Virus record (IMG/VR): IMGVR_UViG_2913123054_000004 | Strand: one strand, 5' to 3' | DNA length: 37,385 nucleotides | From: a virus | Taxonomy: Duplodnaviria; Heunggongvirae; Uroviricota; Caudoviricetes | Shown here: positions 1 to 37,385 of the stretch, piece by piece | How the letters are laid out: each line of letters opens with the position of its first letter | Numbering within the stretch: the first letter of the stretch is position 1 | Translations under genes and position numbers: made by a program | The notes under the pieces: generated by a model | Database searches by the model: none | What the model saw: only the letters and a program-made list of their open reading frames with translations | What the model was told of the DNA's origin: nothing

Positions 1-1017
1 TCACACTTCTAGCGTTGCGAGGGGGTTGAATTTCAGAGCCGTCTCAAGATGATCGGGTGCTAAATGGGCATAGCGCATAGTCATTTTTATATCGTGATGT
101 CCGAGGATTTTTTGCAAAGCAAGGATATTTCCACCCGACATCATGAAATGCGCCGCAAACGTATGGCGCAGAACGTGTGTCAGTTGACCGCGAGGGAGCA
201 CGATAGACGTTTTTTCCATCACGGATAAAAATTGAAAATAGCAGTCTGTGAAGAAATTGAACCCATCAAGCGCCATGATCTCTTCGTAAAGCTCTTTACT
301 GATAGGGATGCTTCTGTTTTTCTTCCCCTTTGTTCTTACAAAGGTAATTCGGTATTTGGTCACCTGTGAGCGGGTAAGATTTACGGCTTCACGCCAGCGT
401 GCGCCTGTGCTTAAGCATATCTTAACTACCAGTGCCAGAATTGGGTCCTGACGTTTGCAATCAGCCAGCAATTCAACAATCTGCTCATGGGTAAGCCATG
501 CCATCTCTTTTTCTGCGATGGTGAATTTTCGCATGTTCTCCAGTGGGTTCGGATACGACCATTCGCCCAGGCGGGATAGTTCGCTAAAAACACTACTTAG
601 ATAGCTTTGCTCCAGGTTAATGGTGACCGGGCTTGCTCCTTTCTTCCATTTCTCGCTGAAGTAGATCTCACCTGTCAGGCGTTTATCTCGATAGTGGGCA
701 AACATTTTAGAGGTGAGATCAGTTGCAAGGGGATTGCCCAGAGCGTCAACCATCAGCAGCAATTTGTCATAGACATGCTGCCCAGCAGTCAGAGATTTAC
801 CATGTAGTTTGAACCATAGCTCAACCACGTCTTTCAGCGTTCGACGATCCATTGATTCACCCAGCCAGGGCTTTACTTCGGTTTCTTCCATCGTGTGACG
901 CTCAAAAGCCAGAGCTTCGCCTTTGGTGGAGAATTGTTTACGCACACGACGTCCACTACGTCCGGCGGGGTAACATTCGCAAAGCCATTTTCCTGTGGTG
1001 AGTTTTCGTACTGCCAT
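1..1017 (-). CDS. int: Tyrosine integrase, P2/186 type
   Basis: 338-aa ORF with tyrosine-recombinase C-terminal motifs (LSTGARWREA, HVLRHTFAAHFMMSGG, MTMRYAHL). Stop codon sits at positions 1-3; the terminal gene position is as in P2. Confidence 0.9.
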   Translation of the reverse strand: MAVRKLTTGKWLCECYPAGRSGRRVRKQFSTKGEALAFERHTMEETEVKPWLGESMDRRTLKDVVELWFKLHGKSLTAGQHVYDKLLLMVDALGNPLATDLTSKMFAHYRDKRLTGEIYFSEKWKKGASPVTINLEQSYLSSVFSELSRLGEWSYPNPLENMRKFTIAEKEMAWLTHEQIVELLADCKRQDPILALVVKICLSTGARWREAVNLTRSQVTKYRITFVRTKGKKNRSIPISKELYEEIMALDGFNFFTDCYFQFLSVMEKTSIVLPRGQLTHVLRHTFAAHFMMSGGNILALQKILGHHDIKMTMRYAHLAPDHLETALKFNPLATLEV

Positions 1018-1098
1018 AAAAAATGCCCTCCAGTGGAGAGCATTCTTACTGTATATATAACCAGTGTCAATGTATTAGATACATGTTGTCATACATCA

Positions 1099-2076
1099 TC
1101 ACTTTTTGGTAATGATGTCATCATTTGCTGCTGATTTTTTATCTACAAGTGAGCCTAAAATGTTAAATAAATTTGGAGGTGGCTGCGTTTTATCTGCGAA
1201 TGCAGAATTAGCTGACATATTCCAATCTTTAAACACATCAATAGCATCTTGTTTTGTTGCAGTTGAACCATAAATTTGTAAGAAGACCTCACCAAACATT
1301 AGAGCATGTTGTCTGTCTTTTCTTATGATTGCTTCATGTGTGTATTTTTTTGAATTGTTTAAACAAAAATAAGAAAGCCAAGAAAGTAATGCAACCCCAA
1401 GTAAGCCTCGAGTGAAATAATAAAAAAGTTCAATGGGGGTAGTATCTTTTATATCGATTTTATAAAAAAATGTTAAAAAGGCGGCGCTTATAGATAATAA
1501 TGAAAATAGTATTCCGGCTATCGCCCAATTGTAAGACATTGTAGTGAAGTCTTTATCGTCCTGCTGTAGTTTTGCTTTGACGCCTTGCACATATTCAGGA
1601 ACCTTTTCGTCAATTTTCTTTTGTTGAATTTTGCTTGAAAGTTCTTGGTTTTTAAACTGTAGTTCTTTGTTTTTGATGTGTTGGACTTTTAGCTGTGATA
1701 CTAGTTTTTCTTTACTTTCTATTTCATTTGACAATTCCATTTTCAACTTTTCCATTTGCTCTGAATGAGCGTTATGGTTTTTTTGAAACTCGCGTAGTTT
1801 ATGTTCTAATTCCTCAATTTTTAAAAGGTACTTATCTGCTTCACTGTTTTGCAATGATGTATGGTCAGACATGAAGGGGGCATACTTATATTCTTTTTTA
1901 GAAAAATTTCGACTGTAAGCATCAAATAGCATATCGAATTCATCAAACGCTAGAGAATCCAATAGGTTTTTCAAAGTATTATAGGTGTCATTGGTTAAAT
2001 GTGATTTTAATTCTCCTAATTTAATACTTCTAGACGTGTATTTTTCACTATTGCTTTTATAATCAGAACCACTCAT
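1099..2076 (-). CDS. Hypothetical protein: N-terminal coiled-coil region, two predicted transmembrane helices, C-terminal domain; AT-rich moron
   Basis: 325-aa ORF, markedly AT-rich and K/E/N-rich. Hydrophobic segments IAGILFSLLSISAAFLTFF and LLGVALLSWLSYF. Inserted between int and cI where P2 and 186 have no gene of this size. Confidence 0.6.
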   Translation of the reverse strand: MSGSDYKSNSEKYTSRSIKLGELKSHLTNDTYNTLKNLLDSLAFDEFDMLFDAYSRNFSKKEYKYAPFMSDHTSLQNSEADKYLLKIEELEHKLREFQKNHNAHSEQMEKLKMELSNEIESKEKLVSQLKVQHIKNKELQFKNQELSSKIQQKKIDEKVPEYVQGVKAKLQQDDKDFTTMSYNWAIAGILFSLLSISAAFLTFFYKIDIKDTTPIELFYYFTRGLLGVALLSWLSYFCLNNSKKYTHEAIIRKDRQHALMFGEVFLQIYGSTATKQDAIDVFKDWNMSANSAFADKTQPPPNLFNILGSLVDKKSAANDDIITKK

Positions 2077-2088
2077 TCCAATATCCTT

Positions 2089-3033
2089 TTATAATTCTTC
2101 TATCAGAATAAATTTGCATTTTGCAATAACATCAATATCTGAAATTTTACATTCAAATGATAAATCATTGTCTGAAATTTTTAATCTTCCTACAGGTATT
2201 CTAGTTAGGGTTCGAATGCTCACTTTTCCTTCTATTTTAACAATCCATTTACCATCTGTAATTTCATCGAATGATTGATTACATAGGTATGTTTTTTTTT
2301 CGGTGCTAACAATCAATGGTAATTGGATTGAGTCTGGTAGTAACGCTTTATCAAGCATATAGAAATTTGAATCAAATAGATTCCCGTCAGTAATTTTTTT
2401 GTGAGTAATAGCAATTACATCATTTCTTGCATCGTCAAACTTTGGGCCTTTACCAGTAGTTAGCCACATTAGTGAAGTACCCGTTTCGAGAGCGCACTTA
2501 ATTATCCAGTCTGAAGGAAAAACATCACGCATATATCTTGTGGCTAATGTGCTTTTTGAAATACCTAAGTGATCAGCTAAGGCTTGGCGAGTCTTATAAC
2601 CGTAAGCCCTAACAATTCGCTCTATTGCTTCCTTGCCACCCCGAGAATAATCAATGATGTTTTCATTGTCGAACTTTGGTTGTTTATAGTGAACGTCATG
2701 ATAAGAACCATCTTCGGAGTGTGTTTCAACATGCTGTTCTGGTGAAGGAGATGGCATTTGTTCGTCATCATCTGAACCAAATGCTAGCCATTTAATTGAT
2801 GCTCCTGTTTCCATTGAACAGATAACAATCCAATCTGCAGGAAATGTATCGCGGGCATATCTGTTAGCCATCGTGCTTTGGGAAATACCTAGATGGTTAC
2901 AGAATGCTTGGCGTGACTTGAAGCCATAAGCCATGAGTATCCGCTCGATTACTTTCTGACCACCACGATTTTGTATGACAACGGCTTTCATATCGTCATC
3001 AATATGGCGAAATGTGAATTTTTGAGTTGACAT
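2089..3033 (-). CDS. cI: 186 CI-type immunity repressor carrying two tandem copies of the N-terminal HTH domain
   Basis: 314 aa. Residues ~20-85 and ~125-195 are paralogous (IERILMAYGFKSRQAFCNHLGISQSTMANRY...CSMETGASIKWLAFG versus IERIVRAYGYKTRQALADHLGISKSTLATRY...CALETGTSLMWLTTG), separated by an acidic/Pro linker. C-terminal part resembles the 186 CI oligomerisation domain (WIVKIEGKVSIRTLTRIP...FEC). Confidence 0.8.
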   Translation of the reverse strand: MSTQKFTFRHIDDDMKAVVIQNRGGQKVIERILMAYGFKSRQAFCNHLGISQSTMANRYARDTFPADWIVICSMETGASIKWLAFGSDDDEQMPSPSPEQHVETHSEDGSYHDVHYKQPKFDNENIIDYSRGGKEAIERIVRAYGYKTRQALADHLGISKSTLATRYMRDVFPSDWIIKCALETGTSLMWLTTGKGPKFDDARNDVIAITHKKITDGNLFDSNFYMLDKALLPDSIQLPLIVSTEKKTYLCNQSFDEITDGKWIVKIEGKVSIRTLTRIPVGRLKISDNDLSFECKISDIDVIAKCKFILIEEL

Positions 3034-3062
3034 ATTCTTTATGTGAACCTATTCTCCGTTTT

Positions 3063-3079
3063 GTGATGTTGTTATCACG
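3063..3079. promoter_or_regulatory. Inverted repeat GTGAT-N6-ATCAC in the cI/apl intergenic region, candidate operator overlapping a possible rightward early promoter (TTGTGA ... TTAAAA)
   Basis: Dyad symmetry read directly. Sits between the repressor gene and the first rightward early gene. Confidence 0.3.
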
Positions 3080-3121
3080 ATTAAAACCAGCTCACCACAA
3101 GCTAAAAGGAGATGTTGCATC

Positions 3122-3343
3122 ATGACCCCTAACATTTCAATAACTCTGAATACGCCACACGTCACAATTGAGCGTTATAGCGAACTTACTGGTCTTTCTA
3201 TCGTCACCATCAACGATATGTTGGCTGATGGTCGCATCCCTCGCCATCGCCTTCGGAAAGACAAGAAAAGAGAAAAGGTGATGATCAACCTTGCTGCTCT
3301 TACCGTTGATGCACTTACTGATTGCAATGTTGTATTCAACTAG
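3122..3343 (+). CDS. apl: Apl/Cox-like excisionase and transcriptional regulator
   Basis: 73-aa basic protein as first rightward gene opposite cI. RBS AAAGGAGA upstream. Position equivalent to P2 cox / 186 apl. Confidence 0.6.
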
Positions 3344-3375
3344 TTCCATTTTGGGATACATCAGGGGTGTCGACC

Positions 3376-3885
3376 ATGTTTGATTACCAAGTTTCCAAAC
3401 ATCCACATTTTGATGAAGCCTGTCGTGCATTCGCACTGCGCCACAACCTGGTGCAACTGGCAGAACGTGCAGGCATGAATGTGCAGATTCTGCGGAACAA
3501 GCTGAACCCAGCTCAACCTCATTTATTAACCGCACCAGATATCTGGCTACTTACCGATCTGACTGAAGATTCAACGCTGGTAGACGGTTTTCTGGCACAG
3601 ATTCATTGTCTGCCATGTGTACCGATTAATGAGGTGGCAAAAGAGAAACTGCCACATTACGTCATGAGTGCAACCGCAGAGATCGGGCGTGTTGCTGCAG
3701 GTGCGGTATCTGGCGATGTAAAAACCAGTGCAGGTCGTCGTGATGCTATCAGCAGCATTAACTCTGTAACACGACTGATGGCGTTGGCTGCTGTTTCATT
3801 GCAGGCCCGTTTACAGGCTAACCCTGCGATGGCGAGTGCAGTTGATACCGTGACTGGCCTCGGTGCTTCATTCGGTTTGCTGTGA
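3376..3885 (+). CDS. cII: CII-like lysogeny establishment regulator (186 CII homolog)
   Basis: 169 aa from ATG at 3376 ([24 protein letters not shown]...[17 protein letters not shown]...GASFGLL); matches remembered 186 CII closely. The ORF track starts upstream at 3322, but the homolog start is 3376. Confidence 0.8.
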
Positions 3886-3892
3886 GGTACTT

Positions 3893-4189
3893 ATGCTGAC
3901 GAAAGAACCATCATTTGCATCGCTGCTGGTAAAGCAAAGCCCGGCAATGCACTACGGTCACGGCTGGATCATGGGTGAGGATGGAAAACGCTGGCATCCA
4001 TGTCATTCACAAGATGAATTGCTGTCTGAATTGACCACGAGGAAACGGAGAAAGTCAAAATGTATGCAGCGGAAAGTGAAGTGGTTTATCAGTTTCGTTA
4101 CAGAGGGGAGAGTTATTCAGTACCTGAAGATGATTTGCTCTGTTGTTATCCGTCGTTGTCGGGCGATGGCAGTTACTTTTTCACGCTAA
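3893..4189 (+). CDS. Hypothetical early protein (fil/dhr region); 3' third overlaps the next ORF and may be out of frame
   Basis: ORF from ATG 3893. First ~55 aa look protein-like; the tail is R/K/C-rich and overlaps 4060-4284. Confidence 0.35.
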   Translation: MLTKEPSFASLLVKQSPAMHYGHGWIMGEDGKRWHPCHSQDELLSELTTRKRRKSKCMQRKVKWFISFVTEGRVIQYLKMICSVVIRRCRAMAVTFSR

Positions 4190-4284
4190 AAGATGGGACG
4201 TTTTTACGGGGAGAGCAGGTTAAAGAGACGATACGAAAAAATGTATCTCCTCTTGAACGTTACCGTAATAACAAACAACGATAG
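4060..4284 (+). CDS. Hypothetical early protein
   Basis: 74-aa ORF with RBS GGAGAAAG 8 nt upstream of the ATG. Confidence 0.5.
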   Translation: MYAAESEVVYQFRYRGESYSVPEDDLLCCYPSLSGDGSYFFTLKDGTFLRGEQVKETIRKNVSPLERYRNNKQR

Positions 4285-4306
4285 TTGCGTTTTGGGGATA
4301 TGAATT

Positions 4307-4648
4307 ATGGCAATTAATGGCGCTGCGGCGACTGTTCCATTAAGCCCCGGTGAACGCCTGAATGGACTTAATCACATTGCGGAGCTAAGGGCGAAAGTTT
4401 TTGGCCTGAATATTGAGTCAGAGCTTGAGCGGTTTATTAAAGATATGCGTGATCCACGGGATATCAATAACGAACAAAATAAACGGGCACTGGCTGCTAT
4501 ATTCTTTATGGCAAAAATTCCAGCTGAACGTCATAGCATCAGCATTAATGAGCTGACCACTGACGAAAAGCGGGAGTTGATTAAAGCAATGAATCATTTT
4601 CGTGCAGTGGTGAGCTTATTTCCCAGACGGCTAACCATGCCGAATTAA
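4307..4648 (+). CDS. Hypothetical early protein
   Basis: 113-aa ORF with RBS-like GGGGA upstream; codon usage matches neighbours. Confidence 0.6.
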   Translation: MAINGAAATVPLSPGERLNGLNHIAELRAKVFGLNIESELERFIKDMRDPRDINNEQNKRALAAIFFMAKIPAERHSISINELTTDEKRELIKAMNHFRAVVSLFPRRLTMPN

Positions 4649-4715
4649 CCAACTAATGAAATTAATGGCGTAAACCCGCCGGGTATCCCTTTATCTAAAT
4701 TCAGGAGAATTGATT

Positions 4716-4949
4716 ATGCGTAATATTGAAACCCTCACGACTAAAACCGGACCGGATGATGCAGGGCTTAATATTTTACTGACAGAGGCTCGTCTGGAAG
4801 AACGCCGGGCAAGGGCTGAAGCAATGGCAGCTCGCCTTGATAGCCTGGCGTGTCATATCACATCCCGCCAGCTAAACCACGTCGAAGCAGCAGAACTACT
4901 GCGTGTAACTGCTGAAGCAATCCAGAACGAAGCGCAGGAGATCCACTAA
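4716..4949 (+). CDS. Hypothetical early protein
   Basis: ATG at 4716 with RBS AGGAGA 7 nt upstream (ORF track uses a TTG at 4710). Stop overlaps the next start (TAATG). Confidence 0.55.
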   Translation: MRNIETLTTKTGPDDAGLNILLTEARLEERRARAEAMAARLDSLACHITSRQLNHVEAAELLRVTAEAIQNEAQEIH

Positions 4950-5176
4950 TGGCTGATGCAATGGATCTCGTACAGCAGCGCGTTGAAGAAGAACGCCAGC
5001 GCCATATCCGTGCTGCCCGTGCCAAAACGCCGGGCGTGTCCCGCGTGCTTTGCATTGAGTGTGAAGCGCCAATTCCGCCAGCACGCCGCCGCGCCATTCC
5101 AGGTGTGCAGCTTTGCATTACCTGTCAGGAAATCGCAGAGCTGAAAGGCAAACATTACAACGGAGGTGCTGTATGA
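4949..5176 (+). CDS. TraR/DksA-family C4 zinc-finger protein
   Basis: 75 aa with CxxC-N17-CxxC (CIECEAPIPPARRRAIPGVQLCITC). This family commonly sits upstream of the replication gene in P2-like phages. Confidence 0.7.
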   Translation: MADAMDLVQQRVEEERQRHIRAARAKTPGVSRVLCIECEAPIPPARRRAIPGVQLCITCQEIAELKGKHYNGGAV

Positions 5177-6030
5177 GCACCATCCTGAAATGGGCGGGAA
5201 ATAAAACCGCAATTATGTCCGAACTGAAAAAACACCTTCCTGCTGGCCCGCGACTGGTTGAACCTTTCGCGGGTTCCTGTGCTGTGATGATGGCGACGGA
5301 TTATCCAAGCTATCTGGTTGCGGATATTAATCCTGATTTAATCAACCTCTATAAAAAGGTTGCCGCTGATTGTGAATCGTTTATATCTCGCGCCAGAGTT
5401 TTATTTAAGGAAGCAAACAGGGAGGTGGCTTATTACAACATAAGGCAGGAGTTTAATTACTCAACTGAAATTACTGATTTCATGAAAGCGGTATATTTCC
5501 TGTATCTCAATCGTCACGGTTACCGTGGTTTATGTCGCTATAACAAGAGCGGGCATTTCAACATTCCCTACGGTAATTATAAAAATCCGTATTTCACTGA
5601 AAAAGAAATTCGTGCATTTGCAGTAAAAGCCCTGCGGGCAACGTTTATCTGCGCCAGCTTTGATGAAACGCTGGCGATGTTGAAGGCGGGGGATGTGGTG
5701 TATTGCGATCCGCCTTATGACGGCACGTTTTCCGGTTATCACACTGACGGCTTCACTGAAGATGACCAGTATCACCTGGCATCCGTTCTTGAACATCGAT
5801 CATCTGAAGGTCATCCGGTCATTGTTTCTAACAGTGACACATCCCTGATTCGTTCGCTGTATCGCAATTTCACTCACCACTACATCAAGGCAAAACGCAG
5901 CATCGGCGTGTCGGCTGGCGAGAGTAAATCTGCAACAGAAATCATTGCTGTTTCCGGGGCGCGCTGCTGGGTGGGATTTGATCCTTCGCGTGGCGTGGAT
6001 AGTTCTGCTGTGTACGAGGTGCGTGTATGA
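5173..6030 (+). CDS. dam: DNA adenine methyltransferase (Dam-like, D12 class N6-MTase)
   Basis: 285 aa from ATG 5173 ([11 protein letters not shown]). SAM-binding motif PFAGSCAV and catalytic DPPY (VYCDPPYDG). Start overlaps the upstream stop and the stop overlaps the A start (ATGA). Confidence 0.85.
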
Positions 6031-8441
6031 GTCATGACGATATGAGCAACTCTAGCGGCTTTAACGAGGTCGCTGTAGCATTTTCATGGAACGGCCCGAA
6101 AAAGGCCATTAACCCTTATCTGGAACCGGCGGAAGTTGCGCCGGAGTCTGCACTTTCAAACATGATCACTCTGTACGCTGCCGATAACGAGCAGGAACAG
6201 CAGCGCCGCGAGGCACTGAGTGATCAGGTCTGGGAACGTTATTTCTTTAATGAATCCCGTGATCCTGTCCAGCGCGAAATGGAGCAGGATAAGCTCATTA
6301 GCCGGGCAAAGCTGGCGCATGAACAGCAGCGTTTTAACCCGGACATGGTCATTCTGGCAGATGTCAGCGCCCAGCCTTCTCATATCAGCAAGCCGCTGAT
6401 GCAACGTATCGAATACTTCAGCAGCCTGGGCAGGCCAAAGGCTTATTCCCGCTATTTGCGTGAGACGATTAAGCCATGTCTGGAGCGACTGGATTGTGTA
6501 CGTGACAGTCAGCTATCTGTTTCTTTCCGTTTTATGGCAAGCCATCAAGGGCTGGAGGGTCTGCTGATCCTGCCTGAAATGAGCCAGGATCAGGTGAAAC
6601 GCCTGTCCACCCTGGTAGCAGCGCATATGAGCATGTGTCTTGAGGCCGCTTGTGGTGATTTGTACGCCACCGATGACGTTAAGCCAGAAGAAATCCGCAA
6701 GACATGGGAAAAGGTGGCTGCGGAAACCCTGCGTCTGGATGTTATCCCGCCTGCGTTTGAGAAACTTCGTCGGAAAAGAAACCGCCGCAAACCCGTGCCC
6801 TATGAACTCATACCGGGTTCGCTGGCGCGTATGTTGTGCGCCGACTGGTGGTATCGAAAATTGTGGAGGATGCGTTGCGAATGGCGGGAAGAGCAGTTGC
6901 GTGCTGTCTGTCTGGTCAGCAAAAAAGCATCTCCCTATGTCAGCTATGAAGCCGTGATGCATAAACGTGAGCAGCGCCGCAAGTCGCTGGAGTTTTTCCG
7001 TTCTCATGAACTGGTGAACGAAGACGGAGACACGCTGGATATGGAAGATGTGGTAAACGCCAGCAGCAGCAACCCGGCACATCGCCGCAATGAGATGATG
7101 GCCTGCGTTAAAGGTCTGGAGCTTATCGCGGAAATGCGTGGTGACTGCGCCGTTTTCTACACTATCACCTGTCCGTCACGTTTCCATTCCACGCTCAACA
7201 ACGGCAGACCCAACCCGACCTGGACAAACGCGACGGTAAGGCAAAGCAGCGATTATCTGGTCGGCATGTTTGCTGCATTTCGTAAGGCAATGCATAAAAC
7301 CGGGCTGCGCTGGTATGGCGTGCGGGTGGCTGAGCCGCACCATGACGGTACTGTGCACTGGCATCTTATGTGCTTCATGCGTAAAAAAGACCGCCGCGCC
7401 ATCACTGCATTACTGCGTAAGTTTGCCATCCGTGAAGACCGCGAGGAGCTGGGTAATAACACGGGACCACGCTTTAAGTCTGAGCTGATTAACCCGCGCA
7501 AAGGAACGCCGACAAGCTACATCGCGAAATATATCAGTAAAAATATTGACGGACGTGGTCTGGCCGGCGAGATCAGCAAGGAAACGGGTAAATCCCTGCG
7601 TGATAACGCCGAATACGTGAATGCCTGGGCGTCTCTGCATCGTGTTCAGCAGTTCCGCTTCTTTGGTATTCCGGGACGTCAGGCTTACCGTGAACTTCGC
7701 TTGCTGGCTGGTCAGGCGGCAAGGCAACAGGGTGACAAAAAAGCAGGTGCGCCGGTACTGGATGACCCGCGTCTTGATGCCATCCTGGCTGCTGCTGATG
7801 CTGGTTGTTTTGCCACCTACATCATGAAGCAGGGCGGCGTACTGGTTCCCCGCAAATATCACCTTATCAGAACCGCTTATGAAATTAACGAAGAGCCGAC
7901 CGCCTATGGCGATCACGGTATTCGTATTTATGGCATCTGGTCACCCATTTCAGAGGGCAAGATCTGCACTCATGCAGTGAAGTGGAAAATGGTTCGTAAG
8001 GCCGTTGACGTTCAGGAGGCGGTAGCCGACCAGGGCGCTTGCGCCCCTTGGACTCGTGGCAATAACTGTCCCCTTGCTGAAAATTTGAACCAGCAGGAGA
8101 AAGATAAATCAGCTGATGGGGACACCAGAACGGTCATTACCCGCATGGATGACAAGGAGTTGCACGATTACCTGCACAATATGAGCAAAAAAGAGCGCCG
8201 GGAACTGGCAGCAAGGTTACGCCTGGTGAAACCGAAACGGCGTAAAGACTATAAACAGCGAATTACAGACCATCAGCGACAGCAGCTCGTCTATGAACTG
8301 AAGTCCAGAGGATTTGATGGCAGCGAGAAAGAAGTCGATTTACTTCTTCGCGGCGGCAGTATTCCGTCAGGAGCAGGCCTGCGTATCTTCTATCGGGACC
8401 AGCGTCTGCAGGAGGATGATAAATGGCGGAACCTGTATTAA
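6027..8441 (+). CDS. A: Replication initiation protein A (rolling-circle endonuclease)
   Basis: 804 aa with HUH-type motif (TVHWHLMCF) and tyrosine-containing YIAKYISKN. Size and position as P2/186 gene A. Confidence 0.9.
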
Positions 8442-8534
8442 TTACGCTGATTAACAATTAATGCTCTAAATAATAAGCAAAGGATAAATCCTATTGATTT
8501 TAAAAAAACTTTTTACTTTAACGATATTATTATG

Positions 8535-8554
8535 TACTGTATATAAAACCAGTG
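8535..8554. promoter_or_regulatory. LexA (SOS) box-like operator, TACTGTATATAAAACCAGTG, upstream of the DinI-family module
   Basis: CTGT-N8-CCAG with AT-rich spacer, one mismatch to CTGT-N8-ACAG. A perfect inverted half TATACAGTA follows at 8561-8569. Confidence 0.4.
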
Positions 8555-8596
8555 GTTAAGTATACAGTATTGTCTACCCACAGTGAGATAGGAGGG

Positions 8597-8788
8597 AAGA
8601 TGCAGGATTATTTTTTAGAGTCGTTGAAACTCCAGCGAATTGATTTTTTTCTTAAGCTTGTAGTGGCCAGTGAATGTAGTGATCAGGAAAAAGAGCTTGC
8701 GCTGCTTTGGATTTCAGAACTGACGGATGAACTCATGGCAAAAATCAGAACCCACGAATATAACCGCTCAATGGATGTTGTTAACTGA
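8597..8788 (+). CDS. Hypothetical small protein, first gene of the putative SOS-controlled module (possible Tum N-terminal-like part)
   Basis: 63-aa ORF from ATG 8597 (MQDYFLESLKLQ...); track alternative start at 8552. AT-rich. Immediately upstream of the DinI-like ORF. Confidence 0.4.
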   Translation, partial: KMQDYFLESLKLQRIDFFLKLVVASECSDQEKELALLWISELTDELMAKIRTHEYNRSMDVVN

Positions 8789-8798
8789 GGGGCAATTT

Positions 8799-9032
8799 AT
8801 GCGCATTGAAATAATGATCGATAAAGAGCAAAAAATTAGCCAGTCTACCCTGGACGCCCTTGAATCCGAGCTTTACCGCAATCTGCGCCCCCTGTATCCC
8901 AAAACGGTAATTCGCATCCGCAAAGGTAGCTCTAACGGTGTGGAACTGACCGGACTGAAACTGGACGAAGAAAAAAAACAAGTGATGAAAATTATGCAGA
9001 AGGTGTGGGAAGACGACAGCTGGCTGCATTAA
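8799..9032 (+). CDS. DinI-family protein (DNA-damage-inducible protein I-like; Tum C-terminal-like)
   Basis: 77 aa, MRIEIMIDKEQKISQSTLDALESELYRNL...MQKVWEDDSWLH, aligns with E. coli DinI (MRIEVTIAK...ETWESADDWF). RBS GAGGGG upstream. Confidence 0.75.
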   Translation: MRIEIMIDKEQKISQSTLDALESELYRNLRPLYPKTVIRIRKGSSNGVELTGLKLDEEKKQVMKIMQKVWEDDSWLH

Positions 9033-9161
9033 GAAACGTTGCCCCCAGGAGGATTCATTCTGATGGGGGCTGGTTTGGGCAACGAGTGAAACGAGGCGTA
9101 AGGTGGGCGGACATTTGCCCCAAATTGATAACACTCGTTAAGCTACTTTCCTGATGGATGC

Positions 9162-9497
9162 TTAAGAACGGTCATTCTGTTTAGTTTTCATGAGTGAATC
9201 CCGAATCTTCGCAAGGTTTGAATTTTCGGGGACTGAATCCATGTACGGATCGCGCTCAAACACTAATTGCTCAGATTCAACGAAAGCCCGCCACTCTACT
9301 GGGTCTAGCTCAAACTCCATCGCAGACATATCACTTTCATCTTCCCCCTCGATCCAGTGGACTAAATAAAACAATTCATCATCAGGAGAGTCATCATCGT
9401 CATCAACAATATCAATGTCGGTTACAGTGATGCGTAGGGTGGGATCGATTTTTGAGACATAAATCCCTAACTGTGGCATAGCGGGAATATTGTTCAT
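9162..9497 (-). CDS. Hypothetical highly acidic protein
   Basis: 111-aa ORF with RBS AAAGGA; strongly D/E-rich (DIDIVDDDDDSPDDE, EGEDESD). Confidence 0.55.
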   Translation of the reverse strand: MNNIPAMPQLGIYVSKIDPTLRITVTDIDIVDDDDDSPDDELFYLVHWIEGEDESDMSAMEFELDPVEWRAFVESEQLVFERDPYMDSVPENSNLAKIRDSLMKTKQNDRS

Positions 9498-9876
9498 GAA
9501 AATTCCTTTATTGTTGTTTGCTATTTGAATAAAAATACGCCAAACAGAGTGCTTGCTGTGAATATGGCAAGAATCGTTGTAAGTATCCCGCTAAGATGCC
9601 CCATTCTTTTTTGGAGGTCCTCTTGCATATGGATTATGTTGCCCGAAAACTAACTTCCGTTCCTCGCTCACAGCGGACTTTCATCTTTGTAAACCTGTAT
9701 GTTTCGTTTTTCAAGCGGTCATTCAGATACGGATTTTCACGACCCTCGGCAGTGCATGACTATGCCGCATGAATCCGCATGATCGTTTGGGGATCGTTTT
9801 TGCTGAGGCCCGCCAGAGCTGGCGTGCTTTTGCTTATGTCATGCAGGTGCATGAAAACCACTGCATAAAGCGGGCA

Positions 9877-9895
9877 GGCGTGGCGGGGATACGAG
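9877..9895. other. cos-like site (cohesive-end sequence of P2/186 type)
   Basis: GGCGTGGCGGGGA matches the first 13 nt of the 19-nt cohesive ends as I remember them (P2 GGCGAGGCGGGGAAAGCAC, 186 very similar). Lies in the 550-bp non-coding gap between gene A side and gene Q side. Confidence 0.45.
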
Positions 9896-9937
9896 CGCGC
9901 GTTAAGTCATATAAGAGTTATATATTGATTTGATTGC

Positions 9938-9966
9938 TGGACATACATACAGTGTCGCTCTATCAT
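9938..9966 (+). promoter_or_regulatory. Candidate sigma70 promoter for the kinase/HIRAN operon (TGGACA-N17-TATCAT)
   Basis: Hexamers with 17-bp spacing, ~80 bp upstream of the 10048 start codon. Confidence 0.3.
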
Positions 9967-10047
9967 CTAATAAATCTTAGGGTATTTGACAATGTTTGGA
10001 TAAAATGGAACCTAACTTATTCATAATCCGCTAAACAGGGATGTCAG

Positions 10048-10962
10048 ATGCCATACCAATTGGTAGAGCTTAGCCCCGTAGCTAACGATCTTGAACAGTT
10101 AGGAACCAAAGAGAAGTTTTGGTTCTATTTCTCCGATGACACTGTAAATTTGCAGTTGTTTAAGTACTCTAGGCCAGGTACTGGCGAGCATTGGTCTGAA
10201 AAGTGTGCTGCTGAGTTATGTCATTTGCTTAACATTCCACATGCTAGCTATGATTTGGCGCGATACAATGGTCGATTCGGTGTGGTGACTCAGAATATCA
10301 TTCCATCTGGTTTCCGGATGGTAATGGGAAATGAAGTGCTTCACAGTTCGACATTCGATTATCCTGGGCCTTTACAAGCCGGGGAAAAGCCGGTAAGGGT
10401 CAGAGAACACACTGTCACAAGGGTCTTGGGTTGTTTAGATAGGGAATCTATCAAGCCTCCTCCGAGTGTATATGATCTAACCGGGCTAAATGCAGCAGAT
10501 GTATTTTGTGGATATTTGATGCTCGATGCACTTGTGAGTAATCAAGATCGCCACCATGAAAATTGGGCAATCATGCTTAACAATGAAACTGGTGAGCAGT
10601 TTTTGTGTCCAACATACGATCATGCCGCTAGTTTAGGAAGGGAGATGTTAGATGATGAGCGTAACGAACGGCTTAATACTAAAGATAAAAATCGACAAAT
10701 CCCATGTTTTGTAAGAAAAGCTCGCTCTGAGCTATTCAAAGCAAAAACTGATAAAAAGCCCTTGCTGACTGTTGAAGCATTTCAACATGCAGTTGAAGGG
10801 AGAGTTGCCGCTCGCGACCATTGGTTAGGTAAGTTGAGCGTTTTAACAGAAGATTCCATTACAGATGTGTTTAACCAAGTGCCTTCATCGTGTATATCCG
10901 ACAGTGCACGTAGATTTGCAACGTTAATGGTAATGGAAAATCGCAGAAGGTTACTAGAATGA
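10048..10962 (+). CDS. HipA-family serine/threonine kinase, short form (core kinase domain only)
   Basis: 304 aa. P-loop-like LGTKEKFWF near the N-terminus, catalytic-loop motif DALVSNQDRHHENWAIM, metal-binding LCPTYDHAAS; same order as in HipA/HipT. RBS AGGGA upstream. Confidence 0.8.
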   Translation: MPYQLVELSPVANDLEQLGTKEKFWFYFSDDTVNLQLFKYSRPGTGEHWSEKCAAELCHLLNIPHASYDLARYNGRFGVVTQNIIPSGFRMVMGNEVLHSSTFDYPGPLQAGEKPVRVREHTVTRVLGCLDRESIKPPPSVYDLTGLNAADVFCGYLMLDALVSNQDRHHENWAIMLNNETGEQFLCPTYDHAASLGREMLDDERNERLNTKDKNRQIPCFVRKARSELFKAKTDKKPLLTVEAFQHAVEGRVAARDHWLGKLSVLTEDSITDVFNQVPSSCISDSARRFATLMVMENRRRLLE

Positions 10963-11699
10963 CTAATACAAACTCCGTTTACGTCGCATGGCAGGCACCA
11001 GATACCAGAGACTGGCATGTTGTTGGTAACTTGCAAGAGCGCAAATCGGGGTATGTTTTCAGGTATACCAAAGGTGCTCTTAAATCTTCTAAATTTACAA
11101 AGTTTAGCGGCATGAGTGATGTTCGTGAAACTTATGTATCGGAAGAATTGTTTCCTCTTTTTAAAAATCGCCTTTTATCACCGAGACGTCCAGAGTATCC
11201 GAGTTTCATTAAATGGCTTGGATTTGAAGAAGATAAGGTAAATCCTATCGATATTCTTGCTCGCTCGGGAGGCTTACGAAGCACTGATCAGCTGCAGATT
11301 TTCAAAAAAATTGATTTTGATTCTGATGGTAACTTTGAGCATTTTTTCTTCTTACATGGACTTGGTTACTTGAATAGCTTAGCTAATGCTCGTGTATCTG
11401 AATTGAAACCGGGGCAAATTTTGCGTCTTTGCTTGGATCTTCAAAATGAATACGATGGGGATGCTGTTGTCGTTCGTGCAGATAAACCAGCTGAAATCGT
11501 TGGTTACTGCCCTAGGTATTTAAGTAATGACATCAAGAAGATGTTATTGGATGATCCAAAATCAATCACTTTAACGGTCGAAAAGATTAGTGATGATGCT
11601 CCTCATAACTATCGGTTATTATGTAAATTATCAGGGGTACTAAGCCAAGCCTGTCAATCGACGCTGATTCCTCAAGATGAGTTTGAACCTATTGAGTAA
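10959..11699 (+). CDS. HipS-like (HipA N-terminal subdomain-like) protein with C-terminal HIRAN domain; putative partner/antitoxin of the kinase
   Basis: 246 aa. Start overlaps kinase stop (ATGA). N-terminal half shows HipA N-subdomain-like patterns (EELFPLFKNRLLSPRRP, PIDILARSGGLRSTD). C-terminal ~90 aa has HIRAN hallmarks (LQNEYDGDAVVV...EIVGYCPRYL). Confidence 0.75.
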   Translation: MTNTNSVYVAWQAPDTRDWHVVGNLQERKSGYVFRYTKGALKSSKFTKFSGMSDVRETYVSEELFPLFKNRLLSPRRPEYPSFIKWLGFEEDKVNPIDILARSGGLRSTDQLQIFKKIDFDSDGNFEHFFFLHGLGYLNSLANARVSELKPGQILRLCLDLQNEYDGDAVVVRADKPAEIVGYCPRYLSNDIKKMLLDDPKSITLTVEKISDDAPHNYRLLCKLSGVLSQACQSTLIPQDEFEPIE

Positions 11700-11705
11700 A
11701 TGAAG

Positions 11706-11729
11706 AAAAGCCACCAAACGGTGGCTTTT
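11706..11729. terminator. Bidirectional intrinsic terminator hairpin between the HIRAN gene and portal gene Q
   Basis: Perfect stem AAAAGCCACC / GGTGGCTTTT with 4-nt loop AAAC, T-run on the plus strand and A-run on the other side. Confidence 0.6.
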
Positions 11730-11733
11730 CTTA

Positions 11734-12771
11734 TTATGGGGCTATATCTAGCGAGTAGGTATCAAACCGTATCGCCTCCTTGCCAAGCCAATCATTCATC
11801 TCCTGTAATCGCTTTTGTAGTGGCATTAGCTCATTTCGGACGAATACACGGCTTGCCTTCTCCACATCCCCAAACCCCCCGACATTATTAGGCATAATCC
11901 CCATCATCTGAGGCGGTACGCGGTGCGCAGCCATCATGTCATCACGGCTGACGTTCTTGATGTTCAGAAATTCATCCTTCGCTGCGACTTCTGACAATGG
12001 GATAATCTGAAGTCCGTCTTTTTTACCATTAGGCGAGTACATAAACAGATTGCGGAAGTTACCCGGACCTTTGGCGCTTTTCATTGCGTTGCGGAGGTTG
12101 TTCACATCCTCCTGGTTCTGCGCAGCATCGGTCATGTACATGATGAAGCCTGCATGACTGCCGTTAATGTAATACCTGCGGCGGAACAGCGTGGCGGACT
12201 CGTTGAGCAGAGCTGACGGAATGGCAGAAAGATAACCGGGCAGGCCGTAGATCTCCTGGTTAATGTCCGGTTCCATCAGATGAAAAATGCTGCCTTTCGT
12301 GAACTGATACGGCTGGGTTGTCATACCGTATTGCACAAACCAGTAGGTATCCAGGTCTAACCCACGTCGGGTGTATTTCGCCAGGGCAGGTTCAAGGGCG
12401 ATAACTTCACCGAAGCGGTTCGTACGTTTCTCCAGGTAGGCGTTACCAAATACCAGATAGTCTTGCACAAAACGTGAAAAAGCCTGCTGGCTGAGTAGCG
12501 GGTGAGGGATGTAGGTACTGGTCAGAATGTTGCATTTCACCGCAATTGGTGAACTGTGATGCACGGCAGCGCGGAAGGTGCGCGCCAGTCCGTCAAAGCT
12601 TACTGGCGGTTCATACCAGCGATCTGTCTGTACGCATTCCACATAGTCCAGCAGTTCACGGCGGTCCAGAACAGGAACGGGATCGCCAAAGCTGAATGTT
12701 TCGGCTGAAGTCTGGCTTTTATGCTGAATCTGGGTCGTCGACGCAGTGCGGCTCTTCTTACTCTTTCCCAT
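11734..12771 (-). CDS. Q: Portal protein (P2 gpQ-like)
   Basis: 345 aa; size, position and divergent Q-P / O-N arrangement as in P2. Confidence 0.9.
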   Translation of the reverse strand: MGKSKKSRTASTTQIQHKSQTSAETFSFGDPVPVLDRRELLDYVECVQTDRWYEPPVSFDGLARTFRAAVHHSSPIAVKCNILTSTYIPHPLLSQQAFSRFVQDYLVFGNAYLEKRTNRFGEVIALEPALAKYTRRGLDLDTYWFVQYGMTTQPYQFTKGSIFHLMEPDINQEIYGLPGYLSAIPSALLNESATLFRRRYYINGSHAGFIMYMTDAAQNQEDVNNLRNAMKSAKGPGNFRNLFMYSPNGKKDGLQIIPLSEVAAKDEFLNIKNVSRDDMMAAHRVPPQMMGIMPNNVGGFGDVEKASRVFVRNELMPLQKRLQEMNDWLGKEAIRFDTYSLDIAP

Positions 12772-14537
12772 TAAAAAATCTCCACAATATTGCTGGTATT
12801 GGCGGACTCGCCCTGCAGCGGTTCGTTAAAGAGTGCGTGCATTGTTGCCCAAGCCAGATCGGCATGGCTGGCTTCTTCGCTGCGGCTGGCTTCATAAGTC
12901 GGGCGGTTGCCGCTGGCGGTGGTGGCGCGGCGGATTGCCATGAATGACTGCGCAATGTCGGTGTGCCCGGCGTCAAACTCCAGACGGCGGTGGCTGATAA
13001 TGTCGTAGGCCTTGAGTACCAGGGCGTTTTTAACGTTGGGGTTGTAGACAAACTCCCGGACGGCAGGAAAAAACGCTTTTACGTTCTCGTAAACCCCGTG
13101 ACCGACGCCGGTTGAGTCGATACCGATGTATGTCACGTTGTACTGTTCAGTCAGTTTTTTGATGGCGTCAGCCTGGGCGCGGAAGTCCATCCCGCGCCAC
13201 TGGTGACGCTCAAGAATGCGGAACTTACCGCCTGGCACGGCTGGCGGAGCCACCACCACGCATCCGGCGCTGTCGCCGTTCTGCGTACCTTTTGCCGGGT
13301 CATAACCGATCCACACTTCGCGCCAGCCAAACGGGCGCAGGGCCAGTGCATGAAAGTCAGTCCAGACTTCCCAGCTGTCCACCATGCACGCCTGCAGCTC
13401 GCTGAGCGGGAACACGGACGCGAGATCGTCCACGAACTCACACATCAGCAGGTTCTGGTATTCGTCCGGGCTGTACTCCATGCGTAGCTGGTCTAGGTCG
13501 AACAGGTTACAGCCGCCGCGCACCGCATCTTCCACGGTGACTATCTGGCGGTATTGCCCGTCTGCGCACAGCAGGCCGGGGGCCAGATTGCTGTGGGACA
13601 GGTCAATGTCCACCTTGTCGGCTTTGTTGCGTCCACGGTTGAACAGCGCACCGGACCAGAACGGATAAGCACTGTGTGTCAGGCTGGAAGGCGTGGAAAA
13701 ATAGGTTTGTCGCCATTTTTTGTGAATAGCCATACCGGAAGCCACTTTGCGCAGCTCCTGGAATTTCGGTATCCAGAAATATTCATCCAGATACAGGTTG
13801 CCGTGATAACTCTGGGCAGTGCGGGCATTGGTGCCGAGGAAGTAAAGCGTGGCCCCGTTAGGAAGCACCATCGGATCGCCTTTCAGCTCCACCTCCACTT
13901 CTTTGGCGAAGTCGATGATGTACTGCTTAAAGACGTGGGCCTGTGCCTTGCTGGCGGAAAGAAAAATCTGGTTACGTCCGGTAAGCAGAGCGTCAATCAG
14001 GGCTTCACGGGCAAAGTAAAAGGTCGCGCCGATCTGGCGTGACTTCAGCAGGTTGCGGATGCGGTTGGTTTTTCCGGCTTCCCACCAGTGGCGCTGGTAG
14101 TTGAACATGGAGGAATGGAAGATTTCTTCCAGCTTCTCAATCTGTTCATCGGTGAAAACATTCTTTTCCGGCTGACGGCGCGGGCCTTTGTTGCGGTTGG
14201 CGACGTTTGGGTTTAAGTCGGCTTCGTTGCCGCCATTGTTAAACTTGCCGATCCGCGCGTGGCGCTCCGACTGGCGCGCCAGCAGGTCAATCTCTTTGAA
14301 ATCTTTCCCTTCTTTGTGCTCCTTCATGATGAGCTGACAGTAGCGTGCGGCGGTGGTGAGCTGCATTTGATCCAGCGGCCCATAGTCACCCCACTTGTCG
14401 CGTTTTTTCCAGCTGTGAACGGTTGCAACTTTCTCGCCCAGCATTTCAGCAATGCGGGCTACGCGGTATCCCTGAAAGTACAGCAGCATGGCCTGCCGAC
14501 GGGGATCGAGATCTGCGGGTGTCAGTGTGGTGTTCAT
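12771..14537 (-). CDS. P: Terminase large (ATPase) subunit (P2 gpP-like)
   Basis: 588 aa upstream of Q on the same strand. Confidence 0.9.
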   Translation of the reverse strand: MNTTLTPADLDPRRQAMLLYFQGYRVARIAEMLGEKVATVHSWKKRDKWGDYGPLDQMQLTTAARYCQLIMKEHKEGKDFKEIDLLARQSERHARIGKFNNGGNEADLNPNVANRNKGPRRQPEKNVFTDEQIEKLEEIFHSSMFNYQRHWWEAGKTNRIRNLLKSRQIGATFYFAREALIDALLTGRNQIFLSASKAQAHVFKQYIIDFAKEVEVELKGDPMVLPNGATLYFLGTNARTAQSYHGNLYLDEYFWIPKFQELRKVASGMAIHKKWRQTYFSTPSSLTHSAYPFWSGALFNRGRNKADKVDIDLSHSNLAPGLLCADGQYRQIVTVEDAVRGGCNLFDLDQLRMEYSPDEYQNLLMCEFVDDLASVFPLSELQACMVDSWEVWTDFHALALRPFGWREVWIGYDPAKGTQNGDSAGCVVVAPPAVPGGKFRILERHQWRGMDFRAQADAIKKLTEQYNVTYIGIDSTGVGHGVYENVKAFFPAVREFVYNPNVKNALVLKAYDIISHRRLEFDAGHTDIAQSFMAIRRATTASGNRPTYEASRSEEASHADLAWATMHALFNEPLQGESANTSNIVEIF

Positions 14538-14583
14538 GGCACAAACCTACAGCCTTGAATGAAGGCTTTCCCCGCCTGCGGTT

Positions 14584-14601
14584 TGTGTGGTTGTCGGTAC
14601 A
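14584..14601. promoter_or_regulatory. Ogr-type late-promoter activator site (TGT-N12-ACA) in the P/O divergent region
   Basis: TGTGTGGTTGTCGGTACA, centred ~87 bp upstream of the O start codon; the same TGTGTG...GTACA form recurs upstream of V and FI. Confidence 0.5.
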
Positions 14602-14679
14602 AATACCGCGCATTGTTTCACTGCCCCCATCACCGCAACCATAAGGCTCCAGTAAGTTTTTTCTAACGGAGCACGGCTC

Positions 14680-15513
14680 ATGACAGTGAAAGCAAAGCGT
14701 TTTCGCATCGGGGTGGAAGGTGCCACCACCGACGGACGCGAAATCCAGCGTGAATGGCTGGAACAGATGGCAGCCAGCTACAACCCGGCGGTGTATACCG
14801 CGCTGATTAACCTTGAGCACATCAAGTCTTATCTGCCGGACAGCACCTTTAACCGCTACGGCAAGGTGACGGCGCTGTTTGCTGAAGAAATCACGGAAGG
14901 TCCGTTGGCAGGCAAGATGGCGCTGTATGCCGACGTTGAGCCAACGGAATCCCTGGTGGAACTGGTGAAAAAAGGCCAGAAATTATTCACCTCTATGGAA
15001 GTCAGCCCGAAGTTTGCTGATACGGGCAAAGCCTACCTGGTCGGCCTGGCTGCCACTGATGACCCTGCCAGTCTGGGCACTGAAATGCTGACATTCAGCG
15101 CCAGTGCAGCCCATAACCCACTGGCAAACCGCAAGCAGAATCCTGCCAATCTCTTTACCGCTGCAGAGGAAACGGTGATCGAACTGGAAGAAATCCAGGA
15201 CGACAAACCGTCCCTGTTTGCCCGTGTCACGGCGCTGTTTACCAAAAAAGAGCAGTCCGATGACGCCCGGTTCTCTGATGTGCATAAGGCCGTGGAGCTG
15301 GTCGCCACTGAGCAGCAGAACCTGAGCGCACGCACCGAAAAATCCCTGTCTGAGCAGGAAGAACGCCTGTCTGAGCTGGAGACTGCCCTGCAGGCGCAGC
15401 AAACCGCCTTTAACGAACTGGTGGACAAGCTGAGTCATGAAGACAGCCGCCAGGACTACCGCCAGCGTGCAACAGGCGGTAACGCCCCCGCTGACACTCT
15501 GACCAATTGCTGA
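14680..15513 (+). CDS. O: Capsid scaffolding protein (P2 gpO-like)
   Basis: 277 aa; position and Ala/Glu-rich coiled-coil C-terminus typical of gpO. Confidence 0.85.
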   Translation: MTVKAKRFRIGVEGATTDGREIQREWLEQMAASYNPAVYTALINLEHIKSYLPDSTFNRYGKVTALFAEEITEGPLAGKMALYADVEPTESLVELVKKGQKLFTSMEVSPKFADTGKAYLVGLAATDDPASLGTEMLTFSASAAHNPLANRKQNPANLFTAAEETVIELEEIQDDKPSLFARVTALFTKKEQSDDARFSDVHKAVELVATEQQNLSARTEKSLSEQEERLSELETALQAQQTAFNELVDKLSHEDSRQDYRQRATGGNAPADTLTNC

Positions 15514-15529
15514 TGGAGCACAAAACCCG

Positions 15530-16588
15530 ATGAAGAAGAATACCCGCTTTGCTTTTAACGCTTACCTGCAGCAGCTGGCGTGTCTGAACGGTGTGGCAGT
15601 TGAAGAACTGTCCAGCAAGTTCACCGTGGAACCGTCTGTGCAGCAGACGCTGGAAGACCAGATCCAGCAGTCCGCCGCTTTCCTGACGCTGATTAACGTC
15701 ACGCCAGTGACTGAGCAGTCCGGTCAGCTGCTGGGGCTGGGTGTTGGCAGCACCATTGCCGGAACCACTGACACCACCGCGAAAGAGCGTGAACCTGTCG
15801 ATCCGACGCTGATGGTCGATGTGGAATATAAATGCGAGCAGACCAACTTTGACACGGTGCTGACCTACGCGAAGCTGGACCTGTGGGCGAAGTTTCAGGA
15901 TTTCCAGGTGCGTATCCGTGACGCCATCGTGAAACGTCAGGCACTGGACCGCATCATGATCGGCTTTAACGGCGTGAAGCGTGCGAAAACCTCCAACCGT
16001 AGCGAAAACCCGCTGTTGCAGGATGTGAATAAAGGCTGGCTGCAGAAAATCCGTGAGGATGCACCGGATCACGTCATGGGCAGCACCACCACGGGCGGTG
16101 AAACCACACCGGGCGCGGTGAAAGTCGGCAAAGGTGGCGAATATGCCAACCTGGACGCCGTAGTGATGGATGCCGTTAATGAGCTTATCGACGTGGTCTA
16201 CCAGGACGATGACGATCTGGTGGTGATTTGCGGTCGTGAACTGCTGTCTGACAAGTATTTCCCGCTGGTCAACAAAGAGCAGGAAAACAGTGAAAAACTG
16301 GCTGCCGATATGATCATCAGTCAGAAACGCATGGGTGGCCTGCAGGCCGTGCGTGCGCCGTTCTTCCCGCCGAATGCGCTGCTGATCACCCGTCTGGATA
16401 ACCTGTCCATCTACTGGCAGGAAGACACCCGCCGCCGTTCAGTTATCGACAACCCGAAACGTGACCGGATTGAAAATTTTGAATCCGTTAACGAAGCCTA
16501 TGTGGTTGAGGACTACCGCTGCGCTGCACTGGTGGAAAACATCCAGATTGGCGACTTCAGCGCCGCCGCAGCAGAAGCCGGAGCGTAA
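15530..16588 (+). CDS. N: Major capsid protein (P2 gpN-like)
   Basis: 352 aa; strong match to remembered gpN (TRFAFNAYLQQ, KFTVEPSVQQTL, LAADMIISQKR). Confidence 0.9.
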   Translation: MKKNTRFAFNAYLQQLACLNGVAVEELSSKFTVEPSVQQTLEDQIQQSAAFLTLINVTPVTEQSGQLLGLGVGSTIAGTTDTTAKEREPVDPTLMVDVEYKCEQTNFDTVLTYAKLDLWAKFQDFQVRIRDAIVKRQALDRIMIGFNGVKRAKTSNRSENPLLQDVNKGWLQKIREDAPDHVMGSTTTGGETTPGAVKVGKGGEYANLDAVVMDAVNELIDVVYQDDDDLVVICGRELLSDKYFPLVNKEQENSEKLAADMIISQKRMGGLQAVRAPFFPPNALLITRLDNLSIYWQEDTRRRSVIDNPKRDRIENFESVNEAYVVEDYRCAALVENIQIGDFSAAAAEAGA

Positions 16589-16591
16589 CCC

Positions 16592-17242
16592 ATGAGCCTG
16601 AGTCCCGCACGGCAGCATCGCCTGCGCGTTCAGGCTGAACAGGCCGCCCGCGAGGGCGGCAGCGTTCGCCACGCGTCGGGCTATGACCTGATGCTGCTGC
16701 AACTGGCGGAAGACCGCCGCCGTCTCAAGGGCGTTCAGTCCACGGTGAAAAAAGCGGAAATAAAGGTGGAGCTGCTGCCGAAATATGCCGCCTGGGCGGA
16801 GGGCGTCCTGGCTGCCGGAGGCGCTCAACAGGATGACGTGCTGATGTACGTGATGCTGTGGCGCATTGATGCCGGAGATTATGCCGGGGCGCTGGAGATC
16901 GGGCGTCATGCCCTGCGTCATGGCTGGGTGATGCCGCTGGGTAACCGCAACGTGCAGACCGTGCTGGCAGAGGAAATGGCAGATGCAGCGCAGAGCGCAA
17001 TGCTTGCCGCCACCGGCTTTGATGCCGATCTGTTGCTGCAGACGCTGGAGCTGACAGACGGTCTGGATATGCCGGACCAGTCACGGGCGCGTCTGCATAA
17101 AGCGATTGGCGCTGTCCTGAGTGAAAGCAATCCGGCTTCCGCCCTTAATCATCTCAACCATGCGTTACAGCTCGATCCCCGCTGTGGCGTGAAAAAAGAC
17201 AAACAGCAGCTGGAGCGCAGACTGCGCAATGACAGCCGCTGA
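16592..17242 (+). CDS. M: Terminase small/endonuclease subunit (P2 gpM-like)
   Basis: 216 aa directly after N. Confidence 0.85.
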   Translation: MSLSPARQHRLRVQAEQAAREGGSVRHASGYDLMLLQLAEDRRRLKGVQSTVKKAEIKVELLPKYAAWAEGVLAAGGAQQDDVLMYVMLWRIDAGDYAGALEIGRHALRHGWVMPLGNRNVQTVLAEEMADAAQSAMLAATGFDADLLLQTLELTDGLDMPDQSRARLHKAIGAVLSESNPASALNHLNHALQLDPRCGVKKDKQQLERRLRNDSR

Positions 17243-17337
17243 CAGAACGTGCCCCCGCGCACGGGCGGCACGGGGTGGCGAAAGGCACTGCCACATCAAA
17301 ACCCCGTCCACCGCCCTCTATTTCAGGAGAAAGCAGC

Positions 17338-17802
17338 ATGAAGTTTGTTGCGCCAGAACAGGCACCGGAACAGGCGGAAATCATCAGGAATACGCCGTTC
17401 TGGCCTGATGTGGACTTGTCGGAGTTTCGCAGTGTCATGCGCACTGACGGCACGGTGACGCAGCCGCGTTTAAAGCAGGTTGCGCTGTCGGCAATTTCGG
17501 AGGTCAACGCAGAGCTGTATGAGTTTCGCAGACGCCAGCAGATGCTGGGGTATGCCTCGCTGGCAGAGGTTCCGGCAGAACAGCTGGACGGCAAAAGTGA
17601 GCGTATTCAGCACTATTTCAACGCGGTTTACTGCTGGGCACGCGCCATGCTCAACGAACGTTACCAGGACTATGACGCCACGGCATCCGGTGTGAAGCGA
17701 GGCGAGGAACTGGCGGAAGCCAGCGGTGATTTGTGGCGTGACGCCCGCTGGGCCATCAGCCGGGTGCAGGACGCGCCGCACTGCACAGTGGAGCTTATCT
17801 GA
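17338..17802 (+). CDS. L: Head completion/stabilisation protein (P2 gpL-like)
   Basis: ATG at 17338 preceded by AGGAGA; the ORF track starts further upstream at 17275. Confidence 0.8.
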   Translation: MKFVAPEQAPEQAEIIRNTPFWPDVDLSEFRSVMRTDGTVTQPRLKQVALSAISEVNAELYEFRRRQQMLGYASLAEVPAEQLDGKSERIQHYFNAVYCWARAMLNERYQDYDATASGVKRGEELAEASGDLWRDARWAISRVQDAPHCTVELI

Positions 17803-18005
17803 TGAAAGTGCGAGCGCATCAGTATGACACGGTGGATGCACTTTGCTGGCGTCATTACGGGCGCACGCAGGGTGTCACGGAGCAGGTACTGAAGGCAAAT
17901 CCGGGGCTTGCCGAATACGGCCCCTTTTTACCTCACGGACTGCAGGTGGAGCTGCCGGACATTCCGACAACCACCACCGTGCAGACCGTCCAGCTATGGG
18001 ACTGA
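17802..18005 (+). CDS. X: Tail protein X (P2 gpX-like)
   Basis: 67 aa in the expected position between L and the lysis genes. Confidence 0.8.
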   Translation: MKVRAHQYDTVDALCWRHYGRTQGVTEQVLKANPGLAEYGPFLPHGLQVELPDIPTTTTVQTVQLWD

Positions 18006-18008
18006 ATT

Positions 18009-18224
18009 ATGACGCTTGAGCGAATCAGCGCCTTTATCACGTACTGCATCGCCGTTGTGCTGGCCTGGCTGGGCGATTTGTCCATCAAGGATGCCTCAAC
18101 GCTGGGCGGCCTGATGATTGGTGTGCTGATGCTGGCTATCAACTGGTACTACAAACACAAAGCCTACCAGCTTCTGTGCGACGGGCAGATCTCGCGGGAG
18201 GACTATGAATCCATCAATCGTTAA
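18009..18224 (+). CDS. Holin
   Basis: 71 aa with two hydrophobic helices and a charged C-terminus, immediately upstream of the endolysin. Confidence 0.65.
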   Translation: MTLERISAFITYCIAVVLAWLGDLSIKDASTLGGLMIGVLMLAINWYYKHKAYQLLCDGQISREDYESINR

Positions 18225-18717
18225 ACGCTGTCTTGTCGGGGCCGTGCTGGCTATTGCTGCCACGCTGCCGGGTTTTCAGCAGCTTCACACCTCCGTGGAG
18301 GGGGTGAAACTGATTGCCGATTACGAAGGCTGTCGTCTGCAGCCGTATCAGTGCAGCGCGGGTGTCTGGACCGACGGCATTGGTAATACATCAGGTGTCA
18401 TTCCAGGAAAAACCATTACGGAACGACAGGCAGCGGAAGGGCTGATCTCCAACGTGCTACGTGTGGAGCGGGCGCTGGAAAGGTGTGTGAAGCAACAGCC
18501 GCCGCAAAAGGTGTATGACTCGGTGGTGTCGTTTGCCTTCAACGTGGGAACGGGCAATGCCTGCAGTTCCACGCTGGTGAAATTGCTCAACCAGCGGCGC
18601 TGGGCGGATGCGTGCCGACAGTTGCCGCGCTGGGTGTATGTAAAAGGTGTGTTTAATCAGGGGCTGGATAACCGCCGTGCGCGGGAGATGGCCTGGTGTT
18701 TACAGGGAGCAAACTGA
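18205..18717 (+). CDS. Endolysin (lysozyme-like), probably with N-terminal signal-anchor
   Basis: 170 aa; hydrophobic N-terminus (LVGAVLAIAATLPG) and lysozyme-like core (GVWTDGIGNT). Confidence 0.85.
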   Translation: MNPSIVKRCLVGAVLAIAATLPGFQQLHTSVEGVKLIADYEGCRLQPYQCSAGVWTDGIGNTSGVIPGKTITERQAAEGLISNVLRVERALERCVKQQPPQKVYDSVVSFAFNVGTGNACSSTLVKLLNQRRWADACRQLPRWVYVKGVFNQGLDNRRAREMAWCLQGAN

Positions 18718-18718
18718 A

Positions 18719-19096
18719 ATGAAAAAGAAATTAATCAGCGGGCTGTTTCTGATGTTATGGATGGCGCTGTTAATCGCAGCAATGGTGTATCCGCAGGGGA
18801 TTTTTCCGGTACTGGCAGCGTCCGGCGTTTGGGTAGCCTGTTTGCTGACATGGGCGGTAATTCCGGTAGCACTGGCTGCGTTAATTAAGAACGGCCCGCT
18901 CTGGCAGGAGTTGAGGGCATCTTTGCTGAAGAGCATTACCCGAAAAGAAAACGTATTTATCAGCTGGGTGATGCGATTGCTGATTGTCGTAAGTCTCGCC
19001 TGGACGGGGTGGGCTATTACCATGGTCTTTTATCTACTGACCGTTATTGCCTTCTGGATGACCCGTAATCGGATGGCGCAACAGGTATCAGCATGA
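18719..19096 (+). CDS. lysA: LysA-like membrane protein (lysis timing)
   Basis: ATG at 18719 (MKKKLISG...); multi-pass hydrophobic protein in the P2 lysA position. Confidence 0.6.
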   Translation: MKKKLISGLFLMLWMALLIAAMVYPQGIFPVLAASGVWVACLLTWAVIPVALAALIKNGPLWQELRASLLKSITRKENVFISWVMRLLIVVSLAWTGWAITMVFYLLTVIAFWMTRNRMAQQVSA

Positions 19097-19521
19097 ACCG
19101 GTTGCTGCTGGTTGTGCTGGCGTTATTACTGGCGGCGCTGGGCTGGCAGACGTGGCGGCTGGCTGATGCCAGCCAGACCATCAGCACGCAGGCAGACGAG
19201 CTTCGGAGTAAAAGCCAGGCACTGGCAAAGAGCAACAGCCAGCTTATCAGCCTGTCCATTCTGACTGAAACCAATAACCGGGAGCAGGCGCGGCTCTATG
19301 CCGACGCAGAACAGACCAGCGCGCTGCTGAGACAACGACAACGCCGGATTGAGGAACTGAAACGTGAGAACGAGGATTTACGCCGCTGGGCTGATACTCC
19401 TTTGCCTGCTGACATTATCCGGCTGCGGGAACGTCCGGCACTCACCGGAGGTGCAGCTTACCGTCAGTGGTTGTCCGCGAGTGACGCCGTGTTGGCTGGG
19501 GCAGGCAGCGCCGCGCACTAA
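19093..19521 (+). CDS. lysB: LysB, Rz-like inner-membrane spanin
   Basis: 142 aa with N-terminal TM helix and coiled-coil periplasmic domain. Confidence 0.7.
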   Translation: MNRLLLVVLALLLAALGWQTWRLADASQTISTQADELRSKSQALAKSNSQLISLSILTETNNREQARLYADAEQTSALLRQRQRRIEELKRENEDLRRWADTPLPADIIRLRERPALTGGAAYRQWLSASDAVLAGAGSAAH

Positions 19522-19654
19522 CGGTGATCTGAACGCGTTGCTGGATGAAACGGAGGCCGCCTGGGCGGTCTGTGCAGACAAAGTGGACATGATTATTGCG
19601 TGTCAGGAGCGAAACAGTGAACAAACCACAATCCCTGCGCCACGCCCTCAATAA
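19364..19654 (+). CDS. lysC: LysC, Rz1-like outer-membrane lipoprotein spanin, encoded in an alternative frame overlapping lysB
   Basis: 96 aa with lipobox LTLSGC and Pro-rich tail; begins inside lysB in another frame. Confidence 0.65.
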   Translation: MRTRIYAAGLILLCLLTLSGCGNVRHSPEVQLTVSGCPRVTPCWLGQAAPRTNGDLNALLDETEAAWAVCADKVDMIIACQERNSEQTTIPAPRPQ

Positions 19655-20048
19655 AGCGGTGCCTTATGTCCGCAATAACCCGGACAAACTGCATCTGTTT
19701 GTGGATAACGGTTCGCTGGTTGCCACGGGGGCCAGCTCCATGTCGTGGGAGTACCGTTACACCCTGAACGCGGTGATTGAGGATTTCAGCGGCGACCAGA
19801 ATCTGCTGATGGCCCCGGTTTTGCTGTGGCTGAGGGATAACCAGCCCGATGCCATCAATAACCCGGCGTTACGGGAAAAACTATTCACCTTTGAGGTGGA
19901 TATTCTGCGCAACGATGTCTGTGATATCAGCCTGAACCTGCAACTGACGGAGCGTGTGCTGGTCAGCACTGACGGCAGTGTGTCGAGCGTTGAAGCTATA
20001 GCGGAACCTGATGAACCTGAAGAAATGTGGACGGTGAAACGTGGCTGA
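19596..20048 (+). CDS. R: Tail completion protein R (P2 gpR-like)
   Basis: Matches gpR; an in-frame GTG at 19616 is the start that aligns best with P2 gpR. Confidence 0.8.
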   Translation: MRVRSETVNKPQSLRHALNKAVPYVRNNPDKLHLFVDNGSLVATGASSMSWEYRYTLNAVIEDFSGDQNLLMAPVLLWLRDNQPDAINNPALREKLFTFEVDILRNDVCDISLNLQLTERVLVSTDGSVSSVEAIAEPDEPEEMWTVKRG

Positions 20049-20487
20049 ACTGCAGAAAGTGGACGACTGGCTGAGTGCCTTGCTGGCGAATCTGGAGCCA
20101 GCCGCCAGAAGCCGCATGATGCGCCAGCTGGCGCAGGAACTGCGCCGGGCACAGCAGCAGAACATCAGGATGCAACGCAATCCTGATGGCAGCAGCTATG
20201 AACCGAGGCGAGTAACAGCACGCAGTAAAAAAGGCCGCATCAAACGGCAGATGTTTACAAAACTTCGCACCAAAAAATACCTGAAAATCGCCGCCAGCAC
20301 GGATTCTGCCAGCGTGCAGTTTGAAGGTAAGGTGCAGCGTATTGCCCGCGTTCACCATTACGGACTTCGTGACCGAGTCAGCAAGAAGGGGCCTGAAGTA
20401 AATTATACTCAACGCCAACTACTAGGGGTCAACGAAAGCTCTCAGTTATTAGTTCGAGATGCATTGTTGCGTTTATTAACTTTTTAA
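20041..20487 (+). CDS. S: Tail completion protein S (P2 gpS-like); last ~30 codons AT-rich, possibly altered by the adjacent insertion
   Basis: 148 aa; N-terminal two-thirds gpS-like. Confidence 0.8.
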   Translation: MAELQKVDDWLSALLANLEPAARSRMMRQLAQELRRAQQQNIRMQRNPDGSSYEPRRVTARSKKGRIKRQMFTKLRTKKYLKIAASTDSASVQFEGKVQRIARVHHYGLRDRVSKKGPEVNYTQRQLLGVNESSQLLVRDALLRLLTF

Positions 20488-20504
20488 ATATCATCATTTA
20501 ATTT

Positions 20505-21064
20505 CTATTCATTATTTTTTAGTTTTTTGGATAAAAAGAATAGTCCAGCGATACATATGATCAATAGCACTACAGAAATAGAATTGTGAACTGTCCATTT
20601 GTCTGGGTCTATTACTGAAAGCATGAGTAGTATTACTGAAGCTATACCGAGCATTATAGGTTCTACTGCTTCATCAGGTCCTTTTGTTATAAGCATAAAT
20701 GCAAGTTGAAAACCACATGATACTGCGAGTGCTTTAGCAACATAACTTAGGGTTTTGATTTGTCGTATGTGGGCGAAGAATGGCTGTGATGATATATCGA
20801 TTGGCCAGAATGTATCCGCTAGTTCAACTGTACCCTTGAATAAAAGGAACCCTGTTAAGCCGATAAATATAAGACGTTGACAAAAAAATTGAATTCTATC
20901 TGCAGATTTTTCAGTTTCGGTTTTTTTTCGTCTTCAGGAGTTTTGAGTTCTTCCACCTTATATTTGAAAATATTCTTAATGTCTTTTTTAAACTGATTGC
21001 TTCCAAAGAACGCAATTGCAATGGCTGCGATTAATAAGGATGTTATTACGGATGTAGGCGTCAT
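20505..21064 (-). pseudogene. Membrane-protein moron split by a frameshift at a homopolymer tract (A8 at 20921-20928 or A7 at 20882-20888 on the coding strand)
   Basis: Two minus-strand ORFs (20855-21064 and 20505-20696); the downstream frame stays open back to 20933. One extra base in either A-tract would fuse them into ~186 codons with about five hydrophobic helices. Confidence 0.5.
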
Positions 21065-21076
21065 AACGAGCTAATT

Positions 21077-21094
21077 TGTGTGGTCGATTGTACA
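21077..21094. promoter_or_regulatory. Ogr-type late-promoter element (TGT-N12-ACA) upstream of V
   Basis: TGTGTGGTCGATTGTACA; same form as the O and FI sites. Confidence 0.45.
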
Positions 21095-21141
21095 TGCTGT
21101 TCAGATTACATCAGAATTTTAGTCATGACATCATTTTCTAT

Positions 21142-21720
21142 ATGAATAGACAACTAACCGAGATCATGCGCCTTATCACCAACCTGATCCGCACTGGTGT
21201 AGTCACCGAAGTGGACCGGGAAAACTGGCTTTGCCGGGTGAAAACAGGCGACTTAGAAACTAACTGGATCAACTGGCTGACGCTGCGTGCCGGGAATGCC
21301 CGCACATGGTGGCGACCATCGGAAGGTGAGCAGGTGGTGCTGCTGAGTCTGGGCGGCAATCTGGAGACCGCCTTTGCGCTGCCCGCTGTCTATTCGAATC
21401 AGTTCGCACCACCGTCGACGTCGGCGGACGCCTGCGTGACAGAACATCCTGACGGCGGCTGGTTTGAATACGAACCCGCCACCGGGCGCTGGTATGTCAG
21501 GGGCATCAAATCCATGGTCATTGAGGCTGCCGACAACATCACCCTGAAAACCAGTGAGTTTGTGCTGGAGGCTGACCGCACGCGTATTAACAGCGAAGTG
21601 GTGATCAATGGTGGCGTTACCCAGGGCGGCGGTGCAATGAGTTCTAACGGGATCGTGGTTGATGCGCATCAGCATACTGGCGTTCTGAAAGGCGGTGACA
21701 CCACCGGAGGCCCGGTATGA
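21142..21720 (+). CDS. V: Baseplate spike protein (P2 gpV-like)
   Basis: ATG at 21142 (MNRQLTEIMRLITNLIRTGVVTEVD...) aligns with the gpV N-terminus; the ORF track starts upstream at 21076. Confidence 0.85.
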   Translation: MNRQLTEIMRLITNLIRTGVVTEVDRENWLCRVKTGDLETNWINWLTLRAGNARTWWRPSEGEQVVLLSLGGNLETAFALPAVYSNQFAPPSTSADACVTEHPDGGWFEYEPATGRWYVRGIKSMVIEAADNITLKTSEFVLEADRTRINSEVVINGGVTQGGGAMSSNGIVVDAHQHTGVLKGGDTTGGPV

Positions 21721-22076
21721 CGCTTTATAGCGGGATGAACAATACCAGCGGTAAAGCCATTACTGATATTGACCATCTGCGCCAGTCGGTGCGGGACATT
21801 CTGCTGACGCCGCAGGGTAGCCGCATTGCTCGCCGTGAATATGGTTCCCTGCTGTCGGCACTGATAGACCAGCCACAAAATCCGGCGTTACGCCTGCAGG
21901 TCATGTCGGCAGTGTATGTGGCGCTGAGTCGCTGGGAGCCACGGATGACGCTGGATTCCATCACTATCAACAGCCATTTTGACGGTTCAATGATGGTGGA
22001 GCTGACCGGGCGACGTAATAACGGTGTGCCTGTTTCCCTTTCCGTATCAACAGGAGCAGAGAATGGCAGTGATTGA
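21717..22076 (+). CDS. W: Baseplate wedge protein (P2 gpW-like)
   Basis: 119 aa; start overlaps the V stop. Confidence 0.85.
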   Translation: MTLYSGMNNTSGKAITDIDHLRQSVRDILLTPQGSRIARREYGSLLSALIDQPQNPALRLQVMSAVYVALSRWEPRMTLDSITINSHFDGSMMVELTGRRNNGVPVSLSVSTGAENGSD

Positions 22077-22971
22077 CCTTTCGCAGTTGCCTGCGCCGCA
22101 GATTGTCGATGTGCCAGACTTTGAGACGCTGCTTGCCGAACGCAAGGCAGAATTTGTGGCGCTTCATCCGAAAGATGAGCAGGAAGCAGTGATCCGCACG
22201 CTGGAACTGGAATCTGAACCCGTCACCAAATTGTTGCAGGAGAACGCTTACCGTGAGTTGCTTCTGCGCCAGCGTATTAACGAAGCCGCGCAGGCGGTGA
22301 TGGTGGCTTATGCGATGGGCGGCGATCTTGACCAGCTCGCTGCCAACTACAACGTGAAACGCCTGACGGTGACGCCTGCTGATAATGACGCTGTGCCACC
22401 CGTTGCGGCTGTGATGGAAAGCGATGAAGCGTTACGCCTGCGTGTGCCCGCAGCCTTTGAAGGGCTTTCTGTTGCGGGGCCAACTGCCGCTTATGAATTT
22501 CATGCCCGAAGCGCCGACGGTCGGGTGGCGGATGCCAGTGCAACCAGTCCGGCACCTGCAGAGGTGGTGCTGACAGTCCTTAGCCGCGAAGGCGACGGAA
22601 CAGCAGAAAAAGACCTGCTGGATGTGGTGGAGAAAGCACTGAACAGTGAGAATGTCCGCCCGGTGGCTGACCGTCTGACGGTTCGCAGCGCGGAGATCAT
22701 CCCGTATCGCGTGGAAGCCACCATTTTTCTCTATCCGGGACCGGAAGCAGAGCCGGTAATGGCAGCGGCAAAAGCCAGCCTGCAGAAATACATCGCCAGT
22801 CAGACGCGGCTTGGTCGGGATATTCGCCGTAGCGCCATCTTTGCCGCCCTGCATGTTGAGGGTGTGCAGCGTGTGGAGCTGGCTTCGCCGCTGGCGGATG
22901 TGGTTTTGAACAAAACGCAGGCGGCATCATGTACGGAGTGGAGCGTGACCAACGGGGGAACGGATGAATAG
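22063..22971 (+). CDS. J: Baseplate protein J (P2 gpJ-like)
   Basis: ATG at 22063 (MAVIDLSQLPAPQIVDVPDFE); 302 aa. Confidence 0.85.
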   Translation: MAVIDLSQLPAPQIVDVPDFETLLAERKAEFVALHPKDEQEAVIRTLELESEPVTKLLQENAYRELLLRQRINEAAQAVMVAYAMGGDLDQLAANYNVKRLTVTPADNDAVPPVAAVMESDEALRLRVPAAFEGLSVAGPTAAYEFHARSADGRVADASATSPAPAEVVLTVLSREGDGTAEKDLLDVVEKALNSENVRPVADRLTVRSAEIIPYRVEATIFLYPGPEAEPVMAAAKASLQKYIASQTRLGRDIRRSAIFAALHVEGVQRVELASPLADVVLNKTQAASCTEWSVTNGGTDE

Positions 22972-23569
22972 TCTGCTGCCATCGGGGTCAACTTCACTGG
23001 AGCGCCGACTGGCGCAAACGTGCAGCGGGATTTCTGATCTGCAGGTGCCGCTGCGTGACTTGTGGAATCCGGCTACCTGCCCGGTCAGCTTCCTGCCTTA
23101 TCTCGCCTGGGCGTTCTCTGTGGATCGCTGGGACGAGGACTGGACGGAAAGCGTCAAACGCCAGGTGGTGAAGGATGCTTTTTATATTCATCAGCACAAA
23201 GGAACCACCAGTGCCGTGCGGCGGGTGGTGGAACCGTTCGGATTCCTGATCCGCATTATTGAGTGGTGGCAGACCGGAGAAACACCGGGCACGTTTCGTC
23301 TGGATATCGGCGTGCAGGACCAGGGCATCACTGAAGATACCTATCTGGAACTTGAGCGACTGATAAGCGATGCCAAACCATGTAGCCGTCACATGGTCGG
23401 CATGTCCATCAACCTGCAGACCAGCGGCCCGCATTGGGTGGGAGCCGCCAGCTATCTTGGCGAAGAAATCACGATCTATCCGTATATCAACGAAACAATT
23501 ATTTCCGGCGGCACCGCGCATGAAGGCGGGGCGGTCCATGTTATTGACACAATGAGAGTGAATCCATGA
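22964..23569 (+). CDS. I: Baseplate/tail protein I (P2 gpI-like)
   Basis: 201 aa between J and the tail fibre gene. Confidence 0.8.
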   Translation: MNSLLPSGSTSLERRLAQTCSGISDLQVPLRDLWNPATCPVSFLPYLAWAFSVDRWDEDWTESVKRQVVKDAFYIHQHKGTTSAVRRVVEPFGFLIRIIEWWQTGETPGTFRLDIGVQDQGITEDTYLELERLISDAKPCSRHMVGMSINLQTSGPHWVGAASYLGEEITIYPYINETIISGGTAHEGGAVHVIDTMRVNP

Positions 23570-24942
23570 GCACAAAATTTTATACCCTGCTGACGGATAT
23601 TGGCGCGGCGAAACTTGCCAGCGCCGCCGCGCTCGGTGTGCCTGTAAAAATTACCCATATGGCGGTCGGCGATGGCGGCGGAACATTGCCAGCGCCGGAC
23701 GCAAAGCAGACGGCACTGGTAAATGAGAAACGCCGGGCTGCGCTGAATATGCTCTATATCGACCCGCAGAACAGCAGCCAGATTATTGCTGAACAGGTGA
23801 TCCCTGAAAACGAGGGCGGTTGGTGGATACGTGAAGTGGGCCTGTTTGATGAGTTCGGGGCATTGATTGCCGTGGGCAACTGCCCGGAAAGCTATAAGCC
23901 GCAACTGGCTGAAGGCAGCGGGCGTACCCAGACCGTGCGTATGGTGCTGATAACCAGCAGCACGGACAATATCACCCTGAAAATCGACCCTGCTGTAGTG
24001 CTGGCAACCCGCAAGTATGTGAATGATAAGGTACTGGAGCTGAAGGTGTACGTGGATGACCTGATGGCAAAACATCTTGCCGCACAGGACCCACATTCAC
24101 AGTATGCACCCAAAGAAAGTCCGACGTTTACCGGAACACCCAAAGCGCCAACGCCAGCGGCGGGGAATAATACTACGCAGGTTGCGACCACCGCGTTTGT
24201 ACAGGCGGCACTGCTCACCCTGATTGACGGTGCACCAGCCACGCTGGACACGCTGAAAGAAATTGCAGCTGCTATTAATAATGACCCGAAATTCAGTACC
24301 ACCATTAACAATGCGCTGGCACTCAAAGCACCGCTGTCGAGTCCGGCACTCACCGGAACGCCAACAGCACCTACTGCGGCACAGTCGGTCAACAATACAC
24401 AGATTGCCACCACGGCATTTGTGAAATCGGTGATTGCAGCAATGGTAGGCTCTGCACCTGCGGCACTGGATACGCTGAACGAACTGGCGGCGGCACTGGG
24501 GAATGACCCGAATTTTGCCACGACAATGCTTAATGCGCTGTCAGGTAAACAACCGCTGGACAATACGCTGACTAATTTGAGTGGAAAGGATGTTGCTGGT
24601 CTTCTCGCATTCCTGGGTTTGAAAAACGCCGCACAACGCGACGTTGGGACTGGCACAAATCAAATTCCTGACATGAACGCTTTTAGCTCTGGCTCTGGCT
24701 GGCAGAAATTACCTGGAGGCAGGATTCTGCAGTGGCGGGGAATAGACAATGGCCCTGGGGATATTACAAGCCCGCTACCCATTCCATTTCCAAATCGCGC
24801 AATAGGATGGGCAATTACGTCCGATTATGTACCAGGGTCAGGCGGAGTTGGCACAATAGCCGGGACGTGTACTGCAACGAATATCATTTCACGAAATACA
24901 AATGTGAGCACTGGTGGTAGCGCTATCGTAGTGGGGGAATAG
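23566..24942 (+). CDS. H: Tail fibre protein (P2 gpH-like) with internal tandem repeats and a variable C-terminal domain
   Basis: 458 aa; conserved N-terminus; two ~73-aa tandem repeats (SPTFTGTPKAPT... / SPALTGTPTAPT...); Gly-rich C-terminal domain. Confidence 0.85.
   Translation: MSTKFYTLLTDIGAAKLASAAALGVPVKITHMAVGDGGGTLPAPDAKQTALVNEKRRAALNMLYIDPQNSSQIIAEQVIPENEGGWWIREVGLFDEFGALIAVGNCPESYKPQLAEGSGRTQTVRMVLITSSTDNITLKIDPAVVLATRKYVNDKVLELKVYVDDLMAKHLAAQDPHSQYAPKESPTFTGTPKAPTPAAGNNTTQVATTAFVQAALLTLIDGAPATLDTLKEIAAAINNDPKFSTTINNALALKAPLSSPALTGTPTAPTAAQSVNNTQIATTAFVKSVIAAMVGSAPAALDTLNELAAALGNDPNFATTMLNALSGKQPLDNTLTNLSGKDVAGLLAFLGLKNAAQRDVGTGTNQIPDMNAFSSGSGWQKLPGGRILQWRGIDNGPGDITSPLPIPFPNRAIGWAITSDYVPGSGGVGTIAGTCTATNIISRNTNVSTGGSAIVVGE
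24118..24558 (+). repeat. Two tandem ~219-bp coding repeats inside the tail fibre gene
   Basis: Repeat 1 24118-24336 and repeat 2 24340-24558, diverged at DNA level but clearly paralogous at protein level. Confidence 0.5.
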
Positions 24943-24944
24943 GT

Positions 24945-25367
24945 ATGAGAACGTATCGCTATGACGCAATAACAAACGCATTTTATCCGTATGAGCTACA
25001 GAATGAGTATGAACAAGCAGGGATGTGGCCGGAGTCGGGCCATGATGTGAATGAAGATATTTTTCAGCAATTCATCAACCCTCCCGCAGGTAAGGTGCGT
25101 GTTGCCGGGAATGACGGAATGCCAGCATGGGGGGATATTCCGCCACCGGCTCATGATGAACTCGTTGCGGTAGCAGATGTGAAAAAAGCAGCACTATTGG
25201 CAGAAGCGTCAGTCGTTATCGCCCCGCTGGCTGATGCGCAGGCGGGCGGTTATATCGATGACGCTGACGTGCCGCGACTGGCAGCATGGCAGAAATATCG
25301 CTATGCACTGACGAAAGTGGATACATCAACTGCGCCGGATATCACCTGGCCGCTGCAACCAGTGTAG
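24945..25367 (+). CDS. G: Tail fibre assembly chaperone (P2 gpG-like)
   Basis: 140 aa immediately after H. Confidence 0.8.
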   Translation: MRTYRYDAITNAFYPYELQNEYEQAGMWPESGHDVNEDIFQQFINPPAGKVRVAGNDGMPAWGDIPPPAHDELVAVADVKKAALLAEASVVIAPLADAQAGGYIDDADVPRLAAWQKYRYALTKVDTSTAPDITWPLQPV

Positions 25368-25471
25368 AAATCTTTAGTGTAAATCGTCAAAGATGCTGGC
25401 GACTTGATGATCGATGACGGTATCAGTGATGATAATTTACAGGTTGTACGGGAATAATACATGACAATTTG

Positions 25472-25513
25472 AATGGGGTATAATAGATAAATAATACATC
25501 ATTATACCCCATT
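25472..25513 (+). terminator. Hairpin (13-bp perfect inverted repeat) after the tail fibre genes, probable terminator
   Basis: AATGGGGTATAAT, 16-nt loop, ATTATACCCCATT, followed by TTCG. Confidence 0.4.
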
Positions 25514-25551
25514 TTCGCTATTATCTATTGGCAAAAATATTCTTAATGCCT

Positions 25552-26589
25552 TTATATTTGCCTACCTCCTAATAAAATGTGTGAGGTGTATTTGTTGGTT
25601 TTCAATAACCTTGCTACAATTATGCAGGTGGTTACAATAAGGAAAACAAATGAAGGGGTTATGATGAGGTTATATATGAGTGGATTTTCGCATAGGTTAT
25701 TAATGTTCACGTATGCCTCTATTCTGTAAAAAATAAACGACGAGATTATATAGATGGGAAAGGTGTAAGTACCGACAAAGGATGTGGCTCGTATAAATAA
25801 ATTGTTTTTCGTTGATAAAAATGTATAAGCATATATAAGCGATATGCTTCCGGCGAAGCCAATGAAGTAGCGAAATATAATAATGAATGATTGATGCCAG
25901 AAATCAACATTCTCATATGTCATTTTAGATATGTAAATATAATACTCTCTATTCCATAGGAGAAGCATGCCAATCCATGTTAATACGGATAACACACCAA
26001 TTTTGTGCCTATTTCTAGAGGCAAAATCTAAAATGCGATGGGCGGATATACCAGCGATAAAATAAGGGGCCATAAATTTAATTTTGTCCATATTCCAATC
26101 ATCTCCATATGCAAGGGATATACTAAATATCAGTAAATAAAGCACCACAGAATATTGTTTGCTTATTGAGTGACAAATAGTATAAACAATAGATACTGCA
26201 AAGAGTGCAGAAAGGAACCAGAAGGCGTAGATGGCTCCATATCTAATATTTATTAAATTTATATCTCTTCCCACAAAAATGGATTCAGCAATGAACCATG
26301 CAATGGATGGGATTATTAACTGCATGAATTTTCTTTTGATAATTGATGATGGTTTTCTCTTGAGAGAAAAATAGAAAAGATAGCCGCTAAGCAGCATAAA
26401 AAATGGCATGTGGAAGCTGTAAATGGTAATAAATAATGGGTTGTCAAAAAAATTTAAACTATCTTTTTTTACAAACTGAATTGAATGGCCCCACACGACA
26501 AAAATTATAGCTAATCCTTTCATTGAGTCTATAATGGAATTTCGAGTGCTGGGTGTCTCTGTTATAATAAGATGTGGTTCGTTTTTCAT
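25552..26589 (-). CDS. Acyltransferase family 3 membrane protein (O-antigen/LPS acetylase-like), probable lysogenic conversion gene
   Basis: 345 aa, ~10 hydrophobic segments, AT-rich; family-typical motifs GLAIIFVVWGHS and HMPFFMLLSGYLF near the N-terminus. Confidence 0.8.
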   Translation of the reverse strand: MKNEPHLIITETPSTRNSIIDSMKGLAIIFVVWGHSIQFVKKDSLNFFDNPLFITIYSFHMPFFMLLSGYLFYFSLKRKPSSIIKRKFMQLIIPSIAWFIAESIFVGRDINLINIRYGAIYAFWFLSALFAVSIVYTICHSISKQYSVVLYLLIFSISLAYGDDWNMDKIKFMAPYFIAGISAHRILDFASRNRHKIGVLSVLTWIGMLLLWNREYYIYISKMTYENVDFWHQSFIIIFRYFIGFAGSISLIYAYTFLSTKNNLFIRATSFVGTYTFPIYIISSFIFYRIEAYVNINNLCENPLIYNLIITPSFVFLIVTTCIIVARLLKTNKYTSHILLGGRQI

Positions 26590-26920
26590 TTAATTTGTCA
26601 ACTTTAGATTGAGTGGTATAAGAATTGCAACTAAACACTCGTGAGCTAATATTTACATATATTATCAATGATCATTAATTCAATCAATTAGGAATTGCTT
26701 TATTGTATGTAACAGATTCTCATTTTGGGGTAGATGCTACTATTGCTGTCATCACACCATAAATTAAGTCCATTCATATTAGATATCTTGGGTTGTTCCG
26801 GGAAGTACACGGCCACTATCAGTAAATGTGTGGTAAGAGCTTCACCAGTCGAACGTTTTTGAAAATACAGAGATAATGGCCAACAGGCATCATCCCCGGT
26901 TTTTATTTAGGGGGATGCTC

Positions 26921-27232
26921 ATGCTTATTGGCTATGTACGTGTATCAACAAATGACCAGAACACTGATTTGCAACGCAATGCGCTGAACTGCGCGGGATG
27001 TGCGCGGATTTTTGAGGATAAAATCAGTGGCACTAAGTCCGACAGGCCGGGACTGGCTGCAGCTCGCGCCAAAGGCAGAGTAGGTGGACGCCGTCCTAAG
27101 TTGACCACCGAACAGTGGGCACAGATTGGACGTTTACTCGAGGCCGGAGAATCAAGACAGCGTATTGCACTGATTTTTGATGTGGGTGTTTCCACCATTT
27201 ATAGAAAATTTCCGGCAAATAAGAGCAATTAA
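26921..27232 (+). pseudogene. Hin/Gin/Pin-type serine DNA invertase with in-frame internal deletion of most of the catalytic domain
   Basis: 103 aa: N-terminus [22 protein letters not shown]...DRPGL joins directly to the C-terminal HTH region ([20 protein letters not shown]...[10 protein letters not shown]). About 85 central residues are absent relative to Hin (~190 aa). Confidence 0.75.
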
Positions 27233-27289
27233 TCTCCCTGAATCAGCATTATTTTGATTATCCCTGCAAGCAGACAAATACCGTCATTT

Positions 27290-27307
27290 TGTGTGAATAA
27301 CGGTACA
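27290..27307. promoter_or_regulatory. Ogr-type late-promoter element (TGT-N12-ACA) upstream of FI
   Basis: TGTGTGAATAACGGTACA, centred ~85 bp upstream of the FI start codon. Confidence 0.5.
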
Positions 27308-27383
27308 ACTGCGCTTAGCTGTTTGTCAGGCACAATCACTTCAACATAGGGCGAAGCCTAATCCAATCAGGAGGTTCGCCGCT

Positions 27384-28556
27384 ATGGCTCAGGATTACCA
27401 CCACGGAGTGCGCGTTGTTGAAGTCAACGAAGGCACCCGATCCATTACCACGGTGAGCACCGCCATCGTGGGTATGGTCTGCACGGGCGATGATGCCGAT
27501 GCAAAAATGTTTCCTCTTAATAAACCCGTGCTGATCACTGATGTGCTGACTGCCAGCGGTAAAGCGGGTGAGTCCGGCACGCTGGCTCGTTCGCTGGATG
27601 CCATCGCTGACCAGGCAAAACCCGTGACCGTTGTTGTGCGTGTGCCCCAGGGGGAAACGGAAGAAGAAACCACAACCAATATCATCGGCGCAGTGACCGC
27701 CGAGGGTAAAAAAACAGGCATGAAAGCCCTGTTATCTGCTCAGTCACAGCTCGGCGTTAAACCGCGCATTCTCGGCGTGCCAGGTCAAGATAACAAAGCC
27801 GTTGCGACTGAGCTGCTGAGTGTGGCGCAAAGCCTGCGTGGGTTTGCCTACCTGTCAGCATATGGCTGCAAGACGGTGCAGGAGGCGATCACTTACCGTG
27901 AAAACTTCAGCCAGCGTGAAGGGATGCTGATCTGGCCGGATTTTATCAGCTGGGACACGGTGCTGAATGCCGAAGCAACGGCATACGCCACCGCGCGTGC
28001 GCTTGGCCTGCGCGCCAAAATTGACGAGCAGACCGGATGGCACAAAAGCCTGTCCAACGTGGGCGTGAACGGTGTCACCGGAATTTCTGCTGATGTGTTC
28101 TGGGATCTGCAGGACCCGGCAACCGATGCAGGTCTGCTTAACCAGAACGACGTCACCACCCTTATCCGCAAGGACGGTTTCCGCTTCTGGGGTTCCCGCT
28201 GTCTGAGTGATGATCCGCTCTTTGCCTTCGAAAACTACACCCGCACGGCGCAGGTGCTGATGGACACAATGGCAGAAGCGCACATGTGGGCGGTGGATAA
28301 ACCGCTGAATCCGTCACTGGCCCGCGACATTATCGAGGGTATCCGTGCCAAAATGCGCAGCCTGGTCAGTCAGGGCTATCTCATTGGTGGTGATTGCTGG
28401 CTGGACGAGTCGGTGAACGATAAAGACACGCTGAAAGCCGGGAAGCTCACCATCGACTACGACTACACGCCAGTGCCGCCACTTGAAAATCTGATGCTGC
28501 GCCAGCGCATCACCGATCAGTACCTGGTGAATTTCGCCAGCCAGGTCAGCGCGTAA
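27384..28556 (+). CDS. FI: Tail sheath protein (P2 gpFI-like)
   Basis: 390 aa; first gene of the FI-FII-E-T-U-D tail operon. Confidence 0.9.
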
Positions 28557-28565
28557 GGGGACAAC

Positions 28566-29081
28566 ATGGCTTTACCACGCAAATTAAAACACCTGAACCT
28601 GTTTAACGACGGGAACAACTGGCAGGGGATCGTTGAGTCGCTGACGCTGCCGAAATTCACCCGCAAATATGAGAAGTATCGCGGCGGCGGAATGCCGGGT
28701 GCAGTGGATGTGGATCTGGGACTGGATGACAGTGCGCTGGACACAGAATTTTCCATTGGTGGTACTGAACTGCTGCTGTTTAAACAGATGGGCAAAGCCA
28801 CGGTGGATGGCATCCAGCTGCGCTTTACCGGCTCTATCCAGCGTGACGATACCGGGGAAGTGCAGGCCGTAGAGCTTGTGGTGCGCGGACGTCACAAAGA
28901 AGTGGATTCCGGTGAGTGGAAGACGGGCGAAAGCAACACCACCAAAGTGACCAGTACCAACAGCTACGCGAAGCTGACTATCAATGGTGAGGTGCTCTAT
29001 GAAGTGGACCTTATCAACATGGTGGAAATTGTGGACGGTGTGGACCTGATGGAAGCGCACCGCAACGCCCTTGGCCTCTGA
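28566..29081 (+). CDS. FII: Tail tube protein (P2 gpFII-like)
   Basis: 171 aa directly after the sheath gene. Confidence 0.9.
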   Translation: MALPRKLKHLNLFNDGNNWQGIVESLTLPKFTRKYEKYRGGGMPGAVDVDLGLDDSALDTEFSIGGTELLLFKQMGKATVDGIQLRFTGSIQRDDTGEVQAVELVVRGRHKEVDSGEWKTGESNTTKVTSTNSYAKLTINGEVLYEVDLINMVEIVDGVDLMEAHRNALGL

Positions 29082-29135
29082 TGTATCTGAACGGCGCGGA
29101 ATGCCGCGCCAGAACCCAATTTACAGGACAGCAAA

Positions 29136-29438
29136 ATGAGCGATAAGCAGACTGAAAAGACCATTCAACTGGACACCCCCATCATGCGCGGTAAAACAGA
29201 AATTACCGAAATTGTGCTGCGTAAACCGCAGTCCGGTGCGCTGCGCGGTACACGCCTGCAGGCCATTATGGATATGGATGTGAACGCGATGATGACCGTG
29301 ATCCCCCGCATTTCCAGTCCGGCACTGACTGCACAGGAAATTGCAGAGATGGACCCGGCAGACCTCACTGCTATGTCGGTTGAGGTTGTCACTTTTTTGT
29401 TGAAGAAGTCGGTGCTTGCCGGTTTACCGACAGCCTGA
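29136..29438 (+). CDS. E: Tail assembly chaperone E (P2 gpE-like)
   Basis: 100 aa upstream of the tape measure gene; contains the slippery heptamer near its 3' end. Confidence 0.8.
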   Translation: MSDKQTEKTIQLDTPIMRGKTEITEIVLRKPQSGALRGTRLQAIMDMDVNAMMTVIPRISSPALTAQEIAEMDPADLTAMSVEVVTFLLKKSVLAGLPTA

Positions 29439-29572
29439 CGGTTGACGATCTGGTGGCAGATATCGCCACCATTTTCCACTGGCCGCCATCCGTTACTGAC
29501 GTTATGCCGCTGACCGAAGTGCTGGAATGGCGGTATAAAGCGATTCAGAGAAGCGGGGCCAACGATGAGTAA
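29136..29572 (+). CDS. E': E+E' tail chaperone produced by programmed -1 ribosomal frameshift at TTTTTTG (29393-29399)
   Basis: Slippery T6G ~40 nt before the E stop. The -1 frame is open from there to TAA at 29570-29572 (FFVEEVGACRFTDSLTVDDL...WRYKAIQRSGANDE), overlapping the T start. Confidence 0.7.
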
Positions 29573-32500
29573 TAATAACCTGCGCCTGCAGGTCATTCTT
29601 AATGCGGTTGACAAACTCACCCGCCCATTCCGTGCTGCACAGGCCAGTTCGAAAGAGCTGGCTTGCGCAATCAGAAACTCCCGTGACGCATTAAAGCAAC
29701 TCAATCAGGCGGGTAACAGCCTGGAAAAATTTCGCAAGCTGCAGGCCGATAACAAGAAGTTAGGCGACAGGCTGAACTATGCCAGACAGAAGGCTAATTT
29801 GCTTAGCTCTGAGCTGGAGGCGATGGAACAACCATCACAACGGCACCTTGTGGCTTTAGGTCGGCAAACGCTGGCAGTCCAACGCCTGGAAGAACAACAA
29901 AAATATTTGCAGAAGCAAACGGCGCTTGTGCGTGCAGAACTGTACCGGGCGGGAATTTCTGCGAAAGATGATGCGGGAGCAACTGCCCGTTTAGCCCGTG
30001 AAACATCACGTTATAACCAGGAATTGTCGAAACAGGAGGCGCGCCTGAAGCGACTGGGGGAAGCTCAGCGCAGGATGAATGCGGCGCGTGCCAGTTATGC
30101 CCGTTCGCTGGAGGTGCGTGATCGTATTGCAGGTGCCGGAGCCACCACCACGGCTGCAGGGCTGGCAATGGGCGCACCAGTGATGGCGGCAGTAAAAAGC
30201 TATACCAGTATGGAAGATGCCATGAAAGGTGTGGCAAAGCAGGTCAATGGTCTGCGTGACGATAATGGCAATCGCACTGCGCGTTTTTATGAAATGCAGG
30301 ATGCCATCAAGGCTGCCAGCGAACAGTTACCGATGGAAAATGGTGCGGTGGACTTCGCCGCACTGGTTGAAGGTGGTGCGCGCATGAACGTCGCAAACCC
30401 TGACGACAGCTGGGAAGACCAGAAACGTGACCTTTTGGCCTTTGCCAGCACGGCAGCAAAGGCGGCAACAGCTTTTGAGCTGCCAGCGGATGAACTGTCA
30501 GAAAGTCTGGGGAAAATCGCCCAGCTCTACAAAATCCCTACCCGCAATATTGAACAGCTCGGTGATGCGCTGAACTATCTGGATGATAACGCCATGTCGA
30601 AAGGGGCAGACATCATTGATGTCATGCAACGCCTGGGCGGTGTGGCTGATCGTCTGGATTATCGTAAAGCGGCGGCGCTGGGTTCCACCTTTCTGACACT
30701 GGGCGCTGCGCCAGAGGTTGCAGCCAGTGCAGCAAACGCGATGGTGCGTGAATTGTCCATTGCCACCATGCAAAGCAAGAGTTTCTTTGAAGGGATGAAT
30801 CTGCTGAAACTCAATCCTGAAGTGATTGAAAAGCAGATGACGAAGGATGCGATGGGAACTATCCAGCGCGTACTGGAGAAGGTGAACGCACTACCGCAGG
30901 ATAAACGTCTGTCTGCCATGACCATGTTGTTTGGTAAAGAGTTTGGCGATGACGCGGCGAAACTGGCAAACAACCTGCCGGAACTGCAGCGCCAGCTAAA
31001 ACTGACAGCGGGCAATGATGCGCTCGGTTCCATGCAGAAAGAATCCGACATCAACAAAGACTCACTTTCTGCTCAGTGGTTGCTGGTCAAAACCGGAGCG
31101 CAGAACACCTTCAGCAGCCTGGGCGAAACGCTGCGCCAGCCGCTGATGGATATTCTGTACACGGTGAAAAGCATCACGGGGGCGTTGCGCCGCTGGGTGG
31201 AAGCTAACCCGGAACTGACAGGCACACTGATGAAAGTAGCGGCTGTTGTGGCTGCGGTTACCGTAGGCCTCGGCACCTTGGCTGTGGCGCTGGCTGCAGT
31301 GCTGGGGCCGCTGGCAGTCATCCGTCTGGGATTCTCTGTGCTGGGCATCAAAACGTTACCTTCCGTTACGGCAGCAGTAACACGAACCAGCAGCGCGTTG
31401 TCCTGGTTAGCTGGCGCTCCACTGGCACTGCTGCGACGCGGGCTTGCTTCATCGGGTAACGCAGCGGGTTTACTTACTGCGCCGTTGTCGTCTTTGCGCC
31501 GTACGGCATCACTGACGGGAAATGTCCTGAAAACTGTAGCAGGTGCGCCGGTTGCACTTTTGCGGTCTGGATTATCCGGTTTACGTGCGGTTGCTGTGAT
31601 GTTTATGAATCCTCTGGCGGTACTGCGCGGTGGACTGGTCGCCGCAGGCACGGTGCTGCGAGTACTGGCATCTGGTCCACTGGCGATGCTGCGCGTTGCC
31701 CTGTATGCCATATCTGGTCTGTTAGGTGCTCTGCTCAGTCCGATAGGTCTAGTGGTTACTGCACTGGCAGGCGTGGCGCTGGTTGTCTGGAAATACTGGC
31801 AACCCATCACCGCATTTCTCGGTGGCGTGGTGGAGGGATTCAAAGCGGCGGCAGGTCCCATCAGTGCTGCATTCGAACCACTTAAGCCTGTGTTTCAGTG
31901 GATTGGCGACAGAGTACAGGCGCTGTGGGGCTGGTTTACTGATCTGCTGACGCCTGTTAAGTCGACCTCTGCCGAACTGCAGAGCGCAGCGGCAATGGGG
32001 CGACGATTCGGGGAGGCACTGGCGGAAGGGCTGAATATGGTTATGCATCCGCTGGACTCCCTCAAATCCGGCGTATCCTGGTTGCTGGAAAAACTCGGCA
32101 TTGTCAGTAAAGAGGCCGCAAAGGCAAAACTGCCGGAAAGCGTGACGCATCAGCAACCTGCGACGGTGAATGCAGACGGTAAAGTGATGATGACATCGGG
32201 TGGTTTTCCGTCATGGGGATATGGCTTTGCGGGGATGTATGACAGCGGCGGGTATATCCCGCGCGGGCAGTTCGGCATTGTCGGTGAAAACGGGCCTGAA
32301 ATTGTCAACGGCCCGGCAAACGTGACCAGCCGGAGAAATACAGCTGCACTGGCTGCGGTTGTCGCCGGAATGATGGGCGTTGCTGCCGCGCCTGCAGAGC
32401 TTCCACCGTTGCATCCTTTGGCACTTCCCGCGAAAGGCGGCGGAGCGATGGTGAGTCGTGCAGCCACTGTGCCGCCCGTTCAACGGATTGAGGCACCGAC

Positions 32501-32642
32501 GCAGATCATCATTCAGACGCAGCCAGGACAAAGTGCGCAGGATATTGCGCGGGAGGTGGCACGCCAGCTTGATGAACGTGAACGCAGGCTGAAGGCAAAA
32601 GCCAGGAGTAACTACAGCGATCAAGGGGGATACGACGCATGA
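29565..32642 (+). CDS. T: Tail tape measure protein (P2 gpT-like)
   Basis: 1025 aa, Ala/Gly-rich with hydrophobic central segments, in the tape-measure position. Confidence 0.9.
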   Translation: MSNNNLRLQVILNAVDKLTRPFRAAQASSKELACAIRNSRDALKQLNQAGNSLEKFRKLQADNKKLGDRLNYARQKANLLSSELEAMEQPSQRHLVALGRQTLAVQRLEEQQKYLQKQTALVRAELYRAGISAKDDAGATARLARETSRYNQELSKQEARLKRLGEAQRRMNAARASYARSLEVRDRIAGAGATTTAAGLAMGAPVMAAVKSYTSMEDAMKGVAKQVNGLRDDNGNRTARFYEMQDAIKAASEQLPMENGAVDFAALVEGGARMNVANPDDSWEDQKRDLLAFASTAAKAATAFELPADELSESLGKIAQLYKIPTRNIEQLGDALNYLDDNAMSKGADIIDVMQRLGGVADRLDYRKAAALGSTFLTLGAAPEVAASAANAMVRELSIATMQSKSFFEGMNLLKLNPEVIEKQMTKDAMGTIQRVLEKVNALPQDKRLSAMTMLFGKEFGDDAAKLANNLPELQRQLKLTAGNDALGSMQKESDINKDSLSAQWLLVKTGAQNTFSSLGETLRQPLMDILYTVKSITGALRRWVEANPELTGTLMKVAAVVAAVTVGLGTLAVALAAVLGPLAVIRLGFSVLGIKTLPSVTAAVTRTSSALSWLAGAPLALLRRGLASSGNAAGLLTAPLSSLRRTASLTGNVLKTVAGAPVALLRSGLSGLRAVAVMFMNPLAVLRGGLVAAGTVLRVLASGPLAMLRVALYAISGLLGALLSPIGLVVTALAGVALVVWKYWQPITAFLGGVVEGFKAAAGPISAAFEPLKPVFQWIGDRVQALWGWFTDLLTPVKSTSAELQSAAAMGRRFGEALAEGLNMVMHPLDSLKSGVSWLLEKLGIVSKEAAKAKLPESVTHQQPATVNADGKVMMTSGGFPSWGYGFAGMYDSGGYIPRGQFGIVGENGPEIVNGPANVTSRRNTAALAAVVAGMMGVAAAPAELPPLHPLALPAKGGGAMVSRAATVPPVQRIEAPTQIIIQTQPGQSAQDIAREVARQLDERERRLKAKARSNYSDQGGYDA

Positions 32643-33124
32643 TGATGGTGCTTGGATTGTACGTGTTTATGCTGCGCACCGTGCCGTATCAGGAACTGCA
32701 GTATCAACGCAGCTGGCGACATGCGGCTAACAGCCGGGTAAATCGTCGTCCGTCCACGCAGTTTCTGGGACCGGACAACGACATGCTGACGCTTTCTGGT
32801 GTTCTTATGCCGGAGATAACAGGCGGCAGGCTGTCGTTGCTGGCACTGGAGCAGATGGCAGAACAGGGGAAAGCATGGCCCCTGATTGAAGGCAGCGGCA
32901 CGATTTACGGCATGTATGTGATTGAGGGACTGAATCAGACTAAAACGGAGTTTTTCCGCGACGGTATGCCGCGCCGGATTGAGTTCACCCTGTCGCTCAA
33001 ACGGGTGGATGAATCCCTGTCCGATATGTTCGGTGATCTTAGTGCGCAACTGAATAATCTGCAGGACATGGCAACGTCTGCCTTAAGCGATATCAGTAAA
33101 ACGGTGGGAGGGCTGCTGTCGTGA
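32639..33124 (+). CDS. U: Tail protein U (P2 gpU-like)
   Basis: 161 aa; start overlaps the T stop. Confidence 0.85.
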   Translation: MMMVLGLYVFMLRTVPYQELQYQRSWRHAANSRVNRRPSTQFLGPDNDMLTLSGVLMPEITGGRLSLLALEQMAEQGKAWPLIEGSGTIYGMYVIEGLNQTKTEFFRDGMPRRIEFTLSLKRVDESLSDMFGDLSAQLNNLQDMATSALSDISKTVGGLLS

Positions 33125-34221
33125 ATTTCAGCTCTGAACTGCTTAACAAAGGTAACAAAACTCCCGCATTCAGCATCAGTATTGAGGGCAGGGATATCAC
33201 CACAGTGCTGGATAACCGCCTGATGAGTCTGGCGCTGACGGACAATCGGGGCTTTGAAGCAGACCAGCTTGATCTGGAGCTGGACGACGCTGACGGAAAA
33301 ATCGTGCTGCCGCGCCGTGGTGCGGTCATTACGCTGGCGCTGGGCTGGAAGGGGCAGCCGCTTTTCCCGAAAGGGGCATTCACGGTGGACGAGATTGAAC
33401 ACACTGGCGCACCGGACCGCCTGACTATCCGGGCGCGAAGTGCTGATTTTCGTGAAACCCTGAATACCCGCCGTGAAAAATCGTGGCACAAGACCACCGT
33501 TGGGGAAGTGGTGAAGGAAATAGCTGCGCGGCACAAACTGAAGATGGCATTGGGTGAAGACCTGTCGGATAAACCCGTGGAGCATATAGACCAGACCAAT
33601 GAGAGTGACGGCAGTTTTCTGATGCGGCTGGCGCGCCAGTACGGTGCTATTGCGTCGGTGAAAAATGGCAATCTGTTATTCATCCGGCAGGGACAGGGTA
33701 AAAGCGCCAGCGGTAAACCACTGCCGGTGATCACTATCACACGGAAGGACGGCGACAGTCACCGCTTTACCCTGGCAGATCGCGGAGCCTACACGGGCGT
33801 AATTGCCAGCTGGTTGCATACCCGCGAACCTGCGAAGAAAGAAAGCACCACGGTGAAGCGTAAGCGCAGGACTAAGAAGCAGAAGAAAGAGCCGGAAGCG
33901 AAGCAGGGCGATTACCTGGTGGGTACGGATGAAAACGTGCTGGTACTTAATCGCACTTATGCCAACCGGAGCAACGCTGAACGGGCAGCGAAAATGCAGT
34001 GGGAACGCCTGCAACGCGGCGTTGCGTCATTCTCGCTACAACTGGCGGAAGGGCGGGCAGATCTCTACACGGAAATGCCAGTGAAAGTCAGTGGCTTTAA
34101 ACAGCCGATAGATGATGCGGAATGGACCATTACGACTCTGACGCATACCGTCAGCCCGGATAACGGTTTTACGACCAGTCTGGAGCTTGAAGTGAAGATT
34201 GATGATTTCGAAATGGAGTGA
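33121..34221 (+). CDS. D: Tail protein D (late control gene D-like)
   Basis: 366 aa, last gene of the tail operon. Confidence 0.85.
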   Translation: MNFSSELLNKGNKTPAFSISIEGRDITTVLDNRLMSLALTDNRGFEADQLDLELDDADGKIVLPRRGAVITLALGWKGQPLFPKGAFTVDEIEHTGAPDRLTIRARSADFRETLNTRREKSWHKTTVGEVVKEIAARHKLKMALGEDLSDKPVEHIDQTNESDGSFLMRLARQYGAIASVKNGNLLFIRQGQGKSASGKPLPVITITRKDGDSHRFTLADRGAYTGVIASWLHTREPAKKESTTVKRKRRTKKQKKEPEAKQGDYLVGTDENVLVLNRTYANRSNAERAAKMQWERLQRGVASFSLQLAEGRADLYTEMPVKVSGFKQPIDDAEWTITTLTHTVSPDNGFTTSLELEVKIDDFEME

Positions 34222-34311
34222 TTCTTCGCAATGGAGAACTTTTAAGTTTTCAAAATGGAATAATGCGGTATCATTATTGTGAATTTAGCAAAAATGGGGA
34301 GAGCTCGAAAA

Positions 34312-34530
34312 ATGATGATTTGCCCACTGTGTGGAAGTGCCGCCCATACTCGCAGCAGTTTTCAGGTATCTTCATTGACCAAAGAGCGTTACAACCAGTG
34401 CCAGAACATTAACTGCAGCCATACTTTTGTTACCCATGAAACTTTTGTTCGTTCGATTGCAACGCCAAAAGAGTCAAATCCGGTTCAGCCGCATCCAATG
34501 AAATCAGGACAGATGGCGCTCTCTCTTTGA
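34312..34530 (+). CDS. ogr: Ogr/Delta-family zinc-finger late transcription activator
   Basis: 72 aa from ATG 34312 (MMICPLCGSAAHTRSS...CQNINCSHTF); matches the P2 Ogr pattern. The ORF track starts upstream at 34279. Confidence 0.85.
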   Translation: MMICPLCGSAAHTRSSFQVSSLTKERYNQCQNINCSHTFVTHETFVRSIATPKESNPVQPHPMKSGQMALSL

Positions 34531-34610
34531 CGCTGCCGCCATTTTGTCGCCATCGTTAAAAAACAGTGCTTCTAACATCATGATTTTAAACGGCATAAAT
34601 TTCAGGCAAC

Positions 34611-34653
34611 AAAAAACCCATCAACCTTGAACCAAAATGGCGGGGTTGATGGG
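34611..34653 (-). terminator. Hairpin plus T-run on the minus strand downstream of ybjL (probable ybjL terminator, near the prophage right junction)
   Basis: Minus strand reads CCCATCAACC, 17-nt loop, GGTTGATGGG, TTTTTT. Confidence 0.4.
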
Positions 34654-34765
34654 CTCCACAAAATGGGGACATCAAAGAAAAGCAGTGGCACTAATTAAGA
34701 CTGATGCCCCAAAGAAAAGTTCGCCGATTGTACAAAAAAATTTCATTTTCAGGGCAACTTCAGTT

Positions 34766-36451
34766 TTATCCGAGTCCTGGCCATACCATGACAATGATTG
34801 TCCCGGCCAGCGTTAGCAGTACGTTAGCTATTGCATAAGTGCCCGCATAACCTAAGGCTGGGATGTTACTGCGTGCGGTGTCGCTGATGATCTCCATTGC
34901 CGGAGCACAAGTACGCGCACCCATCATCGCGCCGAACAGGAGTGCGCGGTTCATACGCAGTACATAAGCGCCGAACAGGAAGCAGATAACCACCGGTACC
35001 AGACTGACAATCAATCCGGCAATTAACATCTGACCACCGATCGCGCCCAGGCCGTTATTAATACCGCTACCGGCGCTTAAACCAACGCCTGCCATAAACA
35101 CCATCAAGCCGAACTCTTTCACCATGCTTAACGCCCCCTGCGGAATGTAACCGAAGGTCGGGTGGTTAGCGCGCATAAAGCCCAACATAATGCCGGCGAA
35201 TAACAAGCCAGCAGCGTTACCCATGCCAAAGCTAAATGTACTGAACTGGAAGGTAATCATCCCGATCATCAGGCCAATAACAAAGAACGCGCAGAATGCC
35301 AGCAGGTCTGTGACCTGGCTGTGAATCGAGATAAAGCCGATGCGGTCAGCAATGGTTTTCACGCGACGGGCATCGCCGCTCACCTGTAAAACATCACCTT
35401 TATTAAGCACAACGTTGTCATCAATTGGCATCTCAATCTGGCTGCGGATGACGCGGTTAAGGAAGCAACCGTGATCGGTCAACTTTAGTTGTGCCAGACG
35501 TTTACCTACCGCGTTATGGTTTTTGACGACGACCTCTTCAGTGACGATACGCATGTCGAGAAGGTCACGATCAAAAACTTCTTTACCGTTACGGAAGCTG
35601 GGATCGAGGCGGGCGTGGGCGTCTGGATATCCCACTAACGCTATCTCATCGCCCATTTGCAGTACGGCGTCGCCATCTGGATTTGCCAGAATCCCGTTAC
35701 GACGAATACGTTCAATGTAGCAACCAGTTTGACGATAAATACCCAATTCACGCAGATTTTTGCCGTCGGTCCAGGCCACCAGCTCCGGGCCGACACGGTA
35801 GGCGCGGATCACCGGCAAATAAACTTTGCGGCTGGCATCGGTGTCCAGGCCACGTTCGCGAGCGATTTGTTGGGCGCTGGTCTGTAAATCCTGATGTTGC
35901 AACTTCGGTAAATAACGTGCACCGACAATTAAACTCACCAGGCCAATTAAATAGGTTAACGCATACCCAAGGCTTAGATTATCCAGTGCCGTGGTGAGCT
36001 GTCCGCTTTCCATACCGGAATGGCGTAATGTGTCGCCAGCACCGACCAGAACCGGTGTCGATGTCATGGAGCCAGCCAACATACCGGCCGTCAGACCGAT
36101 ATCCCAGCCAAACAGCTTACCCAACCCTAAGGCGATCGCCAGCGCACTGCTAACCATCACCAGAGCTAACATTAGGTAATTTTTCCCATCGCGGAAAAAA
36201 ATGGAAAAAAAGTTGGGTCCGGCTTCGACCCCGACGCAGAAAATAAACAACATAAAGCCAAGATTAAGCGCGTCGGTGTTAATGCTGAAATGTTGTTGCC
36301 CTAATAGTAACGATACGACTAAAACGCCAATGGAATTACCCAGTTGGATTGAACCAAGTCGTAATTTTCCTAGACATAGTCCAAGCGCAAGGACTACAAA
36401 TAATAACAGAATGTAATTCCCATTTAACAATTCGGCGACGTTTATATTCAC
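34766..36451 (-). CDS. ybjL: Putative transport protein YbjL (host gene)
   Basis: 561 aa, N-terminus [33 protein letters not shown] matches remembered E. coli YbjL; higher GC, host-like codon usage. Confidence 0.9.
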
Positions 36452-36718
36452 GGAGACTAACTTCTTGTTTACGAGTAAGCTGTTGAAAGAAATGGTAATT
36501 TAAGATAATGTTTTCACCTGAAATCAGGGCGCGGATTCATTCAGCGCACATAAGCAATAGTAAAGAAACAATATATTTTACTAGTGTAATCACATTAAGT
36601 ACCAACGGCTATAAAAATTGCGTTGGCCTATATTAGCATGGAATGCGAAGCGGCTTTATCTTACTGAACGCCATAGTGGCGAAAATGTGTTCGATAGAGG
36701 CAGTGTCAGGAGGAGCGA

Positions 36719-37096
36719 GTGAAACATAAACAACGTTGGGCGGGGGCAATCTGCTGTTTTGTCCTCTTCATTGTAGTGTGCCTGTTCCTGGCGACGCAAA
36801 TGAAAGGCGCTTTTCGGGCTGCCGGGCATCCTGAAATCGGCTTGCTGTTTTTCATTCTTCCTGGGGCGGTTGCCAGCTTTTTTTCGCAGCGTAGAGAAGT
36901 CCTTAAACCGCTGTTTGGCGCAATGCTGGCGGCACCGTGTTCTATGTTAATTATGCGTCTGTTTTTTTCACCAACACGCTCATTCTGGCAAGAGTTGGCA
37001 TGGTTATTGAGCGCCGTCTTCTGGTGTGCGTTGGGGGCGTTGTGTTTCTTGTTTATTAGTAGTTTGTTCAAGTCACAGCACAGAAAAAATCAATAA
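36719..37096 (+). CDS. ybjM: Inner membrane protein YbjM (host gene)
   Basis: 125-aa hydrophobic protein between ybjL and grxA, as in E. coli K-12. Confidence 0.8.
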   Translation: MKHKQRWAGAICCFVLFIVVCLFLATQMKGAFRAAGHPEIGLLFFILPGAVASFFSQRREVLKPLFGAMLAAPCSMLIMRLFFSPTRSFWQELAWLLSAVFWCALGALCFLFISSLFKSQHRKNQ

Positions 37097-37127
37097 AGCC
37101 CTCAAACAGAGAGGGCTTATCCGGCAA

Positions 37128-37385
37128 TCAGGCTTCAAGATTCTCTTTCACCCAGGCAGCAAAATCGGTATAGCCGCCGATGTGTTGCTGATCGACAAAA
37201 ATCTGCGGTACGGTTTCTACTGGTTTACCCGCTTTCTGTTGTAAATCTTCTTTGCTAATCCCTTCTGCACGAATATCAACATACTGATATTCAAAGTCAT
37301 CGCGTTCATTACTCAGTTTGTCTGCCAACTCTTTAGCACGCACGCAGTAAGGGCAACCCGGACGACCAAAAATAACGGTTTGCAT
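37128..37385 (-). CDS. grxA: Glutaredoxin 1 (host gene)
   Basis: 85 aa with CPYC active site (MQTVIFGRPGCPYCVRAKELA...); start codon at the window edge. Confidence 0.9.
   Translation of the reverse strand: MQTVIFGRPGCPYCVRAKELADKLSNERDDFEYQYVDIRAEGISKEDLQQKAGKPVETVPQIFVDQQHIGGYTDFAAWVKENLEA

Follow-up and report, generated by a model that had tools for sequence, protein, structure and literature searches.

The open reading frame at 1099-2076 of the window (the whole stretch of viral DNA analysed here, 37,385 nucleotides) is a horizontally acquired cargo put into the lysogenic operon of a 186-like prophage, in the order pL/pE -> cI -> gene -> int. It encodes a 325-aa membrane protein and is a credible candidate for a single-gene anti-phage defence. 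Our preferred reading is tentative, and we give it a little less than an even chance. It holds that the cargo is expressed in the lysogen and acts as a single-protein defence. A variable cytoplasmic sensor would be joined to a conserved effector with two transmembrane (2TM) helices, which would abort infection.

The gene lies on the minus strand with an ATG start, and its coordinates are those of the original prediction. The locus has the following features.

1099..2076, minus strand: complete CDS of the 325-aa membrane protein, with an ATG start and the stop codon at 1099-1101.
2084..2088, minus strand: AAGGA Shine-Dalgarno (ribosome-binding) site, 7 nt 5' of the ATG, read directly from the sequence.
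2089..3033, minus strand: cI repressor, 314 aa, with two tandem HTH domains (PF07022 twice, and PF16452).
1..1017, minus strand: integrase (int), the downstream gene of the operon (PF24624 and PF00589).
1018..1075, minus strand: int leader, conserved and outside the cargo in the comparison with a sibling prophage.
1076..2446, unstranded: divergent low-GC block with the 325-aa gene and the C-terminal (oligomerisation) domain of cI, delimited by blastn against the sibling prophage L010.

This ORF is a real gene. Its product is 100% identical to WP_240730902.1 (Escherichia sp. E4385). A word-indexed search gave 135 homologues of the protein, and a profile search gave 426 clusters of relatives at 50% identity. 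These counts, together with a dN/dS of 0.05-0.12 in the conserved module, reject a chance ORF. The AT-rich, atypical composition noticed originally is also real. The gene has a GC of 0.321 (GC3 of 0.273), against 0.475 in int and 0.502 in the window, and the low-GC patch extends over the C-terminal third of cI (GC 0.287).

The three genes cI, cargo and int are co-oriented on the minus strand, as had been noticed, in the arrangement of the lysogenic operon. The cI gene is the upstream member of the operon shared with the cargo. The gap from cI to the 325-aa gene is 12 nt, and the gap from the latter to int is 81 nt. The cI stop codon (2089-2091) directly abuts the AAGGA site, so the gene has no space for a promoter of its own. 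In the annotated record of phage 186, cI abuts int and the slot is empty; there, a single lysogenic operon runs from pL/pE through cI to int. This bears out the earlier claim that the slot has no counterpart in P2/186. Since the gene lies inside the lysogenic operon, its product should be made continuously in lysogens. The window begins at the prophage end adjoining rcdA. Beyond cI, the plus strand carries an apl/cox-like ORF, cII (PF06892) and fil.

The protein is divided into seven parts.

1663..2076, minus strand: aa 1-138, hypervariable N-terminal region, from identity, dN/dS and AlphaFold2 helices.
1531..1662, minus strand: aa 139-182, conserved pre-membrane helix (mean pairwise identity 58%).
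1462..1530, minus strand: aa 183-205, transmembrane helix 1 (TM1), a strong Kyte-Doolittle peak with W184 and G188 conserved.
1426..1461, minus strand: aa 206-217, K/R-poor loop, probably periplasmic.
1357..1425, minus strand: aa 218-240, transmembrane helix 2 (TM2), a moderate Kyte-Doolittle peak.
1174..1356, minus strand: aa 241-301, conserved basic C-tail, the family signature (mean pairwise identity 83%).
1102..1173, minus strand: aa 302-325, variable low-confidence C-terminal end, from AlphaFold2 and the family alignment.

The coiled coil, the two hydrophobic helices (Kyte-Doolittle 183-205 and 218-240) and the C-terminal tail described originally are all present. The AlphaFold2 model is all-helical. 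It has a three-helix domain at aa 4-62 and a disordered linker at 63-77, after which the long coiled coil begins; one continuous helix (78-204) then enters TM1. The pre-membrane helix shows the motif QQ.kIDEKvPeYV..VK.KL..DD..F and runs unbroken into TM1, whose pLDDT is >90 in the module-only model. The loop between the TM helices measures 12-17 aa across the family. In TM2, R223-G224 and W233 are invariant among the close family, and distant relatives have K/R-G. The two TM helices are followed by helices 241-269 and 275-292, so that a SLATT-like layout (2TM plus a conserved cytoplasmic helical extension) is present. The K/R count is 5.4 in the 15 residues after TM2 vs 1.4 in the loop, and no signal peptide precedes the charged N-terminus of 180 aa. 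[quoted passage not shown]

Conservation is very uneven along the protein. The N-terminal region has a mean pairwise identity of only 17-20% within the family. The C-tail is the most conserved part of the 325-aa protein (motif SKKYTHE.I.RKDRQHALMFG..FLQIYGST..K.DA..VFKDWNMS..SAF), and even relatives at 15-30% identity all keep its H257, G262, F282 and W285. Likewise, dN/dS is 0.30-0.56 in the N-terminus vs 0.05-0.12 in the conserved module. The region-wide value of the N-terminus stays <1, and positive selection is not demonstrated. We propose that aa 1-138 act as the sensor or determine specificity.

The gap between cI and int is a cargo-swapping site, and the 325-aa gene is a variable cargo (a 'moron') with atypical base composition. 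Homology to the sibling L010, which uses the same attachment site, is restricted to 11-1075 and 2447-3400. The int gene and the N-terminal region of cI are kept at 86-96% DNA identity, and the block 1076-2446 is replaced. Alternative cargos are found in loci L008, L010, L027 and L028; L004 has extra genes beside a family member. Sibling prophages and phages carry a two-gene DUF4747 cassette in the cI-int gap. In phage vB_EcoM-813R9, the slot holds a 558-aa membrane-anchored coiled-coil protein with, by eye, a GIY-YIG-like C-terminus; the family profile does not match it. In Brenneria, the gap holds a KAP NTPase that matches PifA and PADLOC PDC-S20, a candidate defence gene. In Yersinia, it holds a bPH_3/SHOCT protein.

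This allele is present in 7 of the 5426 complete E. coli genomes, and the int/cI backbone in 1135. By DNA similarity, about 3% of the complete E. coli genomes have a family member. All five E. coli loci inspected have it in the cI-int slot. Deeply diverged alleles of the family, at about 40-56% identity (local BLASTP), fill the identical slot in prophages that share the attachment site, and the 3' part of the gene is about 70-76% identical to other alleles. A tblastn search of 50,697 deposited phage genomes found the 325-aa gene in none of them. A cI-int hotspot is recorded in K139-like P2-related vibriophages (PMC9122126), and P2-like phages have a minor defence hotspot from integrase to primase (PMC13586616). 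Most of the alternative cargos have no assigned function, so the label 'defence hotspot' rests on a few examples and the literature.

The original prediction recognised no family for the protein, and this holds in Pfam, NCBIfam, PADLOC and the PDB. Only PHROG 2628 matches (E 5.7e-71, 240 bits, residues 28-319 on profile positions 27-309 of 314). It is the same family as the window protein and has no functional annotation itself. The other PHROG matches were to three families with E>0.1, none of them an exclusion family. Scans of Pfam and NCBIfam gave only coiled-coil or composition noise (MKT1_N, DUF2207_C, SMC). None of the 5027 models of PADLOC-DB v2.0.0, which takes in the Rousset, Vassallo, Millman and Gao systems and the PDC candidates, matched; the only hit was DruC, with E 0.094 over a coiled-coil stretch. 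A profile search against PDB sequences found coiled-coil noise only. Foldseek searches of the PDB with the full and module-only models gave nothing below E 0.24, only generic helical hairpins. Their recurrent weak matches to the alpha-pore-forming toxins AhlB/SmhB, to ExbB/TolQ and to ESCRT-III are not significant. No description of the family was found in the literature.

One Pfam resemblance is to DUF2207_C (PF20990). The window protein scores 18.4 bits (E 0.0019), below the gathering score of 33. Sub-threshold matches over the coiled coil and TM helices occur in 24 of the 59 close members (best E 4.7e-07). However, the match is gone from modules trimmed of the coiled coil, and it leaves the signature C-tail uncovered. 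It most likely reflects the composition of a coiled coil plus TM helices. Homology to a housekeeping membrane protein, named originally as a refuting result, was not found, and this identity was rejected. A holin or spanin was also rejected, having the wrong phage module and the wrong architecture.

In distant relatives, a TIR domain or EAD11 adaptor domains stand in place of the variable N-terminus. TIR_2 is present in 12 of the 59 distant relatives (up to 75 bits, cutoff 28), at residues ~4-115 and with the module directly after. One of the 59 carries two EAD11 domains (83 bits), and one has a weak sub-threshold DUF4062 match on top of its TIR domain. The TIR fusions are proteins of 305-326 aa and stand-alone genes; ten long relatives (376-438 aa) were scanned for TIR, and none was found. 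Distant relatives match the PADLOC models ThsB, TIR-TM, Aga_TIR and SAVED_TIR. These models contain TIR, and matches are expected only from TIR-bearing relatives, so they presumably arise through the TIR domains. The TIR-fused relatives lie on short contigs or among unremarkable genes. When the word-indexed search was repeated with the distant alignment, Enterobacterales matches dominated and nothing was added. Chimaeribacter has solitary chromosomal copies of the family without any prophage genes. EADs are described as adaptors through which conflict systems are connected with effector or signalling domains (PMC7159879). A functional tie of the EAD11 relative to its adjoining STAND/TPR NTPase and trypsin-like protease was rejected: the N-terminal domains of these have no similarity to EAD11, and only adjacency is left.

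The occurrence of the family outside prophages was missed originally. So were the conservation of the C-tail, the hypervariable N-terminus and the inclusion of the C-terminal domain of cI in the divergent block.

Among known systems, the SLATT 2TM effectors of CBASS and of type VII Thoeris (ThsH) are similar in layout, with two TM helices and then a conserved basic cytoplasmic helical region. They are part of conflict systems and are proposed to breach the membrane on activation. Type VII Thoeris, a validated design, combines a TIR protein with a 2TM SLATT effector (bioRxiv 10.64898/2025.12.03.692087). TIR is a partner there through a separate ThsB gene and, in the distant relatives here, by fusion. 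Nevertheless, the window protein does not match SLATT_1 to SLATT_6 or SLATT_fungal of Pfam at E<=1. No Pfam SLATT was found in the 59 close relatives (E<=0.01), or in the 59 distant relatives and the window protein (E<=0.001), which makes 119 family members. Ten trimmed modules matched neither SLATT nor any other pore-former in Pfam, even at E<=10. The window protein also has a long conserved pre-membrane helix and a coiled coil N-terminal to the hairpin, and it is a lone gene without a nucleotide-generating partner. In it and in its Enterobacterales relatives, no TIR or other generator of a nucleotide signal was found as a domain or a neighbour. It differs in this from Thoeris-like TIR signalling, since TIR appears only in the distant relatives. 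The best reading, by analogy, is a protein that may work like SLATT-type effectors and yet is no detectable member of SLATT.

In the preferred reading, a single-protein defence, the hypervariable three-helix domain and the coiled coil would sense either a component of the phage or a cue of infection. The signal would travel along the continuous helix to the membrane. There, the module (pre-membrane helix, 2TM hairpin and basic C-tail) would oligomerise or rearrange, the inner membrane would be compromised and the infection aborted. In the distant relatives, the TIR domain or the EAD11 adaptor would be the sensing end, with the same membrane module as output. The TIR fusions can also be read in reverse: TIR would then be the effector, and the membrane module would sense or anchor. 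A guess of superinfection exclusion or abortive infection had been made originally. It is better grounded now by the swapping of cassettes between cI and int and by the TIR and EAD11 fusions of the membrane module.

A bolder version of this reading, which we consider doubtful, is that the pre-membrane helix, the 2TM hairpin and the C-tail form an undescribed immune effector domain with swappable sensors (TIR, EAD11, helical repeats or coiled coils). The prophage alleles would then be phage-specific sense-and-kill switches, and their specificity would be re-programmed through swaps of the N-terminal region. The tail with the invariant H257, G262, F282 and W285 might bind a ligand, a TIR-derived nucleotide for instance, or serve in oligomerisation.

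If the defence reading is true, the defences carried by prophages in E. coli and other Enterobacterales would grow by a compact single-gene membrane system, and a new 2TM effector module that also occurs in TIR proteins of other phyla would be defined. The natural allelic series, with a conserved module and unrelated N-termini in one slot, would be a system for studying effector-swappable sensor coupling. The 186-like lysogeny operon would be worth searching for new systems beside the known gpA-to-portal hotspot. For phage therapy, the gene would be an additional candidate determinant of lysogen resistance.

Direct exclusion at entry is an unlikely alternative. From the cytoplasmic side of the inner membrane, the N-terminal region would bind a phage protein (ejection or tape-measure) or else an injection factor of the host, and DNA delivery would be blocked without killing. 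The logic is analogous to that of P22 SieA, T4 Imm, HK97 gp15 and the membrane-bound nuclease SNIPE, and it suits a prophage-encoded inner-membrane protein, presumably expressed in the lysogen, with a hypervariable domain of interaction type facing the cytoplasm. In the P2-related vibriophage K139, the exclusion protein Glo is encoded in the matching int/cI region. P22 SieA/SieB, T4 Imm, lambda RexB and K139 Glo are, likewise, small to medium inner-membrane or envelope proteins expressed in lysogens that act on other phages. However, no homology to them was detected in the PHROG, Pfam and PADLOC scans, and no superinfection-exclusion family of PHROG was matched. In addition, the window protein is built differently, with an N-terminal coiled-coil region of 180 aa and a conserved tail, both probably cytoplasmic. 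Glo, for its part, is periplasmic, and RexB has four TM helices and requires RexA.

The slot protein of vB_EcoM-813R9 also favours exclusion at entry. By eye, it is SNIPE/PD-lambda-1-like, with an N-terminal TM helix, a coiled coil and the GIY-YIG-like C-terminus. SNIPE/PD-lambda-1 is a membrane-bound nuclease acting during genome injection (preprint 10.1101/2025.11.03.685801). It shares with the window protein a membrane-anchored, elongated and mostly cytoplasmic single-gene design, with diversified N-terminal and middle regions. Nevertheless, SNIPE has one N-terminal TM helix, DUF4041 and a GIY-YIG nuclease. The window protein lacks enzymatic domains of any kind, nucleases included, and carries its TM hairpin in the central and C-terminal part. 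Exclusion at entry also fits poorly with only ~12 periplasm-exposed residues. The cytoplasmic tail is the most conserved part, with its invariant H/G/F/W, and suggests an activity or a ligand site instead of a passive plug. The TIR and EAD11 domains of the relatives are hallmarks of signalling or suicide systems.

More improbable is a reversal of roles, in which the hairpin and tail would be a membrane sensor or scaffold (for example, of envelope perturbation at injection) and the N-terminal region the output. In the TIR relatives, the output would be NAD+ cleavage. In the prophage version, a non-enzymatic coiled coil would recruit or sequester a host or phage factor. The sole recognisable enzymatic domain of the TIR fusions is indeed N-terminal, and it has a Glu of the catalytic type known from TIR NADases. 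The membrane and the coiled coil are joined by a continuous helix in the AlphaFold2 model. Kiwa KwaA and Zorya ZorAB are known examples of sensors embedded in the membrane, and ZorAB has a long coiled-coil tail (PMC11785009, PMC11946911). Conversely, fast variation in conflict systems usually marks the sensor, and constancy the effector. The description of EADs as fused to effector or signalling modules (PMC7159879) fits the module as effector. Moreover, the Pfam, PADLOC, PHROG and NCBIfam scans show neither an enzymatic domain nor a known output domain in the N-terminus of the window protein.

The least probable alternative is a lysogeny accessory or host-fitness factor with no anti-phage role, such as a modulator of CI, Int or induction, an addiction-like toxin or a membrane factor of lysogenic conversion. 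The known defence models are unmatched, and the gene is a member of the lysogeny operon whose translation is almost coupled to that of cI. The variable 5' part and the C-terminal domain of cI are one divergent block, exchanged together, but the two are neighbours with a conserved homology arm on either side, which is enough to explain the linkage. Siblings with the same int and the same N-terminal domains of cI carry unrelated cassettes and phage 186 lacks the gene, so it is dispensable for lysogeny. The relatives without a surrounding prophage and the TIR and EAD11 fusions also argue against this explanation.

The int leader has two further elements. The first is a hairpin, GCTCTCCACTGGAGGGC, followed by ATTTTTT right before the int ATG and overlapping the GGAGG ribosome-binding site of int; it was found by eye and is absent from the terminator-scan listing. 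The second is a promoter-like site, TTGACA-17-AAGAAT, at 1070..1042.

The 325-aa ORF is a real gene, located within the cI-int lysogenic operon and placed as in the original prediction. The window features considered here are:

1..1017, minus strand, tyrosine integrase (int; PF24624 and PF00589), downstream of the membrane-protein gene
1018-1075, minus strand, int leader, conserved in siblings with different cargo
1099..2076, minus strand, membrane-protein gene (ATG start, 325 aa)
2089..3033, minus strand, CI repressor (cI; two PF07022 helix-turn-helix domains and PF16452), upstream of the membrane-protein gene
10048-10962, plus strand, low-GC cargo ORF of the gpA-to-portal stretch
10959-11699, plus strand, second low-GC cargo ORF of that stretch
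25552-26589, minus strand, 'acyltransferase family protein' in the tail-fibre-region insert

The cI stop lies 12 nt before the gene, and an AAGGA ribosome-binding site is present 7 nt ahead of its ATG. In the curated record of phage 186, cI abuts int with nothing between, and both form one lysogenic operon with pL and pE. Therefore, the gene lies inside this operon, and the earlier statement that 186 has nothing comparable was correct. Beyond the divergent promoter region, we found an apl/cox-like ORF, cII (PF06892), fil, DUF5347 and DUF2732. Further along the same side are a TraR/DksA protein, a Dam methylase and the gpA replication protein. These flanking genes identify the element as a 186-like member of Peduoviridae. 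Its integration site adjoins rcdA in near-identical E. coli loci.

The gene shows a GC content of 0.321 (GC3 0.273), compared with 0.475 for int and 0.502 for the window; the 3' third of cI is inside the low-GC patch too. A word-indexed search gave 135 homologues, and an exhaustive profile search gave 426 clusters at 50% identity. One protein is 100% identical (WP_240730902.1, Escherichia sp. E4385). The names are 'hypothetical', except a few derived from the coiled coil (ZapB, 'intermediate filament family protein'). In the 90% cluster of protein P0001, many database entries are fragments (66-123 aa) that lie at contig ends or bear the label 'partial'. Such fragments suggest frequent assembly breaks in or near this gene, possibly owing to related copies in several P2-like prophages that share the conserved 3' part.

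The cI-int gap is a cargo-swapping site. The int/cI backbone is matched by 1135 of 5426 complete E. coli genomes, and the window allele is present in seven of the 5426. In a comparison with a sibling prophage integrated at the same rcdA site, only 11-1075 and 2447-3400 are homologous, so the exchanged block consists of the membrane-protein gene and the cI C-terminal domain. This oligomerisation domain (2089-2446, GC 0.287) shares the divergent block with the gene. In the siblings both are replaced jointly, while the cI N-terminal domains and int remain 86-96% identical. The joint replacement could reflect a functional link or mere adjacency.

Other cargo occupies the same gap elsewhere. A DUF4747 gene and a 201-aa gene fill it in the sibling prophage and in Klebsiella phage 4LV2017. 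Escherichia phage vB_EcoM-813R9 (L027 1390-3066) encodes a 558-aa protein annotated as 'chromosome segregation ATPase'. It has a membrane anchor at the N-terminus and coiled coils, and its C-terminus carries a GIY-YIG/T5orf172-like motif (GHVYIISN...YKIGMT...); by eye it resembles the architecture of SNIPE/PD-lambda-1 (preprint 10.1101/2025.11.03.685801). In Brenneria corticis, the gap holds a family member plus a KAP NTPase matching PADLOC PDC-S20 (E 9e-83) and PifA; in Yersinia rohdei, a family member plus a bPH_3/SHOCT protein. Alleles of 314, 325 and 329 aa occupy the identical slot in otherwise similar prophages. They share ~40-56% identity by local BLASTP, which covers part of the protein only, and their N-termini align poorly. 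The 3' part of the gene has DNA matches in 154 of the 5426 genomes, one per genome and all chromosomal. Outside E. coli, five of eight species-level loci have the gene between cI and int. The literature agrees in outline: a cI-int hotspot exists in K139-like P2-related vibriophages (Rousset et al., PMC9122126), and the integrase-to-primase interval holds 8% of P2 defence systems in a 2026 survey (PMC13586616). In E. coli WCHEC020031 (L029 2093-3313), the lysogenic operon contains an ISL3-like ISKox3 transposase, inserted after a 314-aa family member and before int; int would thereby be separated from pL.

Conservation in the family is sharply bipartite.

Mean pairwise identity along the 325-aa protein:
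aa 1-138, N-terminal region, 17-20%
aa 139-182, pre-membrane helix, 58%
aa 183-240, hairpin, 52%
aa 241-301, C-tail, 83%

The C-tail carries the motif SKKYTHE.I.RKDRQHALMFG..FLQIYGST..K.DA..VFKDWNMS..SAF. H257, G262, F282 and W285 are invariant down to relatives with 15-30% identity. Hence, the C-terminal 'tail' of the original prediction is the family signature. We refer to the pre-membrane helix, hairpin and C-tail as the module. Between the window allele and two close alleles (L031 and L032), dN/dS was 0.56 and 0.30 for the N-terminus, and 0.12 and 0.05 for the module. Synonymous divergence from L032 was 1.12 for the N-terminus and 0.43 for the module. These values indicate that the module is under strong purifying selection, and that the N-terminus had a faster history, partly separate from the module's. 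These two comparisons give no support for positive selection on the N-terminus.

Hydropathy places membrane helices at aa 183-205 (strong) and 218-240 (moderate), with a 12-residue loop between. AlphaFold2 (59-sequence alignment, pLDDT 73) gave an all-helical protein:

aa 4-62, small three-helix N-terminal domain
aa 63-77, disordered linker
aa 78-204, single continuous helix, the coiled coil leading directly into TM1
aa 214-269, return helix
aa 275-292, short helix

A model of the module only (aa 135-325, 117 sequences) reached pLDDT 79 and pTM 0.61; its hairpin exceeded a pLDDT of 90. The family averages 5.4 K/R in the 15 residues past TM2 vs 1.4 in the loop, and no signal peptide precedes the charged 180-residue N-terminus. 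Thus, both termini are most likely cytoplasmic and the loop alone periplasmic.

Pfam, NCBIfam and PADLOC scans gave no significant family. Sub-threshold matches to DUF2207_C were lost once the coiled coil was trimmed. Among 119 family members, none matched a SLATT model, and 10 trimmed modules gave no such match even at E<=10. Searches of the PDB by sequence and by fold returned generic helical hairpins only. The sole membership is PHROG 2628, without assigned function. None of 50,697 deposited phage genome records has the gene, and we found no description of the family in the literature.

The exhaustive profile search, followed by domain scans of 59 distant matches (named sources include Pseudoalteromonas, Vibrio and Methylomicrobium), shows what else precedes the module. 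Twelve of the 59 carry TIR_2 at about residues 4-115 (37-75 bits, gathering score 28), with the conserved helix, hairpin and tail directly after it. They retain the glutamate that acts as catalytic residue of TIR NADases. The TIR-bearing P0253 has a weak sub-threshold DUF4062 match across the TIR region. One relative, P0285, has two EAD11 'effector-associated' domains (83 bits), two have MgtE_N-like helical repeats, and the rest have unrelated coiled coils. The module is thus a constant part joined to interchangeable N-terminal ends. Several of these ends are hallmark domains of immunity in prokaryotes. EADs are described as adaptors that link conflict systems with effector or signalling domains (PMC7159879), and type VII Thoeris, which pairs TIR with a SLATT 2TM effector, has been validated experimentally (bioRxiv 10.64898/2025.12.03.692087). 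The link of the module to TIR/EAD11 proteins appears not to have been described previously.

At L021 5550-11095 (GCA_027488935.1), a 963-aa AAA_16/TPR STAND-type NTPase, with a trypsin-like protease ahead of it, is found 550 nt upstream of the EAD11-fused relative. By eye, the NTPase and the protease appear to share an N-terminal helical EAD-like domain, without similarity to EAD11. This region may be a conflict-system island.

In three Chimaeribacter species (L006, L007, L009), the gene (about 5400-7000) is a lone chromosomal insert flanked by LysR-type regulators and metabolic genes; at least two of the three species share the insertion site. The neighbourhood has no integrase and no other phage gene, so the function does not require CI, Int or a prophage.

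The gene is probably an anti-phage gene. A tentative mechanism, somewhat short of an even chance, is single-protein defence. By analogy with the 186 operon, the gene would share the cI transcripts, made from pL in lysogens and from pE while lysogeny is being established. The variable cytoplasmic N-terminus would sense a phage component. The effector would be the conserved 2TM module and its basic tail, which would compromise the inner membrane. A variable sensor with a constant effector is the usual pattern, which favours this mechanism, as do the fusions to EAD11 and TIR, a candidate defence gene in the swapping slot of at least one relative, and the autonomy of the family outside prophages. 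The protein matches no known pore-former, which counts against this mechanism. The TIR fusions also allow TIR to be the effector and the module the sensor, a second point against it. A non-lethal block at genome entry is unlikely. Reversed roles of the two halves are quite unlikely. A lysogeny or host-fitness function is about as unlikely, and is weakened by sibling prophages that manage without the gene.

Lysogen-expressed prophage cargo, single-gene membrane defence and 2TM effectors are already familiar; neither the family nor its conserved module has been curated or studied. The gene is one of many unvalidated hotspot genes, and a well-supported, testable defence candidate with a natural allelic series.

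The window CI (314 aa) has two tandem PF07022 domains followed by the PF16452 C-terminal domain. In contrast, phage 186 CI (579 nt) and the cI of loci L004, L008, L027 and L032 are about 190-210 aa long, with one PF07022 domain. With its DNA-binding domain duplicated, a 186-type repressor could have a changed operator geometry. In the int leader, a 7-bp hairpin (GCTCTCCACTGGAGGGC) followed by ATTTTTT stands immediately ahead of the int ATG and overlaps the int GGAGG ribosome-binding site. A promoter-like TTGACA-17-AAGAAT (1070..1042) lies just upstream of it. The hairpin was absent from the terminator scan output. Through this leader, int expression from the lysogenic transcript might be attenuated or uncoupled.

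Low-GC cargo also occupies 8441-11734, the classical gpA-to-portal hotspot of P2-like phages. In the nearest E. coli loci, PGAP names a HIRAN domain protein, a DinI-like protein and two hypotheticals, and one of the 5426 genomes shares at least 80% of this stretch. In the tail-fibre region (24900-27400), a low-GC insert (0.35-0.41) adjoins a recombinase (invertase). Its acyltransferase is possibly an O-antigen-modifying lysogenic-conversion gene. This insert is common to only one complete E. coli genome.

Follow-up and report, generated by a model that had tools for sequence, protein, structure and literature searches.

Why should a repressor of the 186 CI family carry two DNA-binding domains on one chain, and what could a second domain do at the genetic switch? 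The question is raised by a 37,385-nt stretch of caudoviricete DNA (IMG/VR record IMGVR_UViG_2913123054_000004), referred to here in its full length as the window, in which the cI open reading frame (2089-3033, minus strand) starts with ATG and encodes 314 aa. The gene is the first of a leftward lysogenic operon that ends in int and faces apl, cII and fil, in the same order as annotated in 186, and RefSeq annotates this CDS as "phage repressor protein CI" in an E. coli genome of 98.8% identity. The initial annotation had described a 186-type CI, far longer than the ~190 aa of 186 CI because its helix-turn-helix (HTH) domain occurs twice as clear paralogues (residues ~20-85 and ~125-195) before a single CI-type C-terminal domain (CTD), and this description has been borne out. 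The protein matches PF07022 (Phage_CI_repr, E 2.2e-57) over two stretches, the best at residues 135-198, and PF16452 (Phage_CI_C, E 1.9e-31) once, at residues 209-307. Comparison of the two halves by BLASTP aligns residues 14-86 with 122-194 over 73 gapless positions with 55% identity and 78% positives (E 7e-32), demonstrating that the two regions are homologous, and the match of the 186 CI structure 2FJR is confined to residues 135-305 (E 1.5e-25). The surplus over 186 CI (192 aa, from a CDS of 579 nt) is the second HTH domain. The reading frame, both Pfam families, the 2FJR match and the RefSeq name identify the gene as that of a composite 186-type immunity repressor, with the PF07022 HTH, the PF16452 CTD of 186 fold and the genomic context of the family. 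The one-HTH-per-chain architecture of 186 CI is replaced by two HTH domains, making this a variant architecture within the family.

Five parts can be distinguished, all encoded on the minus strand. The N-terminal tail (codons 1-13; 2995-3033) is kept in an alignment of 42 full-length double CIs (A1) and forms, with codons 14-22, a conserved MSTxK.TFRH... tail; its DNA also holds the -35 hexamer of the putative lytic promoter and an upstream operator-like element. The first HTH domain, D1 (residues 14-86; 2776-2994), was delimited by hmmsearch and BLASTP and belongs to a lineage termed alpha. It is followed by an acidic, Pro/Ser-rich linker (residues 87-121; 2671-2775), predicted from pLDDT to be disordered, and by the second HTH domain, D2 (residues 122-198; 2440-2670), which is recognised by Pfam, matches the N-terminal domain (NTD) of 186 CI and adjoins the CTD, the canonical HTH position. 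The Phage_CI_C oligomerisation domain (residues 209-307; 2113-2409) completes the chain. The recognition helices of D1 (SQSTMANRYAR) and D2 (SKSTLATRYMR) are alike. In an AlphaFold (AF2) monomer model D1 is helical with pLDDT 75-88, residues 89-126 fall below 50 and the CTD reaches 90-96; the model, with a pTM of 0.42, carries no information on the relative placement of D1 and D2. Compared with 186 CI (192 aa; 2FJR, 2FKD), which contains the same two Pfam families, D2 plus CTD aligns with 2FJR and the modelled CTD superposes on 2fkd_A (TM 0.90, rmsd 1.8 A), whereas the N-terminal HTH domain and a disordered linker of ~38 aa are additional.

The claim of the initial annotation that did not hold was that of an internal duplication, since each domain is far closer to a single-domain CI than to its partner. 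D1 is 78-82% and D2 74-80% identical to single-domain relatives, as against 55% between the two. Residues 1-86 share 78% identity with residues 1-86 of the single-domain CI P0069 (81% for D1 proper), D2 finds its best single-domain NTD match in P0039 (74%), and residues 120-314, comprising D2 and the CTD, are 80.5% identical to the whole of the single-domain CI P0028. The two copies are therefore not mutually closest, as tandem copies would be. The pattern is general: in 45 of 45 double proteins, the identity within the protein (46-64%) is lower than that of either domain to its closest counterpart among single-domain CIs (69-96% for D1, 73-95% for D2), and in a neighbour-joining tree the majority of D1 domains group with the NTDs of single-domain alpha CIs, apart from D2. 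These closer single-domain relatives, together with a matching mosaic in the switch DNA, argue that a foreign NTD was grafted onto a complete CI rather than freshly copied in tandem, and by these comparisons the protein is a chimera of two repressor lineages. The apparent parents are single-domain CI lineages of enterobacterial P2-like prophages, each with one HTH per chain instead of two: alpha (P0069, Salmonella diarizonae, 208 aa), which corresponds to the D1 side in its NTD, tail and pR-side DNA, and beta (P0028 and L015-type, 198-199 aa), which corresponds to the D2 side in its CI, apl-side DNA and Apl. The D1 domains of the 45 doubles fall into at least four types (36 alpha, 5 zeta, 2 gamma and 2 other), which indicates that the same kind of graft has been made with at least four different NTD types. 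The CI of PSP3 (NP_958086.1, 286 aa) may have another history. Its domains are 52% identical to each other and only 40% and 50% to the nearest sampled single-domain NTD, and because they are mutually closer than to any of these, a true internal duplication is plausible there; a PSP3-type protein (P0146) is about 32% identical to the main-clade doubles.

The same architecture is widespread, as a search of related prophages, which the initial annotation had proposed, makes evident. It is found in 34 complete E. coli genomes and in 45 of the 120 closest protein clusters, in the isolated phages PSP3, SEN1 and Klebsiella 4LV2017, and in prophages of E. coli CFT073 and E2348/69. Like the present protein, the CIs of PSP3 and of the CFT073 prophage PhiECO3 have two PF07022 stretches and one PF16452; the CFT073 protein falls in the main clade together with the present one, and its locus shares the switch and the dyad. 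In PSP3 the Apl analogue is unrelated and the spacer measures 121 bp. In E2348/69 and ZH48 the intact double cI is a second repressor gene, lying behind a different, switch-proximal single cI. A scan of one genome per species yielded only two double loci, the remaining ones having been gathered individually. Long proteins with four to seven matched stretches in the representative search were set aside, since they are not repressors with several HTH domains but unrelated proteins built of repeats, for example SUMO-like arrays. A literature search for a doubled CI NTD returned no description, the closest being a remark of 2011 that the PsP3 and PhiECO3 CIs are "longer" than 186 CI (PMC3448106).

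Both HTH domains are under purifying selection, with dN/dS values of 0.01-0.06 in D1 and 0.10-0.18 in D2. The linker varies in length and sequence in alignment A1 and, with a dN/dS of 0.4-1.0, evolves almost neutrally. Residues S159, S161, T162, R166 and Y167 of the D2 recognition helix are invariant in the 42 doubles of A1, and could serve folding or packing against the CTD instead of DNA contact. In codons 1-22, dS is 0.09-0.24, as compared with 0.31-1.15 in D1, which points to constraint at the DNA level.

The switch into which these codons extend contains a putative lytic promoter, pR, on the plus strand (TTGACA at 3027-3032, a 17-nt spacer and TATTCT at 3050-3055; 10/12 in a consensus scan), which abuts the cI start at the position equivalent to the annotated 186 pR and is conserved in related loci. 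The annotated 186 pL overlaps the apl start, and by analogy with its position a lysogenic promoter is weakly suggested on the minus strand at 3112-3140 (TTGAAA at 3140-3135, 17 nt, CAACAT at 3117-3112); this possible pL was missed by the consensus scan. Two operator-like elements on the plus strand stand out by their conservation. The first, TGGCGAAATGTGA (3005-3017), lies within cI codons 6-10, differs by one base in the single-domain alpha loci L079 and L047 and is kept in all main-clade doubles, and it is a candidate binding site for CI. The second, CTCCGTTTTGTGA (3054-3066), lies over the pR -10 hexamer and the transcription start and is common to the alpha singles (as CTCCGTTGTGTGA) and all main-clade doubles. 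TGTGA cores lie at 3013, 3042 and 3062. Simple 21-bp operator phasing as in 186 was considered and dropped, as the observed spacings are 29 and 20 bp, identical in alpha singles; they neither fit nor exclude the phasing described for 186 (PMC3675496).

An everted dyad, TTGTGA-N8-TCACGA (3061-3080, plus strand), had been noted earlier at 3063-3079 and is indeed present. It is the sole GTGA-N8-TCAC in the window, and one match equals the chance expectation. In eight related loci, including that of CFT073, its arms are conserved and its spacer is variable. Comparison of loci derives the left arm from alpha and the right arm from beta, the right arm being absent from alpha singles and occurring alone in beta singles. 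Because it is also found in beta single loci without a left partner, the right arm could belong to Apl or the promoter region instead of CI. The right half of the switch as a whole (3072-3121, plus strand; GTCACGATT...GCTCACCACAAGC...AGGAG) was assigned to the beta lineage by alignment by eye and by its identity, 60-80% with beta-single loci as against 31-38% with alpha singles. Over cI codons 1-22 and intergenic bases 1-33, identity to alpha singles is 62-76%; over intergenic bases 34-88 and apl it is 7-38%, and identity to beta singles there is 60-80%. The apl/cox-like gene itself (3122-3343, plus strand; 73 aa; phrog_575, Cox-like excisionase and repressor, E 9e-31) encodes a protein that shares 75-79% of its residues with the Apl of beta loci and 27% with that of an alpha locus. 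On these figures the switch is a mosaic of the D1 lineage, on the pR side, and the D2 lineage, on the apl side and in Apl itself.

Operators of the D2 lineage were sought more widely. Beta single loci carry GTNCCCAWWTGGGNAC dyads; the pR region of the doubles has none. A position weight matrix of the beta-lineage operator reached no more than 10.9 bits anywhere in the window, with this best hit at an unrelated place, and thus identified no D2-lineage operator there; TCAC/GTGA pairs at all spacings of 0-12 were at chance level in the window, with no TCAC-N3-5-GTGA cluster. A candidate beta-type site, TTCCATTTTGGGAT at the FR position (3344-3357), was rejected. Loci of all NTD types, alpha singles among them, conserve it, so that it cannot be linked to D2; it may be part of a CII-dependent promoter. 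The establishment activator gene cII lies at 3376-3885 (plus strand; PF06892 Phage_CP76, E 1.3e-41). In relatives, beta-type operators do occur inside cI at the D1-D2 junction, scoring 24.0 of a possible 25.9 bits in L076 and 13.9-18.1 bits in five others. The distal operator type of 186 (FL, FR and pB; ATTCAC-N5-GTGAAT) gave no match in the window with up to two mismatches, and for the CAATTG-centred pR-type (beta-type) dyad the window offers nothing closer than a weak match at an unrelated place. As the window holds no 186-type operator, the proposal that immunity specificity differs from that of 186 is almost certainly correct, but trivially so. The cI-apl spacer is 88 bp here and 129 bp in 186, and the Apl protein is unrelated to 186 Apl (26% identity).

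[quoted passage not shown] The operators wrapped by this wheel are spaced two helical turns apart (PMC3675496). The architecture, chimeric ancestry, mosaic switch, purifying selection and recurrence in many phages established above are best accommodated, with a probability that we put slightly above even, by a composite repressor in which D1, grafted onto a complete CI, reads pR and D2 provides a second specificity. D1 would have joined the N-terminus of D2 plus CTD through the flexible linker of ~38 residues, bringing its own tail and pR-side operator DNA. The CTD would still build 186-like dimers and higher oligomers, with D2 in its usual outward-facing position, and the tethered D1 would recognise the TGTGA-type elements around pR (3005-3017 and 3054-3066), as its single-domain relatives are expected to do. 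D1 probably runs its own pR and would thereby set the prophage's own immunity. D2 would stay a working DNA-binding domain with a second specificity on the same chain. Its targets could include the right arm of the TGTGA-N8-TCAC dyad and D2-lineage DNA towards pL, in some relatives also the D2-lineage operator retained inside cI, and possibly the operators of incoming D2-lineage phages, in which case immunity to superinfection would be wider. For the double CIs, operators are assigned to domains entirely by comparison of loci. That PSP3, SEN1 and 4LV2017, all of them isolated phages, have a CI of the double architecture counts for a working repressor, and the beta-type operator retained in relatives' cI, with the tandem cI genes of E2348/69 and ZH48, for a second specificity. 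Against this stand the lack of a D2-lineage operator in the window, which deprives D2 of an evident target, and the similarity of the recognition helices, whose specificities may overlap.

The same tandem genes and retained operators also speak for a broader and more tentative idea, namely that P2/186-like prophages might gather the heads of heteroimmune lineages and so broaden or re-target their superinfection immunity, either by fusing heads on one chain (at least four independent grafts) or by holding a second cI gene, as in E2348/69 and ZH48. If this were so, one oligomeric CI wheel would combine two specificities at a hybrid switch whose halves come from different phages, and the same CI would also repress incoming phages of the second lineage. 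Were the second head also to repress phages of the lineage it came from, one gene would render a lysogen immune to two phage groups, which would bear on how prophages compete in E. coli, Salmonella and Klebsiella and on the prediction of phage host range from genomes. As 186 CI is one of the few repressors with a higher-order mechanism worked out, the natural and widespread occurrence of four heads of two ancestries per dimer raises the question of how such a wheel reads DNA. It would also offer a ready-made test case for the evolution of immunity by grafting of whole heads and operators rather than by point mutation.

Engineered proteins offer partial parallels. In single-chain 434 repressors, HTH heads were reportedly re-joined on one chain, lacking an oligomerisation domain and designed for one operator. 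The artificial lambda-186 hybrid repressor 7JVT indicates that the HTH heads of phage repressors behave as modules and that the 186 CTD can take a different one, whereas the present CI is a natural arrangement. A natural repressor with two covalently linked DNA-binding domains per chain is that of mycobacteriophage TipsytheTRex, for which dual domains have been proposed to enable the evolution of other immune specificities (PMC9283540). That protein is of unrelated folds and family, and is described there as pairing an HTH with a "stoperator" domain and binding as a monomer; in contrast, the present CI retains a domain for oligomerisation, and its two HTH domains are homologous.

The initial annotation had envisaged instead that D1 and D2 of one chain act as a covalent pseudo-dimer, filling both half-sites of one operator and changing its geometry. 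The reading of an asymmetric site by two domains of one chain has a natural precedent in TipsytheTRex (PMC9283540), and the conserved dyad at 3061-3080 (TTGTGA-N8/9-TCACRA across loci) would suit such an arrangement, with its half-sites reversed and more widely spaced than in the dyads of single-domain relatives (TCAC-N3-5-GTGA) or of 186 (ATTCAC-N5-GTGAAT). Each of the two parental lineages is the source of one of its arms, and the D2 helix is of a type that also occurs in relatives reading GTGA half-sites. However, the window's single dyad match is what chance predicts, and the pR-side elements at 3005-3017 and 3054-3066 are as in single-domain alpha loci and have no second arm. Independent doubles such as L076, moreover, keep a D1-lineage switch whole and unchanged. 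The D1-D2 connection is neither short nor structured, being predicted to be disordered over residues 89-126, near-neutral in its evolution and variable in length, and hence imposes no fixed geometry, and the intact CTD implies that the protein still dimerises, with four heads per dimer. We consider a covalent pseudo-dimer unlikely.

Somewhat less probable still is that D2 is a relic of immunity-module replacement, in which the old cI would have received a new NTD and new operators ahead of it, D2 remaining as a spacer or scaffold for CTD folding and assembly and no longer binding DNA. The entirely D1-lineage character of the pR side and the undetectable D2-lineage operator in the window would agree with this, as would the tandem cI genes of E2348/69, which show that immunity modules are added ahead of old ones. 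A relic would not, however, be expected to evolve so much more slowly than the adjacent linker, to keep five invariant recognition-helix residues in 42 diverse doubles, to be retained in all of at least four independent grafts, or to be accompanied by a near-perfect D2-lineage operator inside the cI of several relatives.

A role in induction, in which the extra NTD acts as a decoy that alters the inactivation of CI by SOS-controlled Tum-like proteins or by the antirepressors of other prophages, appears very improbable. The extra NTD might raise the induction threshold, or might act as a second handle for such proteins. A LexA-box-like site, TACTGTATATAAAACCAGTG (8535-8554; 0.01 chance matches expected), does precede two small ORFs, one of them DinI/Tum-like, in the prophage (8535-9032, plus strand; phrog_698 and phrog_189, DinI). 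The module follows the replication gene, the position of tum in 186, and is a probable SOS antirepressor module acting on CI. Trans-acting antirepressors are also reported to cross-talk between enterobacterial prophages (PMC3121763). Nevertheless, the arrival of D1 with its own operator DNA is more simply explained by DNA binding.

An artefact has a negligible probability, be it a duplication introduced in assembly, a frameshift that joined two neighbouring genes or an internal start that yields two proteins, and is already refuted by the divergence of the copies and their recurrence. The two coding copies share 63.5% DNA identity (45% at third codon positions, longest identical run 10 nt), which rules out a collapsed or duplicated assembly, the outcome that the initial annotation had named as fatal to its reading. 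The ORF is intact in at least seven independent complete genomes and in isolated phages; the int-cargo-cI-apl block is present at 91-99% nucleotide identity in seven independently completed E. coli genomes, and the two-domain architecture recurs in 45 diverged clusters, whose 42 full-length members vary in linker length. A separate D2-CTD protein was likewise rejected, as neither the sequence nor alignment A1 shows a conserved Met or Shine-Dalgarno sequence in the linker before D2. Start calls do vary, the CFT073 homologue being annotated by RefSeq from an internal Met (289 aa), and the plain label "CI" given to double CIs, at times with an incorrect internal start such as this, hides their architecture from users of the annotation.

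The cI ORF (2089-3033, minus strand, ATG start) encodes a 314-aa protein in which Pfam matches the 186-type HTH family PF07022 in two stretches (E 2.2e-57) and a single PF16452 C-terminal domain (CTD) at residues 209-307. BLASTP alignment of the two halves, as proposed in the initial annotation, showed that the HTH regions are homologous, with residues 14-86 (in D1, the first domain) 55% identical to residues 122-194 (in D2, the second) over 73 ungapped residues (E 7e-32). The protein is indeed far longer than 186 CI (192 aa) and, since the crystal structure of the latter (2FJR) aligns to residues 135-305 only, the extra length consists of an added N-terminal HTH domain and a linker; by every testable criterion except HTH count per chain, it belongs to the 186 CI family. 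An AlphaFold2 model (mean pLDDT 78.6) contains two helical bundles and a beta-rich CTD, which superposes on the 186 CTD with a TM score of 0.90 and an rmsd of 1.8 Å. Because residues 89-126 have pLDDT values <50 and the pTM is 0.42, the chain is predicted to be two beads on a flexible string and not a fixed pseudo-dimer.

An artefactual long ORF can be rejected, as the D1 and D2 coding sequences share just 63.5% DNA identity (third codon positions 45%, longest identical run 10 nt) and the int-cargo-cI-apl block is found again, at 91-99% nucleotide identity, in seven E. coli genomes that were completed independently. The related prophages, which the initial annotation had suggested searching, do carry the same design: D1-linker-D2 DNA is present in 34 of 5,426 complete E. 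coli genomes, and among the 120 nearest protein clusters (90% identity) 45 have two HTH domains, their sources being E. coli, Salmonella, Klebsiella, Enterobacter, Citrobacter, Kosakonia and Edwardsiella. When 1.84 billion representative proteins were searched, 26 of the 150 matches had two matched stretches, with named sources including Pantoea, Hafnia, Citrobacter, Edwardsiella and Shewanella, and all six full-length proteins tested from these 26 had two PF07022 domains plus PF16452. Two-headed CIs are also the repressors of isolated phages, namely PSP3 (NP_958086.1, 286 aa), SEN1, vB_EcoM-613R3, Midge, SW9, SI22 and Klebsiella 4LV2017, and the reference strains CFT073 and E2348/69 carry them in prophages; this is therefore a working repressor design. 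The CFT073 gene (NC_004431.1 911434-912303) is annotated in RefSeq from an internal Met (289 aa), so that its architecture is truncated in the database; read from the conserved start, which lies 19 codons further upstream, the protein has 308 aa and the spacer its usual 88 bp.

In the searchable literature, no 186-type CI was found described as having a doubled N-terminal domain (NTD), and a 2011 survey merely noted the CIs of PsP3 and PhiECO3 (CFT073) as longer, ascribing the length to the C-terminal domain (PMC3448106). The two-headed CI is a genuine and widespread variant of a well-known repressor, and one that has gone unstudied. Its nearest functional analogues are engineered single-chain or hybrid repressors and a two-domain monomeric mycobacteriophage repressor (PMC9283540).

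The two paralogous HTH domains were originally attributed to internal duplication, but each is closer to a single-domain CI than to its partner. Over residues 1-86 of both proteins, the two-headed CI shares 78% identity with P0069, a single-domain CI of 208 aa from Salmonella diarizonae; its residues 120-314 share 80.5% identity with residues 5-199 of P0028, a single-domain CI of 199 aa. The junction falls roughly where the single-domain form had its start codon, and the N-terminal tail of that form (MSTSKYPNEI...) can still be recognised in the linker directly before D2. In 45 of 45 two-domain CIs the nearest single-domain NTD is 69-96% identical for D1 and 73-95% for D2, compared with 46-64% for the same-chain partner. 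By these identities the protein is a graft, not an internal copy, and the corrected reading is of a heterologous head grafted together with its operators. Such NTD grafts have been repeated, each time at the N-terminus, because D1 domains come from at least four single-domain lineages: alpha (36 clusters, including the CI studied here), zeta (5), gamma (2) and one other (2). PSP3 differs: its two domains resemble each other more (52%) than either resembles any single-domain CI sampled (40% and 50%), making a true duplication plausible there.

The switch DNA is a mosaic matching the two ancestries of CI. Its left part, comprising cI codons 1-22, a -35 (TTGACA) overlapping the start codon, a -10 (TATTCT) and the elements TGGCGAAATGTGA (3005-3017) and CTCCGTTTTGTGA (3054-3066), is 62-76% identical to single-domain loci of the alpha (D1-side) lineage versus 20-64% to those of the beta (D2-side) lineage. 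The right part, from ~3072 through apl, is 60-80% identical to beta loci (versus 7-38% to alpha loci), and Apl shares 75-79% identity with its counterparts at beta loci and 27% with that of an alpha locus. Among relatives, dS in cI codons 1-22 (2968-3033) is 0.09-0.24, much lower than the 0.31-1.15 in D1 and the 0.3-1.15 in the rest of the gene, as would be expected of regulatory DNA within the coding region. The cI-apl spacer is 88-89 bp in all eight main-clade two-domain loci, whose CIs are just 54-61% identical. At beta single-domain loci the dyad operators (GTNCCCAWWTGGGNAC) are clear: the first lies within cI codons 5-10 and the second directly follows the -10. They resemble the central dyad in the annotated 186 pR CI-binding region; dyads of this type are absent at pR of two-domain loci.

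The dyad first noticed in the cI/apl intergenic region is real and conserved. TTGTGA-N8-TCACGA (3061-3080) is the sole such site in the window, where chance also predicts one match, and in eight loci, CFT073 among them, the arms are conserved and the spacer is variable. Its half-sites are oriented opposite to those at related single-domain loci, where the dyads are TCAC-N3-5-GTGA, and to those of the 186 ATTCAC-N5-GTGAAT sites. Alpha single-domain loci have the left arm without the right, and beta loci the right without the left. The dyad is the best evidence for two heads cooperating on one site, and the covalent pseudo-dimer envisaged initially remains a rival account; the right arm may just as well serve Apl or promoter function.

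Selection keeps both heads: Nei-Gojobori dN/dS between pairs of two-domain loci is 0.01-0.055 in D1, 0.10-0.18 in D2 and 0.4-1.0 in the linker. Inside the main clade the D1 helix (GISQSTMANRYARDTFPADW) is almost invariant, and the D2 recognition-helix residues S159, S161, T162, R166 and Y167 are invariant in 42 aligned two-domain CIs. That the second head is a non-binding relic remains a further rival. There are, moreover, hints of a second specificity. A beta-type operator-like 16-mer survives inside cI of six relatives, in the D1-D2 junction codons 300-360 bp from the cI start, within an otherwise fast-evolving linker (L076, 2800-2815; L074, 2863; L004, 3354; L073, 2854; L005, 3363; L078, 2800). 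It scores 24.0 of a possible 25.9 bits in L076 (e.g. GATCTCATTTGGGGAC) and 13.9-18.1 in the other five, and recalls FL, a site within 186 cI; it is absent from the window, which has lost it. The window's D2 helix (SKSTLATRYMRD) is of gamma-single type, and gamma single-domain CIs use GTGA-type dyads. In E2348/69 (NC_011601.1 855128-856671) and strain ZH48, a 189-aa gamma single-domain CI adjoins apl, owns the switch and has its own TCAC-N5-GTGA operators, and an intact 307-aa two-domain CI is the second repressor gene behind it, its own pR/promoter-side DNA lost; repressor modules are evidently added in front of older ones, which are kept.

In the most likely mechanism, the CTD would build 186-like oligomers, and tethered D1 would read alpha-type TGTGA elements around pR, setting the prophage's own immunity. 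D2, canonically placed, would stay a DNA-binding head with a second role, possibly at the right dyad arm and beta-derived DNA towards pL, at the internal site in some relatives, or at operators of incoming phages from its parental lineage.

An antirepressor-related role of the extra head also remains as an alternative. At 8535-9032, a LexA-box-like site (TACTGTATATAAAACCAGTG) is immediately followed by two small ORFs that overlap, one of 78 aa (phrog_698) and one of 101 aa (phrog_189, DinI-like, profile positions 66-148 of 151). Together these probably form a Tum-type SOS antirepressor module, which may be split over two frames; this arrangement suggests 186-style SOS induction through an antirepressor. 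Another LexA-box-like site, TACTGTATATATAACCAGTG, is found at 1047-1066 (chance expectation for the window, 0.01 matches). It sits in the gap separating the cargo gene from int, 30-50 bp before the start of int (minus strand), and suggests SOS control of int expression. Right after the apl stop codon, at the 186 FR position, TTCCATTTTGGGAT (3344-3357) is conserved whatever the CI type of the locus and may be part of the CII-dependent promoter and not a CI site.

The window starts inside int (1-1017) and hence lacks attL; in SA53-3, a near-identical genome, the integrase of the prophage lies next to rcdA-ybjJ, the site also used in CFT073. The AT-rich cargo gene between cI and int (1099-2076, minus strand, 325 aa; phrog_2628, function unknown) had no PADLOC match and just weak coiled-coil and membrane-protein matches in Pfam, and its product is 55% identical to the CFT073 cargo protein over the C-terminal 178 aa. 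In relatives this slot holds GmrSD+HEPN (L002, L072), a KAP NTPase (E2348/69), an AAA_15/AAA_21 ATPase with DUF4276 (L078) or further ~320-aa proteins of unknown kind, and looks like a defence or moron hotspot. Two ORFs of 304 and 246 aa follow the early region (10048-11699, plus strand); the first has a DRHHENW motif reminiscent of HipA-family kinases and may be a toxin-like moron.

Follow-up and report, generated by a model that had tools for sequence, protein, structure and literature searches.

A Split tum Locus with a Predicted Colicin-Like Dual LexA Operator Is Very Probably the SOS Induction Module of a Fels-2-Type P2/186-Family Prophage

Introduction

In phage 186, the tum gene encodes a single fused protein of 146 aa, and internal starts also give its DinI-like part. 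According to the 186 record, the truncated DinI-like Tum products "modulate SOS induction". The promoter of the gene, p95, is annotated with a −35 hexamer TTCACA, an 18-nt spacer and a −10 hexamer TACTGT; the last of these is the left arm of the LexA site. A further gene, orf97, is located downstream.

Other relatives carry tum as two genes. Lemire et al. (PMC3121763) describe tum as cut in two halves in phages that include PSP3, with the upstream gene as the antirepressor. In PSP3 and in Fels-2, the upstream gene encodes about 60 aa and the downstream gene a DinI homologue of 77 aa. In GenBank, PSP3 tumA carries the note "similar to 5' end 186 tum; UV induction of prophage" and tumB the note "similar to dinI and 3' end of 186 tum". 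The corresponding pair in Fels-2 is STM2728 and STM2726.1. The primary source for the split tum is reportedly the work of Bunny, Liu and Roth in 2002.

The Phollow study has shown that deletion of tum abolishes mitomycin C-induced lysis in DuoHS, a P2-like prophage of E. coli HS, and that lexA(Ind−) likewise abolishes it (PMC12055606). The deleted gene is ECHS_RS04495, a 62-aa ORF upstream of a DinI-like gene.

The antirepressors and repressors of the Gifsy phages, which are lambdoid, belong to unrelated families. [quoted passage not shown] However, the order of the genes is reversed, with dinI first.

Here, we analyzed the tum locus of a further prophage. Its split tum module is real and well formed, yet earlier work on close relatives has described this type of module and put it to genetic test.

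Results and Discussion

Organization of the Locus

The window is the whole stretch of DNA that was analyzed, 37,385 nt of IMG/VR virus record IMGVR_UViG_2913123054_000004 (Caudoviricetes). It is a P2/186-family prophage in which int comes first and the late genes come last (Table 1). Between the end of the replication gene A and the start of a short ORF (ORF1, tumA) lie two overlapping LexA boxes, and ORF1 is followed by a second short ORF (ORF2, tumB). The original prediction had placed an AT-rich island after gene A, and the base composition agrees with it: the GC content is 28.5% at 8442–8599 and 50.2% window-wide. No RNA family was found in or near the tum locus by an Rfam scan.

Table 1. 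Features of the tum locus and of the surrounding prophage (positions in the window).
Feature	Position	Strand	Details
int	1–1017	−	
Cargo ORF			Between int and cI
cI	2089–3033	−	186-type; 314 aa
apl-like gene, cII, Dam methylase gene			Between cI and gene A, in this order
Replication gene A	6027–8441		Followed by the tum region
Putative −35 of the tum promoter	8512–8517	+	TTTACT; p95 equivalent, by analogy with 186 p95
LexA box 1 (predicted)	8535–8554	+	TACTGTATATAAAACCAGTG; 25.4 bits; heterology index 2.6; left arm TACTGT
Putative −10 of the tum promoter	8535–8540	+	TACTGT; left arm of box 1, by analogy with 186 p95
LexA box 2 (predicted)	8550–8569	+	CAGTGGTTAAGTATACAGTA; 15.4 bits on the better strand; heterology index 8.7
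tumA RBS	8590–8596	+	AGGAGGG; read from the sequence
tumA (ORF1)	8600–8788	+	62 aa; ATG at 8600, stop at 8786–8788
tumB RBS	8787–8792	+	GAGGGG; read from the sequence; overlaps the tumA stop codon
tumB (ORF2)	8799–9032	+	77 aa; ATG at 8799, stop at 9030–9032; frame differs from that of ORF1
G+C-rich hairpin	9041–9070	+	GCCCCCA...TGGGGGC; 8 nt 3' of the tumB stop
Cargo region, late genes			3' of the tum region

The arrangement of gene A, a LexA-box promoter of its own and then tum is common to 186, PSP3, Fels-2, HS and ESSI-2, and Fels-2, PSP3, E. coli HS and STEC383 all have the gene order of the window. Very probably, the tum locus serves as the SOS induction module in a P2/186-family prophage of the Fels-2 type (Felsduovirus-like).

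The similarity to Fels-2 covers the split, the dual box and the arrangement of the frames, at about 86% nucleotide identity; only sequence detail and the downstream cargo are different. DuoHS also shares the dual box and the region of integration beside rcdA/rybB, and its genes ECHS_RS04495 and ECHS_RS04500 are 87% identical to ORF1 and 97% identical to ORF2, respectively. However, its CI protein has 189 aa and a single helix-turn-helix (HTH), whereas that of the window has 314 aa and two, and the cargo genes differ. PSP3 is more distant, with a TumA that is 22% identical to ORF1. Its tumA and tumB are in the same frame with a stop between them, whereas the ORFs of the window are in different frames. 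With 186, the window shares the position of tum directly after gene A, a LexA box over the −10 hexamer TACTGT and the CI/Apl/CII immunity set, but it has two boxes, two cistrons and no orf97 homologue, where 186 has a single LexA box and orf97.

The Predicted Dual LexA Operator

LexA boxes were scored with a 20-nt position weight matrix (PWM) made from 28 chromosomal E. coli LexA sites of the published compilations; the absolute scores are approximate. The original prediction had named a LexA-box-like sequence after gene A, and the PWM scan recovered it as box 1, whose score is the second best in the 37-kb window. In 30 shuffles of the window the maximum averaged 12.4 bits and reached 17.4 bits at the top. 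The training sites themselves span 14.7–27.5 bits, so that box 1 falls inside their range and box 2 at the weak end.

Box 2 has GTG instead of CTG in its left arm and shares 5 nt, CAGTG, with box 1. The "perfect inverted half" that had been noticed a little further on is indeed present (TATACAGTA, 8561–8569), but it is the right arm of this overlapping box 2 and not a stray half-site. The composite pattern CTG-N10-CAGTG-N10-CAG had two matches in the window against 0.03 expected; the second one, at 32831, has G+C-rich spacers and scored <12 bits in the PWM scan. Of 80 IMG/VR relatives, 77 retain the CTG/CAG pattern of the boxes, and only the spacers vary.

We compared the region 8528–8575 with plasmid sequences (7.3 Gb) by blastn and found matches in >1200 records, with small Col-type plasmids on top (E 2e-8). 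The matches are located directly upstream of colicin Y and of a gene for a Klebsiella tRNase bacteriocin. Over the 35 nt of the operator, 33 positions are identical to the colicin Y promoter and 32 to that of the Klebsiella tRNase bacteriocin; box 1 is an exact match to box 1 of the Klebsiella bacteriocin plasmid and has one mismatch to that of colicin Y. These plasmid matches back the predicted LexA boxes independently of the matrix.

The dual SOS boxes of the colicin and klebicin operons likewise overlap by 5 nt, and their box 2 again has GTG in its left arm. However, they drive a bacteriocin, whereas the tum operator would drive a phage antirepressor, and their −35 region and downstream leader are unrelated to those of tum. 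A full-text literature search with the dual-operator sequences found no paper. Judged by sequence, the dual operator is nearly identical to the colicin dual SOS boxes, which is a modest new point. Colicin dual operators have been described as binding two LexA dimers and preventing untimely expression (PMC2994835). Compared with the single box of 186, the dual box may give tighter repression and later derepression, and we offer this as a hypothesis by analogy.

The Putative Antirepressor Gene tumA

An ORF of 63 aa had been expected behind the boxes; ORF1 is found there, although its length is 62 aa. It was assigned to phrog_698 (4e-36), with weaker cross-hits to phrog_8554 (3e-12) and phrog_1993 (1.5e-23), the last of which is the family of PSP3 TumA. 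Residues 1–70 of 186 Tum hit the same three families in register (phrog_698, 5.9e-6; phrog_8554, 1e-8; phrog_1993, 2e-4). A direct BLASTP comparison aligned residues 7–42 of ORF1 with residues 7–42 of 186 Tum (E 2e-5), a weak pairwise match with 25% identity over 36 aa. Thus the alignment to 186 Tum that had been proposed as a check did show N-terminal similarity, both by BLASTP and by the in-register PHROG hits. When the ORF1 family was compared with the Tum N-terminal family by hhalign, the match was in register (E 8e-4) with a probability of only 24%; this low value reflects shallow alignments, and the HMM cross-hits were relied on instead.

ORF1 belongs to no Pfam or NCBIfam family, and its own family has 31 invariant columns. 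In the AlphaFold2 (AF2) model (pLDDT 90), TumA is predicted to form a hairpin of two helices whose turn contains the invariant Cys26. A Foldseek search of the PDB with this model returned only generic helical hairpins, none of them at E ≤ 0.001.

Because of these sequence homologies and the identical gene order, ORF1 is assigned as the Fels-2-type counterpart of the N-terminal, antirepressor half of Tum. An antirepressor activity of TumA in this phage would follow by transfer from its relatives. In the database records examined, the 62-aa gene is labeled "hypothetical protein" or, wrongly, "levan regulatory protein", and the main value of the present analysis is its correct annotation as a Tum-type antirepressor.

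The DinI-Family Gene tumB

ORF2 matched the Pfam DinI family PF06183 over profile positions 1–63 of 63 (E 4e-23; 81.9 bits, cut-off 24.2). Together with the RBS listed in Table 1, this result confirms the original prediction of a DinI-family ORF in a different frame with its own RBS. ORF2 aligned to positions 71–148 of 151 in phrog_189, and to residues 71–145 of 186 Tum with 40% identity (E 1e-23), in keeping with the original remark that the C-terminal part of Tum is DinI-like. The alignment with E. coli DinI (PDB 1GHH) is full length (residues 1–75, E 1.2e-6) and takes in the acidic C-terminal W-E-x-(D)-W region. However, ORF2 scored 44.5 bits against the NCBIfam equivalog of chromosomal DinI, whose cut-off is 111; for this reason it was classified as a DinI family member and not as a DinI equivalog.

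By its homology, ORF2 is assigned as the counterpart of the DinI-like half of Tum. The original prediction had left a choice between a two-protein antirepressor and a DinI-type modulator under SOS control. These alternatives are not exclusive, since ORF1 would be the antirepressor and ORF2 is a DinI homologue. The broader suggestion of a LexA operator followed by a Tum equivalent in two cistrons is supported by the box scores and by the Tum and DinI homologies of the two ORFs.

Promoter, Translation Signals, and End of the Transcript

A strict sigma-70 consensus scan of 8300–9300 reported no plus-strand promoter, and so the hexamers of the tum promoter rest on the analogy with 186 p95. The spacer between the putative −35 TTTACT and the −10 TACTGT is 17 nt, and E. 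coli HS, Fels-2 and STEC383 all keep TTTAC(T/A). In the same region, the scan gave only a minus-strand promoter site and a weak hairpin, both inside ORF1 and at chance level. At the tumA RBS, the sequence ATAGGAGG(A/G)AAGATG is likewise kept by HS, Fels-2 and STEC383.

The gap between the tumA stop and the tumB ATG is 10 nt. The two reading frames are both open in a 62-nt zone (8727–8788), and a programmed +1 frameshift in this zone would add a fused Tum-like protein to the two separate products. We examined this explanation because no stop interrupts the ORF2 frame in the 25 codons 5' of its ATG, a situation that the window shares with Fels-2, HS and 77 of 80 relatives, and because an A5 run occurs at 8740–8744. 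However, 25 open codons are expected by chance in about 1 of 3 cases (estimated as (61/64)^24), there is no strong slippery motif, and the would-be linker showed no evident likeness to the 186 linker on inspection. What decides the matter is a stop codon located one codon upstream of the tumB ATG in STEC383, which is 98.8% identical, and in three other loci. A frameshift fusion was rejected on account of this stop in close relatives and has hardly any likelihood, and we keep to the reading of two separate cistrons.

Downstream of tumB, the hairpin at 9041–9070 is in the position of 186 t95a. Its stem has 7 bp, 6 of them G-C, and its tail is T-poor (TGGTTTGGG); it was not reported by the terminator scan. 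Because it is no stabler than shuffled sequences (z-score −0.48), it can only be considered a possible weak terminator in the t95a position. A search of the window for a homologue of orf97 or STM2726 found none, and the next ORF after tumB converges; thus, the tum operon most likely ends after tumB.

Distribution and Architectures

Among 5426 complete E. coli genomes, 1072 carry the tum module (≥80% nucleotide identity), and a relative is encoded on at least 595 IMG/VR stretches. The 186 tum region was matched in only 42 of the 5426 genomes. The gene tumA would decide whether DNA damage, including that by SOS-inducing antibiotics, induces a very common prophage type of E. coli, Salmonella and Klebsiella.

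Four architectures can be distinguished. The Fels-2 type has TumA and TumB split, with the 10-nt gap and two overlapping boxes; CTG-N10-CAGTG-N10-CAG, ORFs of 62 and 77 aa and the gap between them are all present in 77 of the 80 loci sampled from IMG/VR. In the 186 type, which has one box, the gene is fused (146 aa) in 78 of 80 sampled loci. PSP3 is split in the same frame and has one LexA box, and the ESSI-2 type has TumA with one LexA box and no DinI partner. This comparison is tidy and may be useful. That ESSI-2-type phages carry TumA alone fits the view that TumA is the core antirepressor. Short Tum-N-related proteins had given the impression that the split form prevails in the 186 lineage as well; a check of the DNA, in which the fused 146-aa gene was found in those 78 loci, led us to reject this idea.

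The fused form in the 186-type relatives, taken together with the different frames of ORF1 and ORF2, could also mean that the two ORFs are frameshifted remains of a 186-type tum, so that the locus would be a pseudogene in decay, left with DinI activity at most. Decay is difficult to reconcile with the intact split in 77 of 80 relatives, where both ORFs, the tumB RBS and the gap are kept, with the presence of the module in so many E. coli genomes or with the high conservation of the ORF1 family. Moreover, loss of the 62-aa orthologue alone abolishes induction in HS (PMC12055606). A pseudogene is therefore very improbable. Given this wide distribution and conservation, the split is a stable, selected architecture and no broken gene, and TumA is its constant element.

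The Presumed CI Target and a Proposed Mechanism of Induction

The CI protein of the window matched PF07022 in two stretches (2e-57) and PF16452 (2e-31), and its domains are two Phage_CI_repr HTH domains and a Phage_CI_C domain. It is related to the CI proteins of 186, PSP3 and HP1, and an Apl-like gene and CII adjoin it. By analogy, this CI is the presumed target of TumA. The Pfam search of CI detected no peptidase S24 domain, which fits antirepressor-driven induction. Because the HTH is duplicated in the window CI, unlike in the CI proteins of 186 and HS, the specificity of TumA for CI in this pair is one that we infer.

The following course of events is proposed. In an undamaged lysogen, LexA on both boxes would sit over the −10 region and the beginning of the tum promoter, as the positions of the boxes suggest, and the operon would be off. 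After DNA damage, RecA would be activated, LexA would cleave itself, and a short bicistronic mRNA would be made. TumA, predicted to be a helical hairpin, would then bind CI and stop it from binding its operators; this step is modeled on 186, on PSP3 and on the HS phenotype. With CI inactivated, the early lytic promoter would fire and the prophage would excise and replicate. TumB, judging from its family alone, may act as a RecA modulator, binding to RecA filaments and adjusting the SOS signal. According to the literature, the dependence of induction on tumA and on a cleavable LexA is established in close relatives, from which it would extend to this prophage.

Since LexA-controlled DinI genes without an antirepressor role are common in prophages (Gifsy dinI is an example), the locus could instead be an SOS-inducible DinI moron that acts on host RecA. 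In that case ORF1 would be a leader or irrelevant, as its lack of a Pfam or NCBIfam family might suggest, and the prophage would be induced by another route. This explanation does not agree with the homology of ORF1 to the N-terminal half of Tum and to PSP3 TumA, or with the requirement for its orthologue in the induction of HS (PMC12055606). ESSI-2-type phages keep ORF1 without the DinI partner, and the route that it proposes is at odds with a CI in which no autocleavage domain was detected. We regard a DinI moron as improbable and prefer induction through TumA.

Further LexA Boxes in the Prophage

The best LexA box of the window is located outside the tum locus, at 1047–1066 (26.4 bits). It lies on the int strand, 30 nt upstream of the int start and just 3' of a perfect TTGACA on that strand. 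A third box, scoring 20.7 bits, is found at 9935–9954. Some 95 nt downstream of it begins a HipA-like/HIRAN gene pair, which PADLOC matched to its candidate defence system PDC-M03. A limited literature search found no reports of either the int-upstream or the PDC-M03 box. These observations suggest a prophage with several LexA-controlled promoters, beyond that of tum.

It can tentatively be proposed that a colicin-type dual operator replaced the single box of 186 and PSP3 in the Fels-2-type lineage, and that the prophage has an SOS regulon of its own; we regard this joint reading as possible but doubtful. If it is true, the operator may have been swapped by exchange with Col plasmids, and prophage induction would be a high-threshold, late SOS event. 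The tum, int and PDC-M03 promoters would then be three LexA-controlled promoters by which induction, excision and the defence candidate are coupled.

The conserved boxes before int and before the candidate defence operon are, with the colicin-like dual operator, the new points of this analysis, and they are modest. E. coli HS and STEC383 keep the arrangement upstream of int despite different adjacent cargo genes, and it is absent in 186 and Fels-2, where cI and int abut. For the homologous HipA-like/HIRAN loci, a box of ≥17 bits was found 89–113 nt upstream in 43 of 49 cases, down to a protein identity of 67%.

Predicted LexA Boxes before int and the PDC-M03 Pair

We scanned the window with the LexA position weight matrix (PWM), and the top-scoring box was found upstream of the integrase gene int. 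The features discussed in this part are collected in the following table.

Features of the window, with approximate LexA PWM scores in bits
Feature	Position	Strand	Details
LexA box before int	1047-1066		TACTGTATATATAACCAGTG; 26.4 bits; in intergenic region 1018-1098
Cargo ORF	1099-2076	minus	325 aa; between cI and int
CI repressor	2089-3033	minus	314 aa; two tandem Phage_CI_repr HTH domains and Phage_CI_C
tumA (ORF1)	8600-8788	plus	Tum-type antirepressor
Acidic ORF	9162-9497	minus	111 aa; very acidic, D/E runs
LexA box before PDC-M03 pair	9935-9954		TGCTGGACATACATACAGTG; 20.7 bits
HipA-like kinase gene	10048-10962		PADLOC PDC-M03A/B match
HIRAN-domain protein gene	10959-11699		PADLOC PDC-M03A/B match
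CTG-N10-CAGTG-N10-CAG match	32831-32861	minus	pattern search; below 12 bits
RybB sRNA gene	34608-34686	minus	Rfam RF00110; 106 bits

The start codon of int (minus strand) lies 30 nt downstream of this box. Read along the int strand, a perfect TTGACA flanks the box, and AAGAAT and a GGAGGG ribosome-binding site come after it. From these elements, the intergenic region looks like a LexA-repressed int promoter. The box occupies the same position in DuoHS, the orthologous prophage of E. coli HS, and in STEC383, despite other cargo genes between cI and int. It was not present in 186 and Fels-2, where cI adjoins int.

Another predicted box stands about 95 nt before the HipA-like kinase gene. In PADLOC, this kinase and the HIRAN-domain protein match PDC-M03A/B, a candidate defence system (E values of 2e-122 and 7e-93). 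Among the homologous loci in IMG/VR, 43 of 49 retain a box of at least 17 bits, located 89-113 nt upstream, down to 67% identity; it is missing in the group with 56-58% identity.

Similarity of the tum Operator to Plasmid SOS Boxes

We compared the tum operator, a pair of overlapping predicted LexA boxes, with plasmid sequences (window 8530-8571). The dual SOS box of the colicin Y promoter was identical to it at 33 of 35 nt, and its counterpart on a Klebsiella bacteriocin plasmid of 9294 bp at 32 of 35 nt. More than 1200 plasmid records match the operator region. The colicin-type resemblance may have arisen from either exchange or convergence. Only one other match to the composite pattern CTG-N10-CAGTG-N10-CAG exists in the window, and it is most likely due to chance, because its spacers are G+C-rich and it scores so low in the PWM scan.

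tumA in Other Genomes

The exact TumA protein was found on 137 contigs. NCBI calls it 'hypothetical protein' and UniRef 'Levan regulatory protein', and some Klebsiella phage records label it 'levan regulatory domain protein'. The levan regulatory naming is at odds with its identification as a Tum-type antirepressor. A TumA-like gene without a DinI partner is also present in Cronobacter phage ESSI-2 and in Escherichia phage ESSI2_ev015 (L142:650-870 and L143:650-915 in the phage stretches compared). The gene lies 3' of gene A, after a single predicted LexA box (TACTGTTTATATGTACAGTG and TACTGTGTTTATATACAGTT, respectively), and is without annotation in the ESSI-2 record.

CI Repressor, Other ORFs and Insertion Site

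The CI repressor is longer than those of 186 and E. coli HS, which have about 190 aa each (genes of 579 and 570 bp). Klebsiella phages have full-length relatives with 53-58% identity, and the alignment between the window CI and PSP3 CI covers residues 28-310.

The cargo ORF product has a coiled-coil region, which is long, and probably also transmembrane segments; no convincing family was found for it in Pfam or PADLOC. STEC383 has a DUF4041 protein in the same slot, and E. coli HS has an ORF of 63 aa there. The acidic ORF, convergent with the DinI-family gene tumB, matched nothing in Pfam and PADLOC.

The RybB sRNA gene marks the host flank, and in E. coli HS the DuoHS prophage lies between rcdA and ybjL. 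Thus, the rybB region, or a place close to it, is the apparent insertion site of this prophage type.

Follow-up and report, generated by a model that had tools for sequence, protein, structure and literature searches.

A probable P2/186-family cos site between two cargo cassettes of a Fels-2-type prophage

The sequence between about positions 9751 and 9902 of the 37,385-nt viral stretch analyzed here (IMG/VR record IMGVR_UViG_2913123054_000004, hereafter the window) is very probably the cos site of a P2/186-family prophage (Peduoviridae, Fels-2/SEN8-type). The 550-bp region around it (9498 to 10047), which a first-pass annotation of the sequence had treated as one long noncoding unit, is composed of three modules: the leader of a left-hand cassette, a cos block of about 150 bp, and the promoter region of a right-hand cassette. 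The left end of the virion genome is predicted at position 9877, so that the earlier suggestion that the virion genome begins here is retained as a prediction, drawn from homology with P2 and 186, whose ends have been mapped. The cos site is an ordinary and already known DNA-packaging site of the P2 family within a published hotspot architecture, and our results leave the current understanding of this family unchanged. Their main value lies in annotation, through the predicted virion ends and the division of a long intergenic region into three modules.

The genomic setting is that of a P2/186-like (Peduoviridae) prophage, with an integrase (1 to 1017, - strand), a CI-type repressor (2089 to 3033, - strand, Phage_CI_repr and Phage_CI_C), gpA (6027 to 8441, by Pfam), and a DinI/Tum-like gene (8727 to 9032) on one side of the site, and on the other a gpQ-like portal gene (11734 to 12771, - strand, Pfam Phage_portal) and a gpP-like large terminase gene (12771 to 14537, - strand, Pfam Terminase_5/6N/6C; PF06056, PF03237, and PF17289 at 3e-27 to 3e-65). 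Scaffold, capsid, and gpM-type small terminase genes follow at 14680 to 17242, the last of them at 16592 to 17242 on the + strand (PF05944 Phage_term_smal, 2e-40). Both terminase subunits are intact and encoded by the same element as the cos site, which occupies the canonical P2/186 position between the DinI-like gene and the antiparallel portal and large terminase genes. An Rfam scan at gathering thresholds gave no match in the cos region, and its sole hit was the RybB sRNA (34608 to 34686, - strand, 106 bits). Together with a YbjL-like Asp-Al_Ex/TrkA_C permease (34766 to 36451, - strand), RybB marks host chromosome, and the prophage therefore ends just before RybB. Two open reading frames near the integrase deserve mention in their own right. 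The 314-aa repressor frame (2089 to 3033) contains two separate Phage_CI_repr helix-turn-helix matches in addition to Phage_CI_C; the CI protein of 186 is much shorter, at about 190 aa, and the long frame may reflect either a tandem N-terminal domain or a start called too far upstream. A 325-aa frame between integrase and repressor (1099 to 2076, - strand), for which Pfam and PADLOC gave no significant match, is maybe another position for accessory genes.

Circular cos regions of P2, 186, P4, and SEN8 were rebuilt by joining the ends of their records, and the same site was located in Fels-2, SopEPhi, 813R9, and MLG42 for a nick-anchored comparison. The window aligned to 186, P2, P4, and the Fels-2-type phages with zero gaps, revealing a shared layout of GCATG, a palindrome, TCATGCA.GTGCAT.AAAACC.......AAG.GGGC., the 19-mer, and YGCGCGC. 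Local alignment of the whole 550-bp region against the circularized cos regions yielded z-scores of 26.2 (186), 12.4 (P2), and 15.2 (P4) relative to 500 dinucleotide shuffles. The first-pass annotation had proposed a cos-like site here, to be given up should formal alignment to known cos sites prove nonsignificant; since the alignments to both P2 and 186 are significant, that proposal stands. When the 186 cos junction was scanned against both strands of the whole window, the one strong match fell at this position (score 74; next best, 33). The flanks also match, in register with the nick, the pattern of the roughly 55-bp P2-P4 homology (TGCAT.AAAACC...AAG.GGGC, then the 19-mer, then YGCGCGC), the passage of PMC9594776 that cites Ziermann & Calendar (1990) giving 55 bp as conserved between P2 and P4.

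By homology to known cos sites, the 5' cohesive end is predicted to be the 19-nt sequence GGCGTGGCGGGGATACGAG (9877 to 9895, + strand). It opens with GGCGTGGCGGGGA, which the first-pass annotation had placed, exactly, at 9877 to 9889. All 19 positions are identical in the "putative cos site" of SEN8 and in Fels-2, SopEPhi, 813R9, and the Yersinia phage MLG42. Experimentally mapped cohesive ends exist for 186, P2, and P4, and to these the match is 15/19, 14/19, and 14/19, respectively. The SEN8 feature is annotated at record positions 1 to 19, the GenBank record of that phage starting at the equivalent of 9877 and ending at the equivalent of 9876; a search for virion-end data from any phage with the exact 19-mer found none, the label on the SEN8 feature being "putative." Positions 9877 to 9895 satisfy the G+C-rich, 19-nt form of the family's cohesive ends, GGCG(A/T)GGCGGGGAAAGCA(C/T), but overhang positions 14 to 19 read TACGAG, unlike the AAGCAT of 186, and the 19-nt length is therefore extrapolated. 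Terminases of the P2/186 type leave 19-nt 5' overhangs by nicking the two strands at opposite ends of the 19-mer, the top strand on its 5' side and the bottom strand on its 3' side, and the 186 record states the same two cut positions. By extension from P2 and 186, the nicks in this prophage would fall at 9876/9877 (top) and 9895/9896 (bottom).

Conservation delimits a cos module at 9751 to 9902 (+ strand), in which about 126 bp to the right-end side of the nick precede the 19-nt cohesive end and a final CGCGCG(T). Across 29 nonredundant enterobacterial copies, per-column information climbs sharply at about 9751 and collapses past 9902, although columns 9877 to 9901 were fixed by the search pattern and are not independent evidence; blastn matches in phages are confined to 9745 to 9910. 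The most conserved part outside the 19-mer is a nick-proximal block, TCATGCAGGTGCATGAAAACCACTGCATAAAGCGGGCA (9839 to 9876, + strand), which aligns to P2, P4, and 186 as TGCATTAAAACC...AAG.GGGC and falls inside the 55-bp P2-P4 homology cited in that passage of PMC9594776. Its TCATGCAGGTGCATGAAAACC...AAAGCGGGCA portion is among the most conserved parts of the block in the 29 copies. Conservation extends beyond the cohesive end only through CGCGCGT (9896 to 9902, + strand; YGCGCGC in P2, P4, 186, and the Fels-2 type), after which comes the right-hand cargo. A candidate conserved hairpin just before the nick (CTGC...GCAG) was dropped, as the Fels-2-type relatives, judged by eye, have CTAC.

The exact 25-mer formed by the 19-mer plus CGCGCG occurred at 44 loci in a collection of one representative genome per species, mostly in Enterobacterales, with a few in Chitinimonas and one in Pasteurella testudinis. 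The Chitinimonas copies (L014 to L017, L020, L038, L041, and L049) lie on several contigs per genome, and both there and in the Pasteurellaceae genome of P. testudinis (L030) the flanks have diverged. That the core is common to Betaproteobacteria and Pasteurellaceae despite such divergence argues for a very strong constraint on the nicking site across classes. One further locus (L051), on a contig of a metagenome-assembled genome labeled Bacillota bacterium (JAEYLX010000057.1), has the cos core and encodes DinI and portal proteins 97% identical to those of the window, and is most likely an enterobacterial prophage mis-binned into that assembly.

Short repeats occupy much of the block upstream of the nick. 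Four copies of (C/G)GCATGA had been reported at 9752, 9767, 9776, and 9849; the cluster is real and its GCATGA core correct, but the copies lie at 9754, 9767, 9777, and 9849 (+ strand), 0 to 2 nt from those positions, and are preceded by T, C, C, and T, making the motif (C/T)GCATGA. With a fifth copy at 9839 to 9844 (- strand), five GCATGA fall within about 100 bp, compared with 30 in the whole 37-kb window, and the largest cluster per 110 bp in 200 dinucleotide shuffles of the window was three. Only this 6-mer clusters significantly: a both-strand statistic for GCATG/TGCAT was uninformative (mean shuffle maximum, 4.7 to 4.8; observed, 4 to 5), because these self-overlapping near-palindromes clump in shuffled sequence as well. 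The real evidence is conservation across phages. Three direct YGCATGA repeats (9753 to 9759, 9766 to 9772, and 9776 to 9782, + strand), marked by both clustering and conservation, have counterparts in TGCAT(G/T) triplets equally distant from the nick in P2, 186, P4, and the Fels-2-type phages, and we regard them as candidate recognition repeats for the small terminase. A reading as a replication origin or iterons was rejected, since the spacing of the repeats from the nick is constant and the P4 cos has them too.

Adjacent to the repeats is a pair of GATC (Dam) sites 11 bp apart (9781 to 9784 and 9792 to 9795). The tandem described at 9781 to 9801 does contain two Dam sites, its units being GATCGTTTGG (9781 to 9790) and GATCGTTTTTG (9792 to 9802). 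Both tetramers are kept in 24 of the 29 nonredundant enterobacterial copies, around a 7-bp spacer that varies (GTTTGAG or CAAAAAG), and the pair is absent from P2, 186, and P4. The upstream region of the P. testudinis copy is different and has at least five GATC sites. Both elements put forward earlier as terminase-binding candidates, these two Dam sites and the GCATGA repeats, lie inside the conserved block and are kept across relatives, consistent with a putative role in terminase binding. A more specific idea, that two GATC sites one helical turn apart are a functional, lineage-specific addition making terminase binding or cleavage Dam-dependent, strikes us as doubtful. The pac site of phage P1 is the comparison case for dependence on Dam methylation, and if such a reading were true, packaging would be coupled to the state of DNA replication or methylation. 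This lineage-specific conserved pair is the sole mildly open point at this cos.

The palindrome GCCCGCCAG-AG-CTGGCGTGC followed by TTTTGC (9808 to 9833, + strand; core CGCCAG-NN-CTGGCG at 9811 to 9824) bears on how much of the block serves packaging. With its T-run, which is present in the Fels-2 type, it scores as a terminator-like element on the + strand, and one could argue that the repeats and hairpin are mainly transcription signals of the neighboring cassettes, with the cos itself limited to about 45 bp around the nick. The hairpin would then terminate the tum/DinI transcript before it reaches cos, and the remainder would be promoters or operators of the leftward 111-aa operon; consistent with this, TTTTGC completes an intrinsic terminator by score, and the leftward cassette needs a promoter within 9629 to 9750 or beyond. 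However, no promoter-like site was found inside 9751 to 9902, and the repeats, GATC pair, and palindrome hold their register with the nick despite entirely different cargo. P4, a satellite with nothing but cos in common with its helpers (PMC9122126), also has TGCAT repeats and a palindrome lacking the T-run. We consider this transcriptional account distinctly unlikely. The palindrome is degenerate in P2 but is kept without the T-run in 186, P4 (CCGCGCCATTCCCGGCGCGG), and the Chitinimonas copies, and for that reason it is read as probably a part of the packaging signal rather than primarily a terminator.

That the block is a cos site does not by itself settle whose site it is or whether it is still used. 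The window departs from the consensus at 9790 (G), 9825 (T for G, in the palindrome), 9862 (G), and 9902 (T for C), and the departures at the conserved columns 9825 and 9902 might suggest a relic in a cryptic prophage, no longer cut or used. Every departure is nevertheless found in other natural copies (9825 in L019; 9902 in L024, L029, and L053), strong Pfam matches accompany full-length open reading frames for both terminase subunits, portal, scaffold, and capsid, and nothing interrupts the element between the integrase and the host flank at RybB. Among phages with the same core, the Yersinia phage MLG42 was isolated as a virion and SEN8 forms plaques (PMC5261728). Since the departures occur naturally and same-core phages are plaque-forming or virion-isolated, decay of the site is very unlikely. 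P4-like satellites carry the same cos core next to a hotspot of their own (PMC9122126), and several of the 44 genomic matches had neither portal nor gpA within the DNA examined, so a satellite or hitch-hiking insert might be proposed as the owner of the site. Against that stand the canonical P2/186 order, with the site between gpA/DinI and portal/terminase, the retained tQ-like terminator, and the absence from the window of satellite genes and of any other cos-like site; this attribution is almost certainly wrong. An active packaging site belonging to the prophage itself accordingly remains the preferred reading.

On either side of cos lies cargo with its own leader. The claim that 9498 to 10047 is gene-free applies to open reading frames of at least 60 aa, of which there are none, but a 35-aa frame is present at 9521 to 9628 (- strand). 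The left-hand leader (9498 to 9750, - strand) precedes a 111-aa gene (9162 to 9497, - strand), annotated as DUF8087 in relatives, whose product had no Pfam or PADLOC match. This leader is about 90% identical in E. coli loci that have the same 111-aa gene with different right-hand cargo (for example, a retron St85-type pair) and is not conserved in other cos loci. The 35-aa frame lies directly upstream of the 111-aa gene, across a 23-bp gap, and RefSeq leaves it unannotated in relatives. Its 27-aa hydrophobic core, MGHLSGILTTILAIFTASTLFGVFLFK (9521 to 9604), is retained in E. coli relatives with conservative changes, as MGHLSG(I/V)LTTIL(A/S)IFT(A/V)(S/N)TLFGVFLFK, and the window carries an 8-codon N-terminal extension that a stop codon interrupts in those relatives. 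The frame could encode a small membrane peptide partnered with the 111-aa protein.

The right-hand leader (9903 to 10047, + strand) is A+T-rich, contains a promoter-like TGGACA-17-TATCAT (9938 to 9966), and travels at 98 to 99% identity in E. coli genomes with a cassette of two genes, a HipA_C-like kinase (10048 to 10962, + strand) and a HIRAN-domain protein (10959 to 11699, + strand). Both were identified with Pfam, and the pair matches the PADLOC candidate (not validated) defense system PDC-M03 A/B (E = 2e-122 and 7e-93). The cassette occupies the same place between cos and portal in many E. coli genomes (98 to 99% nucleotide identity) and also in Enterobacteriaceae bacterium UBA5654 (L022; 88 to 89% amino acid identity). 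Past it, between the HIRAN and portal stop codons, a hairpin GAAAAGCCACC-AAAC-GGTGGCTTTTC (11705 to 11727) is positionally equivalent to the tQ (P2) and tW (186) terminators; it separates convergent genes, is bordered by an A/T run on each side, and resembles a bidirectional terminator.

These cassettes are exchanged independently. E. coli genomes with the kinase/HIRAN right side carry SIR2 and an ATPase to the left of cos instead, so the right-hand cassette is seen with other left cargo just as the left-hand cassette is seen with other right cargo. Between gpA and gpQ, cargo differs among Fels-2, 813R9, SopEPhi, SEN8, and the E. coli loci. Among the 44 loci, DinI and cos are 206 to 3515 bp apart (844 bp in the window) and cos and the portal 173 to 2991 bp apart (1838 bp in the window), the minimal values equaling those of P2 and 186. 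No complete E. coli genome or phage record covered at least 80% of 9033 to 11733, so the exact pairing of left and right cargo was not found. The cos-adjacent gpA-gpQ variable hotspot has been described by Rousset et al. 2022 (PMC9122126), and cos is the fixed point of this hotspot, with cargo exchanged independently on each side.

We propose that the prophage's own terminase, composed of a gpM-like small and a gpP-like large subunit, would recognize the conserved block of about 125 bp on the right-end side of the nick, including the three YGCATGA repeats, the GATC pair, the CGCCAG-NN-CTGGCG palindrome, and TCATGCAGGTGCATGAAAACC...GGGCA, and would then nick the two strands in a staggered way, the top one ahead of G9877 and the bottom one past position 9895, so that packaged DNA would carry 19-nt 5' cohesive ends. 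The block is thus a candidate gpM recognition region, and any assignment of individual sub-elements to individual proteins is tentative. P2 terminase is reported to prefer circular monomers. On such a preference, PMC6893505 makes a statement in general terms. The direction of packaging bears on the earlier suggestion that the kinase/HIRAN operon enters the host ahead of the rest of the genome. Were the recognition block to act as cosB does in lambda, the end carrying it would be packaged first, and under last-in-first-out ejection the end with kinase/HIRAN and portal would then enter first. Strict last-in-first-out ejection has been questioned for lambda (PMC10287942), and on the order of packaging or ejection in P2 and 186 the literature passages retrieved offered only citations of Chattoraj & Inman (1974), unaccompanied by the result.

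For annotation, separating the three modules allows the 111-aa gene and the HipA-like kinase/HIRAN pair to be handled as hotspot cargo, each exchangeable independently of the other. The sharp junctions at about 9751 and after 9902 also provide a practical rule for delimiting hotspot cargo and a minimal cos of about 150 bp in Fels-2-type phages.

Among known systems, a parallel exists in lambda, whose cos (cosQ-cosN-cosB) receives staggered terminase nicks at a defined site flanked by an asymmetric recognition array. The working principle is the same, but there is no sequence homology to the cos described here, the lambda overhang is 12 nt rather than 19 nt, and, with respect to the structural genes, lambda has its extended recognition block on the other side. 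Within the P2 family, the cos sites of 186, P2, and P4 share the layout of TGCAT repeats, palindrome (186 and P4), TGCAT.AAAACC...AAG.GGGC, 19-mer, and YGCGCGC, and the first 13 nt of the 186 19-mer are identical to those of the window, whereas overhang positions 14 to 19 across these three read AAGCA(T/C) in place of TACGAG. In P2 and 186 the portal gene begins about 170 to 180 bp past cos, compared with 1.8 kb of intervening cargo in the window, and the P2 cargo (old, tin) lies solely on the side of cos away from the portal, in contrast to the cargo on both sides found here. The hotspot of Rousset et al. (PMC9122126) has the same location and behavior, with variable cassettes near cos that include some defense systems, and beyond that description only the exact junctions and the occupation of both sides are new. 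The cos of the Fels-2-type phages (Salmonella phage SEN8, Fels-2, SopEPhi, E. coli phage 813R9, and Yersinia phage vB_YpM_MLG42) has the same 19-mer plus CGCGCG, matches at 53 to 55 of the 60 positions before the nick, and contains the same GCATG repeats, GATC pair, and palindrome. It likewise lies between a DinI/Tum-like gene and a portal gene, flanked by cargo on one side or both, and differs from the window only in the flanking cargo and in point differences at 9790, 9825, 9862, and 9902.

Follow-up and report, generated by a model that had tools for sequence, protein, structure and literature searches.

The two-gene cassette lying between cos and the portal gene Q of a P2/186-type prophage carries a conserved predicted LexA operator on its own candidate promoter. 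This operator is what is new here, and it changes the model of module expression, which is probably induced by DNA damage and not constitutive. The cassette was found in the virus IMGVR_UViG_2913123054_000004, whose whole stretch of 37,385 nt is referred to below as the window. The first gene encodes a putative kinase of the HipA superfamily and the second a protein predicted to join a HipS-like domain to a HIRAN domain. The pair as such is already catalogued as an anti-phage candidate (PADLOC PDC-M03) and belongs to a published architecture (hipIN), so that its novelty was overstated in an earlier note on this DNA.

The reading favoured here, with moderate confidence, is that of an SOS-induced hipIN-type kinase module which is gated by HipN and leads to growth arrest or abortive infection. 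In an undamaged lysogen the operon would be off or low under LexA. DNA damage, or single-stranded DNA made by a phage, would activate RecA and cause LexA cleavage, after which translational coupling would hold the synthesis of the two proteins at a fixed ratio. The HipS-like domain would dock on the kinase at the site taken by N-subdomain-1 in HipA and by HipS on HipT, and would keep the Gly-rich loop inactive until the binding of HIRAN to free DNA 3' ends or single-stranded DNA lifted the inhibition. The freed kinase would then phosphorylate an essential host protein, by analogy possibly an aminoacyl-tRNA synthetase (GltX is the target of HipA, and TrpS that of HipT) or another translation factor, and the growth stop would either abort the infection by a superinfecting phage or amount to damage-induced dormancy. 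On the other side, the kinase resembles HipA in sequence at the catalytic loop only, and, as regards a defence role, LexA cleavage takes minutes and is slow relative to fast lytic phages. The features of the locus are listed in the table.

Table. Features of the cassette and of its borders (positions in the window)
Feature	Position	Strand	Remarks
cos 19-mer equivalent, GGCGTGGCGGGGATACGAG	9877-9895		left edge of the cargo slot
Predicted LexA (SOS) operator, TGCTGGACATACATACAGTG	9935-9954		overlaps the -35 hexamer
Candidate sigma-70 promoter	9938-9966	+	-35 TGGACA (9938-9943); 17-nt spacer; -10 TATCAT (9961-9966)
Shine-Dalgarno-like AGGGA	10037-10041	+	6 nt 5' of the kinase ATG; read from the sequence
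hipI-type kinase gene, 304 aa	10048-10962	+	predicted HipA-superfamily Ser/Thr kinase core
hipN-type partner gene, 246 aa	10959-11699	+	start overlaps the kinase stop
HipS-like domain of HipN	10959-11309		~aa 1-117
HIRAN domain of HipN	11337-11642		aa 127-228
Bidirectional intrinsic terminator hairpin	11703-11732		AAAAGCCACC-AAAC-GGTGGCTTTT; lies where hipN and the portal gene converge
Portal gene Q, P2 family	11734-12771	-	Pfam Phage_portal; RefSeq annotation

The open reading frames, their lengths, the ATGA stop/start overlap (10959-10962) and three kinase motifs proved to be exactly as first described. The motifs are LGTKEKFWF (aa 18-26), SNQDRHHENWAIM (aa 164-176) and LCPTYDHAAS (aa 186-195), and the key residues comprise the Gly-rich loop G19-T-K-E-K23, K39, the catalytic D167/H169/N172 and the Mg-binding D191, of which D167, H169, N172, D191, G19, K23 and K39 are invariant among homologues at 22-71% identity. 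Residues 2-304 of 304 match the PADLOC sub-model PDC-M03A (PDLC04344, E 2.1e-122), and a match to phrog_8728 was also obtained. Pfam HipA_C (PF07804) was matched by aa 154-225 only, at 20.7 bits and below the cut-off of 30.5 (E 3.6e-4); this gathering threshold is a detection limit and not a property that defines the HipA superfamily, and a precomputed PF07804 match is present in many close homologues of the kinase. An NCBIfam search gave no usable match. A fold of the 5' UTR that might hide the start codon was marginal (z -2.1 only).

Structure prediction of both monomers gave confident models, the fold matches of which (CtkA/HipA/HipT and HipS/HIRAN, respectively) agree with the domains assigned in the earlier note. 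The AF2 model of the kinase (pLDDT 85.6, pTM 0.87) was matched by Foldseek, with a probability of 1.00, to CtkA (E 2.7e-11), HipA (~1e-6) and HipT (3e-6 to 5e-5). According to the fold search, the protein is without the ~130-aa N-terminal region of HipA (N-subdomain-1), and its Gly-rich loop occupies residues 16-23 versus 150-157 in HipA. A motif alignment over HipA 295-335 places D167/N172/D191 on HipA D309/N314/D332, so the claim of a HipA-type kinase which lacks the long N-terminal domain and whose motifs align with the HipA catalytic residues holds; D167, H169, N172 and D191 align with CtkA too. The likeness of the G-x-x-E-K loop to that of HipA was noted by inspection only. Comparison of primary structures went less far: hhalign and hmmsearch against K-12 HipA aligned the catalytic stretch alone, with weak statistics, and a single-sequence search of PDB sequences produced a marginal match to CtkA alone. 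The family profile of the kinase reached CtkA (E 8e-4) as the sole PDB sequence, and HipA, HipT and HipS were not reached among the PDB sequences by the family profiles. Judged by motifs and predicted fold, the product of gene 1 is the core of a HipA-superfamily kinase and retains the full set of catalytic residues.

The closest solved structure is that of CtkA (JHP0940) from Helicobacter pylori (PDB 3akj, TM 0.69-0.75), which is of similar size and likewise has no HipA-type N-terminal domain, although its identity to the kinase is just 15%. Since the closest solved kinase is CtkA and not a Hip toxin, the substrate might be something other than a tRNA synthetase. CtkA has been described as a secreted pro-inflammatory kinase, and we know of no HIRAN partner for it. 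HipBA of E. coli K-12 shares with the module the kinase superfamily fold, the equivalents of the catalytic D309/N314/D332 and the G-x-x-E-K loop, but the sequence likeness extends over ~40 residues, and the module has neither the fused N-terminal domains nor HipB. HipBST (E. coli O127:H6; Legionella pneumophila) differs in its HipB/HTH gene, which is absent from the module, in its gene order, which is the reverse of the kinase-first order found here, and in its autoregulation, as opposed to predicted LexA control; moreover, the partner in the module has a HIRAN domain, unlike HipS. The autophosphorylation serines S57/S59 of HipT correspond in the motif alignment to E16 and L18 of the kinase, with T20 in the loop.

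The partner protein matches PDC-M03B (PDLC04347) over residues 1-244 of 246 (E 6.8e-93) and Pfam HIRAN at 51.3 bits, above the cut-off of 24.7, while Couple_hipA stayed below its cut-off (16.3 bits versus 22.5). Of the profile comparisons proposed in the earlier note, that with HIRAN exceeded its cut-off and that with HipA_C did not. The model of HipN matches HipS with its N-terminal half and HIRAN with its C-terminal half, and its interdomain arrangement is rigid (pTM 0.84). Gene 2 is, as modelled, a rigid two-domain protein composed of HipS-like and HIRAN parts, in line with the first description. The HIRAN residues N163, D166, A169, G182 and Y183 are invariant among homologues; the N-x-Y-D-x-x-A and G-Y motifs are conserved, and the motif aligns to lp_0118. 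Comparison of this domain was made with the HIRAN domains of HLTF / Rad5 and with lp_0118 (PDB 4s0n, 4xzg, 6l8o, 3k2y). In HLTF the domain is fused to a SWI/SNF helicase, whereas in HipN it is fused to a presumed kinase-regulating domain, and the position of the stacking Phe of HLTF is apparently A-P in HipN, a difference which was noted by Gerdes for bacterial HIRANs (PMC8262856). A single-sequence search of PDB sequences with HipN returned nothing meaningful, and the family profile gave a marginal match to lp_0118 (E 0.43). Relatives of HipN were found in 1,631 clusters at 50% identity (E <= 1e-3), so the hipIN / PDC-M03 class is widespread. Among the best 150 of the 1,631 cluster representatives, nearly all are stand-alone two-domain proteins, and no kinase-HipN fusion (HipL-like) was found in these 150. 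Longer matches proved to be either a secretin chimera or HIRAN proteins extended by unrelated sequence.

HipS neutralises HipT through contact with the Gly-rich loop (eLife 2023, PMC10627512). In a hand alignment, the Trp65 wedge of HipS is apparently not kept in HipN, which has R76/R77 instead, and the inhibitory mechanism may therefore differ. HipN might also be a targeting or activating subunit and not an antitoxin. Its HipS-like domain would then supply the missing part of the kinase, in the way that N-subdomain-1 is part of active HipA, and HIRAN would bring the holoenzyme to DNA 3' ends, where it would phosphorylate DNA-associated proteins, e.g. SSB or those of replication or recombination, from phage or host. 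HipA, in which the homologous domain belongs to the same chain, is an active kinase (PMC10627512), so the HipS-like domain could be activating rather than inhibitory. Single-chain HipL proteins composed of kinase, HipS-like and HIRAN parts exist (PMC8262856), which implies that the HipS-like domain need not dissociate. The apparent loss of the wedge and the rigidity of the HipN model are also in favour, and so is the tightly coupled translation of the two genes, kinase first, which points to an obligate 1:1 complex. Against this stands the fact that HipS is inhibitory in both solved HipS-HipT systems, and we regard an activating HipN as quite unlikely.

The kinase gene lies immediately 5' of hipN, with the pair intact, in all of the viral loci (53/53), and the two genes overlap by 4-14 nt in 49/49 closer copies. 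The pair occurs in several unrelated temperate-phage lineages, among them a Vinavirales element of Vibrio and a phage of C. difficile, as well as in chromosomal or island contexts, e.g. between housekeeping genes of V. cholerae. It is thus a cassette that passes from one temperate element to another, unrelated one. Homologues of either protein number in the hundreds, and dN/dS is ~0.05 for the kinase and hipN alike, indicating strong purifying selection; by homologues, paired conservation and dN/dS, the predicted feature exceeds chance. A decaying or non-functional remnant, to which the scores of HipA_C and Couple_hipA under their cut-offs might point, is extremely improbable: the reading frames are intact, the catalytic residues invariant, both structure models confident, and the promoter and terminator conserved. 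Pseudogene decay was rejected on dN/dS and the intact motifs and is effectively refuted by the conservation data.

The position of the cassette between cos and the portal gene, as given earlier, was confirmed. The cos equivalent was placed by alignment to P2 cosL/cosR and to Klebsiella and Escherichia P2-like phages; a search of the window for the exact P2 cos 19-mer at <=3 mismatches gave no match, because cos here is a variant sequence. The portal gene, which is outside the module, forms the right boundary of the slot. In the alignment, homology to related phages stops at ~9901 and restarts at the portal stop codon; the flanks are common to 60 phage records, 0/60 of which cover the cargo. 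The GC content of the module is 38-44% versus 51-62% for the phage backbone. The strong terminator described downstream of the operon was recovered by folding as a 13-bp hairpin (-21 kcal/mol, z = -5.6, equalled by 0/200 shuffles) that adjoins the portal stop codon at 11734. A terminator consensus scan had not picked it up because of its tail rule, which folding resolved. The equivalent position in P2 is annotated as tQ, and each of the related phages has its own, different hairpin at this place, the terminator being part of the variable cargo.

The cos-proximal stretch from gpA to gpQ is a diversity hotspot of P2-like prophages (Rousset 2022; Vassallo 2022), and the locus shows variable cargo between gpA and gpQ, beside cos and with conserved flanks. 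The hotspot named in the earlier note is therefore the right one, but P2 carries old and tin on the gpA side of cos and the module is on the portal side, a stretch of no more than 167 bp in P2. Like old/tin and the other cos-proximal systems, the module is accessory cargo of this hotspot; it has its own candidate promoter and terminator, and its proteins are unrelated to those of old/tin. In related phages the same slot contains AbiU-like (AIPR) or PD-Lambda-3_B/HEPN-like cargo. The slot is occupied by the module in 21 genomes, whereas the cos segment itself is present in 1,269 genomes of E. coli.

The candidate promoter suggested earlier is present and is the sole good sigma-70 match upstream, with the consensus at 10/12 positions. 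Promoter-like matches in the region are not enriched (2 found versus 6.2 expected from shuffles), and the promoter is credible because its -10 is conserved across loci, not because of the scan: in 31 distinct upstream sequences the TA...T of the -10 is kept, always equally far from the LexA box. The first reading of this promoter had omitted the LexA-box-like operator at 9935-9954; no other upstream element is conserved from one context to the next. It is located 87-118 nt 5' of the kinase ATG in 50/65 loci (23 distinct sequences), and its non-forced columns carry 1.6-2.0 bits versus 0.3-0.55 bits in the flanks. On a weight matrix built from a set of E. coli LexA operators, the box scores 20.0 bits (known sites, 13-27) and is third among the 74,732 20-mers in the window. 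A LexA operator was defined as CTGT-N8-ACAG / TACTG(TA)5CAGTA overlapping a promoter; here the first arm is CTGG, not CTGT. As CTGT-N8-ACAG by itself occurs in the window about as often as expected (15 times versus 12.3), the LexA claim rests on the matrix score and cross-locus conservation. With arms of just 4 bp, the LexA box escaped an inverted-repeat finder, which gave no match in the promoter region.

The box is missing before other cargo in the same slot and is thus module-specific, not slot-specific. Enterobacterales cassettes carry their own candidate promoter with a LexA-box-like operator across the -35, and this was so in every Enterobacterales context, non-phage islands included. 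It was not found in Vibrio, Pseudomonas and more distant copies, and SOS control would therefore be clade-specific. The conserved predicted operator offers a concrete and cheaply testable prediction. Under LexA control, native-promoter assays in unstressed cells may show nothing, and a negative screen would then be uninformative.

The same distribution bears on the possibility that the module is induced by SOS for dormancy or addiction and is not specifically directed at phages; it would help the lysogen through DNA damage or stabilise its carrier element. The kinase would be a damage-induced growth-arrest toxin, like the LexA-controlled TisB, SymE and YafO, or like HipA in persistence. The presence of the operator with the module on non-phage islands would fit this, as would the copies at ordinary chromosomal sites, e.g. 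those with V. cholerae housekeeping neighbours; HIRAN and the SOS response answer to damaged DNA generally and not to phage specifically. Hip kinases are, besides, classical persistence toxins (PMC8262856). We nevertheless consider such a module unlikely, in view of the strong enrichment of the pair in temperate-phage slots otherwise occupied by Abi or HEPN defence genes, its location in the P2 cos-Q defence hotspot in 35/53 viral loci and its listing as a defence candidate in PADLOC. Dormancy and defence roles are compatible with each other.

SOS also induces the 186-type prophage itself, and it could therefore be the phage, not the host, that profits from the module. The cassette would be co-induced with the 186-type lytic switch at prophage induction, and the kinase could act on factors of the host or of competitors, such as superinfecting phages or P4-like satellites using the same cos, for the benefit of the phage's own burst. 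The prophage encodes a 186-family CI repressor and has two further LexA-type operators, one of them before a DinI-like unit, and the module lies 40 nt from cos, the only region common to P4 satellites (PMC9122126). On the other hand, the LexA-boxed module is also found outside P2-like phages, and outside phages altogether, and a translation-arresting kinase would hurt the inducing phage too; a function of this kind is very unlikely. The DinI-like unit stands where 186 has its SOS-controlled operon.

Returning to the kinase gated by HipN, its architecture was predicted as hipIN (HipI kinase and HipN) by Gerdes, Baerentsen & Brodersen 2021, mBio (PMC8262856). This is the phylogenomic survey mentioned in the earlier note, and it describes exactly this arrangement: a short kinase of ~300 aa that lacks N-subdomain-1 and has its Gly-rich loop close to the N-terminus, and, downstream, the gene of a HipS-like and HIRAN protein. 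With 304 aa, the kinase lies within the range of 279-321 aa that defines hipIN kinases. [quoted passage not shown] The survey contains 14 hipIN modules only, none with experiments, and it already proposed DNA-end sensing, kinase release and abortive infection for hipIN and hipL (PMC8262856), so that HIRAN-mediated release of the kinase, put forward in the earlier note, had been published before. It makes no mention of the P2 cos-Q location or of LexA/SOS control.

Both proteins match their best PDC-M03 sub-models (A and B) end to end and the genes are adjacent, and therefore PADLOC would call the locus PDC-M03; the PDC entries are candidates, not validated systems, and come without mechanism or phenotype. 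No experimental test of hipIN, or of any HipA and HIRAN pair, was found in the searchable literature, and the pair is not mentioned in Rousset 2022, Vassallo 2022, Millman 2022, Payne 2024 or two 2025 preprints. A HipA-related kinase, the catalytic residue of which is required for protection from phages, is part of the validated two-gene defence system DS-6/HipAD (DeWeirdt et al. 2026, PMC13092281). This system is proof that a kinase of the Hip type can serve as the effector in defence, although its partner domains are DUF3037 and DUF1829, not HipS-like and HIRAN. The HipAD defence system is reportedly also credited to Brenes & Laub 2025.

As the module is native, of E. coli type and carried by a P2/186-like prophage, the hypothesis of a DNA-end-sensing Hip kinase is directly testable with coliphages and the genetics of E. 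coli. If HipN does gate the kinase via HIRAN, this would be the first functional role of a bacterial HIRAN domain and a new sensor-to-effector coupling among defence and toxin-antitoxin mechanisms. A more speculative reading, to which we give only limited credence, is that of a two-key damage-checkpoint kinase on mobile elements, in which RecA/LexA would unlock transcription and the HIRAN domain of HipN on 3' ends would activate the enzyme, halting growth; temperate phages might use it to abort superinfection or to time their own SOS induction. The kinase would then be a DNA-end-activated enzyme of the PI3/4-kinase fold, a counterpart in logic of the eukaryotic PIKK kinases ATM and DNA-PK, which are activated by DNA ends.

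The window contains a complete 186-type P2-like prophage, with the order integrase, 186-family CI repressor, Dam methylase, gpA, DinI-like unit, cos, module, Q, P, further phage genes and then the host gene ybjL; the capsid and tail genes after Q and P are as annotated in the RefSeq relative L001. In alignment, homology with related phages ends at about 9901 and restarts at the stop codon of the portal gene, thus defining a cargo slot of about 1.8 kb; the corresponding interval of P2 measures 167 bp. The module sits in a defence hotspot. The earlier note had assigned the module to the hotspot that holds old and tin in P2: the gpA-gpQ hotspot, to which both sides of cos belong (Rousset 2022; Vassallo 2022), is indeed the same, but old and tin lie on the gpA side of cos, opposite to the module. 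Other cargo found in this slot in phages with the same flanks includes an AIPR/AbiU-like protein and a Hypoth_Ymh protein, which also matches the PD-Lambda-3_B and HEPN models. Among 5,426 complete genomes of E. coli, 1,269 have the cos segment and 21 the module.

The genes of the module overlap by four bases (ATGA), and the hairpin downstream of them (-21 kcal/mol, z = -5.6 by folding) lies directly against the stop codon of the portal gene, which is convergent with them. The GC content of the module is 38-44%, versus 51-62% in the flanking phage genes. Sigma-70-type matches were not enriched in the module region. A fold predicted in the 5' UTR (-23.2 kcal/mol, z -2.1, equalled by 11 of 200 shuffles) would pair 9981-9991 with 10042-10052, masking the kinase start codon, and the stretch TTTGGATAAAATGG is kept in module copies of P2 context and not in others.

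Features of the module and of the surrounding prophage
Feature	Position	Strand	Basis or remark
Integrase	1-1017	-	
LexA-type site TACTGTATATATAACCAGTG	1047-1066		24.8 bits, best in window
325-aa ORF	1099-2076	-	phrog_2628
CI-repressor ORF	2089-3033	-	314 aa
LexA box TACTGTATATAAAACCAGTG	8535-8554		23.1 bits, near-consensus
Weaker overlapping site	8550-8569		
62-aa ORF	8600-8788		phrog_698
DinI-like gene	8727-9032		
111-aa ORF	9162-9497	-	phrog_17127
cos 19-mer	9877-9895		alignment with P2
Cargo slot	about 9902-11733		alignment
LexA-type site of module	9935		20.0 bits
Candidate sigma-70 promoter, TGGACA-17-TATCAT	9938-9966		sole good match upstream of gene 1
Predicted -10, TATCAT	9961-9966		
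Predicted 5' UTR fold	9973-10065		
TTTGGATAAAATGG stretch	9995-10008		
Shine-Dalgarno-like AGGGA	6 nt 5' of first ATG		
Gene 1, kinase	10048-10962	+	ORF, 304 aa
Gly-rich loop, kinase aa 16-23	10093-10116		
Gene overlap, ATGA	10959-10962		
Gene 2, HipN	10959-11699	+	ORF, 246 aa
Hairpin	11703-11732		folding
Acyltransferase gene	25552-26589	-	Acyl_transf_3

Gene 1 encodes an intact HipA-superfamily kinase. The three kinase motifs ascribed to it in the earlier note were found in its translation (aa 18-26, 164-176 and 186-195), and the assignment of gene 1 as a Hip kinase and of gene 2 as a HipS-like/HIRAN protein holds by structure models and fold matches; profile HMMs recovered the HIRAN domain, but HipA_C and Couple_hipA stayed below the Pfam thresholds. 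The Hip parts of both proteins could not be established by sequence methods alone. In Pfam, the kinase gave a single match, to HipA_C and below threshold (20.7 bits versus 30.5, aa 154-225), its likeness to K-12 HipA in sequence is limited to HipA 295-335, where D167, N172 and D191 align with HipA D309, N314 and D332, and among PDB sequences it reached only H. pylori CtkA, whether searched singly or as a 34-sequence profile. RefSeq names it 'HipA domain-containing' or 'hypothetical'. The structure model is confident (pLDDT 85.6, pTM 0.87) and matches CtkA (E 2.7e-11, TM about 0.7), HipA (E about 1e-6) and Legionella HipT (E 3e-6 to 5e-5, TMt up to 0.65), with weaker matches to CotH, HopBF1 and PI3K. 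Among copies of 22-71% identity, including those of the Vibrio element and the C. difficile phage, G19, K23 and W25 of the Gly-rich loop, F38, K39, E47, E51, N165, D167, R168, H169, N172, D191 and S195 are invariant. By hand and motif alignment only, Glu16, which is invariant across the gammaproteobacterial clade, is the counterpart of the autophosphorylation site S150 of HipA and of S57 of HipT, and the loop has an invariant Thr20 instead. With an acidic residue built into the regulatory phosphosite, the kinase could regulate itself differently.

The product of gene 2, HipN, gave a solid HIRAN match in Pfam (51.3 bits versus 24.7, aa 127-228) and a sub-threshold one to Couple_hipA (E 0.014, aa 20-72); RefSeq names it 'HIRAN domain-containing'. 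Its model is also confident (pLDDT 89.1, pTM 0.84) and consists of two domains, in agreement with Foldseek. The invariant residues fall into the HipS/HipA-N signature (F65, F68, R71, L72), a second N-domain motif (S103, G104, D110) and the HIRAN motifs (N163, D166, A169, G182, Y183, P185), and the N-x-Y-D-x-x-A stretch aligns with lp_0118. The wedge residue Trp65 of HipS (PMC10627512) is replaced by R76/R77 in HipN, with no Trp, as far as a hand alignment can tell. In a rival reading, HipN might be an activating or targeting subunit of the kinase rather than its inhibitor, given the seeming absence of the Trp wedge, the activity of HipA with the same domain fused and the existence of HipL fusions.

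Both proteins match the phage-defence candidate PDC-M03 of PADLOC end to end (PDC-M03A, E 2e-122; PDC-M03B, E 7e-93), fall into two PHROGs families with no assigned function and had no useful match in NCBIfam. The architecture is thus of a kind already predicted, as PDC-M03 and as hipIN, of which Gerdes et al. 2021 (PMC8262856) described 14 modules, none of them tested. HipA+HIRAN clusters beside diDNases in Actinobacteria were noted in the diDNase paper, where the link was called uninvestigated. The validated defence system DS-6/HipAD (PMC13092281) is a different HipA-kinase pair with a DUF3037/DUF1829 partner. No experimental work on hipIN was found in the literature searched. Three features appear not to have been described before: the portal-side sub-slot next to cos, a conserved LexA-type operator and the occurrence of the pair in three unrelated lineages of temperate phages.

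The operator became visible when approximately 170 nt 5' of the kinase ATG were aligned across diverged module copies. Almost nothing is kept there except a palindrome, CTG(T/G)-N8-ACAG, which 50 of 65 loci have at 87-118 nt 5' of the ATG (23 distinct 20-mers), among them all Enterobacterales-type copies of 66% identity or more that have upstream sequence. Operator columns not set by the search pattern carry 1.6-2.0 bits, compared with 0.3-0.55 in the flanks (31 distinct upstream sequences). TA...T is kept at +26, +27 and +31 from the box and corresponds to the predicted -10, which places the -35 (TGGACA) inside the LexA-type box. The earlier note proposed this promoter but did not notice the putative operator over it. 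A weight matrix of 17 E. coli operators, which serves as a lead rather than a reference (own scores 13-27 bits), found three sites of that range in the window; a weak 14.9-bit site abuts the box at 8535, and the next score is 9.1. In same-slot phages with other cargo, the only LexA-type box is before the DinI unit, whereas module copies outside P2-like phages have one; it is absent from the Vibrio, Pseudomonas and more distant copies, including that of C. difficile phiCDKH02. Since its distribution follows the module and not other cargo of the slot, the operator is a property of the module's Enterobacterales clade, and its retention in non-coding DNA, while synonymous sites are saturated between copies, argues for a function. 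Gerdes 2021 makes no mention of LexA or SOS.

The kinase and HipN are obligately linked, and the module is mobile among temperate elements. The kinase lay directly upstream of HipN in 53 of 53 IMG/VR loci found with the HipN alignment, although these and the other surveyed loci are related and are not independent events, a limitation lessened by the diversity of operators (23 distinct) and of upstream sequences (31 distinct). In all 49 closer copies the two genes share 4, 8, 11 or 14 nt, and dN/dS is about 0.05 for both, their dN values tracking each other. Thirty-five of the 53 loci lie beside a P2-type portal, of identity down to 62%; the neighbours of the rest are DNA methylases, an integrase or another type of portal. 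The same pair was found in an E. coli island beside CDI and primase genes, between housekeeping genes of V. cholerae, in an integrase-bearing Pseudomonas element, in 14-kb non-tailed Vibrio temperate elements (Vinavirales; PQ189286, 2935-4649; 37% identity), beside the integrase, and in C. difficile phage phiCDKH02 (PP767789, 2947-4536; 27% identity), where the ImmA/XRE lysogeny module and the integrase flank it. Relatives of HipN fall into 1,631 clusters at 50% identity (E <= 1e-3), 314 of them at E <= 1e-30; the best 150 representatives are nearly all stand-alone two-domain proteins of 235-270 aa, with no kinase-HipN fusions seen among them. One protein, P0267 (419 aa), joins N-terminal secretin domains to the linker and HIRAN region of HipN, and is most likely a chimera that arose in gene calling or assembly. 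The E. coli island (L003-L006, 6001-7663) carries a 71%-identical copy with a LexA box, flanked by a CDI/two-partner-secretion locus and, in L004, by an AEP-type primase gene on the other side; this non-P2 island may be a satellite or integrative element.

We infer that LexA would repress the operon until RecA is activated, and the kinase and HipN would then be made together. The HipS-like domain would bind the kinase as HipS binds HipT, controlling the Gly-rich loop (PMC10627512), and binding of HIRAN to DNA 3' ends or ssDNA would turn the kinase on, leading to growth arrest through phosphorylation of an essential factor, which by analogy could be a tRNA synthetase. Switching of the kinase by HIRAN at DNA ends is a published hypothesis (PMC8262856), to which the present analysis would add the SOS layer. 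Alternatively, the module might be a damage-induced dormancy or addiction module, or might benefit the phage while it is itself being induced by SOS.

The other two LexA-type sites of the prophage lie outside the module. The box at 8535 is just 5' of the 62-aa ORF, of no assigned function, and the DinI-like gene, the position of the SOS-controlled operon in phage 186, and is also found in L001 and the related phages L012 and L013. The site at 1047 lies 30 nt 5' of the integrase start, just after the stop of the 325-aa ORF, and a corresponding box precedes the integrase of L001. In L001, a 63-aa YdcA-family gene is all that lies between integrase and CI repressor; the 325-aa ORF that occupies this site in the window has no Pfam or PADLOC family, its sole match being a PHROG with no assigned function, and the site may be a third one for accessory cargo. 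The very acidic 111-aa ORF, with a DDDDD run, occupies the gpA-side slot of cos where P2 has old and tin and has a PHROG with no assigned function and no Pfam or PADLOC match; related phages have other genes or none in this slot, and L001 a longer hypothetical protein (176 aa). The CI-repressor ORF, which has 189 aa in L001, contains two Phage_CI_repr stretches and Phage_CI_C in Pfam, and could reflect duplication of the HTH or an ORF that was called too long. The acyltransferase gene, on the strand opposite to the surrounding ORFs, looks like a lysogenic-conversion gene of the surface-polysaccharide acylation type.

Follow-up and report, generated by a model that had tools for sequence, protein, structure and literature searches.

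A probable one-base contraction of a poly-A run interrupts a membrane-protein cargo gene of P2-like Escherichia prophages

Introduction

Between the tail genes S and V of a P2-like prophage, two short, overlapping reading frames lie on the minus strand of an AT-rich stretch of DNA. The question they raise is whether they are separate genes or the two halves of one gene whose frame has been broken and, if the latter, how the break arose. A reading made from the sequence alone had proposed a single multi-pass membrane-protein gene of about 186 codons, interrupted by a 1-nt frameshift in a homopolymer, and had offered slipped-strand phase variation, a recent inactivating mutation or a homopolymer sequencing error as explanations. 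Here, we followed up that proposal in the 37,385-nt stretch in which the prophage was found (IMG/VR record IMGVR_UViG_2913123054_000004; hereafter the window), using homologous proteins, alleles of the gene in other assemblies and comparisons with known systems. We refer to the cargo gene between S and V as the moron, and to its alleles by the length of the adenine run on the coding strand (A8, A9).

Results and Discussion

The prophage and its host

A RybB sRNA was found on the minus strand at the right edge of the prophage (34608-34686; RF00110, 106 bits), and, in a comparison with 5,420 E. coli genomes, identity was only 91.7% for the chromosomal flank (34400-37385), which contains ybjL, ybjM and grxA. 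The prophage therefore resides in a non-coli Escherichia, one that is similar to E. marmotae. Two further sites of the prophage held cargo. The TO region between gpA and Q encoded a two-gene candidate defence pair on the plus strand, the first gene of which (10048-10962) matched PADLOC PDC-M03A (2e-122) and, weakly, HipA_C, and the second (10959-11699) matched PDC-M03B (7e-93) and contained a HIRAN domain (1e-13). A third cargo gene, located downstream of the tail-fibre genes on the minus strand (25552-26589), encoded an Acyl_transf_3 membrane acyltransferase (3e-26), and Acyl_transf_3 genes were situated at the same position in loci L003, L018, L019, L021, L022, L024, L025 and L028-L030.

An AT-rich cassette in the S-V slot

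The GC profile, homology breakpoints and an empty-slot comparator delimited an AT-rich variable cassette at approximately 20382-21127, in the 'orf30 slot' of the P2-like prophage; it takes in the final ~34 codons of S and the moron, which encodes a membrane protein, and extends into the upstream part of the region that holds the V late promoter. GC content was 0.30-0.40 across 20400-21100 versus 0.55-0.63 in both flanks, and 0.35 in the moron itself versus 0.56-0.58 in the backbone, bearing out, together with its coordinates, the AT-rich island that the sequence-only reading had described between S and V. Homology to E. coli P2-like prophages without this cargo ended at ~20381-20399 and resumed at ~21115-21128, and in one empty-slot E. 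coli P2-like prophage the gap between S and V was 68 nt. The island was missing from all 5,426 of the complete E. coli genomes searched and from the phage collection.

Both neighbouring genes are encoded on the plus strand. The tail-completion gene S (20041-20487, 148 aa) was identified from the ORF list, from the Pfam domain Phage_tail_S on the identical gene of L003, and from alignments with S of P2 and other phages; it ended 17 nt from the moron stop codon. The baseplate gene V (21142-21720), encoding 192 aa from an MNRQLTEIMRL start, was identified by Phage_base_V on homologous genes. Codons ~115-148 of S were a diverged, AT-rich but still alignable version that travelled with the cassette, with a GC content of 0.36 in the last 90 nt versus 0.56 elsewhere in the gene, and carriers from Klebsiella and Pantoea had the same AT-rich tail, which P2 lacks. 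The drop in GC, together with a break in homology near S codon 114, supports the earlier suggestion that the insertion remodelled the C terminus of S. Direct reading of the plus strand also revealed a TGT-N12-ACA dyad (21077-21094). It is separated from the moron ATG by 13 nt and precedes the V ATG by 48-65 nt, and its position matches that of the annotated P2 activator site upstream of V. An equivalent dyad was present in the empty-slot prophage, and we infer that the element serves the V operon promoter as a late-activator site of the Ogr/Delta type. A consensus scan of 20350-21250 identified neither a promoter nor a terminator for the moron, and an Rfam scan gave no match inside the island.

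S and V had previously been taken to be adjacent in P2. This was incorrect: in P2, a minus-strand gene for the non-essential Orf30 (261 aa) separates the O-operon terminator from the V-promoter activator site, and it is in some E. coli P2-like prophages that the slot is empty. P2-like phages have three recognised variable cargo regions, namely TO, Z/fun and orf30 (PMC3091744), and further cargo has been noted in the orf30 region (PMC6823313). By its position between S and V, its non-backbone composition and its presence or absence among relatives, the moron belongs to the cargo of this region, and in every homolog locus examined, across four genera, it was located in the S-V slot on the opposite strand. 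It has in common with P2 orf30 the slot between the end of the O operon (S) and the V late promoter, the opposite orientation, the character of non-essential cargo and a low GC content (0.34 in P2 orf30, 0.35 in the moron). Unlike Orf30, the cargo here is a membrane protein with five transmembrane (TM) helices, without detectable homology to the P2 protein; Orf30 was considered as a relative and rejected as unrelated (hhalign probability 0.6%), placing the moron outside the Orf30 protein family. A second difference concerns S, whose final ~34 codons are replaced by the cassette; in P2, S is not AT-rich at its 3' end (GC 0.52). Across 15 loci of the L001-L030 set, the moron cassette varied at only 4 of ~560 columns, compared to 47 of ~875 in the adjoining S and R genes at 19135-20487, and the carrier phage backbones were only ~96% identical. 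With so few variable columns on such divergent backbones, the moron cassette appears to have spread recently between P2-like phages.

A single membrane-protein gene with a broken frame

The upstream half of the moron was a 69-codon ORF on the minus strand, taken from the ORF list (20855-21064, ATG at 21064), and the same 69-aa product had been called in other assemblies. Codons 1-48 are authentic and encode TM1, an amphipathic helix and the start of a charged linker; codons 49-69 form an out-of-frame tail that ends in a stop. The downstream half, identified from the reading frames (20505-20921, minus strand), lay in the -1 frame relative to this ATG and comprised codons 49-186 and the stop, carrying TM2-TM5 and a near-invariant core, KTLSYVAKALAVSCGFQLAFMLITKGPDEAVEPIMLGIASVILLMLS. 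This downstream frame was open from ~20935 to its stop at 20505-20507, with no ATG, GTG or TTG before 20696, and for comparison with its stop-free run of 142 codons, runs of at least 143 codons occurred in only 3 of 5,000 composition-preserving shuffles, which speaks against a chance opening. The two frames overlap from ~20935 to 20855, and one base added inside the overlap gives a single ORF of 186 codons. The earlier description of one minus-strand, multi-pass gene with a broken frame, its coordinates and its repaired ORF were thereby upheld.

Searches with the fused protein identified 36 homologs (E values 6e-113 to 7e-22; 39-99% identical; 157-292 aa) from sources including Escherichia, Klebsiella, Citrobacter and Pantoea. 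Every one of the 36 was a single ORF spanning both halves, which refutes a reading as two small genes. The topology of the fused product was consistent: hydropathy resolved five hydrophobic TM helices, with K/R-rich loops or linker and the C terminus on one side, and an AlphaFold2 model of the fused protein was all-helical (pLDDT 74.6). The homolog alignment contained 46 invariant columns, most of them in the C-terminal core KTLSYVAxALAxSCGFQLAYMLxTxGPDEAVEPIMLGIASxILLxLS. Compared with the 81%-identical allele of locus L027, dN/dS was 0.087 overall, 0.315 for codons 1-55 and 0.029 for codons 56-186. Judged by these codon substitutions, the intact gene is under strong purifying selection and, since the lowest ratio lies downstream of the break, the frameshift cuts off the most constrained part of the protein. 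The L027 gene also illustrates that members of this family are easily mis-annotated even when unbroken, as the gene caller had picked an internal ATG (179-652, 157 aa) though the 186-codon ORF was intact from position 92.

Tract-length alleles at the frameshift site

Phased from the ATG at 21064, the frameshift site is a run of eight adenines on the coding strand (minus; T8 on the plus strand) at 20921-20928, with codons GA[A AAA AAA] CCG. Two tracts had been put forward as places where one added base would repair the frame. The run at 20921-20928 held up, as intact alleles have A9 there; the other, at 20882-20888 (A7 on the plus strand, T7 on the coding minus strand), was rejected as the lesion because it was unchanged across intact and frameshifted alleles. 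A database protein from E. marmotae (WP_181474859.1/QLV00748.1; P0037) has exactly the sequence that the window ORF would encode with one A added, and its DNA has A9. The commonest Escherichia allele (P0038, 103 index blocks) reads E-K-K-T at this point, and the copies examined have A9. In total, A9 (GAA AAA AAA ACC, E-K-K-T) was found in L021-L026, L028-L030 and the metagenome copy L035, and A8 in the window, L003, L004 and L017-L020. As the protein predicted from a one-base repair exists in the database with A9 in its DNA, the lesion is, from comparison of alleles, a contraction of A9 to A8 at 20921-20928.

L001 and L002 have A3-C-A5 at this site (E-T-K-T), and the window differed from P0001/L001/L002 at two places in 630 nt, namely S9F and GAAACAAAAACC versus GAAAAAAAACC. 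From these loci only, deletion of the C could have created A8; this candidate was rejected when exact look-ups put A9 in the commonest allele and in the protein with the one-base repair, and by its sequence A3-C-A5 is a third, tract-interrupted variant. Interruptions are also predicted from protein sequence in P0040 (E-R-K-T, implying AGA) and P0049 (E-N-K-S), distant homologs have no tract, and the L027 allele has an in-frame A8. Exact look-ups found no A10, A12, A6 or F9-A8 alleles, though the A10 product (51 aa) might escape gene calling. A scan of viral contigs for the moron gave 0 matches, scans of genome contigs by profile and by degenerate motif gave nothing usable, and a metagenome scan yielded the one A9 copy (L035).

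Recurrence of the A8 allele

The A8 allele was present in at least seven contigs on four haplotype or phage backgrounds, drawn from NCBI assemblies and from independent Logan assemblies of different runs (including GCA_005781255.1, GCA_021080205.1, SRR12298613, SRR31115909, SRR31271602 and SRR15115957). For A9, the tally of index blocks or contigs exceeded 110, with SRR15115881 and SRR11948874 among the sequencing runs that carry it. One background is that of the window and L003 (GCA_005781255.1; allele G21), which were 100% identical over the 10,210 nt fetched, so that L003 probably represents the source genome or a clone-mate of it; L003 was recorded in four samples, and no A9 copy was found on this backbone. 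The remaining three each have a near-identical A9 twin, differing by 0-2 substitutions apart from the tract. L004, which also has the G21 allele and whose V shows 24 mismatches to that of the window, was matched by L028 with 0 mismatches in 1,133 nt. On the R21 allele, L018, L019 and L020 (degraded prophage) were matched by L021, L024 and L025 with 0 mismatches in 1,074 nt, and L017 (intact prophage) by L023 and L026 with one to two substitutions. None of the A8 copies had a second lesion. In the degraded prophages L018, L019, L021 and L022, V-W-J-I was replaced by a 55-58 aa remnant, and in L019 and L021 a direct junction linked R to gpA and a D12 methyltransferase. All four retained the moron, as A9 or A8.

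Recurrent slippage is the best reading of this distribution of A8 across sequenced backgrounds. The pattern fits a mutational hot spot that would have been hit repeatedly and recently, and speaks against an old pseudogene. As A8 occurs on several backgrounds with A9 twins, a one-off sequencing error is unlikely, and of the three original options the data fit a slipped-strand change in recurrent form.

Inactivation at a mutational hot spot

We consider it probable that the gene in the window was inactivated at a mutational hot spot, with A8 as the OFF length of a hypermutable A9 run; the inactivation may be leaky. The A9 run would span codons 46-49 of the 186-codon gene for an inner-membrane protein, carried as P2-like cargo in a non-coli Escherichia, from which replication slippage is presumed to have dropped one A. 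The A8 codons, counted from the ATG, are GAA (46), AAA (47), AAA (48) and CCG (49), giving 48 authentic residues followed by PKLKNLQIEFNFFVNVLYLSA. Translation would thus end at 69 aa, with TM1, the amphipathic helix and 21 out-of-frame residues; such a product would be missing the four conserved helices (TM2-TM5) and the GPDEAVEP core, making the allele essentially null. Since L027 has an in-frame A8, the tract may be a by-product of Lys and Glu codons in an AT-rich linker, as opposed to a conserved switch.

A small fraction of full-length protein may nevertheless persist, either by RNA polymerase adding an extra A or by ribosomes slipping -1 on A_AAA_AAA_C, and either route would give exactly the protein of the A9 allele (...EDEKKTETEKS...). 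Such leaky rescue is plausible on the sequence of the tract. Transcription tends to slip on runs of ~9 A or T, which are also hypermutable, and an ORF broken at such a run can regain its frame in the mRNA (PMC1088944). In E. coli, insertions during transcription become exponentially more frequent as A/T runs lengthen, up to 9 nt (PMC5574713). The A8 allele is in this respect similar to the 'pseudo-pseudogenes' of Baranov et al. 2005 (PMC1088944), in which there is a 1-nt change in a run of 8-9 A, sister strains have intact single-ORF orthologues, and one A inserted in the mRNA restores the frame. It differs in that the broken run here, A8, is shorter than the 9 nt highlighted in that study, and in that restoration is predicted from sequence.

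Phased from the ATG at 21064, the A8 allele forms an in-phase -1 slippery heptamer (GA A_AAA_AAA CCG). This heptamer resembles dnaX and IS-element -1 sites of the A_AAA_AAG type in being in phase and in that the conserved continuation is read in the -1 frame; unlike those sites, it has neither stimulatory elements nor a conserved two-frame layout, and would have been made by mutation. In E. coli, A_AAA_AAA is less shifty than A_AAA_AAG. No stimulatory hairpin was found in the 80 nt downstream (MFE -7 kcal/mol, z +1.34; 183 of 200 shuffles folded at least as well).

Alternative explanations

Hot-spot inactivation is favoured over adaptive phase variation, in which A9 and A8 would be the ON and OFF states of a reversible, selected switch, allowing lysogen populations to hedge expression of the membrane protein. 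We regard this as unlikely, even though both tract lengths occur on otherwise identical or near-identical haplotypes of at least three backgrounds, the tract sits in the early part of the gene (codons 46-49 of 186), reversion of A8 copies would restore function as they have no secondary lesions, and the intact gene is evidently under strong purifying selection. Contingency loci of Campylobacter, Haemophilus and Neisseria are similar in that a homopolymer in the coding region takes an ON or an OFF length while the background is otherwise the same, and the moron indeed has a hypermutable coding tract that is polymorphic in length on identical backgrounds. Unlike in those loci, the tract is not conserved among homologs (ACA in L001 and L002, AGA inferred in P0040, none in distant homologs), and such switching is rare in the host genus: mismatch-repair-proficient Escherichia seldom rely on homopolymers for phase variation. 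OFF alleles are moreover a small minority (~7 contigs versus more than 110 A9 index blocks or contigs), and only contraction was observed, with no A10 found. It is quite unlikely that the A9/A8 pair is a useful phage-borne phase switch toggling an uncharacterised, widely conserved membrane protein that modifies the envelope or excludes phages. If true, such a switch would give Escherichia lysogens a type of contingency locus that is otherwise rare in enterobacteria.

We also evaluated whether the true tract is A9 throughout, with A8 a homopolymer undercall, including a systematic one, in sequencing or assembly. Long homopolymers are a classic site of indel errors, and here only one base of a 9-mer is affected, the changes seen all being contractions. 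Such an artefact is improbable when A8 is found in at least seven contigs on four backgrounds, from NCBI and from independent Logan assemblies of different runs, when a contig 100% identical to the window over 10,210 nt (L003) was recorded in four samples, and when more than 100 other assemblies resolve the tract as A9. The draft contigs of 250-510 kb would be typical of short-read consensus, which is usually right on 9-mers.

Programmed recoding would make the two-frame state functional, efficient slippage at A_AAA_AAA_C setting the ratio of 69-aa to 186-aa products. The slippery sequence is in phase, a -1 slip on it yields exactly the A9-allele protein, and broken ORFs restored by slippage at A/T runs are documented (PMC1088944). 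We nonetheless judge this very improbable, as the two-ORF layout was conserved in none of the 36 homologs, the site has neither a downstream stimulatory structure nor an upstream Shine-Dalgarno-like element, and A8, derived on several backgrounds, is the rarer allele. Finally, the reading of the locus as two separate genes for membrane peptides of 69 and 63 aa, prompted by callers annotating the 69-aa ORF and, in another allele (P0051), a 63-aa C-terminal ORF, is refuted by the single-ORF architecture of all homologs, by the ~80 open codons between the two, which contain no start codon, and by the position of the 63-aa ORF, which would begin within a conserved helix.

Possible function of the intact protein

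Annotation of the fused protein was sparse: all of its Pfam matches fell below cut-off, the only PADLOC match was partial (15.9 bits), PHROG E values were at least 0.13, and neither PDB nor BFVD yielded a fold match to the AlphaFold2 model at E<=0.001. Distant relatives likewise had nothing above the Pfam threshold. A profile search found 471 clusters (E<=1e-3) sharing a C-terminal three-helix core with a GPDEA(V/I)xP motif, within the core motif SCGFQLAYMLxTxGPDEAVEPIMLG, and Pfam matched 0 of 10 sampled members on this core. By profile similarity, the C-terminal core defines a large unannotated superfamily of membrane domains. Some superfamily members (among P0053-P0199) carry additional HTH, SHOCT or coiled-coil regions; the genomic contexts of two distant members were uninformative.

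Because of its position, strand and conservation as a family, the intact protein is most likely a membrane or envelope factor expressed in lysogens, for example for superinfection exclusion, although our confidence in this is low and it is the weakest step of the argument. The comparison is a functional analogy only: like prophage superinfection-exclusion and lysogenic-conversion proteins, the moron product would be a small multi-pass inner-membrane protein whose gene occupies a temperate-phage cargo slot and runs against the late genes, but unlike characterised exclusion proteins it has no sequence or fold similarity to any in Pfam, PADLOC, PHROG, PDB or BFVD.

Implications

For annotation, the two short ORFs between S and V are one gene and the break in it is a tract-length allele, not decay; pipelines split this gene or lose its downstream half, although exact comparators exist, WP_181474859.1 being the one-base repair. 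The phenomenon belongs to a known kind and leaves current understanding unchanged, making this a useful but ordinary finding, and it documents recurrent homopolymer switch-off of prophage cargo in natural Escherichia populations. It also offers a tractable system in which neutral loss at a hot spot, adaptive loss of a costly membrane protein and phase variation can be set against one another. With its strong constraint and, in every locus examined over four genera, its confinement to the P2-like S-V slot, the protein family itself is a sensible choice for functional screens of phage exclusion or envelope phenotypes.

Follow-up and report, generated by a model that had tools for sequence, protein, structure and literature searches.

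Gene content of the tail-fibre locus and its relatives

The window (the whole stretch of 37,385 nucleotides that was analysed) is a complete P2-like prophage of the Elveevirus type, hosted by an Escherichia other than E. coli. Between its tail fibre gene H and its tail sheath gene lie a chaperone gene, a hairpin, an acyltransferase gene on the minus strand and an internally deleted invertase gene (Table 1). The locus was compared with phage Cartapus (NC_070909), many E. coli prophages and 55 relatives in IMG/VR. The order constant fibre part (Hc), left crossover site (L), variable fibre part (Hv), G, alternate module (G'-Hv'), right crossover site (R), invertase and FI is common to more than 50 relatives, and an intact switch with invariant TT and AA cores was seen in Cartapus, an E. 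coli prophage and the 55 IMG/VR loci. The backbone DNA of the window is 92-96% identical to that of intact Elveevirus switches, and Cartapus is colinear with the window except at 24676-26851 and at a 246-bp gap.

Table 1. Features of the tail-fibre locus (positions in the window)
Feature	Position	Strand	Basis or remark
Tail fibre gene H, 458 aa	23566..24942	+	Pfam Phage_tail_fib 1.7e-64, Gp53-like_C
Imported block: fibre tip, G, hairpin, AT3 gene and upstream region	24589..26858		L283 alignment
Left crossover-site homologue (L), 26 bp, TTCTCGCATTCC TG GGTTTGAAAAAC	24602..24627	+	Site matrix, three-way alignment
Tail fibre assembly chaperone gene G, 140 aa	24945..25367	+	Pfam Caudo_TAP 1.1e-31
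13-bp perfect hairpin between convergent G and AT3 genes	25471..25514		Repeat search
AT3-family membrane acyltransferase gene, 345 aa	25552..26589	-	PF01757 92.7 bits
Hybrid right site (R), CTTCACCAGTCG AA CGTTTTTGAAAA	26840..26865	+	Donor-derived inner half; last 12 bases are the original R outer half
Gin-type invertase pseudogene, internally deleted, 103 aa	26921..27232	+	Alignment with Cartapus enzyme and Mu Gin
Tail sheath gene FI	27384..28556	+	Annotation of relatives; bounds the G-FI cargo hotspot on the right

The constant part of H is of P2/Elveevirus type to about position 24613, and the C-terminal 109 amino acids, with the Gp53-like_C domain, belong to an imported block; homology of H to Cartapus and to the relatives L093 and Kp4860-7 stops at 24620/24621. 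The G protein is identical to those of prophages L283 and L279-L282, and shares 45% identity with its counterpart in the L256 switch. The hairpin has fold energies of -18.9 and -22.6 kcal/mol (z = -5.0, both strands) and is probably a bidirectional terminator. A tblastn search with 444 segment proteins found no remnant of G' or Hv' between 25368 and 26845, and no alternate fibre C-terminus with its chaperone is present on the opposite strand.

In the place where relatives have G'-Hv', as the sequence-only reading had proposed and synteny bears out, stands the minus-strand acyltransferase gene. Its frame is intact and its product matches profile positions 3-324 of 326 of PF01757 (cut-off 31 bits), with 79 invariant columns among nine homologues that include H34 and an FHMP..SG motif; the match to a NolL-like model (68 bits against an equivalog cut-off of 425) and that to a PHROG O-acetyltransferase family are weak. 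The gene occupies a 32%-GC island (about 25420-26790) between flanks of about 54%, and promoter scans there gave nothing above shuffled sequences. Homologues that are 50% identical lie convergent to fibre and chaperone genes at the ends of donor-type prophages, and one homologue adjoins gtrB/gtrA/gtrC-like genes; the cargo was absent from all 50,697 deposited phage genomes searched. Phage O-antigen acetyltransferases such as Oac of Shigella phage Sf6 are likewise AT3-only proteins of about 340 amino acids, encoded by low-GC accessory genes beside receptor-binding genes, but the tie to the Oac type is this general description and the weak PHROG match. From family and context, the enzyme probably O-acetylates a surface polysaccharide of the lysogen, with the O-antigen or another receptor glycan as the likeliest target, and this modification would alter serotype or block superinfection. 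The earlier label of a lysogenic-conversion gene thus fits the family and the context, with a function that is putative.

A compositionally deviant foreign gene lies between G and FI, in the region known in P2 as the Z/fun locus, which is a hotspot of mixed cargo in which invertases are frequent (bioRxiv 10.1101/2024.10.15.618418). The window shares with the P2 hotspot its location and an AT-rich foreign gene antisense to the tail genes, but its cargo is an AT3 acyltransferase that came in together with a fibre tip and a chaperone.

Crossover sites and invertase pseudogene

The left site lies within the fibre gene at the boundary of its constant and variable parts, and the invertase pseudogene begins just past the right site, its ATG being 69 bp downstream of the R core as in relatives. 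In intact relatives L reads TTCTC(A/G)CATACC TT GGTTTGGGAGAA; that of the window has one change in its outer half, a TG core instead of TT, and an inner half of donor type. Its full-site score of 18.35 bits is by far the best in the window (runner-up 5.6), with 12.16 bits for the outer half and 6.19 for the inner half against a training minimum of 9.4. At the right site, CGTTTTTGAAAA occupies 26854-26865 immediately after the AA core (26852-26853); a single base sets it apart from the R outer half of the 55 intact relatives, CGTTTA(T/A)GAAAA, a half-site pattern that matches gix of Mu, and at 11.05 bits it ranks fourth among the 74,748 12-mers of the window. The other half of R scores -6.35 bits (p = 0.07) and agrees at only 5 of 12 positions with the inverted repeat of the L inner half. 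The window therefore lacks two inverted 26-bp sites with complementary cores, because L has TG, R has AA, and R retains its outer half only.

The sequence-only reading had placed a half-site at 26855-26866, which stands with a shift of one base, and had matched it with an inverted partner in H at 24617-24629. That sequence, GGTTTGAAAAACG, does lie in H (24616-24628) and is the inner half of L, but the pairing is geometrically wrong, because an L inner half and an R outer half are not partners in a real switch; nor is the bare inverted-repeat match above chance, as 12-mers with two mismatches occur 5 times in the window against 2.3 +/- 1.5 expected. The true inverted partner of the L inner half is the R inner half, which is absent, and the half that is retained is the outer one. 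The position of the proposed partner matters through synteny only.

The longest open reading frame of the pseudogene spans 26876-27232, with the homologous start at the ATG of 26921. Against the 188-residue Cartapus invertase and Mu Gin (PDB 3uj3), with which an intact relative's enzyme aligns end to end (E = 8e-93), it lacks 82 residues (46-127) or 246 bp in frame, close to the loss of about 85 noted earlier, and it retains the catalytic serine S9 in the motif YVRVSTNDQ, identical in Gin and Cartapus, as well as the HTH_7 domain (58.5 bits; residues 71-114 of the long frame). The junction is a GGACTG hexamer (27050-27055), the deletion lying between GG(G/A)CTG repeats. The Resolvase match reaches only profile positions 2-77 of 145, and helix B, the Arg/Asp cluster and the oligomerisation helix E are missing; activity of Hin requires helix B (PMC3798978) and residues of helix E (PMC4513852). 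By the geometry of the hin enhancer, with its 99-bp spacing (PMC3798978), a Fis enhancer would be predicted near 26950-27016, upstream of the deletion.

The stop codon of the window copy is premature by three codons relative to that of relatives, and among sister remnants one sub-lineage has Q18stop and R19C and another has six amino-acid changes. Within the carrier lineage the counts of non-synonymous and synonymous changes are similar (3:4 and 7:6), and the sister remnants are, by these substitutions, decaying independently. Relative L093 has the identical 246-bp deletion, yet its fibre segment is intact; the two alleles that bear the deletion differ by 16 synonymous and 4 non-synonymous changes, and therefore the deletion of L093 probably arose independently.

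The imported block and its joints

The block from 24589 to 26858 is 98.6% identical to the end of L283, an unrelated non-P2 myovirus prophage in E. coli whose baseplate protein J is 62-65% identical to those of Erwinia phage RF1 and Yersinia phage P744. L283 itself is an extant relative rather than the true donor. Among the P2-like carriers the block is 99.2-99.3% identical, against about 94.5% for their backbones (Hc and FI); which way the transfer went is inferred from where each architecture is common. All seven sequenced carriers have it in a single orientation.

In three-way alignments the parentage switches at the crossover cores at both joints. At the right, the match to Cartapus and L093 returns at 26852, the R core, and from there to 28000 the window has a single unbroken 94% match to switch-bearing relatives, which covers the outer half-site, the distance to the start codon and the intergenic DNA downstream. 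The corresponding donor sequence, ATTCACCAATCG AA CCTTTGATGGAG (quasi-site Q, L283 positions 6896-6921), is identical to R at 11 of its central 14 positions and has the same AA core; by site-matrix score it lies within the best 0.2% of 26-mers, yet its -4.5 bits fall below the 24-35 bits of real sites. Neither IMG/VR nor the JGI metagenomes yielded the reciprocal junction, TTCTCCCAAACC AA CCTTTGATGGAG. At the left, L283 homology begins at 24589, and donor and recipient resemble each other over about 20 bases around L, in a fibre-coding motif that is conserved even in Kp4860-7, which has no invertase; the left joint therefore says little about mechanism.

Two further arrangements bear on the joints. 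In L026 and L270, a second and independent lineage, the invertase is intact, G'-Hv' is absent, and foreign DNA abuts the identical base of the R core, its left side being unrelated (-22.5 bits) with no homology to exploit. In L038 recombination has occurred at a quasi-site within gene S, with both junctions on cores.

Origin of the locus and its significance

The locus is likely a non-functional remnant of a Gin/Cin-type invertible tail-fibre switch, the segment of which has been replaced by a foreign block. The synteny with Cartapus, E. coli prophages and the 55 IMG/VR relatives argues for such a switch, as the sequence-only reading had supposed. The outcome named there as refuting it is not what is seen: the half-sites align formally and relatives have intact invertases at the same locus. 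That the alternate module had been replaced is correct as far as it goes, but everything between the cores was exchanged, the fibre tip and G included. Locking and replacement have both taken place, but their order is not deducible, given that L093 combines the deletion, on a diverged allele, with an intact segment.

In the proposed course of events, an ancestor with the order Hc–[site L]–Hv–G–G'–Hv'–[site R]–invertase would have exchanged the DNA between its cores for a block that came from the prophage of an unrelated myovirus. The left joint would be the L core, where the donor fibre gene has an L-like coding motif of its own, and the right joint would be the AA core of R, with the R outer half fused to the AA-core quasi-site of the donor; an invertase, if one acted, may have been the phage's own before its death or one supplied in trans by a co-resident element. 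Loss of the invertase would be a separate event, in which slippage between GG(G/A)CTG repeats removed codons 46-127 and with them helix B, the Arg/Asp region of the active site and helix E, which serves tetramerisation. The phage would now have one fixed fibre, and the composite module would be spreading between diverged P2-like backbones as the conserved genes on either side recombine by homology. A point against this account is that the L core is TG in all P2-type carriers and TT in both presumed parents.

The same anatomy could have arisen with joints made by host or phage recombinases through short-homology or illegitimate recombination, the coincidence with the cores reflecting islands of similarity, and this is a substantial possibility, if short of an even chance. 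Relaxed homologous recombination among phages and prophages is documented (PMC3945230), similar bases are available at both joints, the invertase of the lineage is dead and Q scores low on the site matrix. On the other hand, the parentage at R switches on the 2-bp core, L026 and L270 break at the identical base beside DNA without homology, and L038 demonstrates core-to-core events at quasi-sites in this phage group. The balance tips slightly towards cutting at the cores by a DNA invertase as the source of the right joint at least. Reportedly, Iida and Hiestand-Nauer (1986, 1987) found that Cin recombines a true site with a weak quasi-cix site that has a common central dinucleotide, leaving a hybrid; the R junction of the window and those of L026 and L038 resemble such hybrid sites, although the Cin events were obtained in plasmids in the laboratory and the present case is read from natural sequences.

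Whether a co-resident Gin- or Pin-type invertase could still operate the switch deserves mention, since inversion in trans is reported for prophage Phi4 of E. coli EC958, which combines a truncated invertase with crossover sites of 26 bp (PMC4134206), a Mu-like prophage of Salmonella with a 117-aa deleted invertase is present in both orientations, and L remains a recognisable full site. The invertase of the Phi4 switch is truncated as in the window, but its sites and alternate modules are intact and it still inverts, presumably in trans, whereas here the substrate is destroyed: the inner half of R is gone, the cores are non-complementary, there is no Hv' or G' to express, and inversion would join Hc to non-coding DNA, with a stop after about 10 codons. 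Together with the single orientation of the carriers, this largely refutes an operable switch, which is highly improbable. Only slightly less so is that the N-terminal 45 amino acids and HTH are kept as a small DNA-binding protein that would bind the half-sites still present, regulating the acyltransferase promoter or blocking foreign invertases; the in-frame deletion, the intact HTH_7, the mostly synonymous difference between the two deletion alleles and the divergent acyltransferase gene 330 bp away would suit that role, but the nonsense and missense changes among the carrier copies speak against it, and recent deletions that struck functional alleles independently account better for the deep divergence rich in synonymous changes. 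Least credible is that the invertase fragment and the acyltransferase are independent G-FI cargo that never belonged to a fibre switch here. Mixed cargo with frequent invertases is usual at this hotspot, and some Elveeviruses have no invertase, such as Kp4860-7, with an empty G-FI locus where homology to the window resumes at 27383; this reading is contradicted by the unbroken match from the R core to 28000 and by the separate, identifiable origin of the acyltransferase block.

Compared with known systems, the relatives of the window have 26-bp sites with a 2-bp core like those of the Fis-dependent G segment of Mu (Gin), C segment of P1 (Cin), P segment of e14 (Pin) and Hin of Salmonella. Those switches work, whereas that of the window is a fossil, with the catalytic domain gone, one site halved, the cores mismatched and the alternate genes absent. 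Intact Elveevirus switches (Cartapus, a prophage of E. coli LF82 and others) have the same flanking genes and outer halves of L and R as the window, but also G'-Hv', full L and R sites with TT and AA cores and a 188-aa invertase. Judged by its sequence, the switch of the window is unable to invert in cis or in trans, because R is a single half-site, the cores are TG and AA, and there is neither an alternate module nor an enzyme. An L-like site within H is no evidence for a working switch, and annotations of 'Recombinase family protein' of about 105 amino acids beside P2 tail genes represent pseudogenes.

Decay of a host-range switch, with a moron at a recognised hotspot, is ordinary, but the joints are unusually clean: the donor of the fibre-tip, chaperone and acyltransferase block is identifiable, and the joints can be read to the base, on invertase cleavage points. 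The locus thus offers a directly testable instance of the old idea that fibre-module acquisition is driven by inversion sites. It is tentatively suggested that invertase sites acted here as capture points, exchange at L and at an AA-core quasi-site having moved a cassette of tip, chaperone and modifying enzyme while destroying the switch. If so, core-precise hybrid junctions, including those of L026/L270 and L038, would mark a recurrent natural exchange of modules coupled to switch collapse. The module for receptor binding crosses phage families together with a putative enzyme of receptor modification, which bears on the prediction of host range and serotype conversion.

The prophage and its fibre locus

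The 37.4-kb window contains a complete P2-like prophage. At 92-96% identity it is colinear with the Escherichia phage called Cartapus (Peduoviridae, Elveevirus), which has an intact fibre switch. The host flank (ybjL-ybjM-grxA) is just 91.6% identical to E. coli, and thus the host is a non-coli Escherichia. The RybB gene lies immediately beyond the right prophage end, which places the integration beside rybB/ybjL; an Rfam search found no match in the switch locus.

Elsewhere in the window, an adjacent pair of plus-strand genes (10048-11699) in the P2 'old/tin' hotspot, from cos to the portal gene, corresponds to the PADLOC candidate defence genes PDC-M03A (E = 2e-122) and PDC-M03B (E = 7e-93; HIRAN domain). 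At 1099-3033 (minus strand), a CI-type repressor of 314 aa, containing two Phage_CI_repr HTH stretches and clearly longer than that of Cartapus, is adjoined on the integrase side by a 325-aa ORF with no family match. Small hydrophobic ORFs of 63 and 69 aa (20505-21064, minus strand) are present at the S-V gap in the Cartapus homology, a further small cargo site that is occupied by a 393-aa ORF in L038, another viral contig.

The fibre locus (see table) belongs to the Gin/Cin/Pin/Hin switch family as a fossil, and is situated in the P2-like G-FI (Z/fun) cargo hotspot, which is of mixed purpose and in which an invertase is often present (bioRxiv 10.1101/2024.10.15.618418). What is new is the particular cargo, its identifiable donor, and base-precise joints at the crossover cores. 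The sequence-only reading had described a locked fibre switch with a deleted invertase, two half-sites and an acyltransferase as cargo; what it observed is confirmed, and its interpretation is supported with corrections.

Features of the fibre locus and the prophage end, in window coordinates
Feature	Position	Strand	Evidence
H	23566-24942		
G	24945-25367		
AT3 acyltransferase ORF	25552-26589	minus	PF01757
Short recombinase-like ORF	end at 27232		
Sheath gene FI	start at 27384		
RybB sRNA gene	34608-34686	minus	106 bits

Crossover sites and the invertase remnant

For the comparison with related prophages that had been proposed, eighty loci in which a relative of the invertase is intact were gathered, and both 26-bp crossover sites could be paired in 55. 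In these the left site (L) lies inside H, as TTCTC(A/G)CATACC TT GGTTTGGGAGAA (outer half, core and inner half), and the right site (R), TTCTCCCAAACC AA CGTTTA(T/A)GAAAA, lies 67 bp 5' of the invertase start. All except two of these loci have TT as the core of L and AA as that of R, and the half-site pattern also fits gixL and gixR of Mu. On a half-site matrix trained on 23 distinct halves (training minimum 9.4 bits), the L and R outer halves of the window rank second and fourth among 74,748 12-mers, the L inner half scores 6.2 bits, below the training minimum, and the R inner half scores -6.4 bits (p = 0.07), not distinguishable from random. As full sites, L and R of the window score 18.4 and 4.7 bits, against 35.4 and 30.6 bits in Cartapus.

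Both short motifs singled out by the sequence-only reading are present, each one base further left than it had been placed, and as half-sites they align with L and R of the relatives and with the Mu gix pattern, the right-hand one being an outer half. On this alignment CGTTTTTGAAAA is a genuine relic, the outer half of R, and GGTTTGAAAAAC the inner half of L. Their pairing as an inverted repeat was in the wrong register, setting the L inner half against the R outer half; the partner of the L inner half in a working switch is the R inner half, which is missing in the window. Nor is the bare inverted repeat above chance (5 matches in the window, 2.3 +/- 1.5 expected).

Klebsiella phage Kp4860-7 (L177), an Elveevirus without an invertase and without cargo between G and FI, has a near-perfect L in H (TTCTCGCATACC TT GGTTTAGGGGAA; 5603-5628), which persists because it doubles as the conserved coding motif LLAYLGLGE. 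A diverged P2-like switch, L256 (IMGVR_UViG_2693429677_000003; ~1305-1330 and 3128-3153), has inner halves CAATTGAAATCG (coding for QLKS) in place of GGTTTGGGAGAA. It was dropped as a candidate further hybrid R site, being an intact switch in which the CAATTGAAATCG inner halves form a perfect inverted repeat; this example shows that a low matrix score by itself is no disproof of a site. Two candidates within the window are attributed to chance: the best orphan half-site, of 9.8 bits (25597-25608), in a search of the block for the mark of a quasi-site inversion, which lies within the intact acyltransferase frame and has no invariant G at position 8, and a 16-nt inverted repeat (24620-24635 with 26573-26588, at the acyltransferase start; 13/16), found among 25 similar pairs.

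In Cartapus the invertase is intact, and its 188 aa match Mu Gin (PDB 3uj3) from end to end (E = 8e-93). With the homologous ATG at 26921 taken as its start, the window ORF aligns with Cartapus residues 1-45 and 128-185. The loss of the catalytic core that had been described is thus an in-frame deletion of 82 residues (246 bp) relative to Cartapus and Gin, flanked by copies of GG(G/A)CTG, with S9 (in VRVSTNDQ) and the HTH_7 domain kept. Helix B, the enhancer contact in Hin (PMC3798978), and helix E, required for tetramer formation (PMC4513852), are both missing. Remnants of the carrier lineage have Q18stop and R19C in one group and six substitutions in another, and that of the window has E28A and an early stop; the remnant is a pseudogene that is decaying freely within this lineage. 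No record of the exact remnant protein was found, and the deletion-junction pattern had 0 matches in 185,579 species-representative genomes (GTDB).

The identical 246-bp in-frame deletion between GGGCTG repeats is found in L093 (Logan SRR16011185, 5001-5321), a locus in which the segment is intact and the sites are perfect. It was considered as proof that locking came first, and dropped, the two alleles differing at 20 of 312 bases (6%), of which 16 are synonymous and 4 non-synonymous. Since this divergence is mostly synonymous, the deletion is probably a recurrent slippage event, or a deletion hotspot, and gives no date for the cargo swap. A truncated invertase has precedents in prophage switches (PMC4134206). 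A Mu-like prophage of Salmonella enterica, with a 117-aa internally deleted invertase, has its fibre segment in opposite orientations in the assemblies L094 and L096, either by inversion in trans or by an inversion older than the deletion.

The imported block and its probable donor

Homology to the switch-bearing relatives ends at 24620/21 and restarts at 26852, the first base of the R core. No traces of the alternate chaperone and fibre sequences (G' and Hv') were found between these points, and a minus-strand acyltransferase indeed stands in place of the alternate fibre module, as had been proposed. The GC content is 32% at 25420-26790, against ~54% in the flanks, and between the convergent genes for G and the acyltransferase lies a perfect 13-bp hairpin (25471-25514; z = -5).

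Searching for the exact G protein sequence turned up the same G-acyltransferase pair, equally spaced, in a prophage of another kind, the myovirus L283 (E. coli assembly GCA_003027815.1), whose baseplate protein J shares 62-65% identity with its counterparts in Erwinia phage RF1 and Yersinia phage vB_YenM_P744, and whose terminus, consisting of fibre (288 aa), G and acyltransferase, adjoins thrS. Window 24589-26858 is 98.6% identical to L283 4645-6914. Because acyltransferase homologues of ~50% identity hold the same terminal position in related Citrobacter, Kosakonia and metagenome prophages, the architecture is native to phages of the L283 type, which is taken as the donor. The fibre tip and G of the window are 57% and 45% identical to their L256 counterparts, and for many promoterless Hv' ORFs the identity to the tip is ~55%; both belong to module families found inside working switches.

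In the P2-type carriers, which comprise E. coli 2014C-3075 together with several assemblies and metagenomes, the block is 99.2-99.3% identical to that of the window, while the constant part of H (Hc) is ~94.5% and FI ~94.8% identical, and the high-identity tract extends from ~24475 to ~27000, taking in both joints. Such a block on diverged backbones indicates that the composite has since moved between backbones by homologous recombination. It is present in 1 of 5,426 finished E. coli genomes, and in none of 50,697 phage records and none of the GTDB species representatives.

The segment cannot invert: the enzyme is gone, only one half of R is left, its core (AA) does not match that of L (TG), and the alternate module is missing. 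The phage therefore has a single fixed fibre specificity. As read from the sequence, an inverted segment would join Hc to about ten junk codons. The acyltransferase ORF is intact and encodes a full-length AT3 protein (92.7 bits), with 79 columns invariant across 9 homologues and differences at three residues only between carriers. One homologue adjoins gtrB/gtrA/gtrC-like genes and others come right after receptor-binding genes; family and context suggest that the enzyme most likely O-acetylates a surface polysaccharide. It had no match in PADLOC, a promoter scan gave results not better than shuffles, and a profile search of genome contigs matched only Bacteroidota and Firmicutes genes of 25-33% identity, in an uninformative context.

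The joints and their formation

At the left joint the window is P2-type as far as the core and donor-type beyond it, and the donor fibre gene has an L-like motif of its own (TTCTCCAATACC TT GGTTTGAAAACC). All P2-type carriers have in common two changes at the left crossover point, 24611 A>T (Tyr>Phe) and 24615 T>G (core TT>TG), where A and T, respectively, stand in each of the two presumed parental types; these changes may have arisen in the exchange itself or have been present in the true donor. At the right joint, Cartapus R is TTCTCCCAAACC AA CGTTTATGAAAA, the donor sequence Q (in L283) is ATTCACCAATCG AA CCTTTGATGGAG, and the window, CTTCACCAGTCG AA CGTTTTTGAAAA, is donor-type before AA and P2-type from AA on. 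Q was considered as the end of the donor prophage, and dropped on account of 215 bp of element-specific DNA beyond it.

Q and R have 11 of 14 central bases in common as well as the AA core, and recombination at short homology is a serious rival to an invertase as the maker of the right joint. On the site matrix Q is in the top 0.2% of 26-mers, yet its score of -4.5 bits is far below that of any real site. Cin, in the work of Iida and Hiestand-Nauer, reportedly recombines at quasi-sites with the same central dinucleotide. A survey of R sites in ~100 further viral contigs found foreign DNA directly at the R core in two other lineages. One, represented by two contigs (L026, 4919-4944, and L270), has H with a Gly-rich tip, G, a terminator, the site GTGCGAGTATTG AA CGTTTAAGAAAA and an intact 'orphan' invertase, without G'-Hv', and its Cartapus homology restarts at the base identical to that of the window. 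In the other, L038 (IMGVR_UViG_2554235297_000013), a single P2-like contig in which misassembly is possible, the V-W-J-I-Hc block is inverted and the invertible segment lost. Its junctions (150-200 and 4900-4945), TTATGCTAAACG TA GGTATGTGAGAA and TTCCAAGTAACC TA CGTTTATGAAAA, join the interior of gene S to the L outer half and the continuation of S to the R outer half; both have a TA core, and together they restore the S frame (...YAKR/RLLG...). This arrangement carries the signature of a natural case of aberrant invertase-type recombination at a quasi-site in S.

The reciprocal junction and the donor flank were sought in IMG/VR and JGI metagenomes, with 0 matches. Because of the L026/L270 and L038 parallels and the quasi-site behaviour of Cin, formation of the right joint by an invertase is favoured, though not strongly. 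Only the proposed capture by an invertase has significance beyond this locus, and that proposal can be tested.
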